Shown: piece by piece, positions 1-64,000 of the stretch
How the letters are laid out: every line of letters starts with the position of its first letter
How positions within the stretch are numbered: the first letter of the stretch is position 1
DNA from: a virus
Taxonomy: Duplodnaviria; Caudoviricetes
Virus record (IMG/VR): IMGVR_UViG_3300020187_001966
Length of the DNA stretch: 64,000 nt
Reading direction: 5' to 3' (one strand)
Notes under the pieces: model-generated
The model's database searches: none
What the model was told of the DNA's origin: nothing
The model's input: only the letters and a program-made list of their open reading frames with translations
Program-made: the position numbers and the translations under genes

Positions 1-29
1 GCCCGCCAAGATACAGGATAAGTATTAAT

Positions 30-104
30 ATGAATAAATGTCCTGAATGTAAATTTGAATTGGATCACAACGACTTTTGTCCAATTTGTAGAGTAAAAAG
101 ATAA
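30..104 (+). CDS. Tiny zinc-ribbon-like peptide (24 aa) within tRNA array
   Basis: Hand-translated MNKCPECKFELDHNDFCPICRVKR, two CxxC pairs; follows the 3' end of an upstream tRNA (gcccgcca at 1-8). Confidence 0.5.
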   Translation: MNKCPECKFELDHNDFCPICRVKR

Positions 105-105
105 C

Positions 106-127
106 GCCGCAATAGCTCAGTTGGTAG
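106..127 (+). pseudogene. 5' fragment of a tRNA (Thr-like) interrupted at the D loop
   Basis: GCCGCAATAGCTCAGTTGGTAG is a canonical tRNA 5' acceptor strand plus D arm, then breaks off into the HNH cassette; no matching 3' strand (TTGCGGC) seen. Confidence 0.7.
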
Positions 128-162
128 CTTGCTCAACTAATAGAGCAAATTTTGCTTAAAAG

Positions 163-170
163 CATAAATA
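163..170 (+). promoter_or_regulatory. T4-like late promoter for HNH gene
   Basis: CATAAATA upstream of AAGGAG RBS and ATG 196; preceded by hairpin TTGCTC-N8-GAGCAA (129-148). Confidence 0.55.
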
Positions 171-195
171 CTTTTGAGCAAATAAGGAGCCACTG

Positions 196-702
196 ATGTT
201 TAAGTGCGGTGAATGTAATAAAGAATATGCTACCCAAAGAGCGTTGAACGCACATATGGTAGCACATAAAGAAGGAAGTAGATATAGCGTTAGCAGAGCA
301 GGACCTATAAAAACATTTATATGTCTGCACTGTGGAAATGAAAATAAATGGTCACACTCGACTAAGAATAAATTTTGTAATTTAGAGTGCCAACATAGTT
401 TCCAACATAACGAATACGTTCGTGTTTGGAAGGAAACAGGTAAACTAAGCAAAGGACCAGTTAAACGGTACTTGGCAGAACAAGTAAGTGGTTGCTGGCA
501 ATGCGGAATTACTGAGTGGAACCAAAAGCCAATTGTGTTAGAATTAGAACACAAAGATGGCAATTCAGAAAATAACGCTGAAGATAACCTAAGTTTGTTA
601 TGTCCTAACTGTCATAGTCAGACATTAACATACAAGGGTAAGAATAAAGGAAACGGACGACATAGTAGAATGAAACGCTATTATGAAGGACAAAGTTTCT
701 AA
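196..702 (+). CDS. HNH homing endonuclease with N-terminal C2H2 zinc finger
   Basis: CGEC-x12-H-x3-H finger; C-terminal CWQC...LEHKDGNSENNAEDNLSLLCPNCH HNH motif. Confidence 0.9.
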   Translation: MFKCGECNKEYATQRALNAHMVAHKEGSRYSVSRAGPIKTFICLHCGNENKWSHSTKNKFCNLECQHSFQHNEYVRVWKETGKLSKGPVKRYLAEQVSGCWQCGITEWNQKPIVLELEHKDGNSENNAEDNLSLLCPNCHSQTLTYKGKNKGNGRHSRMKRYYEGQSF

Positions 703-777
703 GCTGATGTGGCCCAATGGTAAGGCAACTGATTTGTAATCAGTAGATTGGGAGTTCGATTCTCTCCATCAGCACCA
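703..777 (+). tRNA. tRNA-Thr(UGU)
   Basis: Acceptor GCTGATG/CATCAGC, anticodon arm ACTGA-TTTGTAA-TCAGT, TTCGA T loop, encoded CCA. Confidence 0.95.
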
Positions 778-818
778 TAATAAGCCGGTCGGGAGTTCAA
801 GTCTCTCAACAGGCACCA
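778..818 (+). pseudogene. 3' half of a tRNA (5' half deleted), possibly anticodon CAU
   Basis: Variable region, T arm GGGAG-TTCAAGT-CTCTC, acceptor 3' strand AACAGGC and ACCA present; no 5' strand GCCTGTT upstream. Confidence 0.75.
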
Positions 819-821
819 TAA

Positions 822-906
822 GCGGATGTGGTGGAATCGGTAGACACGCAGGTTTTAGGTACCTGTGCTTCACGGCGTGAGAGTTCGAGTCTCTCCATCC
901 GCACCA
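822..906 (+). tRNA. tRNA-Leu(UAG)
   Basis: GCGGATG/CATCCGC acceptor, CAGGT-TTTAGGT-ACCTG anticodon arm, type II variable arm, CCA. Confidence 0.95.
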
Positions 907-910
907 TAAT

Positions 911-985
911 GGTCCCTTCGTCTATCGGTTAGGACGCCAGGTTTTCAACCTGGAAAGAGGGGTTCAATTCCCCTAGGGACTGCCA
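911..985 (+). tRNA. tRNA-Glu(UUC)
   Basis: CCAGG-TTTTCAA-CCTGG anticodon arm, TTCAA T loop, CCA. Confidence 0.95.
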
Positions 986-990
986 AGTAA

Positions 991-1065
991 TGGGTCGTAG
1001 CATAATGGTAATGCACCGCTTTTTGGTAGCGTAGAGTATAGGTTCGAGTCCTATCGACCCAGCCA
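991..1065 (+). tRNA. tRNA-Gln(UUG)
   Basis: TGGGTCG/CGACCCA acceptor (U1-A72), loop TTTTGGT, CCA. Confidence 0.93.
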
Positions 1066-1084
1066 AATAATAGAAAGAAAAAAT

Positions 1085-1402
1085 ATGTTAACAGAAGATT
1101 TTAAAAGAAACTTTAGTTTTAATGGTTCCGCACCTAGAAGTCAATATTGGGGTACAATAGTAATTACGTTTCTTGCGGTAATTATAGTAACTCCGTTTGT
1201 TGAAAGTGGTAGCGCAATGGTACTTTTAATTAGTATGGTGGCACTGATTTCCTTACTGTGGGTTATGCTAGCAGTAACAGCTAAACGATGCCGTAATTGT
1301 GGATTAAATCCATGGTGGACCGCCGCAACATTGATTCCATTTATTGGATCAGTTGTTACTATTGTACTTGGTTGTCTATCAACTAAGGATTCAGAAGGAT
1401 AA
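1085..1402 (+). CDS. DUF805-like inner membrane protein
   Basis: FSFNGSAPRSQYW and KRCRNCGLNPWW motifs, three hydrophobic helices. Confidence 0.75.
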   Translation: MLTEDFKRNFSFNGSAPRSQYWGTIVITFLAVIIVTPFVESGSAMVLLISMVALISLLWVMLAVTAKRCRNCGLNPWWTAATLIPFIGSVVTIVLGCLSTKDSEG

Positions 1403-1406
1403 TAAA

Positions 1407-1610
1407 ATGAAAGAACAATTAGTAAAAGCAGCACGTATGCACGCCGAGGGTGAACTAGAACGTGCCAAAACAAACATCTTGGTATACATGAACCACGCAG
1501 TTGGTATTGGTGAACACAGCGATATTGTTGAAGCTATTCAAGAAGAACTTGATAAAATGGCATCAGCAACTGATCGTATTGAAATGCTAAACACTCACTT
1601 TTCTGAATGA
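1407..1610 (+). CDS. Conserved phage hypothetical protein
   Basis: Start moved to ATG 1407 after preceding stop; AVGIGEHSDIVEAI motif common in large phages. Confidence 0.7.
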   Translation: MKEQLVKAARMHAEGELERAKTNILVYMNHAVGIGEHSDIVEAIQEELDKMASATDRIEMLNTHFSE

Positions 1611-1658
1611 ACCTGAATCCCTTAAATAAGAACACAGTGGACAGGAGTATAAGGTCAG

Positions 1659-1892
1659 ATGTATAGCGTAGAAATGGATCATGATGAGATTACGATCACA
1701 ATCATGGACGATCACGGTAATTACTCTGACCTTATTATTAATAGTTTTGATGACATTGTCTATATTAGACAATTTGAAGATGATAAAAAAATACCACATG
1801 CTATAGCAATATCACCACAACAATGGGAAGAACTGATAGCATCATTTCAAAGCCATGAAGGCTTTTTTAAGACAGTTAACAGGAAAAAATAA
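1659..1892 (+). CDS. Hypothetical protein
   Basis: ORF coupled to next gene. Confidence 0.65.
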   Translation: MYSVEMDHDEITITIMDDHGNYSDLIINSFDDIVYIRQFEDDKKIPHAIAISPQQWEELIASFQSHEGFFKTVNRKK

Positions 1893-2713
1893 TGACAGCT
1901 AAGACTTTAATCTTTACTATTGGATTGACTGATGAAATAGATAACAATGGTGAATGGATTGTACAGTCAGAACATGAACAACCTGAATATCGTAAATCTT
2001 ATAATCTATACAAACAGAATCCAGAAGTGGAAAAAGCGTCACTTTCCTGGAAACTGAATATGGAAAATCCATTAGTTGTTAAATTAGTTGAACAATGGGA
2101 AAAGATTATCAGAAAACCACACCTTAAGATGATCAACACACGGCATAAGCCATTCCATTTTAATAAAGATTATTTGGATATGGATATGCTATTACAGCAT
2201 ATCTCGCTATTGCCTGACGAAGACATAATATCATTACCCAATAGTGAGTTAATGGATTATGGATTTGGAAAAAGAAACAGCACAAGTTGGGGAGCATTAG
2301 TATTGTTTATGGATAACATCTATAATCACAATAATATTAGCAATAGTTATATACATAGTCAAATTGATTATACACAAGAAAATAATGAATTAGCTATTGA
2401 GGAAGATTTTGATACTGTTAACAATAGAGTTTTAGAAATACCGTCAAATTTTTACTTAAACTTAAACTTAACTCAAAACAAAAATTCCACTGCTCCAACA
2501 ATATTTAAAAATCTATTCCATCATCAACAGAATATATTTGAAGAATATGAAGATGAACTAATTAAGTTAGGTTATGATAAAGAATCGTATACAAAACTTC
2601 TTACTAGTGAAGTATTATTAATTGGTGAGCCACAAGACTCGCCTACAACTCTTTACGAAACTTTTTCTAAATATCCAACAGTTTGTCGTACTAGCTTAAC
2701 CAAAGAGGAATAA
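1892..2713 (+). CDS. Hypothetical protein (273 aa)
   Basis: Long ORF, no recognised motif. Confidence 0.7.
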   Translation: MTAKTLIFTIGLTDEIDNNGEWIVQSEHEQPEYRKSYNLYKQNPEVEKASLSWKLNMENPLVVKLVEQWEKIIRKPHLKMINTRHKPFHFNKDYLDMDMLLQHISLLPDEDIISLPNSELMDYGFGKRNSTSWGALVLFMDNIYNHNNISNSYIHSQIDYTQENNELAIEEDFDTVNNRVLEIPSNFYLNLNLTQNKNSTAPTIFKNLFHHQQNIFEEYEDELIKLGYDKESYTKLLTSEVLLIGEPQDSPTTLYETFSKYPTVCRTSLTKEE

Positions 2714-2715
2714 CA

Positions 2716-2931
2716 ATGAAAATTATCGACTCATATACCAAAGAAGAAAAACTCAGCGTAATTATGCTACAAGACGAAGTCTTTAGTGTAGCATATTATG
2801 AAAATGATAAATGGGTAGGCGGTATTGAATATCCAAATAAACATATTAATTATGTCAAAGATGCGGCAAGTAATTGGATAGATGGCATTCTAACCAGAGA
2901 AACTATCCAAGAATACGGAAAAGTTTCTTAA
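2716..2931 (+). CDS. Hypothetical protein
   Basis: ORF with GAGGA RBS. Confidence 0.65.
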   Translation: MKIIDSYTKEEKLSVIMLQDEVFSVAYYENDKWVGGIEYPNKHINYVKDAASNWIDGILTRETIQEYGKVS

Positions 2932-2949
2932 ATTAATTCAAACTATTTT

Positions 2950-3040
2950 ATAACCTATTGAAAACACTGGAAACCTTTGTTCTGTTTTTTGTTGACTTCC
3001 TGATCTAGAACTGCTAGAACATTAGTATAAGTTAAACAAA
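2950..3040 (+). promoter_or_regulatory. Repeated early promoter module, copy 1 (degenerate hairpin)
   Basis: TAACCTATTGAAA + imperfect hairpin + TTGACT -35; related copies at 32580 and 50004. Confidence 0.6.
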
Positions 3041-3055
3041 AGCAAGGAATACAAA

Positions 3056-3442
3056 ATGGCAATGGTTAAAACAGTAGTAGATCCAGTAAAATCGTTTGAA
3101 GATTTGCAGGGACGAATTCTTTGCAAAGTATTAAAACTTGATGACTACGAACTTCGCTTCCACTTGACTGAAGATCACTATGTGCGTATGTATCATATGC
3201 AGGACTGCTGTGAAAGCGTATACATCGAAGACATTGTAGGCGACTTAGATGATCTTGTTGGAACTCCACTGCTGTTGGTTGAAGAAGTAAGCAACTACGA
3301 CGGCGAAAGCAAAGAATACAGTGAAAGCGAAACTTGGACCTACTACCGTTTTAGAACTATAAAAGGCTCAGTAGATATTCGCTGGTACGGTGAAAGCAAC
3401 GGATACTACAGTGAAAGCGTAGATATTAAAATCGTAGGTTGA
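3056..3442 (+). CDS. Conserved phage protein
   Basis: QDCCESVYIEDIVGDL and TWTYYRFRTIKGSVDIRWYGESNGYYSE motifs widespread in phages. Confidence 0.75.
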   Translation: MAMVKTVVDPVKSFEDLQGRILCKVLKLDDYELRFHLTEDHYVRMYHMQDCCESVYIEDIVGDLDDLVGTPLLLVEEVSNYDGESKEYSESETWTYYRFRTIKGSVDIRWYGESNGYYSESVDIKIVG

Positions 3443-3499
3443 CAACCAAGACGTCTTACTGTATAGTATTAGTATAAACAAAGCAAAAGGAATAACACA

Positions 3500-3784
3500 A
3501 TGGTAATGTTAAACACAGCAATCCAAGCAATCCAAAACAGTGATCGTGATGAACTAAATCAGATTATTGCAGCAGTTAAATTGCGTCAAACATTCCTTGC
3601 TCGTCAAGCATCACGTTCGTTTATGGTAGGTGACATTGTATCATTTACAGGACGCCGTAATGCTACAGTAACAGGGCGTGTTACCAAAGTTAATCAAAAG
3701 ACTGTAGTTGTACTTGATAACAACTCGTCTACACAGTGGAAAGTTACAGCATCAATGTTAACACCACTAAGCATAGGAGCCTAA
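3500..3784 (+). CDS. Hypothetical early protein (SH3-like C terminus)
   Basis: Preceded by TTGACA-type promoter (3439) and AAGGA RBS. Confidence 0.7.
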   Translation: MVMLNTAIQAIQNSDRDELNQIIAAVKLRQTFLARQASRSFMVGDIVSFTGRRNATVTGRVTKVNQKTVVVLDNNSSTQWKVTASMLTPLSIGA

Positions 3785-3788
3785 TCAG

Positions 3789-3998
3789 ATGTGGGCAATT
3801 GAAGCAAGAAATTTCGGTGAGAAAAAAGATTACTTTTATCAGTCTGGATTGACAATGAAAGAAGCTCACCGTATGATCGCAAAAATGTCAAACAGTGGCA
3901 ACTGGGCTAGCTGTCGTGCTTGGGATAAAGTAGCTGAGTGGAAGCAAGAAGAAGCTAACGAACGTATCCGTAAATTTGGTGGAAAGTTATCAGTATGA
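3789..3998 (+). CDS. Hypothetical protein
   Basis: GGAG RBS, overlaps next start. Confidence 0.65.
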   Translation: MWAIEARNFGEKKDYFYQSGLTMKEAHRMIAKMSNSGNWASCRAWDKVAEWKQEEANERIRKFGGKLSV

Positions 3999-4690
3999 AA
4001 AAGTCAGAAACAGTTTACAATGTGGATCAAGCCTTGCAATTGTCTGTATATGTTGATGATCAGCAAGGGTTTATTAAAAGTGGGTTTGGATTTTACGACA
4101 GTGATCGTGGAGAAGAAACTAAAGATAATAAAACTGCGATCTTTCAGTATATGAATGGCACAGTTGATATGCCAGAAATTACTGATCAGCAAAAAGAACG
4201 TGCTGTTGAAATACGTGAATATTTTAAAGGTACACTAGTAGCAAAGAAGCTCATGGGTACACTTAATAGTTTTGAAGACGGTGTTATTAAGTCAATAGGC
4301 AATAACGAAACCAATAGTTTTGGCATCAGTGTTATTGCTAGTTTACCCAACAGTTTACGTATTAGTAAAAAGCGTGATGACCTAGACACTTGGTTTGACG
4401 AACTACGTGACAAAAGTGAGTTTATTGGTAAACGTGGCGAACGTCTACGTTTTGGTGTATATGTTCGTGATGTAAAGTTTATCGCCAAATATGGAATTCA
4501 CTTGGTAACTTGTGTTGATAAAGATGACAACATTGTGAAGTTCTTCTTTAGTAAAGAACCTGATATCGCAGGATTGCTTGAAGGGCGTAACGTTATTCTT
4601 ACTGGTAAAGTAAAGCAACATGACGTCAGCAAGTTTAGTCAGTGTAAAGAAACTGTAATTAATTACGTAAGAGTAGAAGAAAGTGCTTGA
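3995..4690 (+). CDS. Hypothetical protein, possible C-terminal OB fold
   Basis: Beta-rich C terminus (VILTGKVKQH...TVINYV). Confidence 0.6.
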   Translation: MKKSETVYNVDQALQLSVYVDDQQGFIKSGFGFYDSDRGEETKDNKTAIFQYMNGTVDMPEITDQQKERAVEIREYFKGTLVAKKLMGTLNSFEDGVIKSIGNNETNSFGISVIASLPNSLRISKKRDDLDTWFDELRDKSEFIGKRGERLRFGVYVRDVKFIAKYGIHLVTCVDKDDNIVKFFFSKEPDIAGLLEGRNVILTGKVKQHDVSKFSQCKETVINYVRVEESA

Positions 4691-4750
4691 CTTATCGAAT
4701 ACTTGATGTTATTATGAATGTATAAACAGAGCAAATGGAGTGAGAAACAG

Positions 4751-5761
4751 ATGCAACAAGTAATAGTACATAACGGAACATACCGCAATATGCCAGTAAC
4801 TGACAAAGTCTTTAAGATGACTAAAGAATTTAAGGACGGAGCAACCGGCCCTTATATTACAGTATGTGGCAAAGAGCATAATGATATGCCAGATCGCAAT
4901 GTCCGTATTAATGTAAAAGGAACAACTTGCTTTTCATTAATGACAAATGGTGAAGTACAAACGCCAGAAAAAACTGAAACAGACGCAGAGATAATTGAAC
5001 GTCTGCGTGAACGTTTTCAAGTATTAGAAGATATGACATACGCATCATGTGATGGTGTTGTCCGTGGTATGGTTGTTACTGGTCCTCCAGGTGTAGGTAA
5101 ATCCTACGGTGTAGAGAAGGTAATGAATGAAGCGGAAATGATGAATAAAATGGGCGGGGGTACCACAGGTACTGGACGCAAATATGGAATGGAAAAAGGT
5201 GCCGCAAGTGCCATTGGTTTGTACAAGCTACTATTTGAATATGCCAACGAAGGCAGTGTGCTTGTACTAGATGACTGTGATAGTGTATTGTACGATGAGA
5301 CATCACTTAACTTGCTTAAAGCGGCACTAGACAGTAGCCCAAAGCGGTTCCTGAGCTGGCGTAGTGAAAGCCGTGTGCTTCACAACGAAGGCATTCCAGA
5401 CAAATTCGAGTTTAAAGGTTCGATTATCTTTATTACTAACCTCAAGTTTGAAAAGACACGTGGTAAGATTAAAGATCACCTAGACGCTATTATGTCACGG
5501 TGTCACTATTTGGACCTTACACTGGATACAATGCACGAAAAGTGGTTGCGTTGTAAGCAGATCGTCAGTGACGGTATGTTAACCGAATATAACTTTAGTG
5601 AGTCTGATCAATCAGATCTACTGGATTATATACACACTAACCGACTCAAGCTACGTGAAATGAGCTTGCGTATGGTACTCAAGATTGCCGATCTCAAGAA
5701 GATGAACGGCGATAAATGGAAGCGGTACGTAGAAATGACTTGTATGCGCCGTAATTCCTAA
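4751..5761 (+). CDS. AAA+-type P-loop ATPase
   Basis: Walker A GPPGVGKS, Walker B VLVLDD, SRC motif; start set at ATG 4751 after GGAG. Confidence 0.85.
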   Translation: MQQVIVHNGTYRNMPVTDKVFKMTKEFKDGATGPYITVCGKEHNDMPDRNVRINVKGTTCFSLMTNGEVQTPEKTETDAEIIERLRERFQVLEDMTYASCDGVVRGMVVTGPPGVGKSYGVEKVMNEAEMMNKMGGGTTGTGRKYGMEKGAASAIGLYKLLFEYANEGSVLVLDDCDSVLYDETSLNLLKAALDSSPKRFLSWRSESRVLHNEGIPDKFEFKGSIIFITNLKFEKTRGKIKDHLDAIMSRCHYLDLTLDTMHEKWLRCKQIVSDGMLTEYNFSESDQSDLLDYIHTNRLKLREMSLRMVLKIADLKKMNGDKWKRYVEMTCMRRNS

Positions 5762-5767
5762 TAGACA

Positions 5768-5860
5768 GTGCAATAGTAGACCTCCTCTGTCTGCGTCACT
5801 CTCACTCAACGCTATTGCACAAACTGGGGCTCGGTAAGACATCTTACCGAGCCTTCTTTA
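5768..5860 (+). ncRNA. Candidate small RNA with CU-rich anti-SD loop ending in intrinsic terminator
   Basis: Outer stem GTGCAATAG/CTATTGCAC, inner hairpin AGAC-CTCCTCT-GTCT, second arm with CACTCTCACTCA loop. Confidence 0.45.
5828..5860 (+). terminator. Rho-independent terminator
   Basis: 12-bp inverted repeat GGCTCGGTAAGA/TCTTACCGAGCC followed by TTCTTT. Confidence 0.8.
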
Positions 5861-5908
5861 TTATAAGTATTATTGACAACCCCCAACAAGTAGTGTAGTA
5901 TATTAAAT

Positions 5909-7363
5909 ATGAAATGTAAAATTATCCTTAAAGACGAGGTTAACTGTAAAGTTGAAGGCCTCGACTTACAAACTCGTCGTAAATGTGAACAGAAATTAAA
6001 GTTTATGTTACCATACGCCAGACATGTTCCTGCTTATAAACTAGGACGTTGGGATGGATGTGTTGGTTACTTTACTATGGGCGGTAATACATTTGTTAAT
6101 GCGCTTAGTCATATCATTCCAATACTACAAGAACAACGATACGAATTTGATATAGAAGACAATCGCAATACTTGGGATTTAAAGTTTTCAGAAATAACTG
6201 AAGAACATTTTGCTGACCGAGCATGGCCTGATAAACATCCAGCGGCAGGACAACCTGTTATACTACGTGACTATCAAGTAGGTATTATCAATAAGTTTAT
6301 TAATAATACACAAAGTATTCAAGAGATTGCTACAGGCGCTGGTAAGACATTAATGACAGCGGCTCTTAGTAATCTAATTGAGCCTTATGGACGCAGTATT
6401 GTTATTGTGCCAAACAAAGATTTGGTAACACAGACAGAATTAGATTACATCAACTTAGGTTTAGATGTAGGTGTGTACTTTGGTGACCGCAAAGACTTTG
6501 GTAAGACACACACCATTTGTACATGGCAAAGTTTAAACATCATGGAGAAACGTTTCCGTGATGGAGAACAAGATTGGGGACTGGATGAATTTTCTGAAGG
6601 TCTAGTATGTATTATGGTAGACGAAGTACACCAAGCAAAAGCTGACGTACTTAAAAAACTACTAACAGGTCCGTTCCGTAATGTACCTATCCGTTGGGGG
6701 TTAACTGGTACAATACCCAAAGCAGATTATGAGCGTTTGAGCTTGGAAGTAAGTTTGGGCGAAGTTGTGCATCAGTTAGCTGCAAGTGAACTACAAGACC
6801 AAGGTGTACTTGCGCAGTGTGACGTTAACATACTACAAATGCAAGACAGTGTGAGCTTTGGCAACTATCAGAGTGAACTAACATACTTGACAACTGATAA
6901 AAATCGTTTAGACTACTTAGGAGACCTTATTACTAATATGGCTGAAACAGGTAATACACTTGTATTGGTAGATAGAATTAAAGCAGGCGAAGGACTAATT
7001 GAACGCCTAGGTGAAGATGCTGTGTTTATTAGTGGTAGTATGAAATCAAAAGACAGGAAAGAAGAATATGATGAAGTTAGTGAAGCAAATAATAAAGTTA
7101 TCATCGCAACCTATGGAGTGGCTGCCGTGGGTATTAACATTCCTCGTATTTTTAACTTGGTTCTCTTGGAGCCTGGCAAGTCCTTTGTAAGAGTAATTCA
7201 AAGTATTGGACGTGGAATACGTAAAGCACAAGATAAAGACAGTGTACAAATTTGGGACATTACCAGTAGTGCTAAGTTTAGTAAACGCCACTTAACAGAA
7301 CGTAAAAAGTTCTACAAGGAAGCAAATTATCCGTTTAGGGTAGAGAAAGTAAATTATAAATGA
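5909..7363 (+). CDS. uvsW: SF2 DNA helicase, UvsW-like
   Basis: LRDYQ, ATGAGKT, DEVH, GLTGT, QSIGRGIR motifs; WDG N-terminal motif. Confidence 0.9.
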   Translation: MKCKIILKDEVNCKVEGLDLQTRRKCEQKLKFMLPYARHVPAYKLGRWDGCVGYFTMGGNTFVNALSHIIPILQEQRYEFDIEDNRNTWDLKFSEITEEHFADRAWPDKHPAAGQPVILRDYQVGIINKFINNTQSIQEIATGAGKTLMTAALSNLIEPYGRSIVIVPNKDLVTQTELDYINLGLDVGVYFGDRKDFGKTHTICTWQSLNIMEKRFRDGEQDWGLDEFSEGLVCIMVDEVHQAKADVLKKLLTGPFRNVPIRWGLTGTIPKADYERLSLEVSLGEVVHQLAASELQDQGVLAQCDVNILQMQDSVSFGNYQSELTYLTTDKNRLDYLGDLITNMAETGNTLVLVDRIKAGEGLIERLGEDAVFISGSMKSKDRKEEYDEVSEANNKVIIATYGVAAVGINIPRIFNLVLLEPGKSFVRVIQSIGRGIRKAQDKDSVQIWDITSSAKFSKRHLTERKKFYKEANYPFRVEKVNYK

Positions 7364-7860
7364 AAGTATTAACAGTAGAGAATCAAAGTTATGACTTAGA
7401 CTTTGTTCCAGAAGAAATAGAAGATATACGTTATTGTGTATTAGATTACAGCGACAAGGATAACGCAGATTATATATTTGTACCATTAGTATTTTTGGAA
7501 AGTTTTAGTTCTCCTGCCGCGGTGTTAAAAATAGGAAAACATACAGTTAGTGTACCACTAGACTGGCATATAATTGTATGTGATCCAATGGTAGGCGATC
7601 CAGAAGTATTGCCTATTACAAGTTTAAATGATCGTGGATTTAAGGCATTTTCGATTAATCCAATTAGTGGATTTATGCCTGAGTTTAACGAAGTAGAAAT
7701 AGTAAACATTTATCAAGATATGAAATGGTATTTTCCTAAATTAAAGTATGGACATATACTAGCAGTACCACTTGAAGACACAGTAAAACCACTGTGTGTT
7801 TACTTTGTAAAAGAAACAAATAAAATACCTGATGTACTGAGTACTGATGATTTATGGTAA
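7360..7860 (+). CDS. Conserved phage hypothetical protein
   Basis: Overlaps helicase stop; full-length ORF. Confidence 0.75.
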   Translation: MKVLTVENQSYDLDFVPEEIEDIRYCVLDYSDKDNADYIFVPLVFLESFSSPAAVLKIGKHTVSVPLDWHIIVCDPMVGDPEVLPITSLNDRGFKAFSINPISGFMPEFNEVEIVNIYQDMKWYFPKLKYGHILAVPLEDTVKPLCVYFVKETNKIPDVLSTDDLW

Positions 7861-7877
7861 TATCAAAGGAGAATTTA

Positions 7878-8054
7878 ATGACATTACACGAACAAATCGT
7901 AGAAGCATACGAAACATATACTAAAGAGCATGAACTATGGGAAGGCAAAAGCACTAAAGCGGCTGCTGGTAGAGCTCGTAAAGCACTAGGTGAGCTAGGT
8001 AAACTAACTAAAACTCGTCGTGCTGAAATCCAAGAACGTAAGAACTCCATGTAA
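7878..8054 (+). CDS. Small basic histone H1-like (Hc1-family-like) protein
   Basis: KAAAGRARKALGELGKLTKTRR motif; start at ATG 7878 after AAGGAG. Confidence 0.6.
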   Translation: MTLHEQIVEAYETYTKEHELWEGKSTKAAAGRARKALGELGKLTKTRRAEIQERKNSM

Positions 8055-8263
8055 TGAGTGGGCAAAGACGATGGCTTAAAGTTTGGAGTAGAACAGTTGG
8101 CATGCCAGCTGGACTTAATGACGACGATAAGCCAGAGTTTTTGCCTTTACGACACAACGATGTTATTAAAGCATTATGGTTCAGAACGTTCTGGATTGTC
8201 TTGCATATTTTAACATGTTGTGCTATAATAGCTGGTAATGGAAGGACACTTGGAATATGGTAG
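8054..8263 (+). CDS. Small membrane protein
   Basis: C-terminal hydrophobic helix; TAATG coupling. Confidence 0.65.
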   Translation: MSGQRRWLKVWSRTVGMPAGLNDDDKPEFLPLRHNDVIKALWFRTFWIVLHILTCCAIIAGNGRTLGIW

Positions 8264-8721
8264 GTAAACTTAGCATTGCTAACGAAATGCGAGCAATCGA
8301 TACTAAAAATCGTAATTGGTATAAAACACTTGATGATGAAGAACGTGTAAAGTACGACAAACAATTATGGATACAACAGCGTTGGGCAAGTAGTGTACAG
8401 GGCGGTAACGCAGCACAGTACCTAATTCTAGTTAATGACTATTCAAATGTAAACTTTAATCTACTAGCTAAACATCCAGAACTACAACTACAGTCTTTAC
8501 AAATTGCTGGTGTAGGAAAAGCACAAAAACATGATTGGATGCCGCCTGGTAAAAAAGGTAAAAAGAATAAACTAGCTGAATGGTTAGTAACACAGTATCC
8601 AGAATGTAATGATGATGAACTTGTAATTTTAGCACTAACAGGTGACAAGAAAGAGTTTCGTGATATGATGGAACAACAAGGTATGAAACCAAAAGAGATT
8701 AAAGAGTTGTTGAAAAAATGA
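8257..8721 (+). CDS. Putative clamp-loader small subunit (gp62-like)
   Basis: KHPELQ...GVGKAQKHDW motif, replication gene context. Confidence 0.45.
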   Translation: MVGKLSIANEMRAIDTKNRNWYKTLDDEERVKYDKQLWIQQRWASSVQGGNAAQYLILVNDYSNVNFNLLAKHPELQLQSLQIAGVGKAQKHDWMPPGKKGKKNKLAEWLVTQYPECNDDELVILALTGDKKEFRDMMEQQGMKPKEIKELLKK

Positions 8722-9371
8722 AGTGCGAGTATTGTGGCAAGGTTTTTAAGCGTGAAAGCACACTTATGTCACACATCTGTGAAAAGAAAAGAAGATGGTT
8801 ACAAAAAGAGTTTCCTGAAACTATAGCAGGATTCTTGGCATTTGATTTGTTTTATCGTTTGGGTATGCAAGGCAAGCCAAGAGAGTATACACAGTTTGTT
8901 GATAGTCAGTACTTTAGTGCGTTTGTAAAGTTTGGTAGTTATTGTATTAATACCAATGTTATTGACGCAGAAGCATACACACGTTGGTTAGTACGTAAGC
9001 AAGCAAAGCTCAAAGACTGGGCAACTGATAGAATGTATATGCTGTTCATTAGAGAACATCTAAAAAAAGAAACAGTTGATAGAGCATTAGAAAGATTTGT
9101 AGAACACGCAAGTAAGACGTCTTACTTTGATACGTTCTGGGAAAGTGCTGGTGGTTATGTTATCGCAGATTGGGCAGAGAGTGGAAAAATATCCCCCTGG
9201 ATTATTATTTGTAGTAAACGAGCTCAATCAGCACTAAACAATATGAATGAAGAATGTTTCAATCGTGTAGCAAATAGTATTGATGCTACTCATTGGGGTA
9301 GAAAAACACAACAACAACCACAAGATGTACAGTGGGTTAAAACAATAATAGACGGAGATAGTAATGCGTAA
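8718..9371 (+). CDS. Hypothetical protein with N-terminal zinc finger
   Basis: CEYC-x12-H-x-C motif. Confidence 0.7.
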   Translation: MKCEYCGKVFKRESTLMSHICEKKRRWLQKEFPETIAGFLAFDLFYRLGMQGKPREYTQFVDSQYFSAFVKFGSYCINTNVIDAEAYTRWLVRKQAKLKDWATDRMYMLFIREHLKKETVDRALERFVEHASKTSYFDTFWESAGGYVIADWAESGKISPWIIICSKRAQSALNNMNEECFNRVANSIDATHWGRKTQQQPQDVQWVKTIIDGDSNA

Positions 9372-9657
9372 GATGTATAATAACGTAATAGAGTTTTTTA
9401 AAGATAGTTATAAGTTTTCGCCGTTTGCGTTTTACTGCGAACTAGTTGAAGCCGTAATGCTGATTGGTGCTAGTGCGGTATTAACATATACAGTATTAGA
9501 TCCAGCAACCAAGATCTTTATTCCTATGTATTTGGTAGGCAGTATACTTGGTGTGATCAGTACATGGATTAGACGAGCAGGATTTGCTATTGTACTAACA
9601 ATATGGTTTGTTGTAATGAATAGTATCGCTATGGTACAGTTATTTTGGTTAGGGTAA
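9364..9657 (+). CDS. Small membrane protein
   Basis: Three hydrophobic segments. Confidence 0.65.
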   Translation: MRKMYNNVIEFFKDSYKFSPFAFYCELVEAVMLIGASAVLTYTVLDPATKIFIPMYLVGSILGVISTWIRRAGFAIVLTIWFVVMNSIAMVQLFWLG

Positions 9658-9660
9658 AGC

Positions 9661-10218
9661 ATGCCAGATATTGACTTAGACTTTGCTGACAGAAAACTAG
9701 CACTAAAACTAGTAAAACATGTACCAGCAAGATTAAAAAGCAAAAAACATAATACAGGTGTATATACACATCGTGTACCAGTAGATCCAGTTAATGGGCT
9801 TTGTACAATTGATCATAAAATGGCTGATGACAAAGGCTTTTTTAAACTAGACGTATTAAATGTCAGCATATATAAAGATGTAAGGGATAATGATCATCTG
9901 GAGCAACTAATGAATAAAGAGCCAGTGTGGCAATTACTAGAGCATACAGACTTTGTTGATAAAGTTTTTCATCTTTCAGGACATGAAAAATTACTAAAAC
10001 AATTACGTCCTACTACACTAGAGCAACTAGCGGCAACATTAGCAATTATACGTCCAGCTAAACGGCATTTAGCAAATCAAAGCTGGCAACGAATACTACA
10101 AGAAGTCTGGACTAAGCCAGTTGGTAACGAATACTACTTTAAGAAAAGTCACGCCCATTCTTACGCAATGGCGTGCATAGTACATATTAACTTAATATGT
10201 GAACAATTAGGATATTAA
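9661..10218 (+). CDS. Miniature DNA polymerase III alpha (DnaE)-like catalytic core
   Basis: PDIDLDF, KHNTGVY, FKLDVL, LAIIRP, FKKSHA.SYA motifs in DnaE order. Confidence 0.8.
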   Translation: MPDIDLDFADRKLALKLVKHVPARLKSKKHNTGVYTHRVPVDPVNGLCTIDHKMADDKGFFKLDVLNVSIYKDVRDNDHLEQLMNKEPVWQLLEHTDFVDKVFHLSGHEKLLKQLRPTTLEQLAATLAIIRPAKRHLANQSWQRILQEVWTKPVGNEYYFKKSHAHSYAMACIVHINLICEQLGY

Positions 10219-10219
10219 C

Positions 10220-10957
10220 ATGAACAGAGACATTTTTTTACACGATTTGAAGCATACCGGGTTTACAGTTCAGCGTGATGCTTTTGATATAGGCAAGATA
10301 AACGAACTTAATGAATTTGCTGAAACAATAAGACCTGAGCGAGGACACACTAAAGATAAAAAATGGATTGGATGGAATCAAGTAAAAGACATGGAAAACC
10401 CTAAGACTGACATTGACTGGGCATATTACTGGACTGAACAAGTTCAGCATCCAATAATCAATGAAATGAAAAACACACTAGGACAATACGCAGACGCAGC
10501 ATTCGGTGAACATAATTGGGTATGGCATGTGCAAGATTTTATTGTATTACATCCAGGTATGAATTTTTATCGTCCACATATTGATACACCTTATAGATTT
10601 CCAGAATTTCGATATAATCAAGAATTATTAGGTCTACAGTTTATGGTAATGATGTGTGATTTTAATGAACACAATGGAGCAACAGGGTACGTTCCAGGAA
10701 CTCACAACTATATATTTGATCCAAGAAGCATACAAGATGATAAAAGTTGGTATACATTCTATGCTGATAATTATCAACAGTACACAGCAAATGCTGGTAG
10801 TTTTGTAGCATGGCATCCGAGGCTACTACACAGTACCATGCCTAATAACAGCAATGAAATTAGACGAGCATTATTACTGCATGCGGCAGAAAAATCAACT
10901 AGTCGTAAACTAAGTGTAATTGATCCGCAAGTAAACAGTAATATTAGAACTACGTAA
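10220..10957 (+). CDS. PhyH-family 2OG-Fe(II) dioxygenase
   Basis: HID (HxD), GATGYVPGTH, WHPRLLHS...N.S...RR motifs. Confidence 0.85.
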   Translation: MNRDIFLHDLKHTGFTVQRDAFDIGKINELNEFAETIRPERGHTKDKKWIGWNQVKDMENPKTDIDWAYYWTEQVQHPIINEMKNTLGQYADAAFGEHNWVWHVQDFIVLHPGMNFYRPHIDTPYRFPEFRYNQELLGLQFMVMMCDFNEHNGATGYVPGTHNYIFDPRSIQDDKSWYTFYADNYQQYTANAGSFVAWHPRLLHSTMPNNSNEIRRALLLHAAEKSTSRKLSVIDPQVNSNIRTT

Positions 10958-11333
10958 CTTTACGTACTAACTGAATATTACGGCGTTTAATACGTTTCTG
11001 ACAAATGTTACTTAGGCTAATAGTTGGCCCATGTACTACTTGAAAGTCTTTAAGACTAAATGTAACCAGTGATGATCTATATTTGCTCCACTGACTTTTA
11101 AAAATAATGTTAATAGGGATCATTCTATTTGTCCCCCACCACCATTCTTCGCCTAGTTCAATAAATTCTTCTTTGTCTTTGTCATTTTTAATATTATCAA
11201 AACAATACATACTGGCCATCTGATGGTCCTGATTTTGCATTATTCCAACGTACTCGTTACCGCCGTACGAAACTAAAGTTAAGAACGGAAAATTTTCTAG
11301 TAGTTTTTGATATTTGTTTGGTATATGTGTCAT
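10950..11333 (-). CDS. Conserved phage hypothetical protein
   Basis: Only substantial ORF in interval; WWWGTNRMIPINI motif. Confidence 0.7.
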   Translation of the reverse strand: MTHIPNKYQKLLENFPFLTLVSYGGNEYVGIMQNQDHQMASMYCFDNIKNDKDKEEFIELGEEWWWGTNRMIPINIIFKSQWSKYRSSLVTFSLKDFQVVHGPTISLSNICQKRIKRRNIQLVRKVT

Positions 11334-11378
11334 TATTATTATTACTTATCACTATAAATAGTAGTGGAGATCCGAAAC

Positions 11379-12173
11379 ATGAATTATCAAAGCAAAGCAT
11401 ATAGTTACAACCAACGAAGTGAAATTGTTATACCAAATCGTAGAGGTACAACATATTATGGTTCACAAAATCATAAGCCATTAATTGCTTATGATGGGGT
11501 TACTAATGATTTTGAATTCTTTGTTATCGATAACAGTCGCAAACCAGTAAGTTTAGCTAATAAAACTTTTAAAGCAAGTGTGGTTAATAGAACAACCAAG
11601 ACTGCTATTATAACTAAAACTCTTGTTACACTTAGTACTGATACTGGTAGTGTATTAATGCGGTTAACTGAGTCCGATCTAGGTAAATTGTCTCCTGCGT
11701 TATATGATGTTACCATTACTTATACCGATAGTGAAGCAATGGTATTTGGACTATACAGTGACCAAAACGCACGGTTAACATATGTATTAGAAGTAAAAGC
11801 TACCACAGCTACCACTATTACCCCTAGTCAAGATGATGAAAGTTTAACTGGTGATACTGATACAACAAATAATTTTACTGGTACAGCCCAAAGTCAGAAT
11901 AGTGACGGCACAAATACTGTTGTAGCGTACACTACTAACTTTAGTGGCAAGTTTTATGCTGAAGGATCACTTGAACAAAGCCCAACAGAAGCAGTTGGCG
12001 ATTGGTTTACTATTCAGCTTAATCCAGGTGACGCAGAAGATTATTGGACATTTACTGGTGCCACTGGACTAGAGCCGTTTACATTTGATGGTATGTTTAT
12101 GTGGGTACGTTTCCGCTATGTTGCAGCAGTTGGCAACGAAGGAACACTTGACAAAGTGCTATATAGAAGTTAA
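11379..12173 (+). CDS. Putative virion structural protein (BppU-like N terminus)
   Basis: Late promoter TATAAATA at 11353-11360; Thr-rich beta-type sequence. Confidence 0.55.
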   Translation: MNYQSKAYSYNQRSEIVIPNRRGTTYYGSQNHKPLIAYDGVTNDFEFFVIDNSRKPVSLANKTFKASVVNRTTKTAIITKTLVTLSTDTGSVLMRLTESDLGKLSPALYDVTITYTDSEAMVFGLYSDQNARLTYVLEVKATTATTITPSQDDESLTGDTDTTNNFTGTAQSQNSDGTNTVVAYTTNFSGKFYAEGSLEQSPTEAVGDWFTIQLNPGDAEDYWTFTGATGLEPFTFDGMFMWVRFRYVAAVGNEGTLDKVLYRS

Positions 12174-12182
12174 ACTGCATAT

Positions 12183-13202
12183 ATGATAGTTTTAGATTTT
12201 GTACGCCAGAGCATTCCTGGTGGCTGGAAACAGTCCCCAAGTGGATGGACAAGTGGTAATTGTCCAATGTGCCATACTCGTGGACACAGTAGAGATACTC
12301 GTGGACGTGGCGGTATAATGTTCCAGGACGATAAAGTTCAATATAACTGTTTTAACTGTAATTACAAAACAGGTTGGAGCCCTGGTAACCGAATCAACAC
12401 AATGTTATCTGATTTACTAGTAGCGTTTGGCGCTGATCCAGCCCAAATACAACGAGTTAATTTTGAACTACTTAAAGAGAACGAAAAAGATCAAGTAGCA
12501 CAACAGTTTATTTCAACTACTGAACGTAAGGAAAAAGCTAAAATTACATGGCAACCTATGGAATTGCCAAAAAACGCAACTACCTTTGATAAATGGGATA
12601 CTGATACACTAACTCCAAGACAACTGGAAAGTTTTATAAAAGCAGTACAGTATGTTGAAGAGCGTGGAATGAGTTTCTATAATGGTTGGCAGTGGACACC
12701 AGAAAGCCATTTCAGAAATCGTATCATATTGCCGTTTAACTATAAAGGAAAAACAGTAGGATATACAGCACGTTGGGTAGGACAAACACCTGACAAAGCT
12801 ACACCAAAATACTATCATCAGATGCCCAAGAACTTTGTTTATAATCTAGACAAACAGCGTACTCATAAGTATACGATCGTTACTGAAGGTCAAATGGACG
12901 CATTGTTAGTAAATGGCATTGCTACTAGTGGCAATACACCAAGTAATGTACAGTGTGATATTATTGACGATCTAAAAAAAGAAGTTATAGTTGTGCCAGA
13001 CGCAGATAGCGCAGGCATGGACTTAGTTAAAACAGCTATTCGCAGAGGTTGGTCAGTCAGTTTTCCTCCATGGGAAAGCTGTAAAGATGCGGCAGATGCT
13101 GCTGTAAAATATGGTAGACTATTCACAGTGAGGAGCATTATAGACAGTGCAGAAACAAACACAACGAAGATCCAGCTACTTGCAAAATCCTATTGTAGAT
13201 GA
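12183..13202 (+). CDS. DNA primase
   Basis: Zn ribbon CPMC...CFNC, TOPRIM VTEGQMDA and PDAD...DAAD. Confidence 0.9.
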   Translation: MIVLDFVRQSIPGGWKQSPSGWTSGNCPMCHTRGHSRDTRGRGGIMFQDDKVQYNCFNCNYKTGWSPGNRINTMLSDLLVAFGADPAQIQRVNFELLKENEKDQVAQQFISTTERKEKAKITWQPMELPKNATTFDKWDTDTLTPRQLESFIKAVQYVEERGMSFYNGWQWTPESHFRNRIILPFNYKGKTVGYTARWVGQTPDKATPKYYHQMPKNFVYNLDKQRTHKYTIVTEGQMDALLVNGIATSGNTPSNVQCDIIDDLKKEVIVVPDADSAGMDLVKTAIRRGWSVSFPPWESCKDAADAAVKYGRLFTVRSIIDSAETNTTKIQLLAKSYCR

Positions 13203-13230
13203 TTACTTGCAAAATCCTATTGTAGATGAT
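13177..13230 (+). repeat. Perfect 27-bp tandem duplication across primase stop codon
   Basis: TACTTGCAAAATCCTATTGTAGATGAT x2. Confidence 0.95.
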
Positions 13231-13272
13231 TATAATATAAGAGATGAAAATTTTTGGAGACAAGTAGATAAG

Positions 13273-13500
13273 ATGAAACACATTAGCGCATATGCTGATT
13301 TACACAGTTATTGGACCAAGCATTTTGCTTGGATGCCAACCCGTAGTGATCACAGTGGTAAGTTTATCTGGTTGACAAATTACTGGGAATACGCTATAAC
13401 TATGGATATGCATGGTAAAGTGCCGCTCAAGGGTGACGCCTGGCGAATGATCTACACTCGAGAGGAATATATATTGAAGAAGCTAACAAATAATGAGTGA
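13273..13500 (+). CDS. Hypothetical protein
   Basis: WTKHFAWMP...GKFIWL motif; start set downstream of duplication. Confidence 0.6.
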   Translation: MKHISAYADLHSYWTKHFAWMPTRSDHSGKFIWLTNYWEYAITMDMHGKVPLKGDAWRMIYTREEYILKKLTNNE

Positions 13501-14878
13501 AGAGTACACAGAAGATTTACAAAAGTTATATCTAGAGTTTTTACTTGCTGACAAAGATTTGTTTGTACGCTGCAATGCGATTACAAACAGCAAATACTTT
13601 GTTCGTAAGTATCAGCCTGTTATGGACTTTATACAAGAACATGTAGATGGCTACGGCGATTTACCAACACATGAACAAATTAAAGCCAAAGTAAGAATTG
13701 AATTTGATGATGTAAGAGCAAAGATTACTGATGACCATAAAAAATGGTTTATGGATGAATACGAAAAGTTTTGTAGACACAAGGCACTTGAGGGTGCTAT
13801 CCTGGAAAGTGCTGATAAACTAGAACGACATGAATACGGAAGTGTTGAGCAACTAATTAAAGATGCTGTTGGTATTGGACTAGCAAAAGACTTTGGGCTT
13901 AACTACTGGGACGATCCAGCAGGACGTATACAAGCAATTAAAGACAATCGTGGACAAAACAGTACTGGATGGGAAAGCCTTGACAAGATACTATATGGTG
14001 GATTTAATCCAGGCGAACTAAACATCTTTGCTGGCGGATCCGGTAGTGGTAAGAGTTTGTTTATGCAAAACATGGCACTCAACTGGAGTTTAGCTGGCAA
14101 GAACGTAGTGTATGTAAGTTTAGAACTTAGTGAAGAACTATGTAGTATGCGTATTGATGCTATGGTTACTAACCAGAGTACTAAAGATGTTATGCGCAAT
14201 GCTGATGACACAGCACTTAAAGTACGTATGGCAAGCAAAAAAGCAGGCGTACTACAAATGATACAAATGCCTAACGGCGCAACTATTAATGATATCAAGG
14301 CATATATTAAAGAATATCAGATACAAAACGACATTAAAATTGATGGATTGTTTGTGGACTATTTGGATCTTATGATGCCTGTTAGCGTTAAAGTTAATCC
14401 AAGCGATCAGTTTATTAAAGACAAGTATGTAAGTGAAGAACTACGTAACTTAGCTATTGAGCTTAACATATTGTTTGTTACAGCGTCTCAGTTGAATCGT
14501 GGTGCTGTTGATGAAGTAGAGTTTGATCACAGTCACATTGCTGGTGGTATTAGTAAGATTAATACAGCAGACAACCTAATTGGTATCTTTAGCTCAAGAG
14601 CAATGCGTGAACGTGGCAGAGTACAGATACAGTTTATGAAAACACGTAGTAGTAGTGGTGTTGGATCTAAACTAGACTTGGGCTATGATATGAATACACT
14701 GCGTATTACAGACTTGGATGAAGATGAACAAGGTGAAGAAGGACAAGTAGCAAGCATCTATCAGAGCTTAAAGAATAAAGCAACTGTTAGCCCTGCTGGT
14801 ACTGAGTCAGCACAGCCTGATAATACCGCAGTGGAAAACGCCGCAAGATTACAAAATTTACTTAAACGAAGGGAATAG
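13493..14878 (+). CDS. Replicative DnaB-like helicase (gp41-like)
   Basis: STGWESLD, GGSGSGKS Walker A, VDYLDL, TASQLNR motifs. Confidence 0.92.
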   Translation: MSEEYTEDLQKLYLEFLLADKDLFVRCNAITNSKYFVRKYQPVMDFIQEHVDGYGDLPTHEQIKAKVRIEFDDVRAKITDDHKKWFMDEYEKFCRHKALEGAILESADKLERHEYGSVEQLIKDAVGIGLAKDFGLNYWDDPAGRIQAIKDNRGQNSTGWESLDKILYGGFNPGELNIFAGGSGSGKSLFMQNMALNWSLAGKNVVYVSLELSEELCSMRIDAMVTNQSTKDVMRNADDTALKVRMASKKAGVLQMIQMPNGATINDIKAYIKEYQIQNDIKIDGLFVDYLDLMMPVSVKVNPSDQFIKDKYVSEELRNLAIELNILFVTASQLNRGAVDEVEFDHSHIAGGISKINTADNLIGIFSSRAMRERGRVQIQFMKTRSSSGVGSKLDLGYDMNTLRITDLDEDEQGEEGQVASIYQSLKNKATVSPAGTESAQPDNTAVENAARLQNLLKRRE

Positions 14879-15068
14879 TTGTTAAAACATTGATGCCGTT
14901 GACCTTATATGTATCTATAATATGATGTACGAACAACGGGCGAAGATATTAGCCTGAATTGTTGCCCGCATCCCATAGCTGTATTAATTCTTATTGCCTA
15001 TGGATCCTAAGTTCACGATCAGGAAATGCAAAGTTGCTATAAGTACTATCCACCAATGTTTTAACAAC
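14878..15068 (-). ncRNA. Candidate 191-nt structured ncRNA
   Basis: 15-bp perfect terminal inverted repeat (extends to 18 bp with G-U), internal helices, 5' end placed just downstream of a minus-strand late promoter. Confidence 0.5.
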
Positions 15069-15070
15069 AA

Positions 15071-15082
15071 TATTTATAAATA
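15071..15082. promoter_or_regulatory. Bidirectional T4-like late promoter
   Basis: Palindrome TATTTATAAATA gives TATAAATA on both strands. Confidence 0.7.
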
Positions 15083-15090
15083 GTATTGAT

Positions 15091-15327
15091 ATGAAACGTA
15101 AAACGAGATCTATTTTAGAAGAAATTAATTCTATGTCACCAAAGCGTGACAGACGGCAACTTGTTGAAGCAAATGCTGAACAAGTAATTGCTACGGCAAT
15201 TAACTTAATTGAATTAATTAATGAGACATTTGATAATGAAACTGCGGCGGATTTGAATAAAAGATTAATTAATTCAATTCGCACCAAGGATCCTCGGAAG
15301 TTTAAAAGAGGGGTATCAAAGCTGTGA
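15091..15327 (+). CDS. Conserved phage hypothetical protein
   Basis: First ORF after late promoter. Confidence 0.7.
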   Translation: MKRKTRSILEEINSMSPKRDRRQLVEANAEQVIATAINLIELINETFDNETAADLNKRLINSIRTKDPRKFKRGVSKL

Positions 15328-16112
15328 AGATTAAAGACATACTAGGCGGAATGAGCAAACGCAAAATCCGTCGTGGAAGCCGCATCAAAAGATTAAGACA
15401 AGAAGATTTACATCTTAGAGAAGGCGGTAATGTATTCCCTGACAGTGTGGGCTTTGATCACAAACTAATACCTGGCATTATGAAATCAATTAATTCAGTA
15501 CTGGCAAAAACTGGTAGTACTGCTATACCAATTGGTAGTGGAGCAACTCCAACACCTGGTAAAGTAAGTGGTGACTTGGATATGATCGTAGATGTAGATC
15601 AGCTAAAACAACATTTTAATATGGAAGACGCTAAAGATGCTGACATCCGTAAAAAGCTACGTCAAGTATTTGACTTAGCAGGGTTTAACACAGGACAAAG
15701 TGGTACTAGTGTACACGTAGAAACACCAATTGGTGATAACACACACCAAGTAGACATTATGGTAGTACCAAATGCTGCTAATGCGGCACAATTCCATACA
15801 CATAATATTCCAAAAGGATCGCCGTTTAAAGGTGTTAACAAGCAACAGATGCTTAGTATTATTGCTAAAGGAAAAGGCATGTTATGGAGTAACTATGTTG
15901 GATTGTTTAAACGTTTACCAAACGGTAAAAAAGATCCAGATGGATTTATTACAAGTGACATTGATGAGATTGCTAAATTATTATTAGGCCCTAATGCCCA
16001 CAAACAAGACATGGGCAGTGTGGAAGCTATTGTAGCAGCATTGGGTAAAGAAGGCGAAGAGCTATTAGCAAATATCAGAGCTAACGATCCAAATTGGAAA
16101 GAACAAAGCTAA
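15324..16112 (+). CDS. Putative Pol-beta-superfamily nucleotidyltransferase
   Basis: IGSG-x8-SGDLDMIVD plus later QVDIM acidic motif. Confidence 0.55.
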   Translation: MKIKDILGGMSKRKIRRGSRIKRLRQEDLHLREGGNVFPDSVGFDHKLIPGIMKSINSVLAKTGSTAIPIGSGATPTPGKVSGDLDMIVDVDQLKQHFNMEDAKDADIRKKLRQVFDLAGFNTGQSGTSVHVETPIGDNTHQVDIMVVPNAANAAQFHTHNIPKGSPFKGVNKQQMLSIIAKGKGMLWSNYVGLFKRLPNGKKDPDGFITSDIDEIAKLLLGPNAHKQDMGSVEAIVAALGKEGEELLANIRANDPNWKEQS

Positions 16113-17185
16113 TGCGAGCAAACCAGTTTTTAACGGAAGCTAAAGTAGGGCGTGAATACCAGCACTTAGAAGATCTAGTATTTGCTGAAGGCAGTGCTGG
16201 TGCTCTTAGAGCGGCAAGTATACTACAACGACTTGGTCAAGATTCAAATGATGTAGCCATTAAATGGGACGGCAATCCTACTATCTATTGGGGCAGAGAA
16301 GCAGACGGAACGTTTGTACTAACTGGTAAAAATGGCTGGGGTAAAAATAAAACTACTAGCAGTGATGAATTAAAATCATTTGTTATGAGTACTGGTAAAG
16401 GCGAAGACTGGAGACAGGACTTTGCTAATAACATGGGTGATGTATTTGACATCATGCAACGTAATACACCAAACGATCTGCGTGGCTTTATATATGGTGA
16501 TTTATTATACTCACCAAGCAAACCATACGTATCAAACAACGACACATATCAATTTGAACCAAATAGTGTTCTATATACTATAGACGCTAACAGTGATCTT
16601 GGTAAAAGAGTTGGCGCAAGTAGTATTGGTATTGCGGCACACAGTATATACGGAGAGTTTGGCGACAAAACTGGCACTCCTATTAAAGATACAAAAAGAA
16701 TTAATACTAATGAAGTTGTAGTTATGGGTCAAACATATGTACCACATCAAGCTAGTGTAGATATTAGCAGTGTAGAAGACATTATAAAAGCAACTAATGC
16801 TAATGCTCAAGCAATTGACGGTTGGTTAACACCTGAACAGGGTCTTAGTAATAAAGGTAATATCATTTATACATATGTAAATCAAATGGTAAAACAAGGT
16901 AAATTAAAGCAATTACAAAGTGGTTTTTTCGACTGGTTAAAAACTAGTAAAGTAAGTGCTGGACAACAAGCAAAACTAATGGCTAGTGACAGTAATGGAT
17001 TAAATGCTATACTAGGATTAGTTGTACAAATTATGACAGTAAAAAATAATATTATTGATCAGCTAGACAATGCTCCAGCTGATGTAACAGCAACTACAAA
17101 AGGTGAAAGTGGTGGCGAAGGATATGTAGTAGGTAGAGATAAAATTAAACTTGTACCAAGACATCGCTGGACGCCAAACTTATAA
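16112..17185 (+). CDS. KxDG ligase-like (ATP-grasp covalent nucleotidyltransferase) protein, DUF6267-like
   Basis: AIKWDGNP, GDLLY, EGYVV...KLV motifs; TAATG-coupled start at 16112. Confidence 0.55.
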   Translation: MRANQFLTEAKVGREYQHLEDLVFAEGSAGALRAASILQRLGQDSNDVAIKWDGNPTIYWGREADGTFVLTGKNGWGKNKTTSSDELKSFVMSTGKGEDWRQDFANNMGDVFDIMQRNTPNDLRGFIYGDLLYSPSKPYVSNNDTYQFEPNSVLYTIDANSDLGKRVGASSIGIAAHSIYGEFGDKTGTPIKDTKRINTNEVVVMGQTYVPHQASVDISSVEDIIKATNANAQAIDGWLTPEQGLSNKGNIIYTYVNQMVKQGKLKQLQSGFFDWLKTSKVSAGQQAKLMASDSNGLNAILGLVVQIMTVKNNIIDQLDNAPADVTATTKGESGGEGYVVGRDKIKLVPRHRWTPNL

Positions 17186-17193
17186 ATACTACT

Positions 17194-17976
17194 ATGGAAC
17201 AATATACAGCAAAGCAATGGGCAGAAATCGAAGGCGGACATACTATGAGTGAGGCTAACGAACCAAAATTTGGGTTTGTTAATGATCTCAATGAAGCTAG
17301 TAAAATGTACAAAACTCGTCAACAACTTGAAACTGTTGATTTGAAAAACACTGCGGACTTTGCGTTCATGAACTTGCTAACAATGCATATAATGTCACAA
17401 AATCCAAGTACTAAACCTATGGCGCAAGATTATGCTAAAAGAACACTTGCTAGCGGTGGTAACTTTAAAAACTATCGTAGAGACGGCAATGATCTTTATC
17501 ACGCACTTCATAAAATATCAACTAAAACTGGTATCGATGCTTCTGAAAAAGCACAAGCAGCAAGAGTTGGTATACCAGAGCAACAGTTAAAAACATATTT
17601 AAGATCCATAGCTGCTGGGCAAAATCCCAAACAAGCTAGTGGATTATTCATGCGTCTTGAACGCAGTCTTGATATTAAAGAAGCTAATTATAAGTCTATT
17701 AGACGAATGGCAACTGGATGGCAAGGATTACAAGCAGGACAAAAACAATTAGCAGCAACTAAAATAATTCAATATTATAGAGCCAATGCTATACGTAGTG
17801 AACTGTATGAACCATTTAAACAATTTAGTAAAGCAGGCGGATTAATTAATCCAGATATTGCTAGCGCAGAGCCAAAAATTACTGCTAGAAAAATTGCGCA
17901 AAGAGCAGCTGTTGGTGCTGCAGCGTTCACTGGTGGATTTGCTGCTGGCAGAGCATTTGGAAGAAGTCTAGTTTAA
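17194..17976 (+). CDS. Late hypothetical (putative virion) protein
   Basis: Late promoter TATAAATA 17181-17188; hydrophobic Gly/Ala-rich C terminus. Confidence 0.6.
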   Translation: MEQYTAKQWAEIEGGHTMSEANEPKFGFVNDLNEASKMYKTRQQLETVDLKNTADFAFMNLLTMHIMSQNPSTKPMAQDYAKRTLASGGNFKNYRRDGNDLYHALHKISTKTGIDASEKAQAARVGIPEQQLKTYLRSIAAGQNPKQASGLFMRLERSLDIKEANYKSIRRMATGWQGLQAGQKQLAATKIIQYYRANAIRSELYEPFKQFSKAGGLINPDIASAEPKITARKIAQRAAVGAAAFTGGFAAGRAFGRSLV

Positions 17977-17984
17977 GGTGTCAT

Positions 17985-18392
17985 TTGATACAACAATACA
18001 TAGTCTATACACTAGTTGATATTACTGACAATAATAGTAAATCAAAAAATGTTATAGCATATAATCAAAAACAAAATTTTAATACACTTATTCAGCTAGC
18101 TGGCATGAGAAGCCAGCCAATATCTATTGCAGTTAAGTGCCTTGAAGCACAAGATGTAGTTGATTACCGCTTCGGTTCAGCGCATAAAGGACTACATCAT
18201 GTGTGGAAAATTGAATTTGCAGTAGAGCATGCCGACGTTTACATGTTAAACGATAATCCAGTACATTTCTTAGAAAATGATTTTGACGGCGTAGCATTTA
18301 CTCCTTATCTGACAGAAACCGCAAACTTTGTCACTAATACATTTGAGACTTATGACGAAAAACTATTAAACATATACTTTAAGAAAACGTAG
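17985..18392 (+). CDS. Hypothetical protein
   Basis: TTG start ORF. Confidence 0.65.
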   Translation: MIQQYIVYTLVDITDNNSKSKNVIAYNQKQNFNTLIQLAGMRSQPISIAVKCLEAQDVVDYRFGSAHKGLHHVWKIEFAVEHADVYMLNDNPVHFLENDFDGVAFTPYLTETANFVTNTFETYDEKLLNIYFKKT

Positions 18393-18395
18393 ACA

Positions 18396-18531
18396 TCAAT
18401 AAATAGTATTAAGAAAAAACTAAGGCACAAGACTACGGAGTTCGCCACAAGCCTCCGATATCAAAAGGCTACATAAAAGGCTACTGTTAACAAGGCACAA
18501 CGATGTGCTGAAGACACAGTTGAGAAGAATT
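18396..18531 (+). promoter_or_regulatory. Late promoter and long 5' leader with AAGGC repeats
   Basis: AATAAATA then AAGGCACAA x2, AAAAGGCTAC x2 and CGGAG/CTCCG hairpin. Confidence 0.45.
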
Positions 18532-18828
18532 ATGTCTATAGCTACAATTGGGACAACCCAGTTAGAGAAACAGAATTTAGAAGCTCACGTTGACCTGTGT
18601 GCTGAGAGGTATCGTGTCTTGGAAGAAAAAGTTAACAATATTGATACCCGCCTTAATAATATTGAAAAAAGTGTGACTTCCATGAGAGAAGAAGGCATCC
18701 GTGAATTCTCTAAAATGCGTGAAGAAATGATTAAAGCAAATGCCACAACAAATAAAATAATGATGGGAACTGGTGGTACAGTTCTTGCTGGTGTACTAAC
18801 ATTACTAGCAACATTATTAATGTCATAA
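18532..18828 (+). CDS. Coiled-coil protein with C-terminal TM helix
   Basis: LEAHVDLCAERY motif, heptads, hydrophobic C terminus; start at ATG 18532. Confidence 0.65.
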   Translation: MSIATIGTTQLEKQNLEAHVDLCAERYRVLEEKVNNIDTRLNNIEKSVTSMREEGIREFSKMREEMIKANATTNKIMMGTGGTVLAGVLTLLATLLMS

Positions 18829-18847
18829 AAATCTAATAAATAACTAT

Positions 18848-19135
18848 ATGAACTTAAACGAACTCACATCAGAAGAACCTGTTGTTGAAGCACAGCTAGT
18901 CTGGGCTCGCAAAGGTAATAAAATTGTTAGAAAATTTCGCTGTAGTGTGGGACAACGAAAAGGCAGAGTTGTGAGCGATCCATCACAATGTGCTAAACCC
19001 ATTGATATGAAGAAAAGAATGACTTTACGTAAAACTAAAGCAAAGATGGGTGCTAGAATAGCTAAAAAAGCACAGCGCACAAAACGTATGAATCCAGCAA
19101 GTAAAGCAATACAAAGGCTAAACAAGGTAAAGTAA
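18848..19135 (+). CDS. Basic late protein (putative head component)
   Basis: Very K/R-rich after an acidic N-terminal segment. Confidence 0.6.
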   Translation: MNLNELTSEEPVVEAQLVWARKGNKIVRKFRCSVGQRKGRVVSDPSQCAKPIDMKKRMTLRKTKAKMGARIAKKAQRTKRMNPASKAIQRLNKVK

Positions 19136-19136
19136 C

Positions 19137-20006
19137 ATGAAGATATTTGATATCATAAATGAGAATAGTAACAGATCTGATATAATTAGAAAAACAGCGG
19201 CTGATCTAAATATACCATTTGCGATAGCTATGGAACTTTTTAATAAAGAAAGTAGAACAGGTCAGTTTGATAAGAATGGTAACACTGTAGTCGGTGACAC
19301 GAATCGTACAAATAATGCATACGGAATGGCTCAAGTTAGATTACCAGCATTAAACGATGTTAATAGATTATATGGAACAAACTATTCATTAGATGATATA
19401 AAAAATGATGCAAATATAAATGCTAAGGTAGGATTATTGTATTTTAAAGCACAAGGTGATCATTATGGTGCAGCCAATTGGGAAGAACAACTTAGAGGAT
19501 ATAACGGTGGTCCTAGCGCAATTAAAGGTGATGTAGCATCAGCAAATAATTATGCACATGATGTTTGGAACAACGCAGTATTTAACCACGAAGGACCAGA
19601 TTCATTAGAGAATTTTAAATATAAAACATTAACAAATGAAGACAAAAAAACATGGATGAAGGACGGCGTTGAAATGTGCAGCAAAGACTGTTGTGGACAA
19701 CCTGTTACTGAATGTGAATGTGGTCCAGAATGTAAACATTGTGACTGTTACAAAGTTAATGAACGTTATAGTTTAGCTCAAGGCAGATCAGCTATGGGTA
19801 AATTTAATAGTGATCAAACAAATATGAATAAACGTATCAACAATAAAATGGCAGATACTAACCGAGAGCTTACAATTAAACAAACACAAATGAATAAAAA
19901 TGCCAATAGAGACGCAAGACGTCTTCCTACAGGTACACCAAATCGTGCGGCGTACGATAATATGCGTCAGGATTTGTTGAGAGGCAGAGGGATACAAAAC
20001 CAATGA
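19137..20006 (+). CDS. Lytic transglycosylase (SLT) domain protein with Cys-rich insert
   Basis: KES, AYGMAQV, GYNGG SLT motifs; CSKDCCGQPVTECECGPECKHCDC. Confidence 0.75.
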   Translation: MKIFDIINENSNRSDIIRKTAADLNIPFAIAMELFNKESRTGQFDKNGNTVVGDTNRTNNAYGMAQVRLPALNDVNRLYGTNYSLDDIKNDANINAKVGLLYFKAQGDHYGAANWEEQLRGYNGGPSAIKGDVASANNYAHDVWNNAVFNHEGPDSLENFKYKTLTNEDKKTWMKDGVEMCSKDCCGQPVTECECGPECKHCDCYKVNERYSLAQGRSAMGKFNSDQTNMNKRINNKMADTNRELTIKQTQMNKNANRDARRLPTGTPNRAAYDNMRQDLLRGRGIQNQ

Positions 20007-20230
20007 GAGCATTTGTAACCAAAGGTGGCTTTCCTACATTTATTAATAGTCGTGAAAGTGATTTTTTAGATAGTCATTTTACTGAAGACATTATACTAGA
20101 GCGTAAGTCATTAAATGAGCGTGATGCGTATATTGCGCAAAACTTAGTTGTACGTGGTGTACTAGATAAAGTAGTAGACAGTAAAACAACAGGTTATAAA
20201 CTTAACATTAACAAGTACGGTAAATTATAA
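20003..20230 (+). CDS. Hypothetical protein
   Basis: Coupled ORF. Confidence 0.65.
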   Translation: MRAFVTKGGFPTFINSRESDFLDSHFTEDIILERKSLNERDAYIAQNLVVRGVLDKVVDSKTTGYKLNINKYGKL

Positions 20231-20697
20231 TGACTAGATCTCTTAAAGACATTTTAACTGCGCAGGTTGAGGAAACATCTGCTATGCTTAACGAGGCTGC
20301 AGAAGCTGACGTTGATCTAAAAGTTGCTATGACACAAACTATAACAGAGCAATCAATTACAGTACAAAACTATCGCATTGACATTATCAGTGAGCAGTTT
20401 GCTGGTAGACAAAAAAACTTTTATAATGTAGTTGATGGCAACGAAGTAATACACAGTGACTTAGCATTGTTTGAAACAGCAATGGGTATTGTTAAAAAAT
20501 ATATCACTAATAAAACATCAGGAATTACAGAATTAGAAAAGTATGACCATGATTATAGTAATGCGCTATATGAAACTTGGGCACAACAATCTAGAGCAAA
20601 CAGAGGTGGTATCAATGAAGATATTGCCATTGCTAAAGCCAGTAGGGCGAAGCAAAAAGTACAAGAAGCAAAGCAAAGAATTTTATCACGTCTGTAA
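20230..20697 (+). CDS. Hypothetical protein
   Basis: TAATG-coupled ORF. Confidence 0.65.
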   Translation: MTRSLKDILTAQVEETSAMLNEAAEADVDLKVAMTQTITEQSITVQNYRIDIISEQFAGRQKNFYNVVDGNEVIHSDLALFETAMGIVKKYITNKTSGITELEKYDHDYSNALYETWAQQSRANRGGINEDIAIAKASRAKQKVQEAKQRILSRL

Positions 20698-20737
20698 CAG
20701 ATGTGTATAAATATAATAAACAACGGGGAATTATACA

Positions 20738-21586
20738 ATGTATTTAAACGATTTAAACTCAGCTGCCCACAACGTAGAAAAAATTAACAAAGTATTGGCT
20801 AACACATTTGGTCATAATGTTAATGTTTCTGAAATGAGCAGTGAATCATTAGGGCGTATGTTAAACGCAACTAATGCAAAGATTACAGCAATTAAAGAAA
20901 GCAACAGTGCTTATTGGGAAGATAAAACTTATAATAAATTAAGTTTAATTTCACACTCATTACGTACTTACATCAGTGAAGTTGCGCCAACACGTAACGA
21001 TGGTAAAAAGATGAAAACTAAAGTACGTGAATCAGCAGAACTAGAGCAAGCAGAAGTAATGCTAGCCGCACAAGAGTTAGTTGATGGACTACAAAAAATG
21101 GTTGAAGACTTAGCAGGAATGCAAGTACAAAAACTTATGCCAATTGTTGACGCAATGAAAGAACAACTAGGCTTTGAACAAGCAGAAGCATATAATGCTA
21201 GTGCTGAAGCGGCACTTGGTGGATTACTTGACTCTGCTAAATCAGCAAAAGGTGAATTAGAAAACGCAACACTTGTAGCACGTGGCGAGCAACCAGCACA
21301 AACAATGCCAACAGACATGGGTACAGATACCATGGACCTGGGCGACACAGATGAACTAGACATGGGTGACGAATTTGGTGGCGACGATGCTGCCGCTGGT
21401 GATGACAACCAACTTGGACGTGAGTTAAAAGGCGAAAGTGCTTTAGCAGACATGGAAAAAGGTGCGTTAGCTGAAAAAAAGTTTCTAGAGAGTAAAGACA
21501 AGCTCTTTAAAATGGTTGAAAGCGGCACTATGACACACGATCAGTTTATCAATATTATTAATGAACTGGACGCAGGTAACAAGTAA
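20738..21586 (+). CDS. Acidic helical late protein (possible prohead core/scaffold)
   Basis: Late promoter 20706-20713; D/E-rich low-complexity segment. Confidence 0.5.
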   Translation: MYLNDLNSAAHNVEKINKVLANTFGHNVNVSEMSSESLGRMLNATNAKITAIKESNSAYWEDKTYNKLSLISHSLRTYISEVAPTRNDGKKMKTKVRESAELEQAEVMLAAQELVDGLQKMVEDLAGMQVQKLMPIVDAMKEQLGFEQAEAYNASAEAALGGLLDSAKSAKGELENATLVARGEQPAQTMPTDMGTDTMDLGDTDELDMGDEFGGDDAAAGDDNQLGRELKGESALADMEKGALAEKKFLESKDKLFKMVESGTMTHDQFINIINELDAGNK

Positions 21587-21903
21587 TGTTAGTTAATGAA
21601 GTCATAATAACTGAAGGACAGGACTATGTCCTAAATGGTATCGAAGAATTAATTGTTCGATCTAAAGCACGTGGTATGACTTCAATTAAAACACCAGCAT
21701 TATTAGCTAAATTACAGTCTAGTGGATATTATTTAGAAATGAAATCACTAATCCGTATGTTAAACAGTATTTCTGCCGTTGGTAGTGCTAACAAACAAGA
21801 AGTAAAATTAGATTCAGCTCTCCCCACTGAAACTGATCCTACTGACGACACTGTTAGTAAAATGGCATCAAAACAACTGTCAAAGAAAGATAAGAAACTA
21901 TGA
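21586..21903 (+). CDS. Hypothetical late protein
   Basis: TAATG-coupled ORF. Confidence 0.65.
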   Translation: MLVNEVIITEGQDYVLNGIEELIVRSKARGMTSIKTPALLAKLQSSGYYLEMKSLIRMLNSISAVGSANKQEVKLDSALPTETDPTDDTVSKMASKQLSKKDKKL

Positions 21904-22244
21904 GTTATCAAGTAAGCGCACAGCAAGCAAGAACAACAGCAAGAAATGATTTAACAATCTTTGATGAAACATCAGCATTGATGCGTCAAGTTATAGTTGA
22001 TGCTAGTGCTGGCGCTTACCAAACAATAGTAGATGATGGAACTACAATGACAGAGAGTAACCCAACAGCAACCGCTGATGCCAAAGCATATTTTAATGTA
22101 TGGCAAGGAACTGACATTGCTGATGTTGCTAAAGTTGACCAAATGAAACAAGTTATTAGTTATTTTGAGAACTTGGGTTATACAATACAACGTCAGACAA
22201 ATACTACTACAAATACTACATTTAAATGGGTAATCAACTATTGA
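21900..22244 (+). CDS. Hypothetical virion protein
   Basis: Coupled ORF. Confidence 0.65.
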   Translation: MSYQVSAQQARTTARNDLTIFDETSALMRQVIVDASAGAYQTIVDDGTTMTESNPTATADAKAYFNVWQGTDIADVAKVDQMKQVISYFENLGYTIQRQTNTTTNTTFKWVINY

Positions 22245-22275
22245 CATTGTAGTTCATTAGTGCTATAGTCACTAT

Positions 22276-22941
22276 ATGTTAAAAATTACCACACCCTACC
22301 CGTATCAAGAATTTAAACGCAAAAGCGTAAACGGCAAACGTTTATACGAAAATCCGTATGGCGATCCTGTGCCCAGTGTTACTACTATCCTGAGTAAAAC
22401 AAAGGATATGACACACCTCAATGCTTGGAAAAAGCGTGTAGGTGAAAAGAAAGCACAACAAATTGTAACTGAAGCCGCTGGCGTAGGTTCAATAATGCAC
22501 GAAATGCTGGAAGCATGGAGCCTTAACCAAGAGTATACAGGTAAAACTATGCTACAAGCCAAGATGATGGCAGAGACCGTTATAAAAAACGTAGAAGCTG
22601 ACATTGACGAAGTTTGGGGTAGTGAAGTAAACTTGTGTTATCCAGGATTGTATGCTGGTACTACTGACTTAGTTGGCATGTACAAGGGGAAGCCTTGTAT
22701 TATGGATTTTAAACAAACCAATAAACCCAAAAAGCGTGAGTGGATTGACGACTACTTTATGCAAGCCGCCGCTTATGCGATGGCCCACAACGAAATATTT
22801 GAAACAAAGATTGAGCATGCCGCTATCTTTATGTGTAGTCGAGATTTAGACTGGCAGTTATTTGAAGTAGGCCCAGAAGAGTTCAAAGTTTGGGAAGAAA
22901 AGTGGGCCGGCAAGGTAGCAGAGTTTTATAACCTGTCATAA
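22276..22941 (+). CDS. PD-(D/E)xK exonuclease
   Basis: PSVTTIL, YAGTTDL, MDFKQT, YFMQAAAY motifs. Confidence 0.88.
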   Translation: MLKITTPYPYQEFKRKSVNGKRLYENPYGDPVPSVTTILSKTKDMTHLNAWKKRVGEKKAQQIVTEAAGVGSIMHEMLEAWSLNQEYTGKTMLQAKMMAETVIKNVEADIDEVWGSEVNLCYPGLYAGTTDLVGMYKGKPCIMDFKQTNKPKKREWIDDYFMQAAAYAMAHNEIFETKIEHAAIFMCSRDLDWQLFEVGPEEFKVWEEKWAGKVAEFYNLS

Positions 22942-22964
22942 ATACATTATAGAGGAACAGATCA

Positions 22965-23624
22965 ATGGCAGACACACGTATTAGTAAAATTAAAGTAAGG
23001 CAAGGCAACTTCGCAGATTTGCCCTTGCTTGATCCAGGTGAAGTAGGATACGCAACAGACAATCAAAGGTTGTTTATCGGAAACACTACTATTAGTGTAG
23101 GCACAGGTAATGGCGTAATCACAGCATTTGTTGTACCAAGTACATTAACTACAAACGGCGTAGTAGGAGTATTTGATGACGGTTCACAAGTTAATCCTGC
23201 TGATTATAGTATTGTTGGAACTACACTAACGTTTGCTACTGCTCCAACTGGTGCTATTACTGCCAACTTTAATGGTGAGATTAGCATGGAACGTTACGCA
23301 ACGATTCCAAACAGCCTTTCTCTAGCTGCAAATGGAAATAATGTAGTAACTGGCTTTAGTATTGATACCACACTATACAATATCGCTATCATTGATTATA
23401 CATTAGAAAGTACTAATGGTGTACGTGTTGGCCAAATCAGAATGGCAACAGACATTAGTGCTTCAACAAGCGCAATTGATGATAATTATACCGAAACCGC
23501 AACAGTAGATGTGACCTTTAGTGCAGATATTAGCGTAGCAAACACACTACGTTTAATGTACACTGATGGCGCTAATACTATAACGAAATTTAAATATACA
23601 TATCAACTTTGGAACAGCAATTAA
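22965..23624 (+). CDS. Tail-associated protein (Mtd/hyaluronidase-like N terminus)
   Basis: KIKVRQG...L.PGEVGYATD..RLFIG N-terminal motif. Confidence 0.6.
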   Translation: MADTRISKIKVRQGNFADLPLLDPGEVGYATDNQRLFIGNTTISVGTGNGVITAFVVPSTLTTNGVVGVFDDGSQVNPADYSIVGTTLTFATAPTGAITANFNGEISMERYATIPNSLSLAANGNNVVTGFSIDTTLYNIAIIDYTLESTNGVRVGQIRMATDISASTSAIDDNYTETATVDVTFSADISVANTLRLMYTDGANTITKFKYTYQLWNSN

Positions 23625-24061
23625 ATAATCAAGCCTGGTATGAGTCACCTAGCAAGCGTTTAAGTATGTGGCGTGACTTCCGTAATGGCTTGGATCAAAC
23701 AAATACACTTGATGTAAGTAAGACTGTAGTACAGTGGTGGCAAAGTGCTCCATTGGTTAACATATCTATTGATCCTGTTAACCCAGAACAGTGGCCAACA
23801 CCTTGGGAAATGTTACATCAAGGAAACTTTTGTCAAAATAGTGTCGCATTAGGAATGGCATATACTATCTATTATGCCAATCCAAACATACAAAATGAGC
23901 TACTGTATGTAACATGTATTGGTAAAAGTTTTCAGCGTCTATGTGCGCTGATCGATAATAAACACCTGCTTAACTTTGATCACGGTAGTATAAGTACATT
24001 ACCCACTGAAGATATATGTTCTGTTTCCTACAGAACTAAAATAAAAAACATAATAAAATAA
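23609..24061 (+). CDS. Conserved phage hypothetical protein
   Basis: WPTPWEML...C motif. Confidence 0.65.
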   Translation: MEQQLNNQAWYESPSKRLSMWRDFRNGLDQTNTLDVSKTVVQWWQSAPLVNISIDPVNPEQWPTPWEMLHQGNFCQNSVALGMAYTIYYANPNIQNELLYVTCIGKSFQRLCALIDNKHLLNFDHGSISTLPTEDICSVSYRTKIKNIIK

Positions 24062-24124
24062 CAAATATACCCCGAACTACGATGATTCGGCACTAACATG
24101 ATATACTATAAGGACGAAAACAGT

Positions 24125-26425
24125 ATGAGCAATATTCAAGTAACAAAAAGAGATGGAAGTAAAGAGGCAATTGACCTCGAAAAGCTACATAAAGTAGCTT
24201 TTTATGCCTGTGAAGGTATTAATGGAGTTAGTCCTAGTCAAGTTGAGATGAAGAGTAACTTACATTTTTATAATGGTATTACAACTGATGACATCCAAGA
24301 AACACTTATTAAAAGTGCTTCAGAGTTAATTGAAGAAGATGCCCCAAACTATCAATGGGTAGCAGGGCGCCTTATTGTGTATCATTTGCGCAAACAAGTA
24401 TACGATAGCTTTGAACCTTGGCATATCTTAAAACTAATTACTCGTAATGTAGATGAAGGATGGTATGACCCAGCGTTGCTCACTGAATATACTGCTTCAG
24501 AATGGGACGAACTTAATGATTATATTAAACACGACCGTGATCAAGACTTTACATATGCCGCTATGGAACAATGGCGTGGCAAGTATCTTGTACAAAACCG
24601 TGTTACAGGTGAAAAACTAGAAACACCACAAATGGCATATATGCTAATTGCAGCGACATTATTTGGTAGTTATGACAAAGAAACAAGATTAAAATGGGTT
24701 AAGGATTATTACGATGCCATTAGTACTTTCGATATCAGTTTACCTACTCCTGTTATGGCAGGCGTGCGTACTCCGCAGAGACAATTTAGTTCGTGCGTTC
24801 TTATTGAAACTGGCGATAGTCTCGATAGCATTAACGCAACTACTAGTAGTATTGTCAAATACGTATCACAAAAAGCAGGAATTGGTATTGGAGCAGGAAG
24901 TATACGGGCTCTCGGCTCCCCCATACGTCGAGGTGACGCATATCATACCGGGGTCGTTCCTTTCTTTAAAATGTTCCAGTCTGCTACCAGATCATGTAGC
25001 CAAGGCGGCGTGCGAAACGGAGCAGCAACATTATATTACCCGATTTGGCATCTCGAAGCAGAAGATCTACTAGTACTTAAAAACAACAAAGGTATTGAAG
25101 ATAATCGTGTACGTCAAATGGACTACGGTGTACAGTTTAACAAACTAATGTATGAGCGTTTAATTACTGGCGGAGACATTACCTTATTCTCACCTAGTGA
25201 TGTACCAGGACTATACGAAGCATTCTTTGCTGACCAAGACGAGTTTAAACGTTTATATGAAACAGCAGAGCGTAATACAAGACTACGTAAGAAGACAATA
25301 CCAGCACTTGAGTTGTTTAGTCACTTTATGGGAGAACGCAAAGATACTGGACGCATTTACTTACAAAATGTTGACCATTCTAACGAGCATGGTTCGTTCA
25401 AAGCAGATATGGCACCTATTAAACAAAGTAACTTGTGTTGTGAGATTAATTTACCTACAAAACCACTTAATGACTTTAATGATCCAGATGGTGAGATTGC
25501 CTTATGTACACTAAGTGCTGTTAATTGGGGCAATGTACGTAAGCCAAGTGACTTTATCCGTATTGGTAAACTAGCAGTACGTGGGCTTGATGCTCTACTC
25601 AGTTATCAGAACTATCCAGTAATTGCGGCAGAAATGGCAACCATGGGTAGACGACCATTAGGTGTAGGTATTATTAACTTGGCATACTGGATGGCACGAA
25701 ACAATATGACATACAGTGAGCCTAATCTAGAAATGATTGATGAGTATGCTGAAGCATGGAGTTACAGTTTAATTAAAGCAAGCGCAGACCTAGCACAAGA
25801 GCAAGGCGCATGTTTGTGGAATGACCAAACAAAATATAGTGATGGTATCCTACCTATTGACACATATAAGAAAGATGTTGATGAACTAGTAGCACACAAA
25901 GAACGTATGCCATGGAAAGAACTAAGAGTACAATTAGCTAAAACAGGTATCCGTAACTCAACACTAATGGCTCTTATGCCTGCTGAAACGTCAGCACAAA
26001 TTAGTAATGCGACAAACGGTATTGAACCACCACGTAGTTTAGTAAGTATTAAACAATCAAAACATGGTGTACTAAAGCAAGTTGTGCCTGGTATCCATCA
26101 TCTCAAAAACAAGTATGAACTACTATGGGATCAGACATCACCAGAAGGATACTTACAGATTATGGCAGTGTTACAAAAATATATCGATCAAGGTATTAGT
26201 GTAAACACAAGTTATAATCCACAGCACTTCCCAGATGAGAAGATTCCAATGAGTAGTATGCTACAACATCTAATGATGTTCTACAAATATGGCGGCAAGC
26301 AGTTGTATTATTTTAACACATATGACGGAGCCGGCGAAATAGATATTGACAAACTGGAACAATCAAGTATAGTGGAAGATAATATAACAATTGAAGACGA
26401 TGAATGCGAAAGCTGTGTAATATAA
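24125..26425 (+). CDS. nrdA: Ribonucleoside-diphosphate reductase class Ia alpha subunit
   Basis: ATP cone (VTKRDG), FSSCVL, SNLCCEI, LMPAETS, C-terminal CESC. Confidence 0.97.
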   Translation: MSNIQVTKRDGSKEAIDLEKLHKVAFYACEGINGVSPSQVEMKSNLHFYNGITTDDIQETLIKSASELIEEDAPNYQWVAGRLIVYHLRKQVYDSFEPWHILKLITRNVDEGWYDPALLTEYTASEWDELNDYIKHDRDQDFTYAAMEQWRGKYLVQNRVTGEKLETPQMAYMLIAATLFGSYDKETRLKWVKDYYDAISTFDISLPTPVMAGVRTPQRQFSSCVLIETGDSLDSINATTSSIVKYVSQKAGIGIGAGSIRALGSPIRRGDAYHTGVVPFFKMFQSATRSCSQGGVRNGAATLYYPIWHLEAEDLLVLKNNKGIEDNRVRQMDYGVQFNKLMYERLITGGDITLFSPSDVPGLYEAFFADQDEFKRLYETAERNTRLRKKTIPALELFSHFMGERKDTGRIYLQNVDHSNEHGSFKADMAPIKQSNLCCEINLPTKPLNDFNDPDGEIALCTLSAVNWGNVRKPSDFIRIGKLAVRGLDALLSYQNYPVIAAEMATMGRRPLGVGIINLAYWMARNNMTYSEPNLEMIDEYAEAWSYSLIKASADLAQEQGACLWNDQTKYSDGILPIDTYKKDVDELVAHKERMPWKELRVQLAKTGIRNSTLMALMPAETSAQISNATNGIEPPRSLVSIKQSKHGVLKQVVPGIHHLKNKYELLWDQTSPEGYLQIMAVLQKYIDQGISVNTSYNPQHFPDEKIPMSSMLQHLMMFYKYGGKQLYYFNTYDGAGEIDIDKLEQSSIVEDNITIEDDECESCVI

Positions 26426-26438
26426 AGAGAGAGATTGA

Positions 26439-27566
26439 ATGAGTGTTTTTGACGTAACTAACAAAGGTAGCCAAACAAATAACTTGGCATTCCTTGATCC
26501 ATCAGGAGGAGTAACAATTCAACGTTACGATACAATGAAGTATCCTAGCTTTGATAAGTTTACAGACAAACAACTAGGATTCTTCTGGCGTCCAGAAGAA
26601 GTTGATACATATCGTGATGGGAAAGACTTTAAACAGTTGACGGACCATGAGCAACATATCTTTACAAGTAATCTTAAAAGACAGATCTTGTTGGATAGTG
26701 TACAAGGGCGTGGACCAGTGGAATCGTTTGGTAGCATTGTAAGTTTACCAGAACTAGAGAACTGGATTATTACCTGGACATTTAGTGAAACAATCCACAG
26801 TCGTAGTTACACACATATTATTCGTAATGTGTATAATGACCCAAGCGTTATCTTTGATCAACTTATGGATATTCCAGAGATCATTGAATGTGCTGGAGAT
26901 ATCTCCAAGTACTATGACGATCTAATTGAAGGCGCTAGTTACTACAATCTACTAGGTGAAGGCGTACACACAGTTAATGGCAAAAAAGTTGTAGTTGATC
27001 TGTATGAACTTAAAAAGAAACTATGGTTAGCACTAATGAGTGTTAACATTCTTGAAGGTGTTCGCTTCTACGTTTCATTCGCATGTAGTTGGGCATTTGC
27101 TGAACTTAAAAAGATGGAAGGCAATGCTAAGATTATTAAGTTTATTGCTCGTGATGAGAACCTACATTTAGGATCAACACAGCTATTACTTAAAACACTC
27201 AAGAAAGACGATCCAGTGTTTGAACAGATTGCTCGAGAAACAGAAGAAGAATGTATCAAGATGTTTACTGATGCTGTAGATCAGGAAAAAGCCTGGGCGG
27301 ACTATTTGTTTAAAGACGGTAGTATGCTTGGCTTAAACAAAGAGCTACTAAGTCAGTACATTGAACACATTGCCATGAAGCGTATGGGCAATGCTGGTCT
27401 TCCTAAAATTTACAATCAAGCTAGTAACCCATTGCCTTGGACAAAGAAATGGATCGCTGGTGGAGATGTACAAGTAGCACCACAGGAAACAGAGATTACA
27501 AGTTATATTAACGGTGGCACAAAGCAAGATGTTACCCAAGATACATTTAAAGGATTTAGTTTATGA
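26439..27566 (+). CDS. nrdB: Ribonucleoside-diphosphate reductase class Ia beta subunit
   Basis: FFWRPEE, ETIHSRSY, LEGVRFY, RDENLH, VAPQETE. Confidence 0.97.
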   Translation: MSVFDVTNKGSQTNNLAFLDPSGGVTIQRYDTMKYPSFDKFTDKQLGFFWRPEEVDTYRDGKDFKQLTDHEQHIFTSNLKRQILLDSVQGRGPVESFGSIVSLPELENWIITWTFSETIHSRSYTHIIRNVYNDPSVIFDQLMDIPEIIECAGDISKYYDDLIEGASYYNLLGEGVHTVNGKKVVVDLYELKKKLWLALMSVNILEGVRFYVSFACSWAFAELKKMEGNAKIIKFIARDENLHLGSTQLLLKTLKKDDPVFEQIARETEEECIKMFTDAVDQEKAWADYLFKDGSMLGLNKELLSQYIEHIAMKRMGNAGLPKIYNQASNPLPWTKKWIAGGDVQVAPQETEITSYINGGTKQDVTQDTFKGFSL

Positions 27567-27841
27567 TTACAGTATACAGCAAAAACTTATGCGGTTACTG
27601 TGACATGGCTAAGGATTATTTAAAAAAGAACGGATTCGAGTTTGAGGAGATCAATGTCGAGTCTGTTCCAGAAGCACGTGAGTTTCTAATTACAGAAGGT
27701 CACAGAACAATGCCACAAATTTATCATGATGGCAAATTATTAGTAGAAGGCGGCGGTATGGCGTTAGTAAGATTACAACCCGAAACTGTACGTGAACTTA
27801 TTGGAGAAGTAAAACTAAATGTTAAAGATTTCAAACTTTAA
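27563..27841 (+). CDS. Glutaredoxin
   Basis: CGYC, RTMPQI, GG motifs downstream of nrdB. Confidence 0.9.
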   Translation: MITVYSKNLCGYCDMAKDYLKKNGFEFEEINVESVPEAREFLITEGHRTMPQIYHDGKLLVEGGGMALVRLQPETVRELIGEVKLNVKDFKL

Positions 27842-28148
27842 AAAAGGCGATGTAATGACTGTTAAATGTAGCACTGGCGAAGAAGTCGTTGCTAGATTTG
27901 ATTCAGAAGACGACAACGCATTAAATGTAGTAAAGCCAACAGTGCTTACAATTAACCCACAAGATGGTAAAGCAATGCTTATTCCTTGGATTATGAGTAT
28001 TGATACAAAAAGCAATGATCCAGTGTTTATTGGCAAAGCGCAAGTTGTAGCAATTACAAAAACTGAAAAGAACTTAGCTGACGGATATATGCAGAGTACA
28101 ACTGGTATTACGACAGCAACAGCGGCAGAAAGTAGTCTGCTTATCTAA
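27819..28148 (+). CDS. Hypothetical protein (Sm/LSm-like fold possible)
   Basis: TVKCSTGEEVVARF...P motif. Confidence 0.55.
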   Translation: MLKISNFKKGDVMTVKCSTGEEVVARFDSEDDNALNVVKPTVLTINPQDGKAMLIPWIMSIDTKSNDPVFIGKAQVVAITKTEKNLADGYMQSTTGITTATAAESSLLI

Positions 28149-28159
28149 TAAATACGTGT

Positions 28160-28459
28160 ATGAACTTTGTACACAGAAATAATGACAAGAGACTATGTGG
28201 AGCCTCAACTAGAGCTATAGTTAATAATGTCAGAGTAAACGGACAATTTATTAGTACAGAGGGCGACCCCAACAGTCATGGTGGGGGCGTTCTTCAAGCT
28301 ACTGCGACTAGTGGTAGAACTCGTGCTGGCGGTAAACCTATCATCATTTTAAATGACCCCTCATCAGCAGACAGCTATTGCGGACGACCAGGTTATGGTC
28401 CTGAACACTGTGGACCATCAGCGACAAGCGCAAGCGGCGATGTAAGAGCCGGAGGGTAA
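28160..28459 (+). CDS. PAAR-like spike tip protein
   Basis: HRNNDKRLCGA, VRVNGQ, HGGG, GSGDV-like ends; late promoter upstream. Confidence 0.75.
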   Translation: MNFVHRNNDKRLCGASTRAIVNNVRVNGQFISTEGDPNSHGGGVLQATATSGRTRAGGKPIIILNDPSSADSYCGRPGYGPEHCGPSATSASGDVRAGG

Positions 28460-28460
28460 C

Positions 28461-31013
28461 ATGGCAGACTTTACTGATTTTAAAAATGGCTTACAAAATG
28501 CCAATGACTATCTTGATACTAAACATCATTTAAGTGGTACCACTGCTTTAGGTAATAGTAACTTACGAGCAGTAGCACAAGCAGAGTATAGTTTTACATT
28601 ACGTGAACTGTTATGTGGTGTACTAGGCGGCAATGGTATAAAACTTCCAAACATTCAGATTTGTATGAGCGCAAACATTAATGCGCTACTGGGTATTCCA
28701 GCATTACAGGGCGAGCTATATGATGCGTTATCACAATTAGATGGCGCAATGAACGACTTTATGGATCACACTAAGTTAGATAGTATACTTGGACGTCTTA
28801 ATGGTGTATTGGCAGAAGCACAAAATGTTGCTAACATGATTAACTTTTGTAGCGCACCAGTAGATCCAATCGCTATTCCAAATATGTTAGAACGAGCAAT
28901 GGGCAGTTTCCTTGGTGCTGGTAAAAATTTAATTGATCAAATTGGTAGCATTGTACCTGGTCAAGTGTGTGCTTGTATAGGAACAGGCGGCTTTAACGGT
29001 AACGTGTTTAATGGTGGTATACTAGGAAATATTGCTAATAATATTGATGCTATTAATGCTGGATCACTTGGACAAAGTGTAATTGATAGTATACGTAACG
29101 ATATCGAAGGTGTTGCTGGTGGTATTAAAAACTTAATTAGCTTTGAAAATAATATTAATGGATCATACAGTTTAGGCGGAAGCCAATTTGCTACTCCTGA
29201 CCCAAGTTGTAATAGTGGTGTTGGTGTTATGCATAACCCACAAAACGGAAGTGTTGCTAGTAATGCTAGGTTAGCTTCAAGTATGAAAGGTTTATATGAC
29301 AAACTTGCTGGTTACCCAGTTACATATAGACCAGGAACTTCGCTTGGTGGGTCAAATGGATCTGTACCAATTAGCGCAAGTAACTTGTCACAACAAGAAT
29401 CAGATCCAATTGAATACGAAAACATTTTCAAACTATTGTTTGATGATGACTTCCTGACATTATTAGATCAAGCAGATGATCCACAAAGTAATGTAGACAA
29501 TCAAATACCAGTATACGATTATTGTGGTACAATTATTGGTTATACTACACAGGTAGTACAACGTGAAGATGATAAGAGTTTAGGTAGCGATCCTACAGCA
29601 CCCAACAGTCCTGGCTACTTGGCAGGCGGATTAAGTACCAGTGATGGAAATACAGCTACGGATAATCCAACAGTAGCAAGTGGTTCTATTTCAGTACAAA
29701 GCGGCGGTGGTGCTAATGTTTATTTGGTTAATAGTGAAGCTGCACAGTTAGCACTACAAACAAATACAAATGATTTAGTAGTAAGAACAGACATCTTAAC
29801 TATATTTGCCCGTTTAGATACAGCATCATTTAACTTTGGTACAATGTCAGACTATCAACAAAGTAGTGTAACATTTACAGCATTTGGAAAAAACGTTAAT
29901 GAATTGTCTGGTACAGGATTTGTAGCAAAAGATGGCGCAGTTGCTATAGCAAGGTCAATTAATGGTACTAATAATGAAATAACAGTTATTAATGGCAGTG
30001 GCGCTGGTGGCAATCCTACTATTGGTTTAGCTGATAACACAATTATACCAGGACAAGGTTCAATTACTATACCAGTTGGTAGCTCTACTCAACGATCAAC
30101 ACCAGCTAATAGTGGTATGTTACGCTACAACAACACAACTAATGAAGTAGAAGCATATTATGCTAGTACAAATAGTTGGAGAGATATAGCAACAATTGAT
30201 GATATCAATGCTCAAAGTAATATTTTTGTTAACATAGGTACTGGTGTAGAAGTATACAAACAAAAAAATGTCAGTAATGAACAAGAATTCAGAAAAATTA
30301 ATGTTAGTGGTGCTCTTAGTGTTGTACAAAATACTAGTGACATCACTATTAGTGATACACTAACTGCTAGTAATTTAGGTACTGGAGCAGAGATATTTAA
30401 ATCAAGAGTAACAAATGATTTACAATTCAGAAAACTAAAATCGTCCAACAATAGTGTAACGATTACTGAAAACGCTAATGATATTGATTTAACTATACCA
30501 GGTGTAGGAAATACAACCTTAACAACTACTGATGTAACATCAACACCAGCATTGTTTAATGGATTGGTACTTAGCCCTGGTACTAACAAAACTTGGTTCT
30601 TTAAGATTTATGTACTGGCTGGGCAAGCTCAAACTAATCGAGCTTGGCAGATACAAGGCGTAGTACAAGATATTAATGATGCAGATAGTTTTGTTGGCGC
30701 AGTTAGCCGTATAGACTACCAGCGTAATACTGGAGATGCAGAAGCATTTATAACACCTTGGAACGCAACTACCGCATACTCAACTGGTGATCAAGTTGAA
30801 CATGACTTAATTATATACCAAGCAATTAATAATATTTCTGCTAACACTCCAAGTTCTTATACAAGTCCAGATACTAATTATAGTGATTGGACTGTGATTG
30901 ACGCAGGATGGAACGCTACTGTAGCGATCTTTAATAATCAACTATCAATAAGAGTACGTGGAGACACAAGCACTGTAAACTGGAGTGTTAAACTAGAATA
31001 CGTTGAATTATAA
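28461..31013 (+). CDS. Large tail/baseplate-fiber protein with CBM5/12-like module
   Basis: G/N/T/S-rich, GMLRYN fiber motif, WNATTAYSTGDQV motif. Confidence 0.65.
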   Translation: MADFTDFKNGLQNANDYLDTKHHLSGTTALGNSNLRAVAQAEYSFTLRELLCGVLGGNGIKLPNIQICMSANINALLGIPALQGELYDALSQLDGAMNDFMDHTKLDSILGRLNGVLAEAQNVANMINFCSAPVDPIAIPNMLERAMGSFLGAGKNLIDQIGSIVPGQVCACIGTGGFNGNVFNGGILGNIANNIDAINAGSLGQSVIDSIRNDIEGVAGGIKNLISFENNINGSYSLGGSQFATPDPSCNSGVGVMHNPQNGSVASNARLASSMKGLYDKLAGYPVTYRPGTSLGGSNGSVPISASNLSQQESDPIEYENIFKLLFDDDFLTLLDQADDPQSNVDNQIPVYDYCGTIIGYTTQVVQREDDKSLGSDPTAPNSPGYLAGGLSTSDGNTATDNPTVASGSISVQSGGGANVYLVNSEAAQLALQTNTNDLVVRTDILTIFARLDTASFNFGTMSDYQQSSVTFTAFGKNVNELSGTGFVAKDGAVAIARSINGTNNEITVINGSGAGGNPTIGLADNTIIPGQGSITIPVGSSTQRSTPANSGMLRYNNTTNEVEAYYASTNSWRDIATIDDINAQSNIFVNIGTGVEVYKQKNVSNEQEFRKINVSGALSVVQNTSDITISDTLTASNLGTGAEIFKSRVTNDLQFRKLKSSNNSVTITENANDIDLTIPGVGNTTLTTTDVTSTPALFNGLVLSPGTNKTWFFKIYVLAGQAQTNRAWQIQGVVQDINDADSFVGAVSRIDYQRNTGDAEAFITPWNATTAYSTGDQVEHDLIIYQAINNISANTPSSYTSPDTNYSDWTVIDAGWNATVAIFNNQLSIRVRGDTSTVNWSVKLEYVEL

Positions 31014-31125
31014 ATAATACTGAAGAAAACACTTGACAAATAAGTCGTTTTGCCGTATATTATGTGAAGTAATAGGTTATGGTAAGACGTCATGGCACAA
31101 AACACTATAACTTAACTATAGGCAA

Positions 31126-31431
31126 ATGAAAGGCAAAAAAATGAGATCGAAAGATACTGGAGACGGGCGCAAAATTATGGCAAAGGTCGAAGTACCCTTG
31201 GGGGTAGACGACATAACATTATACGCATTAAGATACCTCGATGAGATTGGAGATAACGATCCACGAGAAACTGTATTATCAAGCACAAAAAGAGAAATAT
31301 TTGGATTTGCGAAAAGAGCATTGTTCTTATACGGCGCAAATGAACCAAAACACTATGTAACAAACAAACTTAACGGACAAGTAAAAGTAGTTCGTAAAAT
31401 TGTAGAATATAAATTTCCAGAGTGTGATTAA
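31126..31431 (+). CDS. Hypothetical protein
   Basis: Downstream of TTGACA promoter at 31035. Confidence 0.6.
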   Translation: MKGKKMRSKDTGDGRKIMAKVEVPLGVDDITLYALRYLDEIGDNDPRETVLSSTKREIFGFAKRALFLYGANEPKHYVTNKLNGQVKVVRKIVEYKFPECD

Positions 31432-31661
31432 TGAGTAATGTAATAAACTTCAATCTAGAGAGAGCAGTGCGTAAAAGCGGATTGCATCGAGCAGAATGTA
31501 AACAAATGATTGAAGACGGATTTGATCCACTGGTTCCAAATGATGTAGAAGAATACGGTGACTGGTTTTCAGTAACTGGTAATTTCCATCAGGAACACAA
31601 TTGGACAGATGAAGCAATACATATGTTGCTTACTGAAATTTTAGCTCAAGACCCAGAATAA
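31431..31661 (+). CDS. Hypothetical protein
   Basis: TAATG-coupled ORF. Confidence 0.6.
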   Translation: MSNVINFNLERAVRKSGLHRAECKQMIEDGFDPLVPNDVEEYGDWFSVTGNFHQEHNWTDEAIHMLLTEILAQDPE

Positions 31662-31690
31662 ATACATAAAACAAAGAAGTGGACTAAAAC

Positions 31691-32221
31691 TTGAGCGATA
31701 CCCTGGTTTTGAATGCAGACGCACAACCTGTTAGTTTCTTACCATTAAGTGTGGTACAATGGAAAGAAGCAGTAATGTATATGTACCATGATAAATGCAC
31801 AGTGCTTGACTGGTATGACGATTGGATTGTCCGATCTCCCAGTTGGGAAACAAAAGTGCCAGCAGTTATTATGCTGAAAGATTTTAAGCACAAAACACGT
31901 AGGCCCCGATTTAGCAAAAATAATTTGTTTTTGCGAGATTTATATGAGTGTGGCTACTGTGGCGAAAGACATCTGAAAAGTGAACTTACAATGGACCATG
32001 TCCGACCTGTATCAAAAGGCGGCAAGACATCCTGGGTCAATTGTATTACCGCATGTAAGCCTTGTAACTGGAGTAAAAGTGATAAAGTAGGACCAAATTG
32101 GCGTCCGCTATATAAGCCTTACCAACCAGGATACTATGAACTTGTACGCAAACGTAAGCAATTAGATTTTGCTGTACGACATCCAAGCTGGTATCAGTGG
32201 CTTGATTTAGAAGATACTTAA
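31691..32221 (+). CDS. HNH endonuclease (McrA/HNH_5-like)
   Basis: TLVLNAD, LRDLYECGYC, TMDHVRP..KGGKTSW.NCITAC..CN..K. Confidence 0.9.
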   Translation: MSDTLVLNADAQPVSFLPLSVVQWKEAVMYMYHDKCTVLDWYDDWIVRSPSWETKVPAVIMLKDFKHKTRRPRFSKNNLFLRDLYECGYCGERHLKSELTMDHVRPVSKGGKTSWVNCITACKPCNWSKSDKVGPNWRPLYKPYQPGYYELVRKRKQLDFAVRHPSWYQWLDLEDT

Positions 32222-32323
32222 AAACTTCTTGACAACTTATAACATTTATGTTAATATATTGAAGTTGTGTGACTGTTCACACACCGGGAGACATAACCCG
32301 TAAAACCTAAAAGGAGATAAACT

Positions 32324-32554
32324 ATGGATATTCTTAAAAAGATTAAAGGATGGGCTGCTGGCCTAACAGACTTGGGACTTTCAATTGTAGCACTACTGCT
32401 AGTTGTTGAAGTACTAGGATTAGGAGCGATTCCGTTCTTCCCAGAAACAAGTGTAGTAAGCAACGTATCAGCGATGCTAGGCACACTAAGCGCAGAAGGC
32501 CTAATGGGCTTGATTGCTATCTGGGTACTATATGCTATTTGGAATAGAAAATAG
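32324..32554 (+). CDS. Small membrane protein
   Basis: Two hydrophobic helices; AAGGAG RBS; leader with two short hairpins. Confidence 0.7.
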   Translation: MDILKKIKGWAAGLTDLGLSIVALLLVVEVLGLGAIPFFPETSVVSNVSAMLGTLSAEGLMGLIAIWVLYAIWNRK

Positions 32555-32579
32555 ACAGGATTTAATTTAAAAAAAATTA

Positions 32580-32660
32580 TAACCTATTGAAAACGCAGGA
32601 AACTTTTCCTGCGTTTTTGCTTGACACCAAGACGTTTTGGTGCTATAGTCGTAGTATGAT
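32580..32660 (+). promoter_or_regulatory. Repeated early promoter module, copy 2
   Basis: TAACCTATTGAAA + 13-bp inverted repeat + TTGACA-CCAAGACGTTTTGGTGC-TATAGT. Confidence 0.7.
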
Positions 32661-32679
32661 AACAAACAAGGAAACAAAA

Positions 32680-33009
32680 ATGATGCTTACAGGTTACACA
32701 GAACAAAAAGTTATTGAAAACTTTGCTGACGCATATTTAGATGGAGATGTAGTTCGTTGGGTATCCAATGACCGTGTTCCATTTCTTGATATGGTAACTG
32801 ACTTTGCAACATTAGGTTTGATTGCTGATTTTCAAGTTGAAATTTCTGAAAACACTCGTAAGATTGAACAGACATCATTCTTAAAAGAGTACATGATTTC
32901 ACAAGCTAACCGTTCAGAAGAACAAAAGAACGAAGAGCGTATGATGGCGCAAGCAGCATTTGGTCCAGATACTAAAGTTGTTAACGTAATTACAGGAGAA
33001 GTTTTATAA
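32680..33009 (+). CDS. Hypothetical early protein
   Basis: Start after AAGGA RBS; AAFGPDTKVVNVITG motif. Confidence 0.65.
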   Translation: MMLTGYTEQKVIENFADAYLDGDVVRWVSNDRVPFLDMVTDFATLGLIADFQVEISENTRKIEQTSFLKEYMISQANRSEEQKNEERMMAQAAFGPDTKVVNVITGEVL

Positions 33010-33320
33010 TGTATAATATGGAAACTGCACTAGTTGACTATATCAACGCTCAACGCAAAGAAGCTGAAGAGTTTTCAAAGCAACCTGGTTGTTGGATGGG
33101 TATGATTCCTGCGGCAACTGAAACTGAGTATTGGAATGATCGTGTTCCTTCAGGTACTCTTAAAGAATATAACCGTATTCAACTTGTAGAAGATGCGTAC
33201 TATATTACTGCTGATTATGTCAGTAAAAGTTATGCCCGTTCTTTAGACTTTGCTAATTGGAAAGATAGTGCTATTGAACGTCACATTGAAAATATTTGTA
33301 GAGAAAAGGAAGCTGCGTAA
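33009..33320 (+). CDS. Hypothetical early protein
   Basis: Coupled ORF. Confidence 0.65.
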   Translation: MYNMETALVDYINAQRKEAEEFSKQPGCWMGMIPAATETEYWNDRVPSGTLKEYNRIQLVEDAYYITADYVSKSYARSLDFANWKDSAIERHIENICREKEAA

Positions 33321-33574
33321 TGACTATTGAATCACAACTACCAATTGATGTACTCAATAAAATTGAGAACGTATATGATGATGTACACGGCGGGCCATAT
33401 GATCGTGGTGGCGCTGACAGTTATTATGGACGATCTTTTGATCCACATTACTGGCCTCAAGGTACACAAAAAGGTGCTCGTGTTGAAATGAAAGACATGA
33501 CTCCACTGGAAATTACTGCCTATACCAAAGGCTTTAATGATAATGAAGACGCAGGTATGTTTAAGGAATGGTAA
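33320..33574 (+). CDS. Hypothetical early protein
   Basis: HGGPYDRGGADSYYGR motif. Confidence 0.7.
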   Translation: MTIESQLPIDVLNKIENVYDDVHGGPYDRGGADSYYGRSFDPHYWPQGTQKGARVEMKDMTPLEITAYTKGFNDNEDAGMFKEW

Positions 33575-33632
33575 TTAATGCTTGACATTTGTAGTTTTAA
33601 TCTATATATTATTTAAGTAAGGAGTGTTTATT

Positions 33633-33857
33633 ATGGCTACATTTGAAATTGAAACAATTGAATACAACAGACACGGAAGTGTTAAAAAAGAATGTGAACT
33701 ATTTGGTAGTAAAAAAGAAGCTATCAATCATATGAGAAAGAAAATTAAAGATCGTCATGGCTTACTACAACGAGGTGAGATTAAAGACGGCGAAGTTAAA
33801 CTTCTCGATGACCGAGGAACTGTCCGACAGAAAATTAAATTTGGACAGATTATATAA
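33633..33857 (+). CDS. Hypothetical protein
   Basis: AAGGAG RBS and promoter upstream. Confidence 0.6.
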   Translation: MATFEIETIEYNRHGSVKKECELFGSKKEAINHMRKKIKDRHGLLQRGEIKDGEVKLLDDRGTVRQKIKFGQII

Positions 33858-33881
33858 ACTCTTATACATGAGGCAAAGAGT

Positions 33882-34376
33882 ATGAAAAAACTTATTATGG
33901 CAGTTATGATGTTTTTCGCATTTACTCCAGTATCATCAGCAACAGACTTTAAGCTAATTGAAGAATTTCCTGAAGTACGCTGTATGGCATTAAACATCTA
34001 CTACGAAGCACGAGGAAGTAATTTAGCAGACAGAGCAGGTGTTGCTGATGTAGTTCTTAATCGTGTAAACGATATACGTTATCCCGATACAATCTGCGAA
34101 GTAGTCAAGCAGGGGTTACAAGATGATAACGGTAACATGCGCCGTAACAAGTGCCAATTTAGTTGGTACTGTGACGGCAAAGCAGATAACCCACAAAACC
34201 AAGATCTTTGGGTAGATGCTCAAACTCTTGCGTGGAACGTAGTTCAAAACGGCAAGCACCGTGGACTAACAGAAGGCGCAACACACTACCACGCTACATA
34301 TGTACAGCCTAATTGGGCGTCATCCTTACAGCTAGTAGGACGTATTGGTGCGCATATTTTTTATCGTTGGGAATGA
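33882..34376 (+). CDS. Cell wall hydrolase (SleB/Hydrolase_2 family)
   Basis: Signal peptide, CMALNIYYEARG, VVLNRV, CQFSWYCDG, GATHYHA. Confidence 0.92.
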   Translation: MKKLIMAVMMFFAFTPVSSATDFKLIEEFPEVRCMALNIYYEARGSNLADRAGVADVVLNRVNDIRYPDTICEVVKQGLQDDNGNMRRNKCQFSWYCDGKADNPQNQDLWVDAQTLAWNVVQNGKHRGLTEGATHYHATYVQPNWASSLQLVGRIGAHIFYRWE

Positions 34377-34394
34377 AAATACATAAATATATGT

Positions 34395-35090
34395 ATGAAA
34401 ATTAACGAAGTAATAAATCAACCACTTGAAGAAGGTCCAAACGACCCTCATATTTTTAAAGCAGTGTTTATGGCCGGTGGCCCAGGTTCTGGAAAGTCTT
34501 ATGTGGCTAGAAAGATGCTTGGATCTAGCGGCCTTAAATCTGTTAATAGTGATGAGATTTATGAATATTTGGCGCAGAAACAAGATATGGATCTTGGAGA
34601 TCCAGAAGTTGTTGGTAGTCAAGCAGGTCAAGAAGTACGTGATAAAGCCAAAGAGCTTACACAGAAAAGACGTACTCAATATTTAGATGGTCGTCTAGGT
34701 CTTGTTATTGATGGTACAGGCAAAGATGTTGCTAAAGTACAAAAAGATAGTAATGCGCTAAAGTCATTGGGATACGAAACAATGATGGTGTATGTAAACA
34801 CAAGTGAAGAAGTAGCACAAGAACGTAATAAGCAACGTGCTAGAAGTATTCCAGCTGAAATGGTTTCCAAAATGTGGAACCAAGTTCAACAAAATCTAAT
34901 GCAGTTTCAGCAAGTTTTTGGCGCCGCTGATTTCCATGTAGTTGATAACAGCGGGGGTCAAGAAAACCCAGCTCGTGAACAGAACTTTAATCAAGTATTC
35001 AAAAACGTACAAAAGTTTTTAACAACGCCGCCTAACGATCGGCGTGCGCAAAAATGGTTGGCTGCCCAAAAGCCTAATCAGGAACAATAA
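34395..35090 (+). CDS. P-loop kinase, zeta-toxin/AAA_33-like
   Basis: FMAGGPGSGKS, VNSD, VIDGTG, ERNKQR motifs. Confidence 0.8.
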   Translation: MKINEVINQPLEEGPNDPHIFKAVFMAGGPGSGKSYVARKMLGSSGLKSVNSDEIYEYLAQKQDMDLGDPEVVGSQAGQEVRDKAKELTQKRRTQYLDGRLGLVIDGTGKDVAKVQKDSNALKSLGYETMMVYVNTSEEVAQERNKQRARSIPAEMVSKMWNQVQQNLMQFQQVFGAADFHVVDNSGGQENPAREQNFNQVFKNVQKFLTTPPNDRRAQKWLAAQKPNQEQ

Positions 35091-35091
35091 A

Positions 35092-35439
35092 ATGTACGAT
35101 TATAAATGTTTAACAATGCGAGTTATTGACGGCAGTACGATAGATGCTGAAATCGATCTTGGCTTTAATGTATTAGTACGACAACGTATTAAACTTCATG
35201 GAGTAAATGCTCCTGATATTAAAAGCTCTGATCCAAAAGAAAAAGAACGTGCGCAAAAAGCACGTAATCGACTAGCAGAGCTAGTTGGAAAAGAATTTTA
35301 CTGTCATACAATTATGAATAAGCGTGGCAAGGCTGGTAGAACTCTTGGACATGTCCATATTATGGACGCTAATGAAAACCGTATTGACGTAAATCAGATT
35401 CTTATAAACGAAGGCCTAGCCACTCGGTACGGAGATTAA
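35092..35439 (+). CDS. SNase/thermonuclease-like nuclease
   Basis: RVIDGSTID...DLGF, RIKLHGVNAPD, GKAGRTLG, VNQILINEGLA. Confidence 0.8.
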   Translation: MYDYKCLTMRVIDGSTIDAEIDLGFNVLVRQRIKLHGVNAPDIKSSDPKEKERAQKARNRLAELVGKEFYCHTIMNKRGKAGRTLGHVHIMDANENRIDVNQILINEGLATRYGD

Positions 35440-35442
35440 ATC

Positions 35443-37449
35443 ATGTTATTTGGTATTTTAACTTTATTAGTCGCACTAACTATCAGTGGAGTTGCGATTT
35501 ACTATAGTGTAGCAGGGCTAGTTGCTATATTTGCAGCAGCAAGTATTCCTATTATTATAATGGGCGGCGCACTAGAAATTGGCAAACTAGTGGCGGCTGT
35601 ATGGTTACACAAATATTGGGATCGAGCAGCCTGGTGGTTGAGAGTATATCTTAGTATAGCAGTACTAGTACTGATGTTTATTACAAGCATGGGTATCTTT
35701 GGATTCTTATCTAAAGCACATATTGAACAAACTGCCGCCGCTAATGAACAAGTGGCAACACTGGAAAGATTTGATGCGGAGATTGGCAGAGAACAAGAGA
35801 TTATTACTAGAGCTAATGAACGTATTGCCAAAGGAGAAGCTGATGCTGACAAAGAAGATGTTGGTATACAAGAAAAAATAGATAAAGAACAACAACGTAT
35901 TGATGGCGCATATACAAGACGTCAACCTAGCATACAAGAGCAACTTGATATTATTAGTGCCGCTGAACTAGCACTTGATGGAAGAGTTGCTGTATTTTCA
36001 GATGAAATAGCTAGCTTAGATACAGAAATAGTAAGATTAAATGGATTAATATCAGAGCTTAGAACACAGTTATCCAATACAAGTGTAGCAAGTGTAGAGG
36101 AACAAATACAGCCTTATAGAGATCAAATTACACAACTTGATAATGATATTACTAGACTAGACACCCAAGCGGCAGATTATGAAGCTCGTATTAGTGAACT
36201 AGTACCAGACTATAGTGCAGTTGATACACTAAAAGCACAAATTACAGCAATTGAGGAATCAATTGTTATTACCACAAACAAACTACAAAGTACAGAACGT
36301 GCTAAAATACAAGAAGGTCAGGCAGTAATTGGTGTTACTAGTGACGGACTATTTGGCAGTAATACAACTCGTGCGCTAAATGCTTGGGTAACAGCACAGC
36401 AAGAACGCATCGCACAATTACAATCACAAGAGACAGAACTAAGATCACAAGCACAATTAGTTATTAGTTCAGAGCGTGAACGTTTAACTGGCTTAGTTAC
36501 AGGGCTACGAGGATCACAAACAGAAAGTGTACAAGCACGTAAGCAAGGACTATTAGATACAATTGATCGTATTAGAAATGATGCGTCAAGTAGTTTACAA
36601 ACACAACGTGATAACATACAAACAAAAATTACTATAGTACTTGATACAGACATACCTGCTGTTAGAGAGCAACGTAAACTAGCACAGGATAGTATTACTG
36701 ATTTACGTAACTCACCAGATCGTAAAATTGAAAATGCGCAAGCAGAAATGGCTAGACTACGTGAACTAGCAGAAGCAGAGATTTTACAGTCACAAAGTGT
36801 TATTGAAAGATTACGTGCTGAAATTCAGATAGGCGATGATGTAGATTTAGATACATTAACTGACGCACAGTTAGCTAGAATTAAAACAGCAAACGATAAT
36901 ATTGACCGTATTACAAATGAAAAGTTTGCGCTACAAGCAGAAGCTAGAAAGCTAGAAGCAGAAGTAGGACCTGTTAAGTATTTGGCAGAGTTTATATACG
37001 AGGATGCTGATCGCACTACACTAGAAGATGCAGTACGTTGGGTAATACTCATTATTATATTTGTGTTTGATCCATTAGCAGTTGCACTACTAATTGCAGC
37101 ACAGTATATATTTGAATGGCGTAGAGCAGATCGAGGATTGCCGCCAAGAGATCCGCCACCAGTAAAAAAGCCTAAGCCTGTAGTTGAACCAATAGTGGAA
37201 GAAAAGCAGGAAAGCATACTACCAGAATTACAAGAAGTTACTAACAACACAGTAAAGACTCCTATGGCAAAAGTTGTTAAACCTAAGCCAGATAATAAAA
37301 AGGTTGACAAACCGCTATATGACCCGTATACTGATACAAGACCAACAAGTAAATTAAGCCCTAGTGAACGTAACGCAAGAACTGTCATATGGCCTGATGA
37401 TTATGATGGAAAGTTGGCTCCACCTAAACCATATAAAGAGGATGAGTAA
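35443..37449 (+). CDS. Membrane-anchored long coiled-coil protein with PG-binding-like insert
   Basis: Three N-terminal TMs, heptad repeats, DGLFGSNT motif, VGPVKYLAE, FDPLAV TM. Confidence 0.75.
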   Translation: MLFGILTLLVALTISGVAIYYSVAGLVAIFAAASIPIIIMGGALEIGKLVAAVWLHKYWDRAAWWLRVYLSIAVLVLMFITSMGIFGFLSKAHIEQTAAANEQVATLERFDAEIGREQEIITRANERIAKGEADADKEDVGIQEKIDKEQQRIDGAYTRRQPSIQEQLDIISAAELALDGRVAVFSDEIASLDTEIVRLNGLISELRTQLSNTSVASVEEQIQPYRDQITQLDNDITRLDTQAADYEARISELVPDYSAVDTLKAQITAIEESIVITTNKLQSTERAKIQEGQAVIGVTSDGLFGSNTTRALNAWVTAQQERIAQLQSQETELRSQAQLVISSERERLTGLVTGLRGSQTESVQARKQGLLDTIDRIRNDASSSLQTQRDNIQTKITIVLDTDIPAVREQRKLAQDSITDLRNSPDRKIENAQAEMARLRELAEAEILQSQSVIERLRAEIQIGDDVDLDTLTDAQLARIKTANDNIDRITNEKFALQAEARKLEAEVGPVKYLAEFIYEDADRTTLEDAVRWVILIIIFVFDPLAVALLIAAQYIFEWRRADRGLPPRDPPPVKKPKPVVEPIVEEKQESILPELQEVTNNTVKTPMAKVVKPKPDNKKVDKPLYDPYTDTRPTSKLSPSERNARTVIWPDDYDGKLAPPKPYKEDE

Positions 37450-37455
37450 ACCCCA

Positions 37456-37872
37456 ATGAGGGAAAACAGTATATACCACATATCACCGCCAGACATGAAG
37501 TTATTAGATGCTGGTCCAGTTGTCACAGTTTTATCTAATAATAGTAAATTTTTAGATGACATTGAACGAGTACATGAAGCAATGTACAAAAGTGTACCTG
37601 TTGTAATTTATAATGCTAATGGACCAATTAATGATAACAACATAGCCTGGCTAATTAGTACAATGAGACTTAGTGACAATGTTTTTGTAGATTTGGACAC
37701 TGTTACACAAACTGAATTAGTAGCAAGTATACTAAACGAATCTAACACAATTTACTTTAGTAAAGAAGATCGTCAGTCTGATATATTAAAACTATTTAAT
37801 ATACGGAAAGAATATACAGTATATAGTGATACTGATGAATATATGATGATGATTACAAATGAATACATATAA
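37456..37872 (+). CDS. Hypothetical protein
   Basis: Full ORF. Confidence 0.65.
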   Translation: MRENSIYHISPPDMKLLDAGPVVTVLSNNSKFLDDIERVHEAMYKSVPVVIYNANGPINDNNIAWLISTMRLSDNVFVDLDTVTQTELVASILNESNTIYFSKEDRQSDILKLFNIRKEYTVYSDTDEYMMMITNEYI

Positions 37873-37910
37873 AGGAGAAAGTATGATTACCAAACAATAT
37901 ATAGGCCCAA

Positions 37911-38444
37911 ATGAAAAAATTTAGCAAACCAGAACCTAAAACACCTATTAACGGACAAATACGTTACAGTGAGTTAAGAGTAGTTGACGATCAAGGTCAA
38001 CTTGGAGTTATGCATAAGTCAAAAGCACTAAAAATTGCTGAGAGTAGAGGATTAGATTTAGTAGTAATAACTGAATCTGCCAAACCTCCTATCGCTAAGA
38101 TTTTAGATGCTAATAAATATCTCTACGAACAAAAGCGGCGTGAAAAAGATCTAGCCAAACGGCAACGTGAAAGCCGTATTGAAGTAAAAGAGATACAGTT
38201 TAAACCTAATATTGGTGATCATGATTTTGACACTAAACTAAAAAATATTGAAAAATTCCTTAGTAAAGGAAATAAAGTAAAACTAATGGTGCGTTTTAGA
38301 GGCCGAGAAAACGCAAATAAACAGGTAGGATTTGAGATACTTGCTCGTGTAGTAGATACACTTGAGGAAGTTGAATGGGATTCAAAGCCTAGTTTAAATG
38401 GTAATCGGCTAATAGGAATATTAAAACGAGGAAAAAATGGATAG
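37911..38444 (+). CDS. infC: Translation initiation factor IF-3
   Basis: INGQIR, LDLVVI...PPIAKILD..KY.YE, KEIQFKPNIGDHDF, FRGRE. Confidence 0.93.
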   Translation: MKKFSKPEPKTPINGQIRYSELRVVDDQGQLGVMHKSKALKIAESRGLDLVVITESAKPPIAKILDANKYLYEQKRREKDLAKRQRESRIEVKEIQFKPNIGDHDFDTKLKNIEKFLSKGNKVKLMVRFRGRENANKQVGFEILARVVDTLEEVEWDSKPSLNGNRLIGILKRGKNG

Positions 38445-38685
38445 AGATAATAGAAAACCAAGAAGACGAGAACAAAAAGAAAATAGAGGACTACAAGTAG
38501 ACGTACACAATAACGACATAGCTCGTGCGCTACGTAAACTAAAGAAAATGGTAAACAATGAAGGCTTGCTTAAAGAGCTTCGTGACCGTGAATATTTTGA
38601 GAAGCCAAGTCTAAAGCGTAAAAAGGCTAAAGCAGCGGCACGTAAACGCTGGCTAAAAGAACAACAAAAAAACTCCAATAGATAG
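38437..38685 (+). CDS. rpsU: Ribosomal protein bS21
   Basis: ALRKLKK...LKELRDREYFEKPSLKRK. Confidence 0.92.
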   Translation: MDRDNRKPRRREQKENRGLQVDVHNNDIARALRKLKKMVNNEGLLKELRDREYFEKPSLKRKKAKAAARKRWLKEQQKNSNR

Positions 38686-38850
38686 CTTGACAATCAGTAC
38701 CGTATGTACTATATTAGTATTACGATAAGAAATGCCACTCAATGCGCTAGTCGTCAAGTGAGCAAGATAAGAAATACATATACAGAACTACGGGTTGCTA
38801 CGAAATAAGCACGTGGTGGGCGATAGTTAGCCTACCGACACATAAATAAC

Positions 38851-38910
38851 TGTGGATGCCAATTATGGGTCCACAAAATACATCTTGCTTAATAAAGGAG
38901 ATATAAGATG
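38851..38910 (+). promoter_or_regulatory. ROSE-like RNA thermometer in hsp20 leader
   Basis: ATCTTGCTT pairs with AAGGAGAT with bulged G; upstream hairpin TGTGGA/TCCACA; late promoter CATAAATA 38841. Confidence 0.7.
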
Positions 38911-39342
38911 AATAGATTAACAACGATTGACTTGAATAAACTTACCCCTCACAGTGTTGGCTTAGAACGAATGTTTAACGACATGTTTAAGTACACTGAA
39001 CATCCACAAAATGCTGGGTACCCACCATACAATATTGTACAAGAGAAAAACCGTTTCCAAATTGAGATGGCATTAGCTGGTGTACGTATGGATGATATAG
39101 ATATTGAAGTCGCAGATGGTGAATTAACTATTACACATGACCCGGTTGAAGTTGAACCAAATGAATCAGTACGCTGGGTACATCGTGGAATTGCGCAACG
39201 TAAATTTAAGCGCAGTTTTACACTCGCTGATGATGTAGTGGTACAGGGTGCGAGGATGGAGAACGGCATGCTATATGTAGAGCTTGAACGTATCATTCCA
39301 GAAGAAAAGAAACCCAGAAAAATAGAAATTTCAGCAGTATAA
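38908..39342 (+). CDS. Small heat shock protein Hsp20 (IbpA-like)
   Basis: GYPPYNI, IEMALAG, HRGIAQRKF.RSFTLAD, ENGML. Confidence 0.95.
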   Translation: MNRLTTIDLNKLTPHSVGLERMFNDMFKYTEHPQNAGYPPYNIVQEKNRFQIEMALAGVRMDDIDIEVADGELTITHDPVEVEPNESVRWVHRGIAQRKFKRSFTLADDVVVQGARMENGMLYVELERIIPEEKKPRKIEISAV

Positions 39343-39396
39343 AACTATAACACTAGGGGCGGTTAACGCCGCCCCACATAACAATTAGGTAAAGCA

Positions 39397-39696
39397 ATGA
39401 GTACAGAACTAGCATCTAAGATCGACACATCATGGATTTTCGCACATCCAAAAAAATACAAAGTTATTTTACTAAATGATGATCTAACTCCAATGGATTT
39501 TGTTATAGAAATTCTTATTGGTATTTTTAATAAATCAGAATCTGAAGCTCATCAAATTACACTAGCAGTACACAATACAGGTTCAGGTATTGCGGGTATT
39601 TTTAATTATGAAGTTGCTGAACAGAAATCACATGAAGCTACAACTATTAGTCGTAGTGCTGGGTTTCCATTAACTCTTAAAGTAGAGGAAGAATAA
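39397..39696 (+). CDS. clpS: ATP-dependent Clp protease adaptor ClpS
   Basis: [28 protein letters not shown]. Confidence 0.93.
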
Positions 39697-39697
39697 T

Positions 39698-40846
39698 ATG
39701 AGAATTGAAAATGAAGTACTGTTGGACTACAGCGATGTCTTGATTCGTCCAAAGCGTAGCACATTAGGCTCACGCAAAGAAGTAAACTTAGAACGTGAAT
39801 TTACATTCCGTAATTATAACAAACAAGACATTATGTCTGGAGAATATGATTGGAAAGGTGTTCCAATTATGGCAAGCAACATGGATGGTGTTGGTACATT
39901 TGAAATGGCAGACAAACTTGCTGAAGGCAACATCTTTACATGTCTAGTTAAAACATATAGTGAACAAGATTTAATCAAATACTTTACATCTGATTTACCT
40001 GAGCGTAGTGACTATGTTGCTATGAGTATTGGTATTCAGGATCGTGACTTAAACAAATTTGAAAAAGTTTATACAGTATGTAAAGAAAATTTAAAATACG
40101 TTTGTATTGATGTGGCAAACGGATACAGTCAACGTTTTGTGGAGTTTGTGGGAGAATTTAAATTCCGCTTTCCTAAAGTAGTAATTATTGCTGGTAATGT
40201 GGTTACGGCAGATCAAACGCAAGAGTTAATACTAAATGGAGCAGACATAGTTAAAGTTGGTATTGGACCAGGTAGTGTATGTACCACTCGTATTCAAACT
40301 GGTGTGGGATATCCACAGCTCAGTGCCGTTATTGAGTGCGCTGATGCCGCTCATGGCCTTGGTGGTCATATTATTGCTGACGGTGGGTGTACCTGTCCTG
40401 GCGATATTGCTAAGGCTTTTGCGGGCGGGGCCGACTTTGTAATGCTAGGCGGTATGCTTGCTGGACACGATGAAGGTGGTGGTGACGTAATTACCCGATA
40501 CTATGAAACTAGTGAACTAGAATATCAAGTTGGCGAGCATTTGGCCAATTGTGTACATAAAGTAGAAGAAAAACAATTCATAAAGTTCTACGGAATGAGC
40601 AGTGATGCGGCAAACACTAAACACTTTGGCGGACTTAAAGAGTATCGTTCAAGTGAAGGACGTGAAGTGCTTGTGCCTTATCGTGGTGAAATTGCTAGAA
40701 CTGTGCAAAACATTCTGGGCGGCGTTCGCAGTACATGTACATACGTTGGTGCCAATACACTAAAGCAACTGAGTAAATGTACAACATTTATTCGTGTAAA
40801 CAACCAGTTTAATAAAACGTATGAGTCTACTACCACCAAGTTATAG
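39698..40846 (+). CDS. guaC: GMP reductase
   Basis: [47 protein letters not shown]. Confidence 0.95.
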
Positions 40847-40850
40847 TAGC

Positions 40851-40903
40851 TGCGCAATAACGCACAGTTGCGTTAAACGCATATCGAGTCTACGCAAAAT
40901 GCA
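40851..40903 (+). promoter_or_regulatory. Putative LysR-type operator array
   Basis: TGCG-N6-CGCA (40851), TGCGTTAAACGCA (40869) and TACGCAAAATGCA (40891): two T-N11-A boxes 22 bp apart. Confidence 0.45.
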
Positions 40904-40934
40904 GTAGTAAATCACTGAAATCCATGTTAAATAT

Positions 40935-41020
40935 AAGTGTGAACACAAAATAGTGTTTACACTTTTTTTATGAAATGACACCCTGAAAAGACGGGGGGTA
41001 TTGCTTTCCTCAAGCATTTT
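40935..41020 (+). ncRNA. Structured leader / candidate sRNA of micro-protein operon
   Basis: 12-bp hairpin + U-run, GC hairpin, and TGCTT-TCCTC-AAGCA hairpin with anti-SD-like loop. Confidence 0.35.
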
Positions 41021-41044
41021 AAAACTTAATCAAGGAAAAACAAA

Positions 41045-41224
41045 ATGTTTAACGACACATTCAACGGTCTTGTAAGTTTACTTGGAAATCCACTTCCAAC
41101 ACGGAAGTTCGAAAAAGAGATGCTTACATACGCAAAAACAGAATACGGAAAAGATTGGCAGTTTGCTTATCAATATATGCTAGATCATTCAGGTTCAGCA
41201 CCTAACATGGGAGTACATCTCTAA
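41045..41224 (+). CDS. Small protein (59 aa), first gene of coupled operon
   Basis: Hand-translated MFNDTFNG...YAKTEYGKDWQFAYQYML...; AAGGA RBS; TAATG coupling to next gene. Confidence 0.75.
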   Translation: MFNDTFNGLVSLLGNPLPTRKFEKEMLTYAKTEYGKDWQFAYQYMLDHSGSAPNMGVHL

Positions 41225-41481
41225 TGGCACATTATGTAATAGAAGCGTCAAGTTGGATTCAAGATGCAATCGAAGGATTCAATGACTTACGTAGAGCAAT
41301 GAAACTACGTGCAGAACGTAAAGCATCATACAAACAAACTTATAAAGAACTTAGCAAGTTAAACGACTATGAACTAAACGACATCGGCATTTGCCGTGGC
41401 GACATTAGAAACATTGCACGTGGTGATAGAACAATCAAACGTGGTATCGAAGTTAACGAAAACTTGAGAGGATCTATATAA
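41224..41481 (+). CDS. DUF1127 (YjiS-like) small protein
   Basis: TYKELSKLNDYELNDIGICRGDI. Confidence 0.88.
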   Translation: MAHYVIEASSWIQDAIEGFNDLRRAMKLRAERKASYKQTYKELSKLNDYELNDIGICRGDIRNIARGDRTIKRGIEVNENLRGSI

Positions 41482-41678
41482 TGACTGTAGCAACAATGAA
41501 ATCAAACACATGGGGAATTACATGTAAAACATGTGCCATTCTTTCAAAAGCAATTGTAGCAACTGGAATGTTTTTATGGGCATTTGGTGAGTCAGCTGGA
41601 AGAGCAAGAGCAGCAAGTGAATTATACCGTCAAGGGTATGTAGAAGAAGCAAGAAGATTAATGACGGAGAATAATTAA
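41481..41678 (+). CDS. Small protein
   Basis: Coupled; [20 protein letters not shown]. Confidence 0.7.
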
Positions 41679-41899
41679 TGACTGGTGATATAGCAACGTT
41701 TGGCGCAATGATTGGCGCAGGGTTAGCAACAATTGGAATGGGCGGAGCAGCCATTGGTGTTGGAATGATTGTAGGTAGTGTACTTAAAGTAATGCCTAAG
41801 AAAAGTGACACAGGCACAATGTTTGTTGGTGTAGCATTTGCGGAAGCATTAGGAATATTTGCATTCTTAGTAGCACTGCTATTAATGTTTGCTGTCTAA
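41678..41899 (+). CDS. atpE: ATP synthase subunit c-like protein with divergent polar loop
   Basis: [18 protein letters not shown] and [25 protein letters not shown]; RNP/RQP loop absent. Confidence 0.85.
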
Positions 41900-42120
41900 T
41901 GGTAGGTGATCAGCACATTGAAATATCAGCACAGGTAGTGCAGAAGTTAGGTTTCTATATGTTTGTAATTATGACTTCACTTATGGTAATATGTATAGCT
42001 TTTGGTTTCTATGCTGTTATTCAAAAATTTAACGAACCAAACTGGAAAGAAGTATGTATCGCAAAAGGCGGTGTGCCAGTACAATTAGAAAAGTCTTACT
42101 TCGACTGCAAAAAGATGTAA
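41899..42120 (+). CDS. Small membrane protein
   Basis: One TM, C-x14-C pair (CIAKGG...FDC). Confidence 0.65.
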   Translation: MVGDQHIEISAQVVQKLGFYMFVIMTSLMVICIAFGFYAVIQKFNEPNWKEVCIAKGGVPVQLEKSYFDCKKM

Positions 42121-42136
42121 CAAAGAGGAATATAAT

Positions 42137-42271
42137 ATGTTTACAAGATTTATGAAACTAATGGAATACAGAAGTTACTGTATGAGTATCAAGCAACTAC
42201 GAGACATGGGTATGAATGATAAAGCCAATGAAATCTCAGAGTTTAAACATAACATGTATAAAACAAGTTAA
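42137..42271 (+). CDS. Small protein (44 aa)
   Basis: Hand-translated MFTRFMKLMEYRSYCMSIKQLRDMG...; GAGGA RBS. Confidence 0.6.
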   Translation: MFTRFMKLMEYRSYCMSIKQLRDMGMNDKANEISEFKHNMYKTS

Positions 42272-42333
42272 TGTTAGATCCAGATCACACATACACAAAG
42301 CCAAAAGGCGAGAAGAAAAAAGGCGGTAAGTAA
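42271..42333 (+). CDS. Micro-ORF (20 aa, basic)
   Basis: TAATG-coupled MLDPDHTYTKPKGEKKKGGK before terminator. Confidence 0.4.
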   Translation: MLDPDHTYTKPKGEKKKGGK

Positions 42334-42351
42334 GCCGCAGTACAACAGAGT

Positions 42352-42375
42352 AAAGCACCACAAGGTGCTTTTTTC
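42352..42375 (+). terminator. Rho-independent terminator
   Basis: AAAGCACC-ACAA-GGTGCTTT + T-run. Confidence 0.75.
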
Positions 42376-42426
42376 TTGACTAATTAACTATCAGTGCTAT
42401 AAATATAGTTAACACACGGAGGCTAT

Positions 42427-42645
42427 ATGCAACATTCTATTGAGGATCTTCTAAGAAGACTTGAAGTAATGAAAGACAAAGCTATTCTGTTACATCGAGT
42501 TCGTAATGAGTTTAGTGAAATATCATATAAAGATTATGACAAAGCAGCTTGTCAAAATATTATAGATGATATACAAGCAATGGCATTGGGCATTGCGAAT
42601 GATAAAGAAGGTACTGATATTATTACTGAGATGGAATATAAATGA
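42427..42645 (+). CDS. Hypothetical protein
   Basis: GGAGG RBS, late promoter upstream. Confidence 0.7.
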   Translation: MQHSIEDLLRRLEVMKDKAILLHRVRNEFSEISYKDYDKAACQNIIDDIQAMALGIANDKEGTDIITEMEYK

Positions 42646-43196
42646 ACTTATCAGGTGATTTTTTAATCAGCATTCCAGCTGTAAATACTGGAACATTTAA
42701 TCGCAGTGTTGTTCTTATGAATAAGCACACTGGCGATGGAGCGTCTGGTTGGATAGTTAATAAACAATTAGATGATAAAATAACACAACGTTTACGCAAA
42801 GGTATGAATCTTACTCGTGACATACCATTATACTTTGGTGGTCCAGTAGACGTAAACAATGCTGTTGTTATACACAGTAATGATTTAAAATTACCTAGTA
42901 CAAGAAAACTTAATGATACACTAAGCATCACAAAAGACAAGAGTATTGTCAACGTAATGAACATTGGACAATTTCCTGAATACTGGAGAGTAATTGTTGG
43001 TAGAAGTTCATGGGGAGCAGGACAACTAGAAAGCGAAATACTTGGCAGCCGTACAAATGGCATTGGTACTTGGATGTCAATAGACTATACTGATCAGTTA
43101 ATGTGGCAAACAATGCCAAGTAATCAGTGGGAACGCAGTATTGAACTAAGTGCCACACAATTGACTAATAATATTTTAAAAATACCAAATATGTAA
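42642..43196 (+). CDS. YqgE/AlgH (DUF179) family protein
   Basis: F.RSVVL, G..GWIVNK, LYFGGPV, GRSSWGAGQLESEI. Confidence 0.88.
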   Translation: MNLSGDFLISIPAVNTGTFNRSVVLMNKHTGDGASGWIVNKQLDDKITQRLRKGMNLTRDIPLYFGGPVDVNNAVVIHSNDLKLPSTRKLNDTLSITKDKSIVNVMNIGQFPEYWRVIVGRSSWGAGQLESEILGSRTNGIGTWMSIDYTDQLMWQTMPSNQWERSIELSATQLTNNILKIPNM

Positions 43197-43254
43197 TTAT
43201 GTTAGCGCCAGCGTCAACACAAATGTGTAAATACGATGTGGCAAGGAGATACAT

Positions 43255-43455
43255 ATGTGTTCACCAGAATTGCGTAAAGAAGCTAATAGACTAAACTGGA
43301 TGATTAAAGGTCAACTTATTGACTCGTCCGAATCAGACTCCACAGTTGAAAGAATTTATCATTCATATTTTCAAAGACTTTGGAATAACAACGAGAACTA
43401 CCTTCATGAAGAAGGCTTTACCCAAGCGTGGGAGCAGCAATATGGTAGCCAATAG
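43255..43455 (+). CDS. Hypothetical protein
   Basis: AAGGAG RBS. Confidence 0.65.
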   Translation: MCSPELRKEANRLNWMIKGQLIDSSESDSTVERIYHSYFQRLWNNNENYLHEEGFTQAWEQQYGSQ

Positions 43456-43660
43456 AATAACAGAGCTAACTGAAGATGAACTAACATTTATGGAAGATTT
43501 ATTACTAACTGAGTTTAGTAAAGAAGCTGAAAAAGCAAAAACTTGGAAATCAAAAAACCATTACCAACTCCCACATGGAAAACAAAATAGAATACTAAGT
43601 TGTCTAAGCGCAGTTAGAAGTCAAAAACAACTTAAAAAGACATTAGCCACTAAGTGGTAA
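43442..43660 (+). CDS. Hypothetical protein
   Basis: Start reset to ATG 43442 (longer ORF overlaps the upstream gene). Confidence 0.55.
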   Translation: MVANRITELTEDELTFMEDLLLTEFSKEAEKAKTWKSKNHYQLPHGKQNRILSCLSAVRSQKQLKKTLATKW

Positions 43661-43661
43661 T

Positions 43662-43761
43662 TGGCTCTGGGGGTAGGATTCGAACCTACACGATAAATAT
43701 TTTGCGAACATCTACCACACGATAAACAGTCGTGCGTGTCTACCACTTTCACCACCCCAGA
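43662..43761 (-). tRNA. Non-canonical type II tRNA, anticodon GUU (Asn), 10-bp variable arm
   Basis: Reverse complement: TCTGGGG/CCCCAGA acceptor, G73, CCA; D arm GTG-AAAGTGGTAGA-CAC; CACGA-CTGTTTA-TCGTG; V arm GGTAGATGTT-CGCAA-AATATTTATC; GTAGG-TTCGAAT-CCTAC. Confidence 0.9.
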
Positions 43762-43768
43762 TCAATTT

Positions 43769-44611
43769 TTAGGCGGCTTTGTCTAAACTTTGTAGTTTAT
43801 CCAGTGCGGCAATCATACGTGTCATGCCAATGCCACCACCTACTCTTTGGAAGAAGTCAAACTTGAGGAACTCTTCTAGTTCTGCTTCTACACGTTCTTT
43901 ACCAAACAATTTAAACAGCAGCTCAGCATAGTCTCCGTCTACAATACTGTGGAATGTATCACGCATCATATCAACATCACAACTACGTTCTGCTGATCCA
44001 ATAGTTTCCATACCACCTAAGATAACATCCATCTTCTTAGCAGTATTGCCATCATCGTTACGTGCCATGTTCCAGAAAGGTGATGTTAGTTCTGGGAAGT
44101 CTGTAATTAAACAACTACCAAAGTTCATATCCATTGCTAATTCGTGTTGTGCGTCCATTTCAGTTGATTGACTTACACCAAAGTGTTTTTGCCAGTCGCT
44201 GTATGTTTTTTCTGTTAGTGGGTCAAAGCCCAAGTAATCACATAGTTCAATTTCCATCTTTTTAAGATCATCTACATCGCCCGGCATCTCAAACTCAAAC
44301 ATTGGGAAGATAATGTCGTGTCTGCCTGGTATAGCGTTTGGTTCCTGTCTATAGGACGTTGACACACAAAAAAAGCCCTTACTATCGGGCTTGCTTAATA
44401 ATTCATGTTCTAACCACATCTGGCCTGTTTGCGGTAATGGCCAAACCTGGTCTGCGTAATTGTATGTTGCTACATTGAACGGATCTTCACATGCGGCAAG
44501 TATGCTTAGTCTATTTTGGGTATGTACTTCTAAGAAGCCTTTGTCCAAAAAAAATGACCTTAAAAGGCCAACTGTGTCTGTAAATTTTTGTGGGTTTATG
44601 AGTTGCGTCAT
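43769..44611 (-). CDS. Class IIb aaRS catalytic-core-only protein, AsnRS-like
   Basis: Motif 1 LRSFFLDKGFLEVHT, LPQTGQMWLE, motif 2 YRQE...RH..FPMFEFE, ITDFP...PFW.M, METIGSAER, motif 3 GGGIGMTRM; no N-terminal OB domain. Confidence 0.85.
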   Translation of the reverse strand: MTQLINPQKFTDTVGLLRSFFLDKGFLEVHTQNRLSILAACEDPFNVATYNYADQVWPLPQTGQMWLEHELLSKPDSKGFFCVSTSYRQEPNAIPGRHDIIFPMFEFEMPGDVDDLKKMEIELCDYLGFDPLTEKTYSDWQKHFGVSQSTEMDAQHELAMDMNFGSCLITDFPELTSPFWNMARNDDGNTAKKMDVILGGMETIGSAERSCDVDMMRDTFHSIVDGDYAELLFKLFGKERVEAELEEFLKFDFFQRVGGGIGMTRMIAALDKLQSLDKAA

Positions 44612-44712
44612 CTTTTTTTCCTTTTCTGAAATTCAGCCTAAAAAAAATTAGCTCAAAAAAATTTGAGTGTGTTTTTTCTATCCAGTCTATTTAGTCTTTT
44701 CTATAATAAGGC

Positions 44713-44743
44713 TTGACATCCTCTTGTGTTTAGTATATAAATA
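44713..44743 (+). promoter_or_regulatory. Composite sigma70 / late promoter of tmRNA
   Basis: TTGACA-N17-TATAAA overlapping TATAAATA. Confidence 0.7.
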
Positions 44744-44747
44744 GACT

Positions 44748-45090
44748 GTAACGTTGAAGTGATTTGACGACTATACTGGACCCGGGGGCGGTACCCGGCG
44801 ACTCCACCATAAACACATTAGGTTTGAAATATAACCTCTCTTTCCCGAGATGATAACTCGATATAGAGGACCTAGAAATAGGGTAAAGAATAAGAGTGCT
44901 AGTGTGTTTTTGATGGGGTCGAAATAGGATCGACAGGTAGGATAGATGAGTGGAGTTACCGGGATATAAGCGCCGTTACCGCGAATAAACTTTCTAAATG
45001 CAAACGCAAATAGAGCGCCAGAAATGGCTTTAGCTGCCTAATTAGGTAAGTGGGGGTTTGTAACGCACCTAGCAACAGAAGCGTTACACT
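44748..45090 (+). ncRNA. ssrA: Two-piece (circularly permuted) tmRNA, tag ANANRAPEMALAA
   Basis: Acceptor piece ends CCGGGGGCGGTACCCGGCGACTCCACCA (44809); coding piece starts GGGGTCGAAATAGGATCGAC (44915); G3-U70 pair; tag 45000-45041. Confidence 0.92.
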
Positions 45091-45144
45091 ATGACGGCTG
45101 AAACATAGGTTAAAGTACAGCCAACACAAAAGGAAACCTAATTA

Positions 45145-46224
45145 ATGAAATTATTAAAACTATTTTCCGCAACATTATTAATGTTGGGGTCTTTAGCTGT
45201 GTCAGCACAAGCAGATGCACCTAAGGATAACATCACGGTCGGATTTATTTACGTCGGACCAACTGGTGACCACGGATGGACATACCGTCACGATATTGGT
45301 CGTCAGCAAGTAGAAGAAGCATACGGCGACAGAGTAACAACACGATTTGTTGAAAGTGTAGCAGAAGGTGCTGACGCTGAACGTGTAATGACACAAATGG
45401 CACTACAGGGCGCAGACATTATTTTTGCGACATCATTTGGATATATGGATCCAATAATGAACGTAGCAAAGAAGTTTCCAAACGTAAAGTTTGAACATGC
45501 TACAGGTTATAAATCATCTGACAACGTTGCTAACTATGGTTTGAAACTATACCAAGCAAGACACGTACAAGGTGTTGTAGCAGGTATGATGACAAAAACA
45601 AACAAAATTTGTTATATTGCTTCATTCCCAATTCCAGAAGTTATGCGTGAGATTAACACGTTCTTCTTGGGTGCACGTAAGTACAATCCAGATGTAGAAC
45701 TATCAATTGCGTGGGTTTACACATGGTATGATCCAGGTAAAGAAAAAGATGCGGCAACAGCATTGATTGACCAAGGTTGTGACATTGTAGCACAGCATAC
45801 TGACTCACCTGCTCCACTACAATCAGCAGAACAAGCAGGCGTACTTGGATTTGGACAAGCAAGTGATCAAATGAAGTTTGCTCCTAACGCACAATTGACA
45901 GCAACTATTGACAATTGGGGTCCTTACTATATTAAGAAAGTAGGACAAGTACTAGACGGTACATGGGAAACAGGCGATTACTTTGGACACATGAACGAAG
46001 ACGCTGTACAAATGGCACCGTTTGCTAACATGCCAGCTGACGTACAAGCAGAAGCACAGCGTGTAAAAGATGCTATTAGCGCAGGTGAGTTATTTGGATT
46101 TACAGGTCCAATTAACAAGCAAGACGGAACAGTGTTCCTGAAAGAAGGCGAAGTAGCAACTAGACAGCAACTAGACACTATGATGTTCTATGTCGAAGGC
46201 ATTACATCAAAGGTACCTGGTTAA
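45145..46224 (+). CDS. BMP-family ABC substrate-binding protein (purine nucleoside type)
   Basis: Signal peptide, GFIYVGP.GDHGWTY.HD.GR, IFATSFGY, WYDP.KE..AA..LID.G. Confidence 0.93.
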   Translation: MKLLKLFSATLLMLGSLAVSAQADAPKDNITVGFIYVGPTGDHGWTYRHDIGRQQVEEAYGDRVTTRFVESVAEGADAERVMTQMALQGADIIFATSFGYMDPIMNVAKKFPNVKFEHATGYKSSDNVANYGLKLYQARHVQGVVAGMMTKTNKICYIASFPIPEVMREINTFFLGARKYNPDVELSIAWVYTWYDPGKEKDAATALIDQGCDIVAQHTDSPAPLQSAEQAGVLGFGQASDQMKFAPNAQLTATIDNWGPYYIKKVGQVLDGTWETGDYFGHMNEDAVQMAPFANMPADVQAEAQRVKDAISAGELFGFTGPINKQDGTVFLKEGEVATRQQLDTMMFYVEGITSKVPG

Positions 46225-47084
46225 TGATTCCAGTAATTGATTTACAAGCATCAGACGCTTTAGATCGCATTGACGAAGCCTACACAACAGTAGGCTTCGC
46301 AGTGTTTACAAATGCGTTAACTGAAACACATCAACAAGACATCAAGTCTTGGCAAGAACAAATGAAAGCATTCTTTGAACTGCCAATGGATAAAAAACAA
46401 AGTTATCCTTATAACGCAGATACTAACTTGGGTTATAGCATGGTAGGCGACGAAAACGTTGATCCTACAGCACCAAAAGATATCAAAGAAAGTTTTAACT
46501 ACAACAATACACGTATGCCAGAAGACCTTTGGCCTACAGAATTACCAGAGTTTAAAGCAACAGCCTTACAAAGTATTGACATTGCAGATAAACTTACTAT
46601 GAAAATATTATCTAAGTTTGATACTATTTTAGATAGTGGAACTACACTAGTAGATTCACATTTACAACCATTTAACACAACAAGAGTTATTCACTATCCA
46701 GCATATACTGGACCAGTACAAGATAAACAAATGCGTATAGGAGAACACAGTGACTACGGCACTATTACATTACTATGGCAGATTAATGATGTTCCTGGGC
46801 TTCAAGTCCAAGATCTCAAAGAAGAGTGGCACCCGGTCCCGTATGCGGATGATGGAGTAGTTGTTAACATTGGTGACTTACTACAGCGTTGGACTAACGA
46901 TTATTTTAAAAGTACTAAACATCGTGTAGTTAACAGTCATATACATCAACAAAGATATTCGATGCCACACTTTGTAGACCCAACACCCGGCACAATAGTA
47001 CAAAACTTACGTGACGAACAATCAAAATATGAGCCCATTGAGTCAAAAGAATATTTGATGTGGCGTCTAGCACAGAGTTATTAA
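46224..47084 (+). CDS. IPNS/PcbC-like 2OG-Fe(II) oxygenase
   Basis: IPVIDL, HYP, GEHSDYGTITLL, VNIGDLLQRWTND..KST.HRV, RYS.P.F. Confidence 0.92.
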   Translation: MIPVIDLQASDALDRIDEAYTTVGFAVFTNALTETHQQDIKSWQEQMKAFFELPMDKKQSYPYNADTNLGYSMVGDENVDPTAPKDIKESFNYNNTRMPEDLWPTELPEFKATALQSIDIADKLTMKILSKFDTILDSGTTLVDSHLQPFNTTRVIHYPAYTGPVQDKQMRIGEHSDYGTITLLWQINDVPGLQVQDLKEEWHPVPYADDGVVVNIGDLLQRWTNDYFKSTKHRVVNSHIHQQRYSMPHFVDPTPGTIVQNLRDEQSKYEPIESKEYLMWRLAQSY

Positions 47085-47085
47085 A

Positions 47086-47601
47086 ATGAAACAATACATA
47101 ACAAGTTACCAAAACTTTCCAATTGATGGAATTGATTATAAGGATGTAGCAAGTTTATGCGCATCACAAGATGGTTACGCAGAAGCAAATAACTTTATAT
47201 ACAGTAACTTACTAAAATATTGTCCTGTAGATAAAATTATTGGTATTGATGCTCGTGGATTTATATTTGCTAGTGTGTTTGCTCATCGTACAAGAGGCCC
47301 ACTAGTACTAGCACGGAAACCTGGTAAACTTCCTGGTAAGATAGCTGAAAAAGAATACGATTTAGAATACGGAACAAATAAATTACAAATACAAGCAGAT
47401 AGTATTGAAGCAGGAGACCGTTGCCTTATTATTGATGACTTAATGGCAACTGGTGGCACAATGTGCGCAGTATTGGATTTAGTACAAGAATTAAATGCTT
47501 TTACTGTGGCAGTAGCAACTGTTATTGACCTACCTAAATTAGGTGGAAGCGACTTAGTAAAAGCTCGTGGTATACCATTTTACACAGGTGTTGAATACTA
47601 A
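47086..47601 (+). CDS. apt: Adenine phosphoribosyltransferase
   Basis: FPIDGIDYKD, GIDARGF, RKPGKLPG, YDLEYG, IIDDLMATGGT. Confidence 0.92.
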   Translation: MKQYITSYQNFPIDGIDYKDVASLCASQDGYAEANNFIYSNLLKYCPVDKIIGIDARGFIFASVFAHRTRGPLVLARKPGKLPGKIAEKEYDLEYGTNKLQIQADSIEAGDRCLIIDDLMATGGTMCAVLDLVQELNAFTVAVATVIDLPKLGGSDLVKARGIPFYTGVEY

Positions 47602-48212
47602 TGCAACACAATACACATGGATTTGAGATAGAAGAAAACGAACATGATGTTGTTGATAAAGACTATCCAGAAATTAAAGCAAGAGTAGAACAAACTGAAT
47701 GGGTAGTAAAATTAAAAAACCAAGCAGGTGAAGAATGGAAAACAAAATGTACAGATCACTATGCTTGGAAAGCTGCAGAATATATTATGGAATTGGAGAA
47801 GCAACTAATGGTATTTAGAACAGGCGCAGACTTATTTGAAGTAGGTGACTTTACAAGTCACGCAGGAAATAAACTAGCATGGAAGATTGAGTGCGATGCT
47901 ATACGCCCAGAGTGGTGGGACGGATTAGCACGTATGATTATGGATTATCAAACAGAACCTTTTAGTAAGGTAGTTGGTATTCCACGTGGCGGAATGGCAT
48001 TAGCACACGCTATGGAAAAATATGTAACACCAGGCGATCATCCTTGGATGGTTGTGGATGATGTATATACTACAGGTACAAGTTTTAGAGAATTCTGTAC
48101 AGACAATCAAACAATGTTTGCATACAAGTGGTGCGCATTTGCTCGTAAGCCTATTGAAGGCAATGAGTCACATGACGTAAGAGCATTGTTTACTATGCCA
48201 CAAAGTACTTGA
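47601..48212 (+). CDS. Type I PRTase-like (PyrE-like) domain with N-terminal extension
   Basis: LFEVGDFTSHAG, GIPRGG, PRPP loop VVDDVYTTGTS. Confidence 0.75.
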   Translation: MQHNTHGFEIEENEHDVVDKDYPEIKARVEQTEWVVKLKNQAGEEWKTKCTDHYAWKAAEYIMELEKQLMVFRTGADLFEVGDFTSHAGNKLAWKIECDAIRPEWWDGLARMIMDYQTEPFSKVVGIPRGGMALAHAMEKYVTPGDHPWMVVDDVYTTGTSFREFCTDNQTMFAYKWCAFARKPIEGNESHDVRALFTMPQST

Positions 48213-48270
48213 CACATACTAAATACCACGCTATAATATAGCATACACACACACAGAAAAGGAGAACATT

Positions 48271-48627
48271 ATGTTCGATACAAAACAAATGACAGACATG
48301 GCTGAAAAATTCAGCGAGATCTATAAAAACACTGGACTAGATCCAGCAAAATTTACTGAAGCATTCAGTAAAATGACACCCCCAACTATGCCAACAATCA
48401 AGTCAAACAAAAATGGCTATGAGATCCGTACCAAAGTACTGGAGATGGCACAAAACAATGTATGGCAAGACTACCATGCCAAATGGGGAGCGTTTGAACA
48501 AACAGTAAAACGTGATAAGGATACTGGCGAAGTTGTGACAACTGTTACAATGCCAGAAGTACCAGGTGCTGATGCTGTACTGGAAGCAGCAGACAAGTTT
48601 TACAACTTTGTAAACGGTAAACGATAA
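48271..48627 (+). CDS. Conserved phage hypothetical protein
   Basis: KNGYEIRTKVLEMA...VLEAADKFYNFV motif; AAGGAG RBS. Confidence 0.75.
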   Translation: MFDTKQMTDMAEKFSEIYKNTGLDPAKFTEAFSKMTPPTMPTIKSNKNGYEIRTKVLEMAQNNVWQDYHAKWGAFEQTVKRDKDTGEVVTTVTMPEVPGADAVLEAADKFYNFVNGKR

Positions 48628-48736
48628 TAACTTAGAGTAGCAGCTGCTACACTTTAACGCACGCCATCGCTATTAATTTATGTGCCTTGGCGTGCTATAT
48701 ATATATATTATATACTGACACAGAAAGGTCAACAAA

Positions 48737-49027
48737 ATGAGAGAATGGGTATTTAATTGCTGGAATGTAGTAATGGATCACGAAAGTAATCCACTAAGTA
48801 ATATTCCGGACTTTAGTACACGCCATATGATTATGCAAGTATTAGCATGGATGTGGTGTATCGTATTTGCCATCATCGTAGGTAGCATGTGGGCTGGCGT
48901 TATTAGTATGCTTCTACACGTATTACTACTCGCTGCAATCGCAATTACAGTAGCAACGTTTGAAACAGCCAAGCGTAAGCCAAATGTATTTGGTGCTTAT
49001 AATGGTCGAGCAAATGGTGGCGGATAA
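48737..49027 (+). CDS. Conserved small membrane protein
   Basis: NPLSNIPD..TRHMIMQVLAWMW motif, two TMs. Confidence 0.75.
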   Translation: MREWVFNCWNVVMDHESNPLSNIPDFSTRHMIMQVLAWMWCIVFAIIVGSMWAGVISMLLHVLLLAAIAITVATFETAKRKPNVFGAYNGRANGGG

Positions 49028-49030
49028 CAG

Positions 49031-49048
49031 TGTTACATAAATGTAACA
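49031..49048. promoter_or_regulatory. Palindromic operator upstream of porin promoter
   Basis: TGTTACAT-AA-ATGTAACA, about 27 bp upstream of TTGACA (49076). Confidence 0.5.
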
Positions 49049-49188
49049 AGTACGACACTATTTTGCTTAATATCGTTGACAATATAGTATCCTGTGTTAT
49101 ATTAAGATAAGTAAATACACACACAAAAATTTACAATAAAAAAAGGGCACCACTAAGGTGCCCTAAGTTACGAAAGAGAATTATAATT

Positions 49189-49986
49189 ATGAAAAATACA
49201 ATCTTATCAATTGTAGCTGTATTTAGTACAGCAGGCTACGCAATGGCTGAAGAAGTTGCAGTAGCTAATCCAGTTACTTTAACTGGTGAAATCAAAACTA
49301 CAATCGCAGAAACAGCGGCTGACAAATACGGCGCAACAACAACATTTGGTTTAGATGTTGGTGTAACTGGCATCGCATTTGGTGGTCTAGATTTTGCTAC
49401 TGGAGCAGATGACAAACTAGCATTAGACGAATGGCATATTGGTGCTAACTTAGGTTTAGCAACTGTATCATACGGCGACCAAGGCAACAACTGGATTGGT
49501 GCTGAAGGCGAACAAACTATCGCAGATCCAGCAATGGGCGATAGTTTAAAAGTATCAGTTGGTGATGCAACAGTAGCACTAGGTATGACAGATGCAACAG
49601 CAGATGTAACAGACTTGTCAAACGTACAAGCAACATACACAATGGGCGTAGCAGATGACCTATCACTAACAGGCGCAGTTGACTATAACCTAGACAGTGA
49701 AACAACTATCCTTGGTGCAAGCCTAGGCGGTATTGACTTGGGTGTTGCAACGGCAAGTGGCGCATTTACATACGGACTAGACTCAGAAGCATGGGGATAC
49801 GAAGGTGTAGTAGCAACTGGCGGACTAACAGCATACATTAACGGTGACAACGTAGACGCACTACAAAACATCGGTGGTGGATATGATATGACTATCGCAA
49901 GCGGACTTGAGCTTGGTGCTGGAGTATCATATAACATGAACAGTGAAGAGTTCAAACCAAGTGTATCAGCATCATTTAGTTTCTAA
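49189..49986 (+). CDS. Alphaproteobacterial-type porin
   Basis: Signal peptide, alternating beta strands, acidic composition, C-terminal VSASFSF. Confidence 0.82.
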   Translation: MKNTILSIVAVFSTAGYAMAEEVAVANPVTLTGEIKTTIAETAADKYGATTTFGLDVGVTGIAFGGLDFATGADDKLALDEWHIGANLGLATVSYGDQGNNWIGAEGEQTIADPAMGDSLKVSVGDATVALGMTDATADVTDLSNVQATYTMGVADDLSLTGAVDYNLDSETTILGASLGGIDLGVATASGAFTYGLDSEAWGYEGVVATGGLTAYINGDNVDALQNIGGGYDMTIASGLELGAGVSYNMNSEEFKPSVSASFSF

Positions 49987-50003
49987 AAACTAAAAAAAAA
50001 TTA

Positions 50004-50075
50004 CAACCTATTGAAAGCGAAGGATTTTTTCCTTCGCTTTTTGCTTGACTCCAAGACGTTTTGGTGCTATATTAA
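50004..50075 (+). promoter_or_regulatory. Repeated early promoter module, copy 3
   Basis: CAACCTATTGAAA + 11-bp inverted repeat + TTGACT-CCAAGACGTTTTGGTGC-TATATT. Confidence 0.7.
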
Positions 50076-50106
50076 GTGTATAAGTTAAACAAAACGGAGA
50101 AGCATA

Positions 50107-50268
50107 ATGCAACTCAAAGGCGCAATGACTGTTTTAAATCGCAGAGTTCAGTTTTATGGTAAAACATTTGATTGGTTAATTGAAGCAATGGATCAAGGCA
50201 TGGATGAAAACATGACAGTTACACAAGCATATAAAGTTTATAAACGTAATCAACGTAGATATACTTGA
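50107..50268 (+). CDS. Small hypothetical protein (53 aa)
   Basis: Hand-translated MQLKGAMTVLNRR...; GGAG RBS after promoter module. Confidence 0.65.
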   Translation: MQLKGAMTVLNRRVQFYGKTFDWLIEAMDQGMDENMTVTQAYKVYKRNQRRYT

Positions 50269-50324
50269 CAATTAACGTGATAAGTACTATATTATAAGTG
50301 TAACCAATTAAAAGGACTAATGTT

Positions 50325-50516
50325 ATGGACATGGAAACAACACAAGGACTATTTGCAGTGGGTATCGGAATTGTACTCTTCGGAATGGGTTACTGGAAGG
50401 GCAATCAAACTGGTTTGCAAAACGCTGTAGAAGCATTATTTAAAATGGGTGTTCTTGCTGTTGATGAAAATGACCAAGTAGTAGCAGGTCCTAAAATTAA
50501 TAAGTTCAAAATGTAA
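50325..50516 (+). CDS. Small membrane protein
   Basis: N-terminal TM. Confidence 0.65.
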   Translation: MDMETTQGLFAVGIGIVLFGMGYWKGNQTGLQNAVEALFKMGVLAVDENDQVVAGPKINKFKM

Positions 50517-50568
50517 TACCTAATGACAAGAATTGATAGATAAGAAGTAAAACACAAAATTTATTATT

Positions 50569-50600
50569 AAAATGCTCTAGTGGAAACACTAGAGCATTTT
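50569..50600. terminator. Bidirectional intrinsic terminator
   Basis: 14-bp stem AAAATGCTCTAGTG-GAAA-CACTAGAGCATTTT. Confidence 0.85.
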
Positions 50601-50647
50601 TCTTGCGACCAATAAATATTGGTGAGTGAGAAAAGGACACACAATTA

Positions 50648-50992
50648 ATGGAAAATATAATATTTGGATTAGCAATGACTGCTCATTTAGGTCTTGCTGG
50701 TGAGTATAATGAAATACACCCACATGTACGTTATGAAAATGATAATGTAATTGCTGGAGCATTTGTAAATAGTATAGACAATATATCATTATATGCAGGT
50801 AGACGATTTGAACACGATAACTTTGGATTTGAATTGACAGCCACAACTGGATATCTTAGTTTAATAGTTCCCCAAGTACGTGGCACATACGATGTACATA
50901 ATAATGTAAGATTGTTTGTCGGAAATGCTGTTGAAAAAATACAAGGCAAAATTAAACCAGGAGCAGTTGTTGGTATCGAGCTATTATACTAA
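50648..50992 (+). CDS. Small beta-barrel-like protein, paralog 1
   Basis: AHLGLAG.YN..HPHVR, alternating beta pattern, C-terminal GIELLY. Confidence 0.65.
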   Translation: MENIIFGLAMTAHLGLAGEYNEIHPHVRYENDNVIAGAFVNSIDNISLYAGRRFEHDNFGFELTATTGYLSLIVPQVRGTYDVHNNVRLFVGNAVEKIQGKIKPGAVVGIELLY

Positions 50993-51014
50993 ATATAGTT
51001 GGAGACAACATTAC

Positions 51015-51500
51015 ATGAAAATACAACACGTAATTGGCATGTTATCCCTTACTTGGTTAAGTATGTTAGTACCAAGTACGGCGGCTGCCGACTTAACACA
51101 CAGTTTTAAAAACCCTAGTTTTAGTGGCATTGGGTATAGTGCCCACGTACTTAGTATTGAGCAATTGGGATTCAATAGACAAAAAGATATTGATGATGAA
51201 GCTCAACGTGAAGCTGATCGTATTGAGCGTGAACTTGAAAACACTACTCTCAATAAATTTATTAAAAACTTAGAATCAAGAATCTATGCTACACTGAGTA
51301 AACAAATGGTGGACAATATGTTTGCTGCTTGTGGTGAAGAAGGACAACCGGATTGTGCTAATAGTGGAACGACTGAAGTTGAAGGTGCTACTATTTCTTG
51401 GACCAAGGATGAGGCATCTGGCAGTATTACACTAATTATTGACGGCGCCGATGGTTATACAGAAATAACTATTCCAGGATCTGGGGAGTTTAACTTTTGA
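51015..51500 (+). CDS. csgF: Curli assembly protein CsgF-like
   Basis: Signal peptide then DLTHSFKNPSFSG; start reset to ATG 51015. Confidence 0.82.
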   Translation: MKIQHVIGMLSLTWLSMLVPSTAAADLTHSFKNPSFSGIGYSAHVLSIEQLGFNRQKDIDDEAQREADRIERELENTTLNKFIKNLESRIYATLSKQMVDNMFAACGEEGQPDCANSGTTEVEGATISWTKDEASGSITLIIDGADGYTEITIPGSGEFNF

Positions 51501-52315
51501 AGCTAATAACAACAATAATACTTACTGTATTTCTGGCTGGGTGTAGTAATTACAATCCAAAATTACCTAAACCATTACAACGTCCAGCAAACTTACAGGA
51601 AAACCCACTAGTAACAGAACTGAATCAGTTAAAGCCATTAAATGGTCCTGTTATGACTGTTGGAGTATATAGCTTTACAGATAAAACTGGACAACGTAAG
51701 CCAGCAGACAATATTGCTAACTTATCTAGCGCAGTAACACAGGGTGCTGAAGTTTGGGTAATAGATGCGTTGCTACAAGCAGGCGAAGGCACTTGGTTTG
51801 AGGTTGTGGAACGTGTAGGCATGGATAACGTTATTAAAGAACGTCAGTTAATACGTAACACAAGGCAAAATTATGAAGCAGAAGACGCTACCCCACTTCC
51901 GCCAATGAAGTTTGCTGGTATATTAGTTGAGGGTGGCATTGTAGGCTACGATTCAAATATTACCACAGGCGGAGCAGGTGCTAGATACTTTGGTCTTGGA
52001 TCAGCCGCAGAGTATCGTATTGATACAGTAACAGTTAGTATGCGATTAGTTAGCGTAAGCAGCGGCCGTGTATTGGTGAGTGTAGCCGCAGAAAAATCTA
52101 TTGCTAGTTATCGCACAGCTGGAGATGTATTTAAGTTTTTAGACCTTGGCACTAAAGCATTGGAAGTTGAAAGTGGTTACAGCGTAAACGAGCCAGTAAA
52201 CTATGCTGTAAGGGAAGCTATTGAAGCAGTAGTGATAGAAATTATATGTCAAGGTGTTGAATTGGGCTTATGGCAATGGGAAGAAAGCGAATCTCATCTA
52301 GAAGGTGAGCATTAA
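51497..52315 (+). CDS. csgG: Curli secretion channel CsgG-like lipoprotein
   Basis: Lipobox LAGC, VYSFTDKTGQRKP, SSAVTQGA, WFEVVER.G.DN..KERQLIR, EPVNYAVR.AIE.AV. Confidence 0.93.
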   Translation: MKLITTIILTVFLAGCSNYNPKLPKPLQRPANLQENPLVTELNQLKPLNGPVMTVGVYSFTDKTGQRKPADNIANLSSAVTQGAEVWVIDALLQAGEGTWFEVVERVGMDNVIKERQLIRNTRQNYEAEDATPLPPMKFAGILVEGGIVGYDSNITTGGAGARYFGLGSAAEYRIDTVTVSMRLVSVSSGRVLVSVAAEKSIASYRTAGDVFKFLDLGTKALEVESGYSVNEPVNYAVREAIEAVVIEIICQGVELGLWQWEESESHLEGEH

Positions 52316-52321
52316 CTTAAA

Positions 52322-52462
52322 ATGAAATGGATTTTAATATCATTAGCAGTTATAATAGGTGGTATAGTATATCATACATTACAATCACGTAGTCAAATAT
52401 TTTGGCAACAAGTTGGCCCCAATACAGATAAGGCGTTAAATCCAGATACCCATAATAACTAA
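52322..52462 (+). CDS. Small membrane peptide (46 aa)
   Basis: Hand-translated MKWILISLAVIIGGIVYHTLQ... Confidence 0.5.
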   Translation: MKWILISLAVIIGGIVYHTLQSRSQIFWQQVGPNTDKALNPDTHNN

Positions 52463-52530
52463 TATACTTTAGTATATCTGCCCAATTTCACCCACATTTC
52501 ACTAAATATAAGTGTGAGAGTGAGATCTAT

Positions 52531-53298
52531 ATGCAGAAAAAATTATTAAGTAGTGCCATAATGGCAATAGTGTTTACAACATTAGCATCGTTATCAGTAA
52601 TGGCTAATGAAATATATATAACACAAATTGGGGATAGTCTAGATTTAGATATCACTCAAGACGGACAAAACAACGAATTTGGAGACAGCACTACAGACGC
52701 TGGGCTCTATGGCGATAATATGGTGTTTAGTATAACACAAACTGGTGATACAAACACTATTGACGCAATTATTGCTGGTGACAGTTATACAGGTACCTGG
52801 GTGTTTACTGGAAATAGTAACAATGTTGACCTATTATGTGACAGCACAGCAACAATTGGTGGTGGCAATTGTGATAATGTAACATTAAATATTACTACAA
52901 CAGGTGATGACAACAACTATGACTTTAAGATTGGTGAAACTACTGATGGCGGTGATGCCACTGTTAACTTTACAATTGATGGTGATGACAACCTGATACA
53001 AATGGACTTGGATGGAACTGATGCTAATGTTACTGTAGAAATTGACAACAGCGCATCAACAGCAAGTGGATCAACAATTACAAGCGCAACTGATACTAAC
53101 CTAAGTACTAATTCTCCAGGTAACATTATTGATTTAAATATTGATGGTAATGGTGATACTTTAGGACACACTGTAACATTAGATATAACAGGTGGTGGTA
53201 GTGTATATACTATTACACAAAGTGGTATCTACGATAACCTAGTAGATATAACTTCAACTGGGGACGGTAACACAGTTGATATTACACAATCCGATTAA
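52531..53298 (+). CDS. Curlin-repeat-like secreted protein
   Basis: Signal peptide, NEIYITQIGD, repeated Q-x-G-x-x-N units. Confidence 0.8.
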   Translation: MQKKLLSSAIMAIVFTTLASLSVMANEIYITQIGDSLDLDITQDGQNNEFGDSTTDAGLYGDNMVFSITQTGDTNTIDAIIAGDSYTGTWVFTGNSNNVDLLCDSTATIGGGNCDNVTLNITTTGDDNNYDFKIGETTDGGDATVNFTIDGDDNLIQMDLDGTDANVTVEIDNSASTASGSTITSATDTNLSTNSPGNIIDLNIDGNGDTLGHTVTLDITGGGSVYTITQSGIYDNLVDITSTGDGNTVDITQSD

Positions 53299-54406
53299 AC
53301 TTATATGTATAATATTTGTTGCTCTAGCATACGTAAGTATAGCTAGGGCAACTCCTATTGGAGCGGTTGCTGAATCTTCTGGCACAAGTACAATTAAACG
53401 TGATAAAGAAGCATACACTGGCGAAGTAGGTCTTGGCTTACAAATGAACGATAATATTGCTACTGGTAAAGGTAAATTGCGTTTAGACTTTGTAGACGAT
53501 ACTAGAGTAGATGTTACTGAAAATAGTCGTATGACTATTGATGAGTTTATATACGATCCAGCTAGTGGAACAGGTGCTCTTAGTATGAAAGCAACACTAG
53601 GCGCAGTACGTTATGCTAGTGGACAAATAGCAAAGAATTCAAGACAACGAGTAAACATAAGAACGCCAAGTGCTAAAGTTACAGTGCGTGGTACAGACTT
53701 TATGATGATTGTAGATGAGATAGGCGGCAGTATGATAACACTATTGCCCAGTTGTGATGAAAGTGGATTATGTGTAACTGGTGAGATTAGTGTTGAGAGC
53801 GATGTGGGAATGGTTATTATGAATCAAGCATTCCAAACTACTATAGTTTCACACAGTGGTGCTGTTCCAAAGCCAGGAGTTGTACTAGACTTACCAGAAA
53901 ATATGCTTACAGCAATGTTAATTGTACGTAAAGTATCACCTTACACAGAAGAGATAATAAAACAAAAACCACCTACTGATATATTAGACATTGACTTTTT
54001 AGAGTTTGACGAACTAGACAGTGATCCATTAGTTGATGGTATTAAAAATATTTGGGTAACTGATTTAGATAACACAACTTACCTAAATTCAGAGTTTATA
54101 GATCAATTGGAAAAACAACTTGCTGAAATACTATCAAAATGGTTTGATAGTCTAGGAACACAAAATGTAGAGTTTTTTCAGGATAAGTTTTTTGGATTAG
54201 ATCCAGATACAAATATATTTTATGATGAGGAATATCCTTATTTTGTAGTAAGTCGCAAAGAAGGAGATCAACATTTCTTTCAATTAAATTTAAGCCAAAG
54301 TCACAGCTACAATGTAGACTTTGTTCAAGGAGGGTTTTATGAATACGGTTTTAAAGTGGGTGTTGGTTCCTCTAACAGTATTGTTATCAATCAAAACAAC
54401 TACTAG
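53276..54406 (+). CDS. FecR-domain protein
   Basis: Signal/TM, TGKG...F.DDT, GAVRYASG, IRTP.A...VRGTDF. Confidence 0.85.
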   Translation: MILHNPIKLICIIFVALAYVSIARATPIGAVAESSGTSTIKRDKEAYTGEVGLGLQMNDNIATGKGKLRLDFVDDTRVDVTENSRMTIDEFIYDPASGTGALSMKATLGAVRYASGQIAKNSRQRVNIRTPSAKVTVRGTDFMMIVDEIGGSMITLLPSCDESGLCVTGEISVESDVGMVIMNQAFQTTIVSHSGAVPKPGVVLDLPENMLTAMLIVRKVSPYTEEIIKQKPPTDILDIDFLEFDELDSDPLVDGIKNIWVTDLDNTTYLNSEFIDQLEKQLAEILSKWFDSLGTQNVEFFQDKFFGLDPDTNIFYDEEYPYFVVSRKEGDQHFFQLNLSQSHSYNVDFVQGGFYEYGFKVGVGSSNSIVINQNNY

Positions 54407-55193
54407 TTGGGCAAATGAAATATGGATTAGACAAGTTGGTGATAATATAGATATGACTATCACTCAAGATGGCGCTAACAATAAGATAACTGGTTCGGGC
54501 GGTAAAGCTCAAGTAAGTGGTAACAACACAAGCACTACATATGCGCAAACAGGTGACAATAATCAAGTGTGGGCGTGGATGAGTTCTGGTAATGGAATAA
54601 ACAATGTGTCGCAAATAGGCGATAACAACTCAGCAAGTTTAGATTGCCATGGTAATAATTGTGTTATTGATATTGAACAAAATGGCAACTATAACTATGC
54701 ATATGCCGAACTAGGCAATGGTGGTGATTATAATCAAACTATTATTGTTGATCAAGATGGTAATTACAACTTTGCAAAAGTAGAAGCAAACGGTGATGAT
54801 AATACTATTACTGTAGACCAAGATGGTAACAATCATATAGTACATGGGTATGGCAACACACCAATAACTGGTGATAGAAATAACATTACACTTGTACAAG
54901 ATGGATCACAATACAATCAAGCTCAGGCGAAGGTTGTTGGAAATGATAATACAATAGATGGATATCAAGGTGGACAATATAACTTTGGTAGACTGGTACT
55001 AACGGGTAACGACCATGATGTGACGAGTTCACAGGAAGGTACTGGATCTCATAGTATGACTTTAGACCTCACCAATGGTGGTGGGGCGTATACTGTAAAT
55101 ACAACACAAGACAGCACAACTAATCAATCATACAGTTTAACAGGGATCTGTACAAACACAATAGGATGCGCTATTAGCGTAACACAAAATTAA
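54339..55193 (+). CDS. Curlin-repeat protein (CsgA/CsgB-like)
   Basis: About 22-aa repeats such as IEQNGNYNYA / VDQDGNYNFA / VDQDGNNHIV; start ATG 54339. Confidence 0.85.
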   Translation: MNTVLKWVLVPLTVLLSIKTTTSWANEIWIRQVGDNIDMTITQDGANNKITGSGGKAQVSGNNTSTTYAQTGDNNQVWAWMSSGNGINNVSQIGDNNSASLDCHGNNCVIDIEQNGNYNYAYAELGNGGDYNQTIIVDQDGNYNFAKVEANGDDNTITVDQDGNNHIVHGYGNTPITGDRNNITLVQDGSQYNQAQAKVVGNDNTIDGYQGGQYNFGRLVLTGNDHDVTSSQEGTGSHSMTLDLTNGGGAYTVNTTQDSTTNQSYSLTGICTNTIGCAISVTQN

Positions 55194-55538
55194 ATGGAAA
55201 TATTATATGGAATAGCATTATCAGCACACTTGGGGTTAGCTGGTGATTACAACTTATCACACCCACACGTTAGACTACAAGACAATCAATTTATTACAGG
55301 TATATATGTTAACAGTATGAATGATATCAGTGTATATGGTGGTGTGAAGTTTGATTATGACAATTTTTGGGTAGAGGGCGCACTAGTTACTGGATACAAT
55401 AACAGTAATATTAGTCCATACATTAGAGTAGGCAAAGAAATTTATCAAGACAATAGTGTATTCGTCGCACCAGCTTTGGAATCATTTGGAGAAAACAATA
55501 TCGGTATAGTTATTGGAATTGAATTTTTAAGTAAATAA
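55194..55538 (+). CDS. Small beta-barrel-like protein, paralog 2
   Basis: Clear paralog of 50648-50992 (AHLGLAGDYNLSHPHVR...GIEF). Confidence 0.65.
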   Translation: MEILYGIALSAHLGLAGDYNLSHPHVRLQDNQFITGIYVNSMNDISVYGGVKFDYDNFWVEGALVTGYNNSNISPYIRVGKEIYQDNSVFVAPALESFGENNIGIVIGIEFLSK

Positions 55539-55568
55539 ACTTACTACAGATCCAGTGAGAGGGGCAAA

Positions 55569-55667
55569 ATGTCGCATAACCAAAATCCCATGGACCCAAC
55601 AGACTGGCTATGGCTGTGTATAATGCTCGCAGCCATATGTACGTTTTGTATATGGGTGTTTATATAA
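55569..55667 (+). CDS. Micro membrane peptide (32 aa)
   Basis: Hand-translated MSHNQNPMDPTDWLWLCIMLAAICTFCIWVFI. Confidence 0.45.
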   Translation: MSHNQNPMDPTDWLWLCIMLAAICTFCIWVFI

Positions 55668-55701
55668 TAAATACTGGGAGAAAATATAAGGATGATAAAT
55701 T

Positions 55702-55956
55702 ATGGCACTGCCAAACTACGAACTAACAATACCATCTACAGAACAAAAGATATCTTACAGGCCCTTTCTTGCAGAAGAGCAAAAGGTATTATTAGAAACA
55801 TTAACTATTTCAATAGAGTCTCAAAACCCATTACAGATGTTTAACGCAATTGTTAATACTATTGATGCTTGTGTTACTTCTGATATTGAAGTGTCTCAAC
55901 TTTCAAAGTCTGATTTAAAATATATATTCACTCAAATTAAATCAAAGTCAGCATGA
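55702..55956 (+). CDS. T4 gp26-like baseplate hub protein, N-terminal fragment
   Basis: YELTIPST.QKISYRPFL..E.K.LL...DLKYIFTQIKSKS then stop. Confidence 0.65.
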   Translation: MALPNYELTIPSTEQKISYRPFLAEEQKVLLETLTISIESQNPLQMFNAIVNTIDACVTSDIEVSQLSKSDLKYIFTQIKSKSA

Positions 55957-56150
55957 CAACACGATTGAACGATACACCCAACAGCAGAAAATTGACCGCA
56001 GACGAAGAATTGCTAAAGTTAGAAAAAGTTTACATTCATCGTCACCGGCCAGGCAAGAAGATAAATCGTCCAAAGTATTGTCCAGTAGTGGAATTTATAC
56101 CAGGGGTTAAGAACCCAGACTATTATCAAAAGCCAATAAAGCCGTCATAG
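55953..56150 (+). CDS. Hypothetical protein
   Basis: Overlapping start. Confidence 0.5.
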   Translation: MTTRLNDTPNSRKLTADEELLKLEKVYIHRHRPGKKINRPKYCPVVEFIPGVKNPDYYQKPIKPS

Positions 56151-56210
56151 AAAAGAATACAAGAAATGCTGAAATGGAACACATTAAAGCAAAACTAATG
56201 AGGAAAAAAC

Positions 56211-56615
56211 ATGAATACTAAATTTAGTATAGGTGTTGTAATTACAATAGTACTACAAGTTAGTGCGTTTGTATGGTGGACAGCACAACAAGCACAGACA
56301 ATTAGTCAACTCGAATCAGAGATGGCAGAACTTACAGCAAGAACAGAAGTTGAAAAAGAAGTTACATTAATTAACGATGTAAAGCAGTTACGTAAGGATT
56401 TAGATGACCTTAAAGCAAAAACACTTGACGGTATTTTAGAGATTGATAACATGCGTATTAGTGAAGACAATAGACTAGGTGAATATATTGACCGTAGATT
56501 GGCAGACCTAATTGGTGAATTACAAACTACATTCACAACACATGAGGTTTGGATAGACGAGCTTGAATTAGTAGATGACGAAATAAAAACACAGTTATCA
56601 GACCACCAGCATTAA
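56211..56615 (+). CDS. TM plus coiled-coil protein
   Basis: N-terminal hydrophobic helix, heptads. Confidence 0.7.
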   Translation: MNTKFSIGVVITIVLQVSAFVWWTAQQAQTISQLESEMAELTARTEVEKEVTLINDVKQLRKDLDDLKAKTLDGILEIDNMRISEDNRLGEYIDRRLADLIGELQTTFTTHEVWIDELELVDDEIKTQLSDHQH

Positions 56616-56624
56616 GGATTAATT

Positions 56625-58667
56625 ATGCGTAAGATATTATTCTCTCCAATATGGAGTGTGCTTGTACTACTACTTCTTACTTGGGTGTATAGTAGTAACC
56701 CAGTATTTCTAGATAGTTTAAGGTTGAGATACTTTGACCAACTAATAGTAAATCAAGAGCCAATTGAAAATAACATATACACTGTTAACATAGACGAAGC
56801 AAGTTTAGAAGAAAAAGGACAATGGCCCTGGCCACGTGGAGACTATAGTGAGTTAATTATAGACTTATATGACCGTGGTGCTGGCTTAGTTGTGTTTAAT
56901 GTACTAATGGCTGAAACTGATCGAGCAGGAGAGGATCAAGATTTAGCATTAACAATGCAACAGTTACCAGTTATCCTAAACATGCTGGGCGCAGATGAGA
57001 ATAAAAACGAAGCAATTAATCCTGGTGCTACTATTGTTAATAGTGACTTTATGTACCTTATACCCAGCCGTGAAGGTGTTATAGCAAACGTACCAGACAT
57101 AGAATTTTCATCAGTTGGCAGTGGCATCGTAGATACATTCCCAGAAGCTGATGGTGTAACAAGACGTATGCCAATGGTTATAGAAAGCCAAGGCACACTT
57201 TATCCAAGTGTTACAATGGAAGTATTACGAGTTATTGCTGGAGATCCTAGTTTTCAGATTAAGTTAAATGAATTTGGTGTTGACAAACTACGCATACCAC
57301 AGTTTGGTATTATACAAACAGATGGACTTGGGCGTGTTTGGATTGACTGGAGTCAAAAGAATAAAAGTTATAGCACAACAAACTTACCAGACGACTTTGA
57401 TGGCGGCATAGTATTTGTTGGCCCAACAGCGGCAGGTGTTTCACAGCCAGTAGCAACAGCGGCGGGCAGTATATACCCACACGAAATACATGCCACTATA
57501 CTTGGCACAGTGTTTAACAAAAGTAATATTGAACGACCTGCTTGGGCTTTTGATGCTGAAATGTTAGGCTTCTTATTAGTAGGACTTTTTGTTATTGTAC
57601 TAGCACGTTGGACTTATGCTGGCATTATAGTATTTGTAGTCGCAGTAGGTGGTTCAATATTTTATAGCATATATAGTTTTAATAACTATAACTATTTGAT
57701 TGATGGCGCTACATCTAGTGCCTTTTTAATACTAGTGGGCATGACTAGGTATATAGTTAAATTTGTAGATGAATTCCTACAAAAACAAGAAATTAAGAAA
57801 CAGTTTGGCGGATACGCATCACCTACAGTTGTTAAACTACTACAAGAAAATCCAGCACTCATTAAAGATGGTGTAAAGAAAGAAGTTAGTATCGTGTTTA
57901 GTGACTTGCGTGGCTTTACTCCACTAGGTGAGAGTTTTGGTGACGATGTAAAAGGCCTAACTAAAATAATGAATGGCTACATGGATAGTATTACACAGCC
58001 TGTATTAGACAGTGATGGAATGATTATTAAGTATATAGGCGATGCTAGTATGCACATACACAATGCGCCTATAGATGATCGTCACCATCCAAGAACCGCA
58101 GTACAATGTGGATTAGATATGTTAGCGGCAGTGGATAAATTTAATGAAGAAGTTATTATTCCACAAGGTAGACCAGCAGTAGGCATGGGCGCAGGTATCA
58201 ATACAGGACTTGGTTATATTGGTGAGATGGGATCAACAGCTAGACACAGTTATGATGTTTTGGGAGACGCAGTAAGTACTGCCGCACGTATTGAATCAAA
58301 ATGTAAAGAGTACGGATGTTTACTACTAGTAGGCGATGCTACATACCAAACAACTAAGTCAGACTTCTTTTACTTAAAGATAGATGACTTAGCAGTTAAA
58401 GGCAAGAGTGTTGGTGTTGGTATATGGACAGTATTAGATCAGAAGCGTCCAGCTTGGCGTAAAGCACAAAAGAAACACCAAGATATGTATGAAGACTATC
58501 TGGCGCAAAGATTTGATGACGCAATAGACAAGTGTAAGATGTTACATGATCACTTTGACGGACAAATGGCTGGCTACTATGATATGTGGATTGAGCGTTG
58601 TGAATTCCAAAAGACACAAGACTTACCTAAAGATTGGAATGGCGTGTTTTTTGCCCAAACCAAGTAA
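56625..58667 (+). CDS. CHASE2-domain class III adenylate/guanylate cyclase
   Basis: GQWPWPR CHASE2 motif, three TMs, FSDLRGFT, IKYIGDA, GIGI-like GAGINTG, YDVLGDAV..AARIES. Confidence 0.93.
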   Translation: MRKILFSPIWSVLVLLLLTWVYSSNPVFLDSLRLRYFDQLIVNQEPIENNIYTVNIDEASLEEKGQWPWPRGDYSELIIDLYDRGAGLVVFNVLMAETDRAGEDQDLALTMQQLPVILNMLGADENKNEAINPGATIVNSDFMYLIPSREGVIANVPDIEFSSVGSGIVDTFPEADGVTRRMPMVIESQGTLYPSVTMEVLRVIAGDPSFQIKLNEFGVDKLRIPQFGIIQTDGLGRVWIDWSQKNKSYSTTNLPDDFDGGIVFVGPTAAGVSQPVATAAGSIYPHEIHATILGTVFNKSNIERPAWAFDAEMLGFLLVGLFVIVLARWTYAGIIVFVVAVGGSIFYSIYSFNNYNYLIDGATSSAFLILVGMTRYIVKFVDEFLQKQEIKKQFGGYASPTVVKLLQENPALIKDGVKKEVSIVFSDLRGFTPLGESFGDDVKGLTKIMNGYMDSITQPVLDSDGMIIKYIGDASMHIHNAPIDDRHHPRTAVQCGLDMLAAVDKFNEEVIIPQGRPAVGMGAGINTGLGYIGEMGSTARHSYDVLGDAVSTAARIESKCKEYGCLLLVGDATYQTTKSDFFYLKIDDLAVKGKSVGVGIWTVLDQKRPAWRKAQKKHQDMYEDYLAQRFDDAIDKCKMLHDHFDGQMAGYYDMWIERCEFQKTQDLPKDWNGVFFAQTK

Positions 58668-58721
58668 CTTTTTGTAGCAACTTCTAAATAAATAAAACTA
58701 TAGTTATTTGTGAGAGGATAC

Positions 58722-59207
58722 ATGATGCAGAATAATGAATATGACGTAGTCGTAATTAAAGTAGTGGATGGCGATACAGTAGACGTAGATATTGATCTAG
58801 GGTTTGGTGTTTGTTTAAAAGACGAGCGTGTGAGAATTATGGGCATTGATACGCCCGAGTCACGCACCAGTGATAGAGTAGAAGATTTGTTTGGCGAAGC
58901 AGCTAAAGCAAGACTTAAAGAACTTATGAAACACGGCGGCAAACTTATTACTACAGAAGATAAGCATGGCGAAGACATGAAGGGTAAGTTTGGGCGTATC
59001 CTTGGAGACTTTAAAGTAGACTACAATGGTGAGATGAAAAAAGTTACTGAGATCATGGAAGCAGAAGGACATTGCGTTCCTTACTTTGGTGGAAGTAAAG
59101 AAGAAACACAAGCCGCACACCAAGTAAACCGTGTACGTTTGCTAAACGAAGGTATTGTAACTCAAGAAGCATACGATGCCGCAGTTGAGAAGATGAAAAA
59201 TAAGTGA
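58722..59207 (+). CDS. SNase/thermonuclease-like nuclease, paralog 2
   Basis: VVDGDTVDVDIDLGF, RIMGIDTPES, GKFGRILG. Confidence 0.85.
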   Translation: MMQNNEYDVVVIKVVDGDTVDVDIDLGFGVCLKDERVRIMGIDTPESRTSDRVEDLFGEAAKARLKELMKHGGKLITTEDKHGEDMKGKFGRILGDFKVDYNGEMKKVTEIMEAEGHCVPYFGGSKEETQAAHQVNRVRLLNEGIVTQEAYDAAVEKMKNK

Positions 59208-59308
59208 TTAAAAAACTAGGTATACTAGCGTTTGCATTTTTCTTTATAAAGGGGCTAATTTGGTTAGCCCTTTTATACTTTGGTGCTACATGGCTAATAC
59301 CAGGATAA
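59204..59308 (+). CDS. Micro membrane peptide (34 aa)
   Basis: GTG start overlapping upstream stop; MIKKLGILAFAFFFIKGLIWL... Confidence 0.55.
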   Translation: MIKKLGILAFAFFFIKGLIWLALLYFGATWLIPG

Positions 59309-59651
59309 AGTAAGTGGTATAGTGTGCTATTTGATCTATAGTAGCATACTTCCAATACTTTTTATTTCTATGTGTAACTTTATTACGTTCTGCTATCCAA
59401 TGTTTAGTATAGTCGATAATAAAATGTAACACAAAATCTAGTAAGGCAAGCCATAGTGCCTTGCCAACACCTACTAGCAGTAGTGCTACAAAAAATGTTA
59501 GCACTGCATGGTGCGAACAATGTATCCATAGTCTAGGTTTAGTTAATTGTGTCTTTGTTCCGTGTTTATCATCAGTAAGTTCAGCCTGAAGGAATAAATC
59601 TGCTATGGCATGTTTTACTGTTAGTAGGAAAAAGAATGTTAGTGCTGTCAT
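59286..59651 (-). CDS. DUF3307-like membrane protein
   Basis: KHAIADLFLQ, HCSHH, HFIIDYTK, DQIAH. Confidence 0.8.
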   Translation of the reverse strand: MTALTFFFLLTVKHAIADLFLQAELTDDKHGTKTQLTKPRLWIHCSHHAVLTFFVALLLVGVGKALWLALLDFVLHFIIDYTKHWIAERNKVTHRNKKYWKYATIDQIAHYTTYFILVLAM

Positions 59652-60013
59652 TTATTTTGTTCTTCTTTATATATTTTTTTAAGATCTTCTAGTGAGTGTA
59701 ATTTTTCATTATCAGTTTCACTAAGTCCAGCTTCTTTAATTATTTCACGAAGTTCAGCAATCTTGTTTTGGTTTATCTCTTGTTGTTCTTTTAATGTTAA
59801 AACTACATTTAGTTTTTGGTTAAGACGGATTAGATCGTTATCTAACATACGTATACGATCAATTAGCCCAATAAGAACACCTTGTGCTTGTCCAATAACT
59901 GGGTCGATAGTTTCTGTTACCCATTTCCAGATAAAGAATATGAAATATCCAAGGCCCATAGCGGCAACAATAGGAAACCCATATTGACTAATTAATTCAG
60001 CAATATTTCCCAT
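59648..60013 (-). CDS. TM plus coiled-coil protein, paralog A2
   Basis: GFPIVAA.G.GYF...LIDRIR.LDNDLIR. Confidence 0.75.
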   Translation of the reverse strand: MGNIAELISQYGFPIVAAMGLGYFIFFIWKWVTETIDPVIGQAQGVLIGLIDRIRMLDNDLIRLNQKLNVVLTLKEQQEINQNKIAELREIIKEAGLSETDNEKLHSLEDLKKIYKEEQNK

Positions 60014-60591
60014 TACATCTCCCTACAATTACCAAAGTGATAACGTTTCATATTGTGTCCTTGTTTACCTTGTTTACCACAATGTGGGCAAGTTACAATA
60101 GGTTTGGCAGCACGAGCCGCCGCCAACTTAGCTTTAACTTCAGGACGATTCAACGCCTCTGTCACCGCAGCTTGGTGTGCTTCAGTCTTTGGACGAACCC
60201 CACAAGCATTGGAATTACCTATTAGTTTTGGATTTGGTTTACCTAACTTACTTTTAGAAATGTTTTGTCTATGCTCGTCTGTTTTAGACACACCTTTTTT
60301 GGCACCTACATTAGATCCTACTACCCAAGGTTTGCTCATGCCTTTATGTGCTTCGCTAATTTTGCGCTTATGCTCTTCACTTTTTGGCATTGACATTAGT
60401 TCATACATAATTTCATCATGTCCTATTAATCCAGCTAACCCCTTCCACGCAAGTTTATCTTGAGTTCTACCATATGTTTCGTATAGTTCTCGATGTGCTT
60501 GTGCGTGTTCTTCTACAGTTAGTTCTATTAAGTTAGCTGGATCATCAGACCCGCCAGCATGTTTTGGAATAATATGATGTTTATGTTTCAT
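60013..60591 (-). CDS. HNH homing endonuclease with NUMOD3-like repeats
   Basis: HHIIPKHAGGSDD..NLIELTVEEH..AH; KSEEHKRKISE; C-terminal CPHC...HFGNC. Confidence 0.9.
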   Translation of the reverse strand: MKHKHHIIPKHAGGSDDPANLIELTVEEHAQAHRELYETYGRTQDKLAWKGLAGLIGHDEIMYELMSMPKSEEHKRKISEAHKGMSKPWVVGSNVGAKKGVSKTDEHRQNISKSKLGKPNPKLIGNSNACGVRPKTEAHQAAVTEALNRPEVKAKLAAARAAKPIVTCPHCGKQGKQGHNMKRYHFGNCREM

Positions 60592-60635
60592 ACACTTATT
60601 TATCTTTTTACTTTGTCTGGCAGTGGTGTTGGATG

Positions 60636-60803
60636 TTATGCTATATCGTCTCTATCTTCACCAATTTTGGTAAGCCATCCATTTTCGTTAACACGAAAAA
60701 TGTCGCCTGGTTTATACAAGCCTTTATCCATTACTTCTGTGGGAGTATCGCCAACAACAGTAAAACTATCGCCTGCTTGGTTAATTGTGTAATCTACCCA
60801 CAT
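60636..60803 (-). CDS. Small protein (55 aa), paralog B2
   Basis: Hand-translated MWVDYTINQ...YKPGDIFRVNENGWLTKIGE. Confidence 0.65.
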   Translation of the reverse strand: MWVDYTINQAGDSFTVVGDTPTEVMDKGLYKPGDIFRVNENGWLTKIGEDRDDIA

Positions 60804-60805
60804 CA

Positions 60806-60973
60806 TTATTGTTCACCGATTAGTTCAAAGTAACCATTGGGTCCTACACGATATGTATCTCCAATTTTTAGTTCTACGTCATCAATAACAAAAAATTTGT
60901 CATCAGGGTCTTTGTCTTTAAGAATACGAAATCCGTTTTGAAATTTCATTAGTAATAGGTCTTTCCACATCAT
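60806..60973 (-). CDS. Small protein (55 aa), paralog B1
   Basis: Hand-translated MMWKDLLL...LKIGDTYRVGPNGYFELIGEQ. Confidence 0.65.
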   Translation of the reverse strand: MMWKDLLLMKFQNGFRILKDKDPDDKFFVIDDVELKIGDTYRVGPNGYFELIGEQ

Positions 60974-61251
60974 TAGTCTTTCCTTGCGTCATTTTTGCCA
61001 TCAGCCCGTGCAATCCTATCCACGTCTGGTCGCAACCCTAGAGCATTACTCATTAGTGTATCAATACGTATGACATCATGATTCATTGTTTGTACACGAT
61101 TGTCTAGGCCCATAATGATACCCTTTAAACCATTGACACTTCCAGTAACACCTGCTAGTATAAACTTCAATGTTAAAAACACAAAGTAACCAGCAGCTAG
61201 TGCGCCAACGATTGGAAACCCTACCTCTGCAATTAGTCCGAATATTTCCAT
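60973..61251 (-). CDS. TM plus coiled-coil protein, paralog A1
   Basis: GFPIVGA.AAGYF...LDNRV..MNHDVIRID. Confidence 0.75.
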   Translation of the reverse strand: MEIFGLIAEVGFPIVGALAAGYFVFLTLKFILAGVTGSVNGLKGIIMGLDNRVQTMNHDVIRIDTLMSNALGLRPDVDRIARADGKNDARKD

Positions 61252-61312
61252 TCCATTTCACCCTCACAGTTAAATGCTACTGTTATTTATGAAAGAAAGT
61301 ATTAAATAAAGT

Positions 61313-61423
61313 ATGAGCGAGAAAACTCCAAATACGCCTACGCCCACACCGTCTGATGACCCGTGTGATGATGTTACTGGCACAGATCTTTCTAAATGGT
61401 GTAAGAAAACACTTGACAAGTAA
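61313..61423 (+). CDS. Micro-ORF (36 aa, Pro/Thr-rich)
   Basis: Hand-translated; late-promoter-like TTAAATA upstream. Confidence 0.4.
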   Translation: MSEKTPNTPTPTPSDDPCDDVTGTDLSKWCKKTLDK

Positions 61424-61467
61424 TACGTCTTACTATATACTATGGTAGTAAACAAGGAGAAATTCAT

Positions 61468-61620
61468 ATGTCATTACCAAAGAAGCTACCCGCAAACTTT
61501 ATAGAAACGTATTATGAAAATTGTAAAGAGCGTGAACTTTATAAAGACCCTATATTAACTAAAGAACAATACTGGGAAATTTGGATTAAAATGACAGAAC
61601 ATGAGGAATCAAGAAAATGA
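61468..61620 (+). CDS. Small hypothetical protein (50 aa)
   Basis: TTGACA promoter at 61413 and AAGGAG RBS. Confidence 0.6.
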   Translation: MSLPKKLPANFIETYYENCKERELYKDPILTKEQYWEIWIKMTEHEESRK

Positions 61621-62132
61621 ATAAACTAATTATTGCAGGAATTATTGCCCTATTTGCGACAACCGCAAATGCTAACAGCTACAGAGTACAAGGAAAAATT
61701 ATTGAAATTGTACCAGTATATACAAAAGTAAATCAACAGACACCAGTAGAAAAATGTCGTGATATTGAAGTACCAATTTATGGACGCACTGGCGGCAATG
61801 CTGGTGAAGGTGCCTTGGGTGGTATGATTATCGGCGGTGTACTAGGTAAAGTACTGGGCGGTAACGACGGAGGTGCTGCAGCTGGTGCTATCCTTGGTGG
61901 TGTTGTAGGCGCTAATAATTCACAAGGACAACGTCGAATTACTGGATATCGTACAGAGTATCAGTGTACTACAACTTATCGTAATTCTTCTAAGTCAATT
62001 ATTAACGAGTACGACATTGTATATCGTGTAGATGGCCAACGAATCACTGTACGAGTTAATCGTGCTGTTGGGCAAAATGCTTATGTTGGACAACGTAAAG
62101 ATTTCCGTGTAAATTATCAACTTTTAAATTGA
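61617..62132 (+). CDS. Glycine-zipper 2TM secreted protein (YcfJ-like)
   Basis: Signal peptide, GALGGMIIGGVLG..LGG.DG.AAAGAILGGVVG, YDIVY. Confidence 0.85.
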   Translation: MNKLIIAGIIALFATTANANSYRVQGKIIEIVPVYTKVNQQTPVEKCRDIEVPIYGRTGGNAGEGALGGMIIGGVLGKVLGGNDGGAAAGAILGGVVGANNSQGQRRITGYRTEYQCTTTYRNSSKSIINEYDIVYRVDGQRITVRVNRAVGQNAYVGQRKDFRVNYQLLN

Positions 62133-62189
62133 CATCTGTGTCAATATACGCTATAACGTAAGAAACAATAATTTACGCTGGAGAGTAAT

Positions 62190-62420
62190 ATGAATAACAA
62201 AGTTGTATATGCGAATGAAGCTACTATCACTAGTACACGTACTGGTACAGAAGTTGTAGCTGAGATTGATAACTTTAAATTTGAACAATACTTGGATGCC
62301 TTTATTGCCACTAACAAAATACCAATGCGTTGGAATGGCAAAGTATATGTAGGTAATGTTAGTGGTATGGAATTTACAACAGATGGCCCAAAAGAGTCTG
62401 TAAAGTTTAATCGGAGGTAA
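62190..62420 (+). CDS. Conserved phage hypothetical protein
   Basis: GGAG RBS after promoter. Confidence 0.7.
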   Translation: MNNKVVYANEATITSTRTGTEVVAEIDNFKFEQYLDAFIATNKIPMRWNGKVYVGNVSGMEFTTDGPKESVKFNRR

Positions 62421-62424
62421 TAGT

Positions 62425-62775
62425 ATGACAATGCATTTAGTTGGTCCACATATGACCACAACAAAGTATAATCGTAAACAGAAAAAGCCTAATGCTAAAC
62501 TAACAAAAGCACACGCTGAACATGAGAAATGGCTCAAGTCAATAGGTGTTGGTAAAACAAAAGCTCGTAATACAAATACTATTCCAGACTATTCAACCAA
62601 GGATACAGTTGAACTCAGCAATAAGGTTGCTGGACATGGGCCTGCTCGAGAAAGTATGACCTACAGTGGAGAGCGTCAGTTAGTTGGTATTGCTACAATG
62701 CACAAAAGTAATATGGTTCCTATCTTCGCCGATAGGAAAGAAGACGCCAAAGATATAGCGAGTATGAGACGATAA
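62425..62775 (+). CDS. Conserved phage hypothetical protein
   Basis: GIATMHKSNMVPIF motif. Confidence 0.75.
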   Translation: MTMHLVGPHMTTTKYNRKQKKPNAKLTKAHAEHEKWLKSIGVGKTKARNTNTIPDYSTKDTVELSNKVAGHGPARESMTYSGERQLVGIATMHKSNMVPIFADRKEDAKDIASMRR

Positions 62776-63321
62776 ATGATTAGACCAGGTATACATGCTA
62801 CTATTGATTTAGAAACACTTGACACCCTACCTAGTGCTACAGTACTAAGTGTAGGCGGTGTTAAGTTTCGTCCAGACAGTAGTGATGATCCATATGATAG
62901 ATTTTACATGAAAATCTTAGTTGATGATCAAGACAAATTAGGTCGTACTGCTAGTGACGATACAGTTGAATGGTGGGGCAAACAAGACCCTGTCGCAATG
63001 AATGAAGCATTTGATCAAACTGGTGCTGTCACAGTTACAGAGTTCTTAGCCGCACTTAATAAATGGATTGTTGGTGTAGATACATTTTGGGGTCAAGGCT
63101 ATGGCTTTGATTATACCATACTTGAGAATATGTATCGTGCTAGTGGACGTAATGTGCCTTGGTACTTCTGGCAAGTATTGGACTCACGTACATTAATACA
63201 AATGTTACGTGAAGATCCACGTAAGCAATTTCAAACAAACTTACATAAAGCAGATGATGATGCTTATTATCAATCAAAAGCAATTCAGATTGCACTAAAA
63301 GATCTAGGAGTATTTAGATGA
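62776..63321 (+). CDS. DEDD 3'-5' exonuclease (Rv2179c/exo VIII-like)
   Basis: IDLETL, WGQGYGFD..IL, DSRTL, H.A.DDA. Confidence 0.85.
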   Translation: MIRPGIHATIDLETLDTLPSATVLSVGGVKFRPDSSDDPYDRFYMKILVDDQDKLGRTASDDTVEWWGKQDPVAMNEAFDQTGAVTVTEFLAALNKWIVGVDTFWGQGYGFDYTILENMYRASGRNVPWYFWQVLDSRTLIQMLREDPRKQFQTNLHKADDDAYYQSKAIQIALKDLGVFR

Positions 63322-63488
63322 TAAGATGGTATGATTATGTAGCTAGCATATGCTTGGCATATTCCATCTTATTTAAATTTTTTAACATACCTGTTATTGA
63401 CGCAGTACTAGCATATGGATTATGGGTAGGCTGGAGAGATTATTATTGTGAATATAGAAAACAAATGGAGAACAACACATGGCATTAG
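63318..63488 (+). CDS. Small membrane protein (56 aa)
   Basis: Hand-translated [15 protein letters not shown]... Confidence 0.6.
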
Positions 63489-64000
63489 TGCCCATCGTAA
63501 TTGATAAAACAAGTGCAGGTGAACGTAGTTATGATATCTACAGTCGCTTGTTAAAAGACCGTGTAGTAATGCTTAATGGTCAAGTAGAAGACTATATGGC
63601 TAATTTAATTGTAAGTCAGTTATTGTTTCTGGAAAGTGAAAATCCAGATGCTGACATTACATTGTATATTAACAGCCCTGGTGGTGTTATTACTAGTGGC
63701 ATGAGCATTTATGATACAATGCAGTACATTAAACCAGACGTAGTAACAGTTGTAAACGGTCAAGCATGTAGTATGGGAAGTTTCCTAGCACAGGCTGGAG
63801 CAACTGGTAAGCGTATGGTATTACCAAATAGTCGTACAATGATCCATCAACCAAGCGGTGGTGCCAGAGGCATGCAAAGTGATATTGAGATCCAGTACAA
63901 AGAGATTACACACATGAAAAAACAGTTGACAAATCTGTATGTTAAGCATAATACTAGTGGTAAGACATATGAAGATTTTGAACGTGACATGGATCGTGAT
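63479..64000 (+). CDS. clpP: ATP-dependent Clp protease proteolytic subunit (runs off window)
   Basis: Hand-translated MALVPIV...[32 protein letters not shown]. Confidence 0.95.

Follow-up and report, generated by a model that had tools for sequence, protein, structure and literature searches.

A Row of Seven Microprotein Genes in a Marine T4-like Jumbo Phage Includes a Variant c Subunit of ATP Synthase Lacking the R-N-P Loop

The Phage and the Locus

The locus lies in a 65,270 bp virus record of IMG/VR with a CheckV completeness of 19%, of which a stretch of 64,000 nucleotides was analysed; this stretch is referred to here as the window. The window contains genes for a ribonucleotide reductase, a DnaB-type helicase and GMP reductase, together with tRNAs and a two-piece tmRNA of the alphaproteobacterial type. 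Among cultured phages, the helicase is closest to those of the jumbo phages PA5oct and Atu_ph07 (~50% identity). The same cassette is present in a 221-kb relative, which has a gene for a T4 gp23-type capsid protein. The source is a marine T4-like jumbo phage. Among GenBank phages, there is no DNA match to the region and no protein match to o4 (the c variant), o5 or o6.

The features of the locus, all on the + strand, are as follows.

40927–40941, +, late-type promoter box, TTAAATATAA within the 14-mer TAAATATAAGTGTG
40935–40970, +, intrinsic terminator of the upstream guaC unit, a 12-bp stem and a T-run, overlapping the promoter box
40981–41022, +, conserved leader: a small hairpin, its loop rich in purines, followed by the block GGGTATTGCTTTCCTCAAGCAT
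41045–41224, +, o1, 59-aa soluble microprotein with the motif AKTEY..DW..AY
41224–41481, +, o2, 85-aa DUF1127 protein, its C-terminal tail specific to phages
41481–41678, +, o3, 65-aa phage-only protein with a hydrophobic N-terminal half and a conserved C-terminal helix
41678–41899, +, o4, 73-aa variant of the F-type ATP synthase c subunit without the R-N-P loop
41899–42120, +, o5, 73-aa membrane protein with one helix and a small C-terminal Cys-pair domain, the obligate partner of o4
42137–42271, +, o6, 44-aa soluble microprotein, MEYRSYCM.I..LR..G, preceded by a Shine-Dalgarno site of its own
42271–42333, +, o7, 20-aa basic peptide, M[IL]DPDHT..KPKGEKKKGGK, the last gene of the unit
42352–42377, +, intrinsic terminator of the unit, an 8-bp GC-rich stem and a T-run

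An earlier note on this DNA had described ORFs of 59, 85, 65, 73, 73, 44 and 20 aa, and all seven lie exactly where it placed them. It had also claimed TAATG stop/start overlaps at five junctions. All five are present, at o1/o2, o2/o3, o3/o4, o4/o5 and o6/o7. The remaining junction, o5/o6, is a 16-nt gap with an AGAGGA Shine-Dalgarno site inside it. An obvious Shine-Dalgarno site is absent at o5 and o7, which is consistent with translational coupling but does not prove it. Overlaps of −1, −4 and −10/−11 nt are retained in relatives. Overlaps of 1 and 4 nt are frequent throughout this compact phage, so that an overlap alone is ordinary here.

Relatives were gathered by IMG/VR scans, which gave 68 loci with a c-like gene and 14 further loci with a DUF1127 gene. 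A tblastn map and ORF maps find the same genes, order and overlap types in these relatives; thus the contrary outcome named in the earlier note, a gene order conserved in no relative, is not what is seen. Substitutions among the relatives fall mostly at third codon positions in all seven ORFs, and the protein alignments have conserved motifs in all seven products, the 20-aa o7 included. Pairwise NG86 dN/dS values are 0.40 for o1, 0.42 for o2, 0.47 for o3, 0.10 for o4, 0.18 for o5, 0.16 for o6 and 0.09 for o7. An antisense ORF of 99 aa (41518–41817) was rejected, as the substitution pattern there matches the + strand genes. The seven genes share one strand, overlapping stop and start codons, a single promoter region and a single terminator, as expected of an operon. 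On the evidence of sequence and its conservation, the region is one transcription unit of seven genuine microproteins, with translation probably linked by overlapping codons. Given such coupling, the "stoichiometric" output proposed in the earlier note is plausible.

Promoter Box, Leader and Terminators

Transcription signals precede and follow the row. The guaC unit upstream ends in a terminator-like hairpin (40935–40964; −15.9 kcal/mol, z −3.1), and the late-type promoter box that it overlaps is located 117 nt upstream of o1. The 14-mer containing the box is also found upstream of the ORF at 52531. Of 36 distinct relatives, 33 have a box of the form [ACT]TAAATA in the 200 nt that precede the cassette; among shuffled sequences, the figure is 19%. 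The relative G001 has boxes of TATAAATA, the T4 late promoter sequence, upstream of its gp23 capsid gene and of the neighbour of that gene, and it has AATAAATATAT upstream of the cassette. The cassette is probably expressed late, the promoter box being a consensus match only. A scan for sigma-70 promoters returned sites no more numerous than in shuffles. A reading of TATTGCTTTC as a MotA box was unsupported and was dropped.

Between the promoter box and o1 lies the leader. Its block, GGGTATTGCTTTCCTCAAGCAT, is nearly invariant in all loci that begin with o1, and the stem of its hairpin varies in sequence with the pairing kept in four variants. A search of Rfam with the leader found no family, the best score being 20 bits for freshwater-2 against a threshold of 49.9, and RNAalifold on a MAFFT alignment of the leader gave little result.

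At the other end of the row, the single terminator that the earlier note had placed at 42352–42375 is real. Its hairpin (42352–42371), followed by the T-run, has a predicted energy of −18.4 kcal/mol and z −3.7.

The c-Subunit Variant

The o4 product belongs to Pfam ATP-synt_C (PF00137; 2.1e-11, 44.4 bits versus a cut-off of 24) and that of o2 to DUF1127 (PF06568; 2.3e-11, 43.6 bits versus a cut-off of 23.3). The c-subunit and DUF1127 members named in the earlier note are thus both above the curated cut-offs. The best solved relative of o4 is the c subunit of Paracoccus denitrificans (PDB 5DN6, 6.9e-17), and the gap in that alignment coincides with "alrnp". The 80 best matches of o4 in bacterial genomes are all from Rhodobacteraceae or Paracoccaceae, at 54–65% identity. 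By these matches, o4 is derived from the AtpE of a Rhodobacterales host.

With the AtpE of Rhodobacterales (5DN6, 12 c chains), o4 shares a two-helix hairpin, the GxGxGxG glycine zipper of helix 1 and the FAEALGIF helix with the proton-binding Glu. This residue, E56, is the ion-binding carboxylate of helix 2 and is invariant across all phage and host copies. The stretch G20-M-G-G-A-A-I-G-V-G is conserved, G15, G20 and G51 are invariant, and the hydrophobicity (KD19) of o4 is 2.49. The difference is in the polar loop. Unlike Rhodobacterales AtpE, the phage proteins have shorter or rewritten loops in place of the R-N-P loop: R[NQ]P is found in 80 of 80 host copies and in none of 37 distinct phage copies. 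It is also missing from 80 related database clusters; at least four loop designs occur, in proteins of 73 to 78 aa in total.

In E. coli, mutants of c residues Arg41 and Gln42 are impaired in F1 binding or in coupling. The polar loop is where the c ring contacts the central stalk, and it is conserved as ARNPS/ARQPN from bacteria to mitochondria (PMC3542316). An auxiliary gene that substitutes for a host gene would be expected to keep every motif of the host function; o4 has lost the coupling loop.

The distribution of constraint in o4 is the reverse of that in cellular AtpE, in that the helices are more conserved than the loop. Identity among cellular c subunits is 86% for the loop and 79% for the helices, whereas the phage copies have 46% in the loop and 86% in the helices. 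Within o4, dN/dS is lowest in TM2 (0.03), intermediate in TM1 (0.11) and highest in the loop (0.31). The loop value argues that the phage loop is rewritten and relaxed, and not decaying. Within each phage lineage the loop is conserved, and a Pro with basic residues close by is retained in it (MPKK, MPHRS).

Even in an alignment stripped of the loop columns, the loopless copies lie on one side of a single branch (SH-aLRT 92), which fits a single old capture of the c gene. The GC content of o4 is 42%, versus 37% for the window, and indicates long residence in the phage. Unlike Rhodobacterales AtpE, o4 has no a, b or F1 gene alongside and always has a phage-only one-helix partner. A search of five viral records, among them the 221-kb relative rated 100% complete, found no gene for the a, b or alpha/beta subunits (PF00119, PF00430 and PF00006). 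A full-text literature search brought up no publication about a c subunit encoded by a phage.

The DUF1127 Protein and the Phage-Only Partners

The o2 family comprises 53 distinct homologues. The core of o2, L..L.D.EL.DIG..R.DI, is common to cellular DUF1127 proteins such as the SDPs of A. tumefaciens, CcaF1 of R. sphaeroides and YjiS of E. coli and Salmonella. DUF1127 homologues are found in 195 of 201 Rhodobacterales genomes, and the layout of o2 resembles a ~70-aa class of that order that starts MAH(T). Two features set o2 apart from the host proteins, namely an extra tail of 15–30 aa and the phage-only o3, which is always adjacent. The end of the tail, N-x-N-L-[KR]-G-x-[VI], is invariant in phages and is found in 0 of 40 host DUF1127 ORFs. 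Cellular DUF1127 proteins can act through protein–protein contacts with the kinase PhoR (PMC12501420), and YjiS is attached to the inner membrane (PMC11707872). Published work also supports RNA binding by cellular DUF1127 proteins.

The neighbour of o2, o3, belongs to a family of more than 2000 database clusters, none of them named; in the Atlas, its clusters are viral only and unnamed as well. An AF2 model of o3 has two helices (pLDDT 71), and Foldseek found nothing in the PDB with that model. A relation of o3 to DUF1127 was discarded, as there is no similarity, and so was a paralogy of o3 and o6, for which the likeness is weak (hhalign 22%). The o1 protein has 13 distinct homologues and is present in many loci of a second scan, anchored on o3 (see below); it has no match in Pfam or PHROG and chance-level matches only among GenBank phages. 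For o6, there are 27 distinct homologues with 18 invariant positions, and 13 representative clusters among 1.84 billion proteins. The short o7 is known in 9 distinct forms across 30 loci.

The remaining protein, o5, is tied to c. It follows c directly in 64 of the 64 loci that extend past c, and no o5 is found where c is absent. The family has only 74 database clusters, all unnamed, and no Pfam family. Two forms occur: one of 67–80 aa with two conserved cysteines, and one of 49–59 aa with the N-terminus and helix only. The AF2 model of o5 is a single long helix (residues 3–44), with a pLDDT of 83–92 in the membrane part. In 301 sampled Rhodobacterales genomes, o3, o5 and o6 have chance-level matches only, and the best host match of o5 was set aside, being a transmembrane stretch in an unrelated 136-aa ORF. 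The idea that the capture of atpE extended into the 5′ part of the host gene that follows it was also rejected, since o5 and o3 compared with the N-termini of host b/b′ score at most 4% in hhalign.

A Composite Unit

The independent IMG/VR scan anchored on o3 gave 80 loci. Their commonest layouts are o1-o2-o3-o6(-o7), o2-o3-o6-o7 and o1-o3-o2-o6-o7. Only ~23 of the 80 have c and o5, and the pair is inserted between o3 and o6; loci L070–L077 read o1-o2-o3-o6-o7, with c and o5 both absent. The adjacencies o2-o3 and c-o5 are near-universal, and the order o1/o2/o3-o6-o7 is recurrent. As these layouts have it, the unit is composite and modular: an older phage cassette of o1, o2, o3, o6 and o7, and an inserted cargo of c and o5.

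A second kind of cargo is known. In ~15 relatives, a gene of the plastocyanin/azurin family (cupredoxins) lies between o6 and o7, with o7 still last. Cargo enters the row at the same points across relatives. This modularity and the cargo insertions indicate that the old five-microprotein cassette is an insertion site for host-derived membrane-energetics genes.

The genes that flank the row vary widely among relatives, and in another lineage hsp20 abuts it.

The earlier note had proposed a cassette acting on membrane energetics and RNA stability and perhaps captured from a host stress regulon. A link to membrane energetics is suggested by the cargo, to which relatives add a cupredoxin gene. Two of the members are host-like: c is closest to Rhodobacterales AtpE, and o2 is like the ~70-aa DUF1127 class of the same order. 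Capture from a host regulon finds no such backing: o3, o5 and o6 are missing in the 301 sampled genomes, and 30 host DUF1127 loci have none of o1, o3, o5, o6 and o7 as a neighbour. Nor does the row look captured as a block, given its modularity and the limited occurrence of c and o5 among the o3-anchored loci.

Comparison with Other Systems

The closest parallel to the older cassette is in the Methylophilales phage Melnitz (Kyanoviridae, MZ577097), a cultured phage of an OM43 host that is also a T4-like marine phage. Melnitz genes 44–46 are three overlapping small genes. Gene 45 is a homologue of o3 (hhalign 98.8%) and gene 46 encodes a DUF1127 protein, which the Melnitz paper does not mention. 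The order differs from that described here, the o3 homologue coming before DUF1127, and there is no match to c, o5, o6 or o7. Gene 44 is like o1 in position and in a TEY motif only (hhalign 3%).

The cargo has its own parallel in the electron-transport genes of marine phages, such as cyanophage plastocyanin, which are likewise host-derived, small and bioenergetic and are carried by T4-like phages. The plastocyanin/azurin-family gene in the same row of relatives is a further likeness. Such electron-transport genes are thought to sustain the host function. Unlike these genes, o4 has its key coupling motif removed.

Small regulators of ATP synthase, which alter the behaviour of the enzyme in certain conditions, include the alphaproteobacterial proteins zeta and IF1. 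A further small natural regulator is cyanobacterial AtpTheta (PMC12648545). All three bind the enzyme as inhibitors, whereas o4, the candidate agent here, is a structural rotor subunit in altered form.

Proposed Function

Our proposal is that the row is a late operon, the c variant of which may join or imitate the host rotor ring without a grip on F1, uncoupling proton flow from ATP turnover. We hold this tentatively, at a probability of about 0.42. The surfaces facing the ring and subunit a are kept host-like and the F1 contact is lost; it follows that the variant should join or imitate the ring without gripping F1. The proposed course is as follows. Late in infection, the c variant would be inserted into the host membrane. 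There, it would co-assemble with host c subunits, or a ring of its own would engage the host subunit a. The variant loop would be unable to couple to F1, so that proton flow through Fo would be uncoupled from both ATP synthesis and ATP hydrolysis, the outcome favoured by loss of the loop with the ring surfaces kept. The o5 protein may help to assemble, plug or tune the ring. By analogy with the action of cellular DUF1127 proteins on PhoR, the DUF1127 protein and the soluble partners would most likely make protein–protein contacts at the inner membrane.

Some points speak against uncoupling. The loop is under purifying selection and keeps its Pro and basic residues, so that some F1 contact or a new partner is possible. 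It is also hard to see what uncoupling would gain a phage in need of ATP. The cupredoxin genes carried as cargo in relatives suit a role in supporting energy metabolism no less than in sabotaging it.

Other readings place the proteins in different arrangements. The variant may instead form a homo-oligomeric ring in a separate, F1-independent phage complex, with o5 as a plug or stator-like part and the rewritten loop docking the soluble microproteins; an example would be a timed leak of protons, which would set the clock for lysis or keep out superinfecting phages. The obligate pairing of c and o5 would be natural in such a complex, as would a loop that is rewritten yet constrained and conserved per lineage, a late-type promoter, and a cargo always within the same microprotein row. 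We nevertheless find it rather unlikely, since TM2 has stayed nearly identical to that of host AtpE through deep phage divergence, which better fits contact with host c or subunit a, and no holin or endolysin gene was identified adjacent to the row. A related proposal, which we consider unlikely, is that the rewritten loop, lineage-specific and yet constrained, has made a host-type c-ring into a membrane machine owned by the phage: a ring of loopless c, gated or capped by o5 and docked by the soluble microproteins, would run a programmed late proton leak through the host subunit a and would act as a rotor-derived lysis or energy timer. Alternatively, o4 might be a working auxiliary metabolic gene, the product of which replaces or supplements host c, perhaps altering ring size or the ion-to-ATP ratio, and sustains ATP synthesis during infection as cyanophage genes do for photosynthesis and electron transport. 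Host derivation, strong purifying selection and the retention of Glu56 and the glycine zipper would all suit such a gene, and so would the cupredoxin gene in the row of relatives and the Pro and basic residues left in the loop. It is quite unlikely all the same: the R-N-P present in 80 of 80 host copies is gone from every phage copy, the loop is the least conserved part, and a phage-only partner is always required. Nor are c subunits known to be high-turnover parts.

The missing F1-binding surface on host-identical helices is what one would expect of a mimic that spares F1, and a decoy or shield of this kind could soak up a defence factor, a toxin or an assembly factor. We regard this as very improbable, because the proton-binding Glu is kept and the dN/dS of 0.03 suggests that the ion site itself matters; moreover, no defence system directed against c subunits is known to us. 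It is improbable, too, that the row is a set of independent small late genes, packed by genome compaction and with no joint function. Overlaps are indeed common phage-wide, the content of the row varies and its flanks differ widely. Against this stand the almost universal o2-o3 and c-o5 adjacencies, the recurring order o1/o2/o3-o6-o7 and the fixed points of cargo entry.

Implications

Few membrane proteins are as strongly conserved as the c subunits, and it is through the R-N-P loop that they are linked to ATP production. In a large, abundant group of marine phages, the ring and proton parts of this protein have been kept under very strong selection and the link to ATP has been discarded. The c variant thereby suggests an undescribed way to tamper with host energy conversion. 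Should the programmed leak be the true reading, it would constitute a new class of phage host-takeover device, made from a neofunctionalised rotary-motor subunit. For a field short of functional examples, the row also provides a tractable set of microproteins conserved among phages, one of them the DUF1127 protein with its private tail. If the variant does enter host rings, as we tentatively propose, it would be the first natural "poison rotor subunit" and a new form of phage control over the host energy state, with consequences for carbon processing by infected roseobacters.

Putative regulatory sequences and an antisense frame in the seven-microprotein row

Two short elements lie 5′ of o1, the 59 aa first gene of the row, and one minus-strand frame runs across the coding part.

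40927-40970 (region) and 52503-52516: the two copies in the window of the 14-mer TAAATATAAGTGTG, both 5′ of a gene start
40981-41022: leader of o1, a small hairpin and then the block GGGTATTGCTTTCCTCAAGCAT
41518-41817, minus strand: 99 aa ORF across o3 and the c gene (o4)

At the cassette, the 14-mer shares bases with the hairpin that terminates the guaC unit upstream, which would make for a compact terminator-promoter arrangement. The leader hairpin has a purine-rich loop, and its four stem variants differ in sequence while pairing is kept in all, e.g., CCCTG/CGGGG, CTGTG/CACAG, and CCGG/CCGG. The block 3′ of it is nearly invariant and is a 6 bp palindrome with a UCCUC loop. A search of Rfam returned no family match for the leader, whose role might be that of a regulatory RNA or of a site bound by a protein. 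The antisense ORF is most likely spurious as a gene, because the substitution pattern matches the plus strand genes.

Extra genes in or beside the row of relatives

L017:4070-4495: plastocyanin/azurin-family copper protein (PF00127, 1.7e-13), 140–146 aa among the relatives
L031:3031-3522: Hsp20/alpha-crystallin gene (PF00011, 1.4e-16)

In related phage loci (L016-L022, L026, L030, L055-L059, L062, and L069), the copper-protein gene sits between o6 and o7, and there the 20 aa o7 overlaps the stop of the copper-protein gene by 4 nt. In L031 and related loci (L033, L036-L056), the Hsp20 gene immediately adjoins the DUF1127 gene; this lineage has o5 in a short, 49 aa form and is without o6 and o7.

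Other genes of the window

42427-43196: 72 aa ORF and AlgH-like (DUF179) gene, overlapping by 4 nt
44688-45090: permuted tmRNA, alphaproteobacterial-type (RF01849, 127 bits; tag ANANRAPEMALAA)
45145-46224: PnrA-like ABC substrate-binding protein
53276-54406: FecR-domain protein
56625-58667: CHASE2-adenylate/guanylate cyclase protein

The last three are atypical phage cargo. L065, a relative, has kept the 72 aa ORF/AlgH-like pair, with identities of 62% and 66%. The tmRNA is reminiscent of the cultured Methylophilales phage Melnitz, for which a two-piece tmRNA has been reported, and its type fits an alphaproteobacterial host.

Follow-up and report, generated by a model that had tools for sequence, protein, structure and literature searches.

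A phage-encoded variant of the ATP synthase c subunit with a rewritten F1-docking loop, in a conserved micro-protein operon of marine phages

The psbA/D1 gene of cyanophages is a phage auxiliary gene for a core bioenergetic membrane subunit. In the E. coli ATP synthase, the c subunit mutants cR41 and cQ42 lose coupling, and an Fo sector without F1 is a passive proton conductor. Small proteins that attend rotary enzymes include Voa1, ATP6AP1/Ac45, and ATP6AP2, which are single-pass helices inside V-type c-rings, and the c-ring assembly factor AtpI/UncI. ATP synthase output is changed by other small proteins, among them the alphaproteobacterial zeta subunit and Salmonella MgtC. Among F- and N-type c subunits the RQP(D) loop is a conserved feature, and it makes contact with the epsilon and gamma subunits (PMC5376962; for this contact that paper cites Hermolin 1999), and Gly-to-Ala changes can alter c-ring stoichiometry (PMC5376962). 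An F1-free c-ring has been proposed as a leak channel in mitochondria (PMC9433415), and cyanobacterial AtpTheta is named as a small-protein regulator of ATP synthase in PMC12648545. Our literature search found no publication on a phage-encoded c subunit or on a virus carrying an ATP synthase subunit.

The gene described here lies in a window of 64,000 nucleotides, which is the whole stretch of DNA analyzed and covers the greater part of an IMG/VR virus record of 65,270 bases with a GC content of 37%. The record encodes a phage-type primase, a DnaB helicase, a virion-protein match (PHROG), ribonucleotide reductase, and tRNAs, and its CheckV completeness of 19% corresponds to a genome of ~340 kb; the window is part of a jumbo phage of ~330 kb. 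A 328-kb metagenomic scaffold (L150) shares synteny with the window around the c gene, in the order HSP20, ClpS, GMP reductase, DUF1127, small ORF, c, small ORF, AlgH-like protein, and aaRS-like protein. Near its cassette (5315..6089, 13730..16794, and 18731..19147), L150 also encodes IF3, ribosomal protein S21, a xanthine/uracil permease, a phosphoribosyltransferase, PEP carboxykinase, and a plastocyanin-like copper protein.

The c subunit variant is encoded at 41678..41899 on the plus strand, from an ATG preceded by GGAG, as a protein of 73 aa with a Gly-rich helix 1, Glu56, and MPKKSD in the loop where the host has RNP. It matches Pfam ATP-synt_C (PF00137) over profile positions 1–60 of 60 with 44.4 bits (cut-off 24; E 2e-11). 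Among PDB chains it is matched best by the c subunit of Paracoccus denitrificans (5dn6; E 7e-17). The AF2 model is a helical hairpin (helices 2–38 and 45–72; pLDDT 80), and a Foldseek search of the PDB with this model returned c subunits as all of its top matches, led by 5dn6_J (TM 0.75; rmsd 2.1 A; 53% identity). The ion-binding carboxylate, Glu56, lies mid helix 2 within AFAEALG, and the helix 1 glycines (G13, G15, G20, G22, G23, G27, G29, and G33) follow the host pattern. By profile, fold, carboxylate, and glycine motif, the ORF belongs to the F-type ATP synthase c subunit family. A search of PHROGs returned no family match for it, and against the alphaproteobacterial AtpE equivalog (NCBIfam NF005733/PRK07558) it scores 61.1 bits, under the cut-off of 85.

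In the window's 65-kb record and four relatives, one of them CheckV-complete at 221,447 bases, there is no above-cut-off match to ATP-synt_A, ATP-synt_ab, or ATP-synt_B, so the c gene is an orphan. The protein departs from AtpE in its loop, in its equivalog score, and in lacking an atp operon around it, and for these reasons an annotation as a functional AtpE would be misplaced. A preliminary description, made from the letters of the window, had pointed to this ORF, to its AtpE-like helices and the Glu in FAEAL, to their likeness to alphaproteobacterial AtpE, and to the want of any other atp gene in the window. The ORF coordinates, the Pfam match, and Glu56 confirm the first two points; Rhodobacterales AtpE as the closest cellular source supports the third; and the last extends from the window to the 65-kb record and the complete 221-kb relative.

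What sets the phage protein apart is the polar loop, which in the window c subunit spans residues 33–47 and has the sequence given in the preliminary description. R[NQ]P is present in none of 105 non-redundant phage-type variants and in all 79 of the nearest cellular copies; every one of the 79 readable cellular homologs carries A[LF]RNP, and all are 78 aa long but one (80 aa). The preliminary description had called the loop free of R(Q/N)P and about five residues shorter than that of Rhodobacter. Alignment with homologs bears out both statements, the first for 105 of 105 variants and the second as a length of 73 aa against 78 aa for Rhodobacterales AtpE, the HMMER alignment with 5dn6 placing a 5-residue gap precisely at LRNPS of 5dn6. 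Its further claim that the F1-coupling loop is lacking stands only for the Arg and Asn, which are gone throughout; the loop is rewritten and not removed, and 87 of 105 variants retain the Pro of RNP where it aligns with that of the host.

The replacement loops are diverse. There are 76 distinct versions, of 16–21 residues (host 21), some of them without any Pro; on average they hold 2.7 Lys plus Arg (host 1.0) and 1.1 Asp plus Glu (host 0.07). Two basic residues follow the Pro, as MPKK in the window c subunit and MPHR in the 78-aa forms. Three loop types can be told apart among the relatives: 78-aa forms in which MPHRS replaces LRNPS, 74–79-aa forms with varied loops, many without Pro, and 73–76-aa MPKK forms, to which the window c subunit belongs. 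When a canonical host c subunit was used as query against 2.9 million viral contigs, the same contigs were returned, with a best identity of 73% and no RNP-type copy. Conversely, the best 80 matches among 185,579 species genomes (all ≤66% identical) include no non-RNP copy.

Outside the loop, the phage and host consensus sequences differ by a single fixed change, I to V at residue 50. Glu56, F49, G51, A53, F54, A57, G59, and F63 are retained in 105 of 105 variants. In the packing motif, G27 is replaced by Ala in 33 of 105 phage copies as against 0 of 70 host copies, and G23 by Leu in 16 phage copies; the window c subunit keeps Gly at both positions. Across 44 distinct phage c gene sequences (Nei-Gojobori, pooled pairs), the overall dN/dS is 0.09–0.11, with helix 2 at 0.03 and the new loop at 0.09 within the short-loop group. 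Synonymous sites are close to saturation, and the reading frame is intact in 67 loci. These values, with the frame, lead us to reject a pseudogene or chance ORF; random decay with loss of the Glu, the outcome that the preliminary description had set against its own reading, is excluded by a dN/dS of ~0.09, and Glu56 is present in all 105 copies. Given this dN/dS, a new loop that is itself constrained, and the one-position difference elsewhere, the gene is neither decaying nor a plain copy: one surface has been replaced and then maintained. In a maximum-likelihood tree, which is built from few columns and is unrooted, the variants and the RNP copies split on one branch (SH-aLRT 96), also when the loop columns are removed. 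This topology fits a scenario of one capture from the host and one loss of RNP.

Relatives of the c gene occur on about 68 IMG/VR contigs from ~60 metagenomes and in many further assemblies, including Tara samples. The carriers span at least three unrelated kinds of phage: jumbo phages like that of the window; T4-like phages with gp45 and gp44 clamp proteins, RegA, UvsW, and PolB (L153 and L154); and podo-like genomes of ~50–60 kb with PolA, a T7-type primase-helicase, terminase, and portal (L152 and L156–L159). A tblastn search of the phage c subunit against 50,697 GenBank phage records gave no match, which leaves no cultured carrier, and a megablast search with the surrounding 8 kb matched only the aaRS-like gene, at 73% to Prochlorococcus phage P-SSM7. 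All of the best 80 matches among the 185,579 species genomes belong to Rhodobacterales, none above 66% identity, which points to a Rhodobacterales host as the source, the host being assigned here by sequence likeness. The window also contains a permuted two-piece alphaproteobacterial tmRNA (44688..45090, plus strand; Rfam alpha_tmRNA, 127 bits; ARAGORN tag ANANRAPEMALAA), which fits an alphaproteobacterial host.

The c gene sits in an operon of very small genes on the plus strand, in the order o59, DUF1127, o65, c, o73, o44. At 40935..40964 a terminator-like hairpin, with a stem of 12 bp and then a run of T, ends the GMP-reductase unit that lies upstream and forms the 5′ boundary. The first small ORF, o59 (41045..41224), is conserved in some relatives only. 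It is followed by an 85-aa DUF1127 (YjiS-like) protein (41224..41481; Pfam PF06568, 43.6 bits), by the phage-only small protein o65 (41481..41678), whose stop overlaps the c start as TAATG, and, beyond c, by the phage-only single-pass membrane protein o73 (41899..42120), whose start overlaps the c stop in the same way. The small ORF o44 (42137..42271), conserved in closer relatives, precedes a hairpin resembling an intrinsic terminator (42352..42371) at the 3′ end of the operon. With TAATG overlaps at its gene junctions, the operon is predicted to be translationally coupled. The order DUF1127, o65, c, o73 is retained in nearly all of the 68 viral loci, across which c is 82–100% identical and its neighbors 32–97%. 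The c gene is one part of a conserved micro-protein module that the preliminary description had overlooked, and this alters what needs explaining.

Contigs from marine RNA libraries of several studies contain the operon stretch. In three of four runs (three studies) they start past the first hairpin, at 40953 in run X3 and 41018 in run X6, and end before ~42346, with 42375–42508 uncovered. Contig ends at the terminators are a weak hint of a transcript, as these are assembled contigs and RNA libraries can hold DNA. One further contig in run X6 joins 41675 to 42133, skipping exactly c and o73, and may derive from a related phage without this pair; as a single contig, at depth 2 and with 26 letters on its short side, it was discounted as a deletion variant.

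The most constant companion of c is o73, which accompanies it in every myovirus lineage and in four of the five podo-like loci. When a profile made without any podo-like sequence, from the myovirus members alone, was compared with the 681 ORFs of these five loci, the c-adjacent ORF ranked first in four of them (E 6e-25, 2e-7, 7e-5, and 2e-3). The protein is strongly hydrophobic (hydropathy 2.5), with near-invariant residues G18, F22, G36, F37, A39, and V40 in its transmembrane motif and two Cys in the C-terminal part of most members; its AF2 model has a confident helix at residues 3–44 and a low-confidence C-terminal part. Charges on the flanks point weakly to a C-terminus in the cytoplasm, whereas a periplasmic location would suit the two conserved Cys. 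The family comprises 11 representatives among 1.84 billion proteins, with no cellular branch. A complex prediction of four c copies with o73 scored 0.00, with pLDDT of about 50, and speaks neither for nor against a contact. At the podo-like locus L158 (5280..7209), c lies between a ClpP protease gene and a gene for an SbmA/BacA-like membrane transporter, and neither DUF1127 nor o73 is matched at this c locus.

The second phage-only protein, o65, has a weakly hydrophobic N-terminal segment (hydropathy 1.1–1.6) followed by an invariant G..RAA..L...G..EE....M motif, which is probably on the cytoplasmic side. It is found in the jumbo and T4-like (myovirus) lineages, all with MP[KH][KR]-type loops, and is absent from the podo-like loci. 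In an atlas search its clusters were 100% viral, and o65 and o73 matched only unnamed viral clusters. Kinship of o65 with DUF1127 or o73 was ruled out (hhalign probability ≤1.3%). We also considered co-evolution of the loop with its partners and did not retain it: loop type tracks the o65 and o73 subfamilies, but both track phage lineage.

The C-terminal tail of the DUF1127 protein is conserved as N.NL[RK]G[WFS]V. Its gene is next to c and is the sole member of its family in each of five phage records, including the complete 221-kb genome; among the podo-like loci it adjoins c in three of five, on either side and in differing gene order. DUF1127 proteins are peripheral inner-membrane proteins that bind PhoR, SsrA, and PspA (PMC11707872, PMC12501420, PMC12648545), approaching inner-membrane proteins from the cytoplasmic side (PMC11707872, PMC12501420), and one member binds RNA (PMC8034643).

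Upstream of the operon, genes for HSP20, ClpS, and a GMP-reductase/IMPDH-family protein lie in a row at 38908..40846 (plus strand); HSP20 directly precedes DUF1127 in the T4-like carriers L153 and L154 and lies ~0.8 kb upstream in many short-loop loci. On the other side, the window encodes an AlgH-like (DUF179) protein at 42642..43196 (plus strand) and, on the minus strand, a 100-nt tRNA-like gene at 43662..43761 (ARAGORN Asp with the odd anticodon ATC; Rfam tRNA, 47 bits). The latter is directly downstream of a 280-aa class II aaRS-like (AsnA/AspRS-core) gene at 43769..44611 (minus strand), which shares 73% DNA identity with the "tRNA ligase" of Prochlorococcus phage P-SSM7. Farther along are a Bmp/PnrA-type nucleoside-binding lipoprotein of an ABC transporter (45145..46224, plus strand), an ORF with a FecR domain (53276..54406), and a 680-aa protein in which a CHASE2 sensor is fused to an adenylate/guanylate cyclase domain (56625..58667, plus strand). 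The neighbors of c in all contexts are HSP20, ClpS, GMP reductase, DUF1127, the AlgH-like protein, and replication genes, with no lysis enzyme adjacent, which makes a holin or pinholin role unlikely. Lysis timing, one of the purposes that had been suggested at the outset, finds little favor for a gene that in every phage type is surrounded by replication, nucleotide, and stress genes and has no lysis gene next to it.

In the reading we prefer, which we hold tentatively and at somewhat below an even chance, the phage c subunit builds or joins c-rings that work with host subunit a but do not dock F1, and thereby uncouples or down-regulates the host ATP synthase. Co-assembly with host c or a ring of its own, with uncoupling or re-gearing of proton flux, had already been proposed in the preliminary description and is kept here as a hypothesis. 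A Rhodobacterales AtpE would have been captured once, and only its cytoplasmic loop, which docks the F1 stalk (gamma/epsilon), rewritten. The variant would be co-produced with o73 from the coupled operon, in myoviruses together with o65 and DUF1127, and would enter the host inner membrane. Because its helices are almost identical to those of the host, it may assemble into c-rings, either mixed with host c or of phage c alone, and because Glu56 and the a-facing helix 2 are kept, such rings could still run against host subunit a. They would be unable to bind gamma and epsilon normally, so that Fo would be uncoupled from F1, the outcome being a lower share of coupled ATP synthase, a controlled proton leak, or both. 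The phage would in this way impose a change in the use of the host proton-motive force in early or middle infection. Within this scheme o73 is probably a ring-bound assembly factor or plug, and o65 and DUF1127 may sit on the crown formed by the rewritten loops. As to what the phage would gain, our guesses are faster respiration, exclusion of later phages, or redirection of the proton-motive force. Two observations temper the uncoupling model: the loops are richer in Lys and Arg and most keep a Pro, so an altered but working F1 contact may exist, and ring self-packing alone could account for the conservation of the helices.

Such a working contact is what would be expected if the phage protein were a spare part or booster that supplements host c, so that ATP synthesis goes on during infection (compare cyanophage psbA), with a loop that still couples F1 and perhaps a changed ring size. 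A host-derived, abundant gene under strong purifying selection suits this idea, as do the Pro and basic residues of most loops and the Ala at position 27 that is frequent in phage copies and missing from host ones, given that Gly-to-Ala changes can alter ring stoichiometry (PMC5376962). However, RNP occurs in no phage copy and in every cellular copy, and this, together with the variety of the loops, argues against a simple spare part; 76 distinct loops of varying length, some without Pro, are unexpected for a surface that has to fit a fixed host gamma and epsilon. The score of 61 bits against an equivalog cut-off of 85 and the presence of a dedicated phage-only partner, for which a spare part has no need, also weigh against it, and we consider it quite unlikely. 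Lower still we place an assembly poison or decoy, in which c and o73 would titrate subunit a, YidC or AtpI-type insertion and assembly factors, or nascent host c, leaving new ATP synthase unbuilt and forming no functional ring of their own. Near-identity of the helices to host c, the orphan state of the gene, and a loop that is the sole part freed from host-type constraint are all compatible with titration, but a pure decoy does not need the proton-binding Glu that is kept in 105 of 105 copies, and a block of assembly would be slow relative to the infection cycle. Least credible, to the point of being negligible, is that the ORF is a decaying or functionless hitch-hiker or arose by chance. Its small size and the missing PHROG family are all that speak for this, against a Pfam E value of 2e-11, the low dN/dS with synonymous sites near saturation, the frame preserved in 67 loci, and occurrence in at least three phage types.

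Another alternative does without any host ATP synthase subunit: a stand-alone phage membrane complex in which a c-ring and o73, with o65 and DUF1127 on the loop side, form a gated ion or leak channel or a scaffold used for depolarization, superinfection exclusion, or signaling. In its favor, the c–o73 pair travels through unrelated phage types, DUF1127 is linked to c in three gene orders, and o65, with its invariant acidic EE pair, occurs solely with MP[KH][KR]-type loops. An F1-free c-ring has been reported as an F1-gated channel (PMC9433415), and DUF1127 proteins are known to bind inner-membrane proteins on the cytoplasmic side (PMC11707872, PMC12501420). Nevertheless, Glu56 and the entire a-facing helix 2 are host-identical, the latter with a dN/dS of 0.03, and are not obviously needed by a pore that works independently of subunit a; their retention argues for continued work with subunit a and against a pure pore as well as a decoy. 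The c-ring channel idea is also disputed, and the o73 helix has no charged residue for a proton path. On balance we judge the stand-alone complex unlikely, while giving it real weight. A more specific proposal, a shade less probable in our view, is that c and o73 (with o65 and DUF1127 in myoviruses) make up a phage-built, F1-less rotor whose basic crown (PKK or PHR) is capped by phage proteins, for example through the EE of o65, in place of gamma and epsilon, and which would act as a regulated proton conductor or channel. If this were true, no earlier virus would be known to have turned the ATP synthase rotor into a separate device.

An abundant marine phage group, with carriers in ~60 metagenomes and in RNA libraries of several studies, keeps an ATP synthase subunit under strong selection with only the coupling surface changed. 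If the phage c subunit uncouples or re-gears the host enzyme, as in the preferred reading, it would give phages a new means of commandeering the energy metabolism of roseobacters, a group of great importance to the carbon and sulfur cycles of the ocean. The 76 natural loop variants on an otherwise constant c subunit are a ready tool for studies of rotor–F1 binding, and the constant single-helix partner o73 points to an unknown protein that recognizes c-rings.

The closest known relative of the phage protein is the AtpE of Rhodobacterales, as in the c12 ring of Paracoccus denitrificans (PDB 5DN6), with which it shares the Pfam family, the two-helix hairpin, and a first helix rich in Gly; the second helix, proton-binding Glu included, is nearly the same in both. 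AtpE has the RNP loop, whereas the phage loop is replaced and five residues shorter; unlike AtpE, the phage c subunit is phage-encoded, lies outside any atp operon, falls under the equivalog cut-off, and is paired with phage-only small proteins. As a host-derived membrane subunit of an energy complex that is widespread in marine phages and under purifying selection, it resembles the psbA/D1-type genes of cyanophages, but these are faithful copies that replace the host part, whereas the phage c subunit has its coupling surface rewritten in every copy. The ring proposed here would share with the mitochondrial F1-free c-ring (PMC9433415) the lack of the F1 stalk as a cap; the mitochondrial ring is eukaryotic, arises by dissociation, and is disputed, while the phage c subunit differs by a change in sequence. 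AtpTheta, zeta, and MgtC are, like the phage c subunit as we propose it, small proteins that change ATP synthase output, but they bind the enzyme from outside, and the phage protein is an altered copy of a structural subunit itself. Voa1, ATP6AP1/Ac45, and ATP6AP2, and also AtpI/UncI, are earlier examples of membrane proteins devoted to a rotor ring, a role that o73 may share; o73 has no sequence likeness to the former, which belong to V-type rings, or to the latter, which is a four-helix protein.

What the first reader, a model, noticed from the sequence alone, without database searches (positions are those of the whole stretch)
43662..44611. Anticodon-domain-less AsnRS-like enzyme coupled to an abnormal tRNA-Asn: candidate orthogonal aminoacylation pair
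Seen: a 280-aa minus-strand ORF has all three class II aaRS motifs. Its class IIb signatures (LPQTGQMWLE, ITDFP...M, ETIGSAER) are closer to AsnRS (TQSGQLYLE) than to AspRS (PQSPQ) or EpmA (QTSPE). It begins directly at motif 1, so the N-terminal OB-fold anticodon-binding domain is absent. Its stop codon is 7 nt from the 5' end of a GUU-anticodon tRNA with a giant variable arm, so the two are almost certainly one transcript. Known: many alphaproteobacteria lack AsnRS and make Asn-tRNA indirectly via non-discriminating AspRS plus GatCAB; archaeal AS-AR and bacterial EpmA are core-only aaRS paralogs that do not charge tRNA. Inference: the phage may carry a self-contained direct Asn-charging route in which the minimal synthetase recognises the acceptor stem and variable arm instead of the anticodon, independent of host GatCAB. 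The alternative is that it is an asparagine synthetase supplying Asn next to the tRNA.
Basis: partly seen in the sequence, partly recalled or inferred. Interest (0 to 1): 0.93.

Follow-up and report, generated by a model that had tools for sequence, protein, structure and literature searches.

The report
Phage mini-synthetase with its own tRNA
A large marine phage carries an asparagine-type tRNA-charging enzyme that lacks its anticodon-reading domain, followed seven bases later by an oddly built asparagine tRNA; the tRNA was never seen without the enzyme, but nobody has tested what the pair does.

Summary
ORF 43769-44611(-) is a 280-aa class IIb synthetase catalytic core with no anticodon-binding domain. 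It is closest in sequence and fold to AsnRS, but it belongs to a separate, deeply branching family. Seven bases after its stop lies a 100-nt tRNA (43662-43761, -). This tRNA is a chimera: an Asn-type acceptor end (U1-A72, G73, CCA) and a GUU anticodon on a tRNA-Leu-like body, with U37 and a 10-bp variable arm. Covariation supports the fold.

In marine phage contigs the coupling is nearly obligate and one-sided. About 81 of 85 enzyme loci have the tRNA. Of 80 loci found through the tRNA alone, 78 have the enzyme, 2 were too short to tell and none lacks it.

New here: the same family (42-63% identical) occurs without any such tRNA in two huge phages, in giant-virus-like contigs and in many cellular MAGs. 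Most of those MAGs also have a full AsnRS. An asparagine-synthetase role, as in archaeal AS-AR, therefore stays a serious rival.

Best reading (about 0.4): a private Asn-charging pair. No paper describing it was found. This scan has noted the same cassette in other phage genomes, and follow-up agents reached similar verdicts there.

The parts
43769..44611 (-). Gene for 'X', a 280-aa class IIb aminoacyl-tRNA-synthetase catalytic core of AsnRS type with no anticodon-binding domain. Motif 2 (YRQE...GRH...FPMFEFE), the pre-motif-3 stretch ETIGSAER and motif 3 (GGGIGMTR) are intact.
   Evidence: AlphaFold model: mean pLDDT 96.1.
43762..43768 (-). 7-nt spacer (AAATTGA) between the TAA stop of X and tRNA position 1. 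No terminator was predicted between gene and tRNA.
   Evidence: In 85 related loci the tRNA usually starts 7-25 nt after the stop.
43662..43761 (-). 100-nt chimeric type-II tRNA. It has U1-A72, G73, an encoded CCA (43662-43664), a tRNA-Leu-like D arm and a GUU anticodon.
   Evidence: It scores 108.3 bits on model R1.
43725..43727 (-). Anticodon GUU (tRNA positions 35-37 in raw count, i.e. 34-36) in loop CUGUUUA. Position 37 is U instead of the usual purine.
   Evidence: GUU is invariant in 47 distinct tRNAs, while positions 32, 33, 37 and 38 vary.
43692..43716 (-). Variable arm: a 10-bp stem with a 5-nt loop (CGCAA). Relatives have arms of 13-32 nt, mostly capped by GNRA-like loops.
   Evidence: The lower stem covaries (pairs 47-75, 48-74 and 50-73 have changes on both sides).
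44612..44687 (-). Leader and intergenic region upstream of X, with a purine-rich ribosome-binding stretch just before the ATG. It is shared divergently with the tmRNA gene. The promoter was not identified with confidence.
   Evidence: the only hits are two weak sigma-70-like sites further upstream, fewer than in shuffles.

Best explanation
The gene and the tRNA form one cassette, probably transcribed together. X is an active adenylate-forming enzyme of the AsnRS type. It most likely attaches asparagine to the 3' end of the downstream tRNA. Lacking an anticodon-binding domain, it would read only the acceptor end (U1-A72, G73, CCA), which is copied from ordinary tRNA-Asn.

The tRNA then decodes AAY codons through its invariant GUU anticodon. 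Its Leu-type body, with a large D loop and a long variable arm, would keep host class IIb enzymes and GatCAB off it. The phage would gain a private source of Asn-tRNA that needs neither host AsnRS nor the glutamine-consuming AspRS/GatCAB route.

Shown: the anatomy, the conservation, the covariation and the one-sided coupling. Inferred: the amino acid, the charging itself, the insulation role of the tRNA body and the benefit to the phage.
For: 1. X keeps the catalytic residues. The motif 2 and motif 3 arginines, the acidic pair D195/E202, and R209 are nearly invariant in 50 diverse members.
2. X is AsnRS-like where AspRS differs. It has Leu67-Glu68 for AspRS Lys198-Gln199 and Glu106 for Asp233, and it keeps the Arg of GSxR. 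The roles of these residues are taken from the AspRS/AsnRS literature as I know it.
3. AsnRS gives the best sequence and fold matches.
4. Coupling is strong. About 81 of 85 phage loci with X have the tRNA directly downstream. Of 80 loci found through the tRNA pattern alone, 78 have X upstream, 2 were too short to tell and none lacks it. X without the tRNA does exist (L028, L059/L060, L122, L123). The tRNA thus depends on X, not the reverse.
5. The cassette is shared by Prochlorococcus phages P-SSM2, P-SSM5 and P-SSM7 and by the window's group, although the neighbouring genes differ. In P-SSM2 it was the only tRNA match found.
6. The tRNA is under selection as a tRNA. 97.7% of cells are paired, and 18 of 28 pairs have compensatory changes. 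U1-A72, G73 and GUU are invariant in 47 distinct sequences, while the rest of the acceptor stem changes.
7. The acceptor stem resembles bacterial tRNA-Asn, and the D arm matches the window's own tRNA-Leu at 20 of 23 positions.
8. Anticodon plus G73 is the known Asn identity set. U1-A72 with a small D loop is the GatCAB identity set (PMC9976931 and PMC2330236). The big D loop here should therefore disfavour GatCAB.
9. No normal tRNA-Asn was found in 657 kb around 80 cassettes.
10. There is a precedent: an ABD-less CysRS (cysS*) always found with an irregular tRNA (PMC5389517).
Against: 1. The family is highly conserved between phages and cells, and the phage proteins have no specific insertion or basic patch. 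X is very acidic (net charge -22, pI 4.5).
2. Cellular members, two huge phages and giant-virus-like contigs lack any long-arm GUU tRNA. The family's common activity therefore cannot depend on this tRNA.
3. At least 17 of 25 cellular genomes with the family also have a full AsnRS. This is the pattern reported for the archaeal AsnRS-like asparagine synthetase.
4. As far as I know, class IIb enzymes stripped of the anticodon domain charge tRNA very poorly.
5. Motif 3 (GGGIGxTR) resembles E. coli AsnA more than AsnRS.
6. U37, and in a few sequences C33, are unusual for an efficient decoder.
7. The motif 2 loop does not covary with acceptor-stem pairs 2-4.
Confidence: 0.42

Rival explanations
1. 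X is an ammonia-dependent asparagine synthetase. It would be a functional analogue of archaeal AS-AR ('AsnRS2') and of bacterial AsnA, independently derived from an AsnRS-like core. It activates the beta-carboxylate of free aspartate. The neighbouring tRNA is an extra tRNA-Asn charged by host enzymes, and the cassette is an 'asparagine supply' module.
For: X has the core-only architecture of AS-AR, and the folds are alike (Z 23.4-23.7, about 241 aligned residues). The family occurs widely in cells without a special tRNA. It co-occurs with a full AsnRS in at least 17 of 25 genomes, including DPANN archaea and Chlamydiae that lack AsnA, AsnB and any AS-AR-family match over its cut-off. This matches the rule, as I recall it from the original AS-AR report, that archaea with AsnRS also carry the truncated paralogue. 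Motif 3 is AsnA-like. The protein is acidic with no added RNA-binding part. A pocket with one Arg and one Glu could hold either an Asn amide or the alpha groups of a reversed Asp (inference).
Against: This reading does not explain the tRNA's odd body, its fixed position directly after X, or why it is never seen without X. Seven of the 25 genomes lack AsnRS but have gatB, intact or fragmented. Free Asn would be useless for translation there, and AsnA-bearing genomes are reported always to use AsnRS (PMC2330236). Weeksellaceae already have AsnB, and some also AsnA. X scores far below every AS-AR and AsnA model cut-off and is closer to true AsnRS than to AS-AR.
Confidence: 0.3
2. X acts on the tRNA, but not by plain aminoacylation. 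One possibility: it amidates Asp already placed on the tRNA by a host non-discriminating AspRS, giving an ammonia-driven, GatCAB-free route. Another: it adds an amino acid to the wobble base, as the ABD-less GluRS paralogue GluQ-RS does on tRNA-Asp.
For: The tRNA keeps GUU and G73, the marks read by AspRS/AsnRS-type anticodon domains that X lacks, and it keeps U1-A72. The tRNA depends on X. The triplet GUU is invariant while the rest of the loop drifts. GluQ-RS (my own knowledge) is a precedent for an ABD-less paralogue acting on an anticodon loop.
Against: No known class II enzyme does either reaction. Cellular members have no such tRNA. C33 variants would disfavour queuine insertion. Nothing in the sequence points to this over simpler readings.
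Confidence: 0.1
3. X is a tRNA-independent ligase with another acceptor, either a protein (as with EpmA) or a metabolite linked to nucleotide synthesis. The tRNA is a passenger or a processing or stability element at the 3' end of the X message.
For: In 11 MAG loci of several phyla, and in one metagenome contig, X lies beside pyrD and an OPRT-OMP-decarboxylase fusion. In the window it sits among nucleotide-metabolism genes: GMP reductase/IMPDH, a PnrA-like binding protein, a phosphoribosyltransferase and RNR. HisZ (my own knowledge) is a precedent for a synthetase paralogue working with a phosphoribosyltransferase.
Against: A mere passenger or RNA-end element would not keep a perfect cloverleaf, an invariant GUU, U1-A72, G73 and CCA under covariation. 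The phage neighbours are not conserved. X keeps Asp/Asn-type pocket residues rather than Lys-type ones. The pyr-linked genomes keep dihydroorotase-like genes, so X does not fill an obvious gap there.
Confidence: 0.1

Closest known systems
Asparaginyl-tRNA synthetase (class IIb), catalytic domain (e.g. PDB 8H53, 2XTI, 1X54, 9SH8)
   Same: It has the same fold (Z 27-28, rmsd 2.1-2.6 A over about 250 residues). It gives the best profile matches. It shows AsnRS-type residues at the positions that separate AsnRS from AspRS.
   Different: X has no N-terminal OB anticodon-binding domain. It scores only 29 bits on the asnS model, whose cut-off is 343. It forms a separate clade on a long branch. The motif 1 Pro is replaced, and motif 3 reads GGGIGxTR.
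ABD-less CysRS (cysS*) paired with irregular selC* tRNA-Cys in Desulfobacterales (Mukai et al. 2017, PMC5389517)
   Same: Both are synthetase paralogues without an anticodon-binding domain that always occur with a non-canonical, long-armed tRNA. This is the same logic as the phage cassette.
   Different: That pair is class I and cellular. Its tRNA has a non-cognate (opal) anticodon and an 8/4 shape. Here the anticodon is cognate, the shape is 7/5 type II, the host is a phage, and the enzyme family also lives without the tRNA.
Archaeal asparagine synthetase A (AS-AR, 'AsnRS2'; PDB 3P8T, 1NNH)
   Same: It is a core-only Asx-synthetase paralogue of about 290 aa with a similar fold. It is found together with a full AsnRS.
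   Different: X is not a member of that family (23.9 bits against a cut-off of 389). X is closer to true AsnRS. AS-AR has no associated tRNA.
EpmA/PoxA/GenX (EF-P lysyl ligase)
   Same: It is a core-only class IIb paralogue with a similar fold (Z 24).
   Different: EpmA is Lys-type and X is Asx-type: X has Arg209 where EpmA/LysRS have Glu. X scores 13.6 bits against a cut-off of 287.
Type II tRNAs (Leu, Ser, Tyr) and canonical tRNA-Asn
   Same: The D arm and long variable arm are like tRNA-Leu. The acceptor stem, G73 and GUU are like tRNA-Asn.
   Different: To my knowledge no known cellular tRNA-Asn is type II. Position 37 is U, A or C instead of t6A-bearing A. The variable arm reaches 32 nt.

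Membership tests
Canonical AsnRS | Class IIb catalytic core with motifs 2 and 3 | tested here: met
   PF00152 at E 7.6e-17. Model pLDDT 96. Z 27-28 to AsnRS cores.
Canonical AsnRS | N-terminal OB-fold anticodon-binding domain | tested here: not met
   The protein starts at profile position 29 of the catalytic domain. No PF01336 match in any of five phage records.
Canonical AsnRS | Score over the curated asnS equivalog cut-off | tested here: not met
   TIGR00457: 29.1 bits against a cut-off of 342.6. NF003037: 27.6 bits against 414.
Canonical AsnRS | Asn-type pocket residues (no Lys at AspRS 198; Glu for Asp233; Arg kept) | tested here: met
   Alignments: L67, E68, E106 and R209, nearly invariant in the family. 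The residue roles come from my knowledge of the literature.
Canonical AsnRS | Forms Asn-tRNA(Asn) | not testable with these tools
   Needs an enzyme assay.
Archaeal asparagine synthetase A (AS-AR) | Score over the NCBIfam PRK06462 cut-offs | tested here: not met
   NF005055: 23.9 bits against a cut-off of 389. Among 50 members the best E-value is 2.1e-9.
Archaeal asparagine synthetase A (AS-AR) | Core-only protein of about 290 aa that co-occurs with a full AsnRS | tested here: inconclusive
   The architecture is met. AsnRS is over its cut-off in at least 17 of 25 cellular genomes that carry the family, but absent from 7.
Archaeal asparagine synthetase A (AS-AR) | Converts Asp + NH3 + ATP to Asn | not testable with these tools
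   Needs an assay or complementation of an asnA asnB strain.
Bacterial AsnA | Match to the asnA model | tested here: not met
   No TIGR00669 hit. The family profile scores E. coli AsnA at 2.0 bits.
EpmA (GenX/PoxA) | Score over the genX cut-off and Lys-type pocket | tested here: not met
   TIGR00462: 13.6 bits against a cut-off of 286.9. X has Arg209 where EpmA has Glu.
ABD-less synthetase with a dedicated irregular tRNA (cysS*/selC* type) | Synthetase lacks the anticodon-binding domain | tested here: met
ABD-less synthetase with a dedicated irregular tRNA (cysS*/selC* type) | Enzyme and irregular tRNA always occur together | tested here: inconclusive
   Met in marine phage contigs: about 81 of 85 enzyme loci have the tRNA, and 78 of 80 tRNA loci have the enzyme. 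Not met in huge phages or in cellular members.
tRNA-Asn | GUU anticodon and G73 (the AsnRS identity set), plus U1-A72 | tested here: met
   Invariant in 47 distinct sequences. Identity rules from PMC9976931.
tRNA-Asn | Type I body with a 4-5 nt variable loop and A37 | tested here: not met
   Variable region of 13-32 nt, a Leu-like D arm, and U37 in the window.
Type II tRNA | Base-paired long variable arm, 3-bp D stem and large D loop | tested here: met

The most novel reading that the evidence does not exclude
This is a natural, self-contained synthetase/tRNA pair, very abundant in ocean phages. A 280-aa AsnRS core charges a purpose-built type-II tRNA(GUU) by its acceptor end alone, and the Leu-type body insulates the tRNA from the host's Asx enzymes. 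The phage thereby runs its own asparagine decoding channel, independent of host AsnRS and of the glutamine-dependent GatCAB route.
Probability: 0.4. Interest if true: 0.85.

Novelty: new variant of a known kind. Interest (0 to 1): 0.72.

Why it matters
If X charges this tRNA, it would be among the smallest natural class II synthetases that work on a tRNA. It would also be a ready-made minimal synthetase/tRNA pair for genetic-code engineering. It would show how phages of nitrogen-starved ocean bacteria secure one aminoacyl-tRNA.

The cassette is very common. It is also present in three cultured Prochlorococcus phages, so tests are feasible.

If X is instead an asparagine synthetase, it is a third, independent recruitment of an Asx-synthetase core to amino-acid synthesis. 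It would be spread through CPR bacteria, DPANN archaea, Chlamydiae, giant viruses and phages. In that case the odd tRNA still needs an explanation.

Tried and rejected
1. ARAGORN alone undercounts the tRNA. It found 43 of 84 and often gave the wrong anticodon, because the arm is too long. I replaced it with my own structural parse and with covariance model R1.
A scan with P0196 found nothing.
3. I could not obtain an AS-AR sequence for a residue-by-residue comparison. The paper is not held, AsnA does not reach AS-AR by sequence, and no AS-AR-family match over the cut-off turned up in 31 genomes. The tree therefore lacks AS-AR and the archaeal and eukaryal AsnRS and AspRS.
4. A pattern search for a long-arm GUU tRNA in 25 cellular genomes gave only matches that do not look like tRNAs.
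5. No free-standing anticodon-binding protein was found in five phage records.
6. I considered that X replaces a decayed GatCAB in genomes G006 and G008, and dropped the idea. gatA also carries stops in G006 and no GlnRS is present, so assembly errors are the likelier cause.
7. I considered that X is an ATP-driven dihydroorotase in the pyr-linked genomes, and did not find support. Dihydroorotase-like genes are present there.
8. No covariation was seen between the motif 2 loop and acceptor pairs 2-4.
9. Metatranscriptome contigs from two studies cover the cassette and bridge the gene/tRNA junction. Contigs cannot prove transcription, ends or strand, so this is presence only.
10. Eight literature searches found no description of the pair. 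Sullivan et al. 2010 only lists a 'tRNA ligase' gene cluster.
11. Host status for AsnRS, GatCAB and AsnA/B in SAR11-type and Prochlorococcus hosts could not be checked, because no genome handles were available.
Full report
What is there. On the minus strand, ORF 43769-44611 encodes a 280-aa protein, called X here. Pfam places residues 14-278 on positions 29-300 of the 308-position class II D/K/N catalytic-domain model (E 7.6e-17). The protein is therefore the catalytic core and nothing else. NCBIfam gives only weak partial matches, all more than ten-fold below their cut-offs: asnS 29 bits, non-discriminating aspS 27, archaeal-type asparagine synthetase 24, EpmA 14.

Seven bases after the TAA stop a 100-nt tRNA begins (43761 down to 43662). 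Rfam scores it at 47 bits. ARAGORN finds it but reads a wrong anticodon. Folding gives a clean cloverleaf with a fifth arm: a 7-bp acceptor stem starting U1-A72, a 3-bp D stem with a large loop, anticodon loop CUGUUUA (GUU, U at 37), a 10-bp variable stem with a 5-nt loop, a normal T arm, G73 and an encoded CCA. No terminator is predicted between gene and tRNA.

The record behind the window is a 65-kb viral fragment judged 19% complete. Nearly all genes lie on the plus strand and G+C is uniform at 0.35-0.40. The record also holds a tRNA array and an alpha-type two-piece tmRNA directly upstream of X on the other strand. It is a large marine phage. I did not pin down its exact group or host.

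The enzyme. An AlphaFold model built on 50 diverse relatives is confident (mean pLDDT 96.1). Foldseek puts it among AspRS and AsnRS cores. The VIA second look ranks AsnRS first: human, Brugia, Pyrococcus and Thermus AsnRS at Z 27.2-28.2, rmsd 2.1-2.6 A over about 250 residues. Archaeal AspRS follows at Z 26.1-26.5, EpmA at 24.2, LysRS at about 23-24 and archaeal asparagine synthetase AS-AR at 23.4-23.7.

The family profile finds AsnRS best in the PDB (1e-14), then archaeal AspRS (1.7e-13), then AS-AR (5.5e-8). Against E. coli paralogues it scores AsnRS 35.9 bits, EpmA 24.5, LysRS 23.5, AspRS 18.2 and AsnA 2.0.

The catalytic arginines of motifs 2 and 3, the acidic pair before motif 3, and R209 are nearly invariant. 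At the positions that, to my knowledge, separate AsnRS from AspRS, X has Leu-Glu for Lys198-Gln199 and Glu106 for Asp233. Two departures from true synthetases stand out. The motif 1 proline is Gln. Motif 3 reads GGGIGxTR, which resembles E. coli AsnA (GGGIGQSRL) more than AsnRS.

A search of 1.84 billion representative proteins returns only 685 matches at E 0.001 or better, nearly all 260-300 aa long. In a quick tree, 88 representatives form one clade on a long branch (SH-aLRT 99). That clade is sister to E. coli AsnRS plus AspRS and lies apart from LysRS and EpmA. X thus belongs to a distinct class IIb subfamily, not to any named one.

The tRNA. I recovered the homologous tRNA in 80 related loci, giving 47 distinct sequences. 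On my structure, 97.7% of cells pair and 18 of 28 pairs show changes on both sides. No shuffle and no slid register comes close. U1-A72, G73 and the triplet GUU never change. The other six acceptor pairs, the anticodon stem and the variable stem all vary by compensation.

Loop positions 32, 33, 37 and 38 drift: CUGUUUA, CUGUUAA, UUGUUUC, CCGUUUA, CUGUUCA. The variable region comes in two sizes, 13-17 nt and 28-32 nt, mostly capped by GNRA-like loops.

The D arm matches the window's own tRNA-Leu(UAG) at 20 of 23 positions. The acceptor stem resembles an ordinary bacterial tRNA-Asn. The molecule is therefore a chimera: the two Asn identity sets on a Leu-type body. Anticodon plus G73 is the AsnRS set. 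U1-A72 is the GatCAB determinant, with extra D-loop bases acting against GatCAB (PMC9976931 and PMC2330236).

Coupling. X homologues at 65-68% identity sit in Prochlorococcus phages P-SSM2, P-SSM5 and P-SSM7, annotated 'tRNA ligase'. Each is followed within about 10 bases by an 87-88-nt tRNA(GUU), although the neighbouring genes differ. In IMG/VR, 596 stretches encode relatives. Of the best 80 plus the five phage-record loci, about 81 carry the tRNA directly downstream. The exceptions are the two huge phages, L028 and L059/L060.

In the reverse test, 80 viral loci were pulled out by a pattern in the tRNA alone. Of these, 78 have X directly upstream, two are too short to tell and none lacks it. 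No normal-length tRNA(GUU) lies in the 657 kb around those cassettes, though many ordinary tRNAs do. The tRNA therefore seems to need X, whereas X can exist alone.

The wider family. This is the main new result and it cuts the other way.
- Two huge phages (735 kb and 484 kb) carry X at 44-48% identity, with normal 74-77-nt tRNA-Asn genes elsewhere and no long-arm GUU tRNA. X is the only class IIb gene in all five phage records, and none has AsnB.
- Diverged representatives lie in giant-virus-like or bacterial contexts without an adjacent tRNA.
- A scan of species-representative genomes found 76 loci. Six are marine-phage-like contigs that carry the tRNA. The other roughly 70 are 42-63% identical and come from Weeksellaceae/Moheibacter, Chitinophagales, Aureispira, Chlamydiae, Dependentiae, several CPR phyla, DPANN archaea, Alphaproteobacteria and Myxococcota. 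Some lie on megabase contigs.
- None of these has the odd tRNA nearby or elsewhere in 25 genomes searched. One very divergent member (L191) is followed about 250 nt later by a normal tRNA-Asn.
- The proteins align end to end with the phage ones, and the phage proteins have no extra segment. The window's X is very acidic (net charge -22).
- Of 25 genomes, at least 17 have a full AsnRS, 11 have AsnB, one or two have AsnA, 13 have an intact gatB and none has a match over the AS-AR model's cut-off.
- No single complementarity appears. Some genomes (DPANN, Chlamydiae) have AsnRS but no known Asn synthetase. Seven lack AsnRS and have gatB, intact or fragmented. Weeksellaceae have everything.

Weighing. 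The one-sided dependence, the copied Asn acceptor end, the invariant GUU, the absence of any other phage tRNA-Asn and the AsnRS-like pocket fit a private charging pair. The cysS*/selC* case shows that nature has built such pairs before. The Leu-type body would then serve as insulation. Class II enzymes approach tRNA from the variable-arm side (my own knowledge), and GatCAB measures the D loop.

Against this, the family clearly works without this tRNA in most lineages, it looks unchanged in phages, and its distribution recalls the archaeal AsnRS-like asparagine synthetase. The pocket residues do not settle the matter, because an Arg-Glu pair could hold either an Asn amide or the alpha groups of a reversed aspartate (inference).

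I therefore put the charging pair at about 0.42, an asparagine synthetase with a host-charged tRNA at 0.30, other tRNA-linked chemistry at 0.10 and an unrelated ligase role at 0.10.

Novelty. Eight literature searches found no account of the cassette. The 2010 cyanophage comparison only lists the gene. Other first readers and follow-up agents of this scan noted the same cassette in other phage genomes with similar verdicts. The cellular distribution, the huge-phage counter-examples, the reverse co-occurrence test and the pyrimidine-gene linkage do not appear in those notes.

Noticed in passing
window 44688-45090 (+): An alpha-type two-piece (permuted) tmRNA gene lies divergent from X. It scores 127 bits on RF01849, and ARAGORN reads the tag as ANANRAPEMALAA. 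In two metatranscriptomes its contig depth is far above the neighbours, and related variants replace the intervening segment 44809-44915 with about 22 nt. Phage tmRNAs of this kind are described for Melnitz-like phages (PMC9004378).
   Followed up: partly
L125, L126, L130, L136, L137, L143, L157, L160, L165, L166, L180; L088: In cellular MAGs of several phyla, and in one metagenome contig, the X homologue lies next to dihydroorotate dehydrogenase and a fused OPRT-OMP decarboxylase. That pyrD is the genome's main copy. The reason is unknown. The genomes keep dihydroorotase-like genes.
   Followed up: partly
L191:3001-4093: The most divergent homologue found (42% identity, in an unclassified bacterial MAG) is followed about 250 nt downstream by a normal 73-nt tRNA-Asn(GUU).
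   Followed up: no
window 39698-48212: X sits among nucleotide-metabolism genes: GMP reductase/IMPDH (39698-40846), an AlgH-like protein (42642-43196), a PnrA/Bmp-type nucleoside-binding protein (45145-46224), a 2OG-Fe(II) oxygenase (46224-47084) and a phosphoribosyltransferase (47086-47601). RNR alpha lies at 24098-26425.
   Followed up: partly
window 703-1065 (+): An array of four ordinary tRNAs (Thr-UGU, Leu-UAG, Glu-UUC, Gln-UUG). The tRNA-Leu shares its D arm almost exactly with the odd tRNA(GUU).
   Followed up: partly
LR756501/LR756508 (L106, L110, L115): The two huge phages carry other over-long tRNAs: Pro-UGG at 99 nt, Leu-AAG at 99 nt, Thr-UGU at 88 nt and Val-UAC at 86 nt. These may contain introns or long arms.
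   Followed up: no
window 43769-44611 (-), residues 28-33 and 258-266: Family-wide, the 'invariant' class II motif 1 proline is replaced by Gln. Motif 3 is GGGIGxTR, as in AsnA, rather than GxGxGx(D/E)R.
   Followed up: partly
G006, G008 (MAGs behind L190, L189): gatB, and in G006 also gatA, appear broken by many stop codons, and no GlnRS is present. This is more likely long-read assembly error than real decay.
   Followed up: partly
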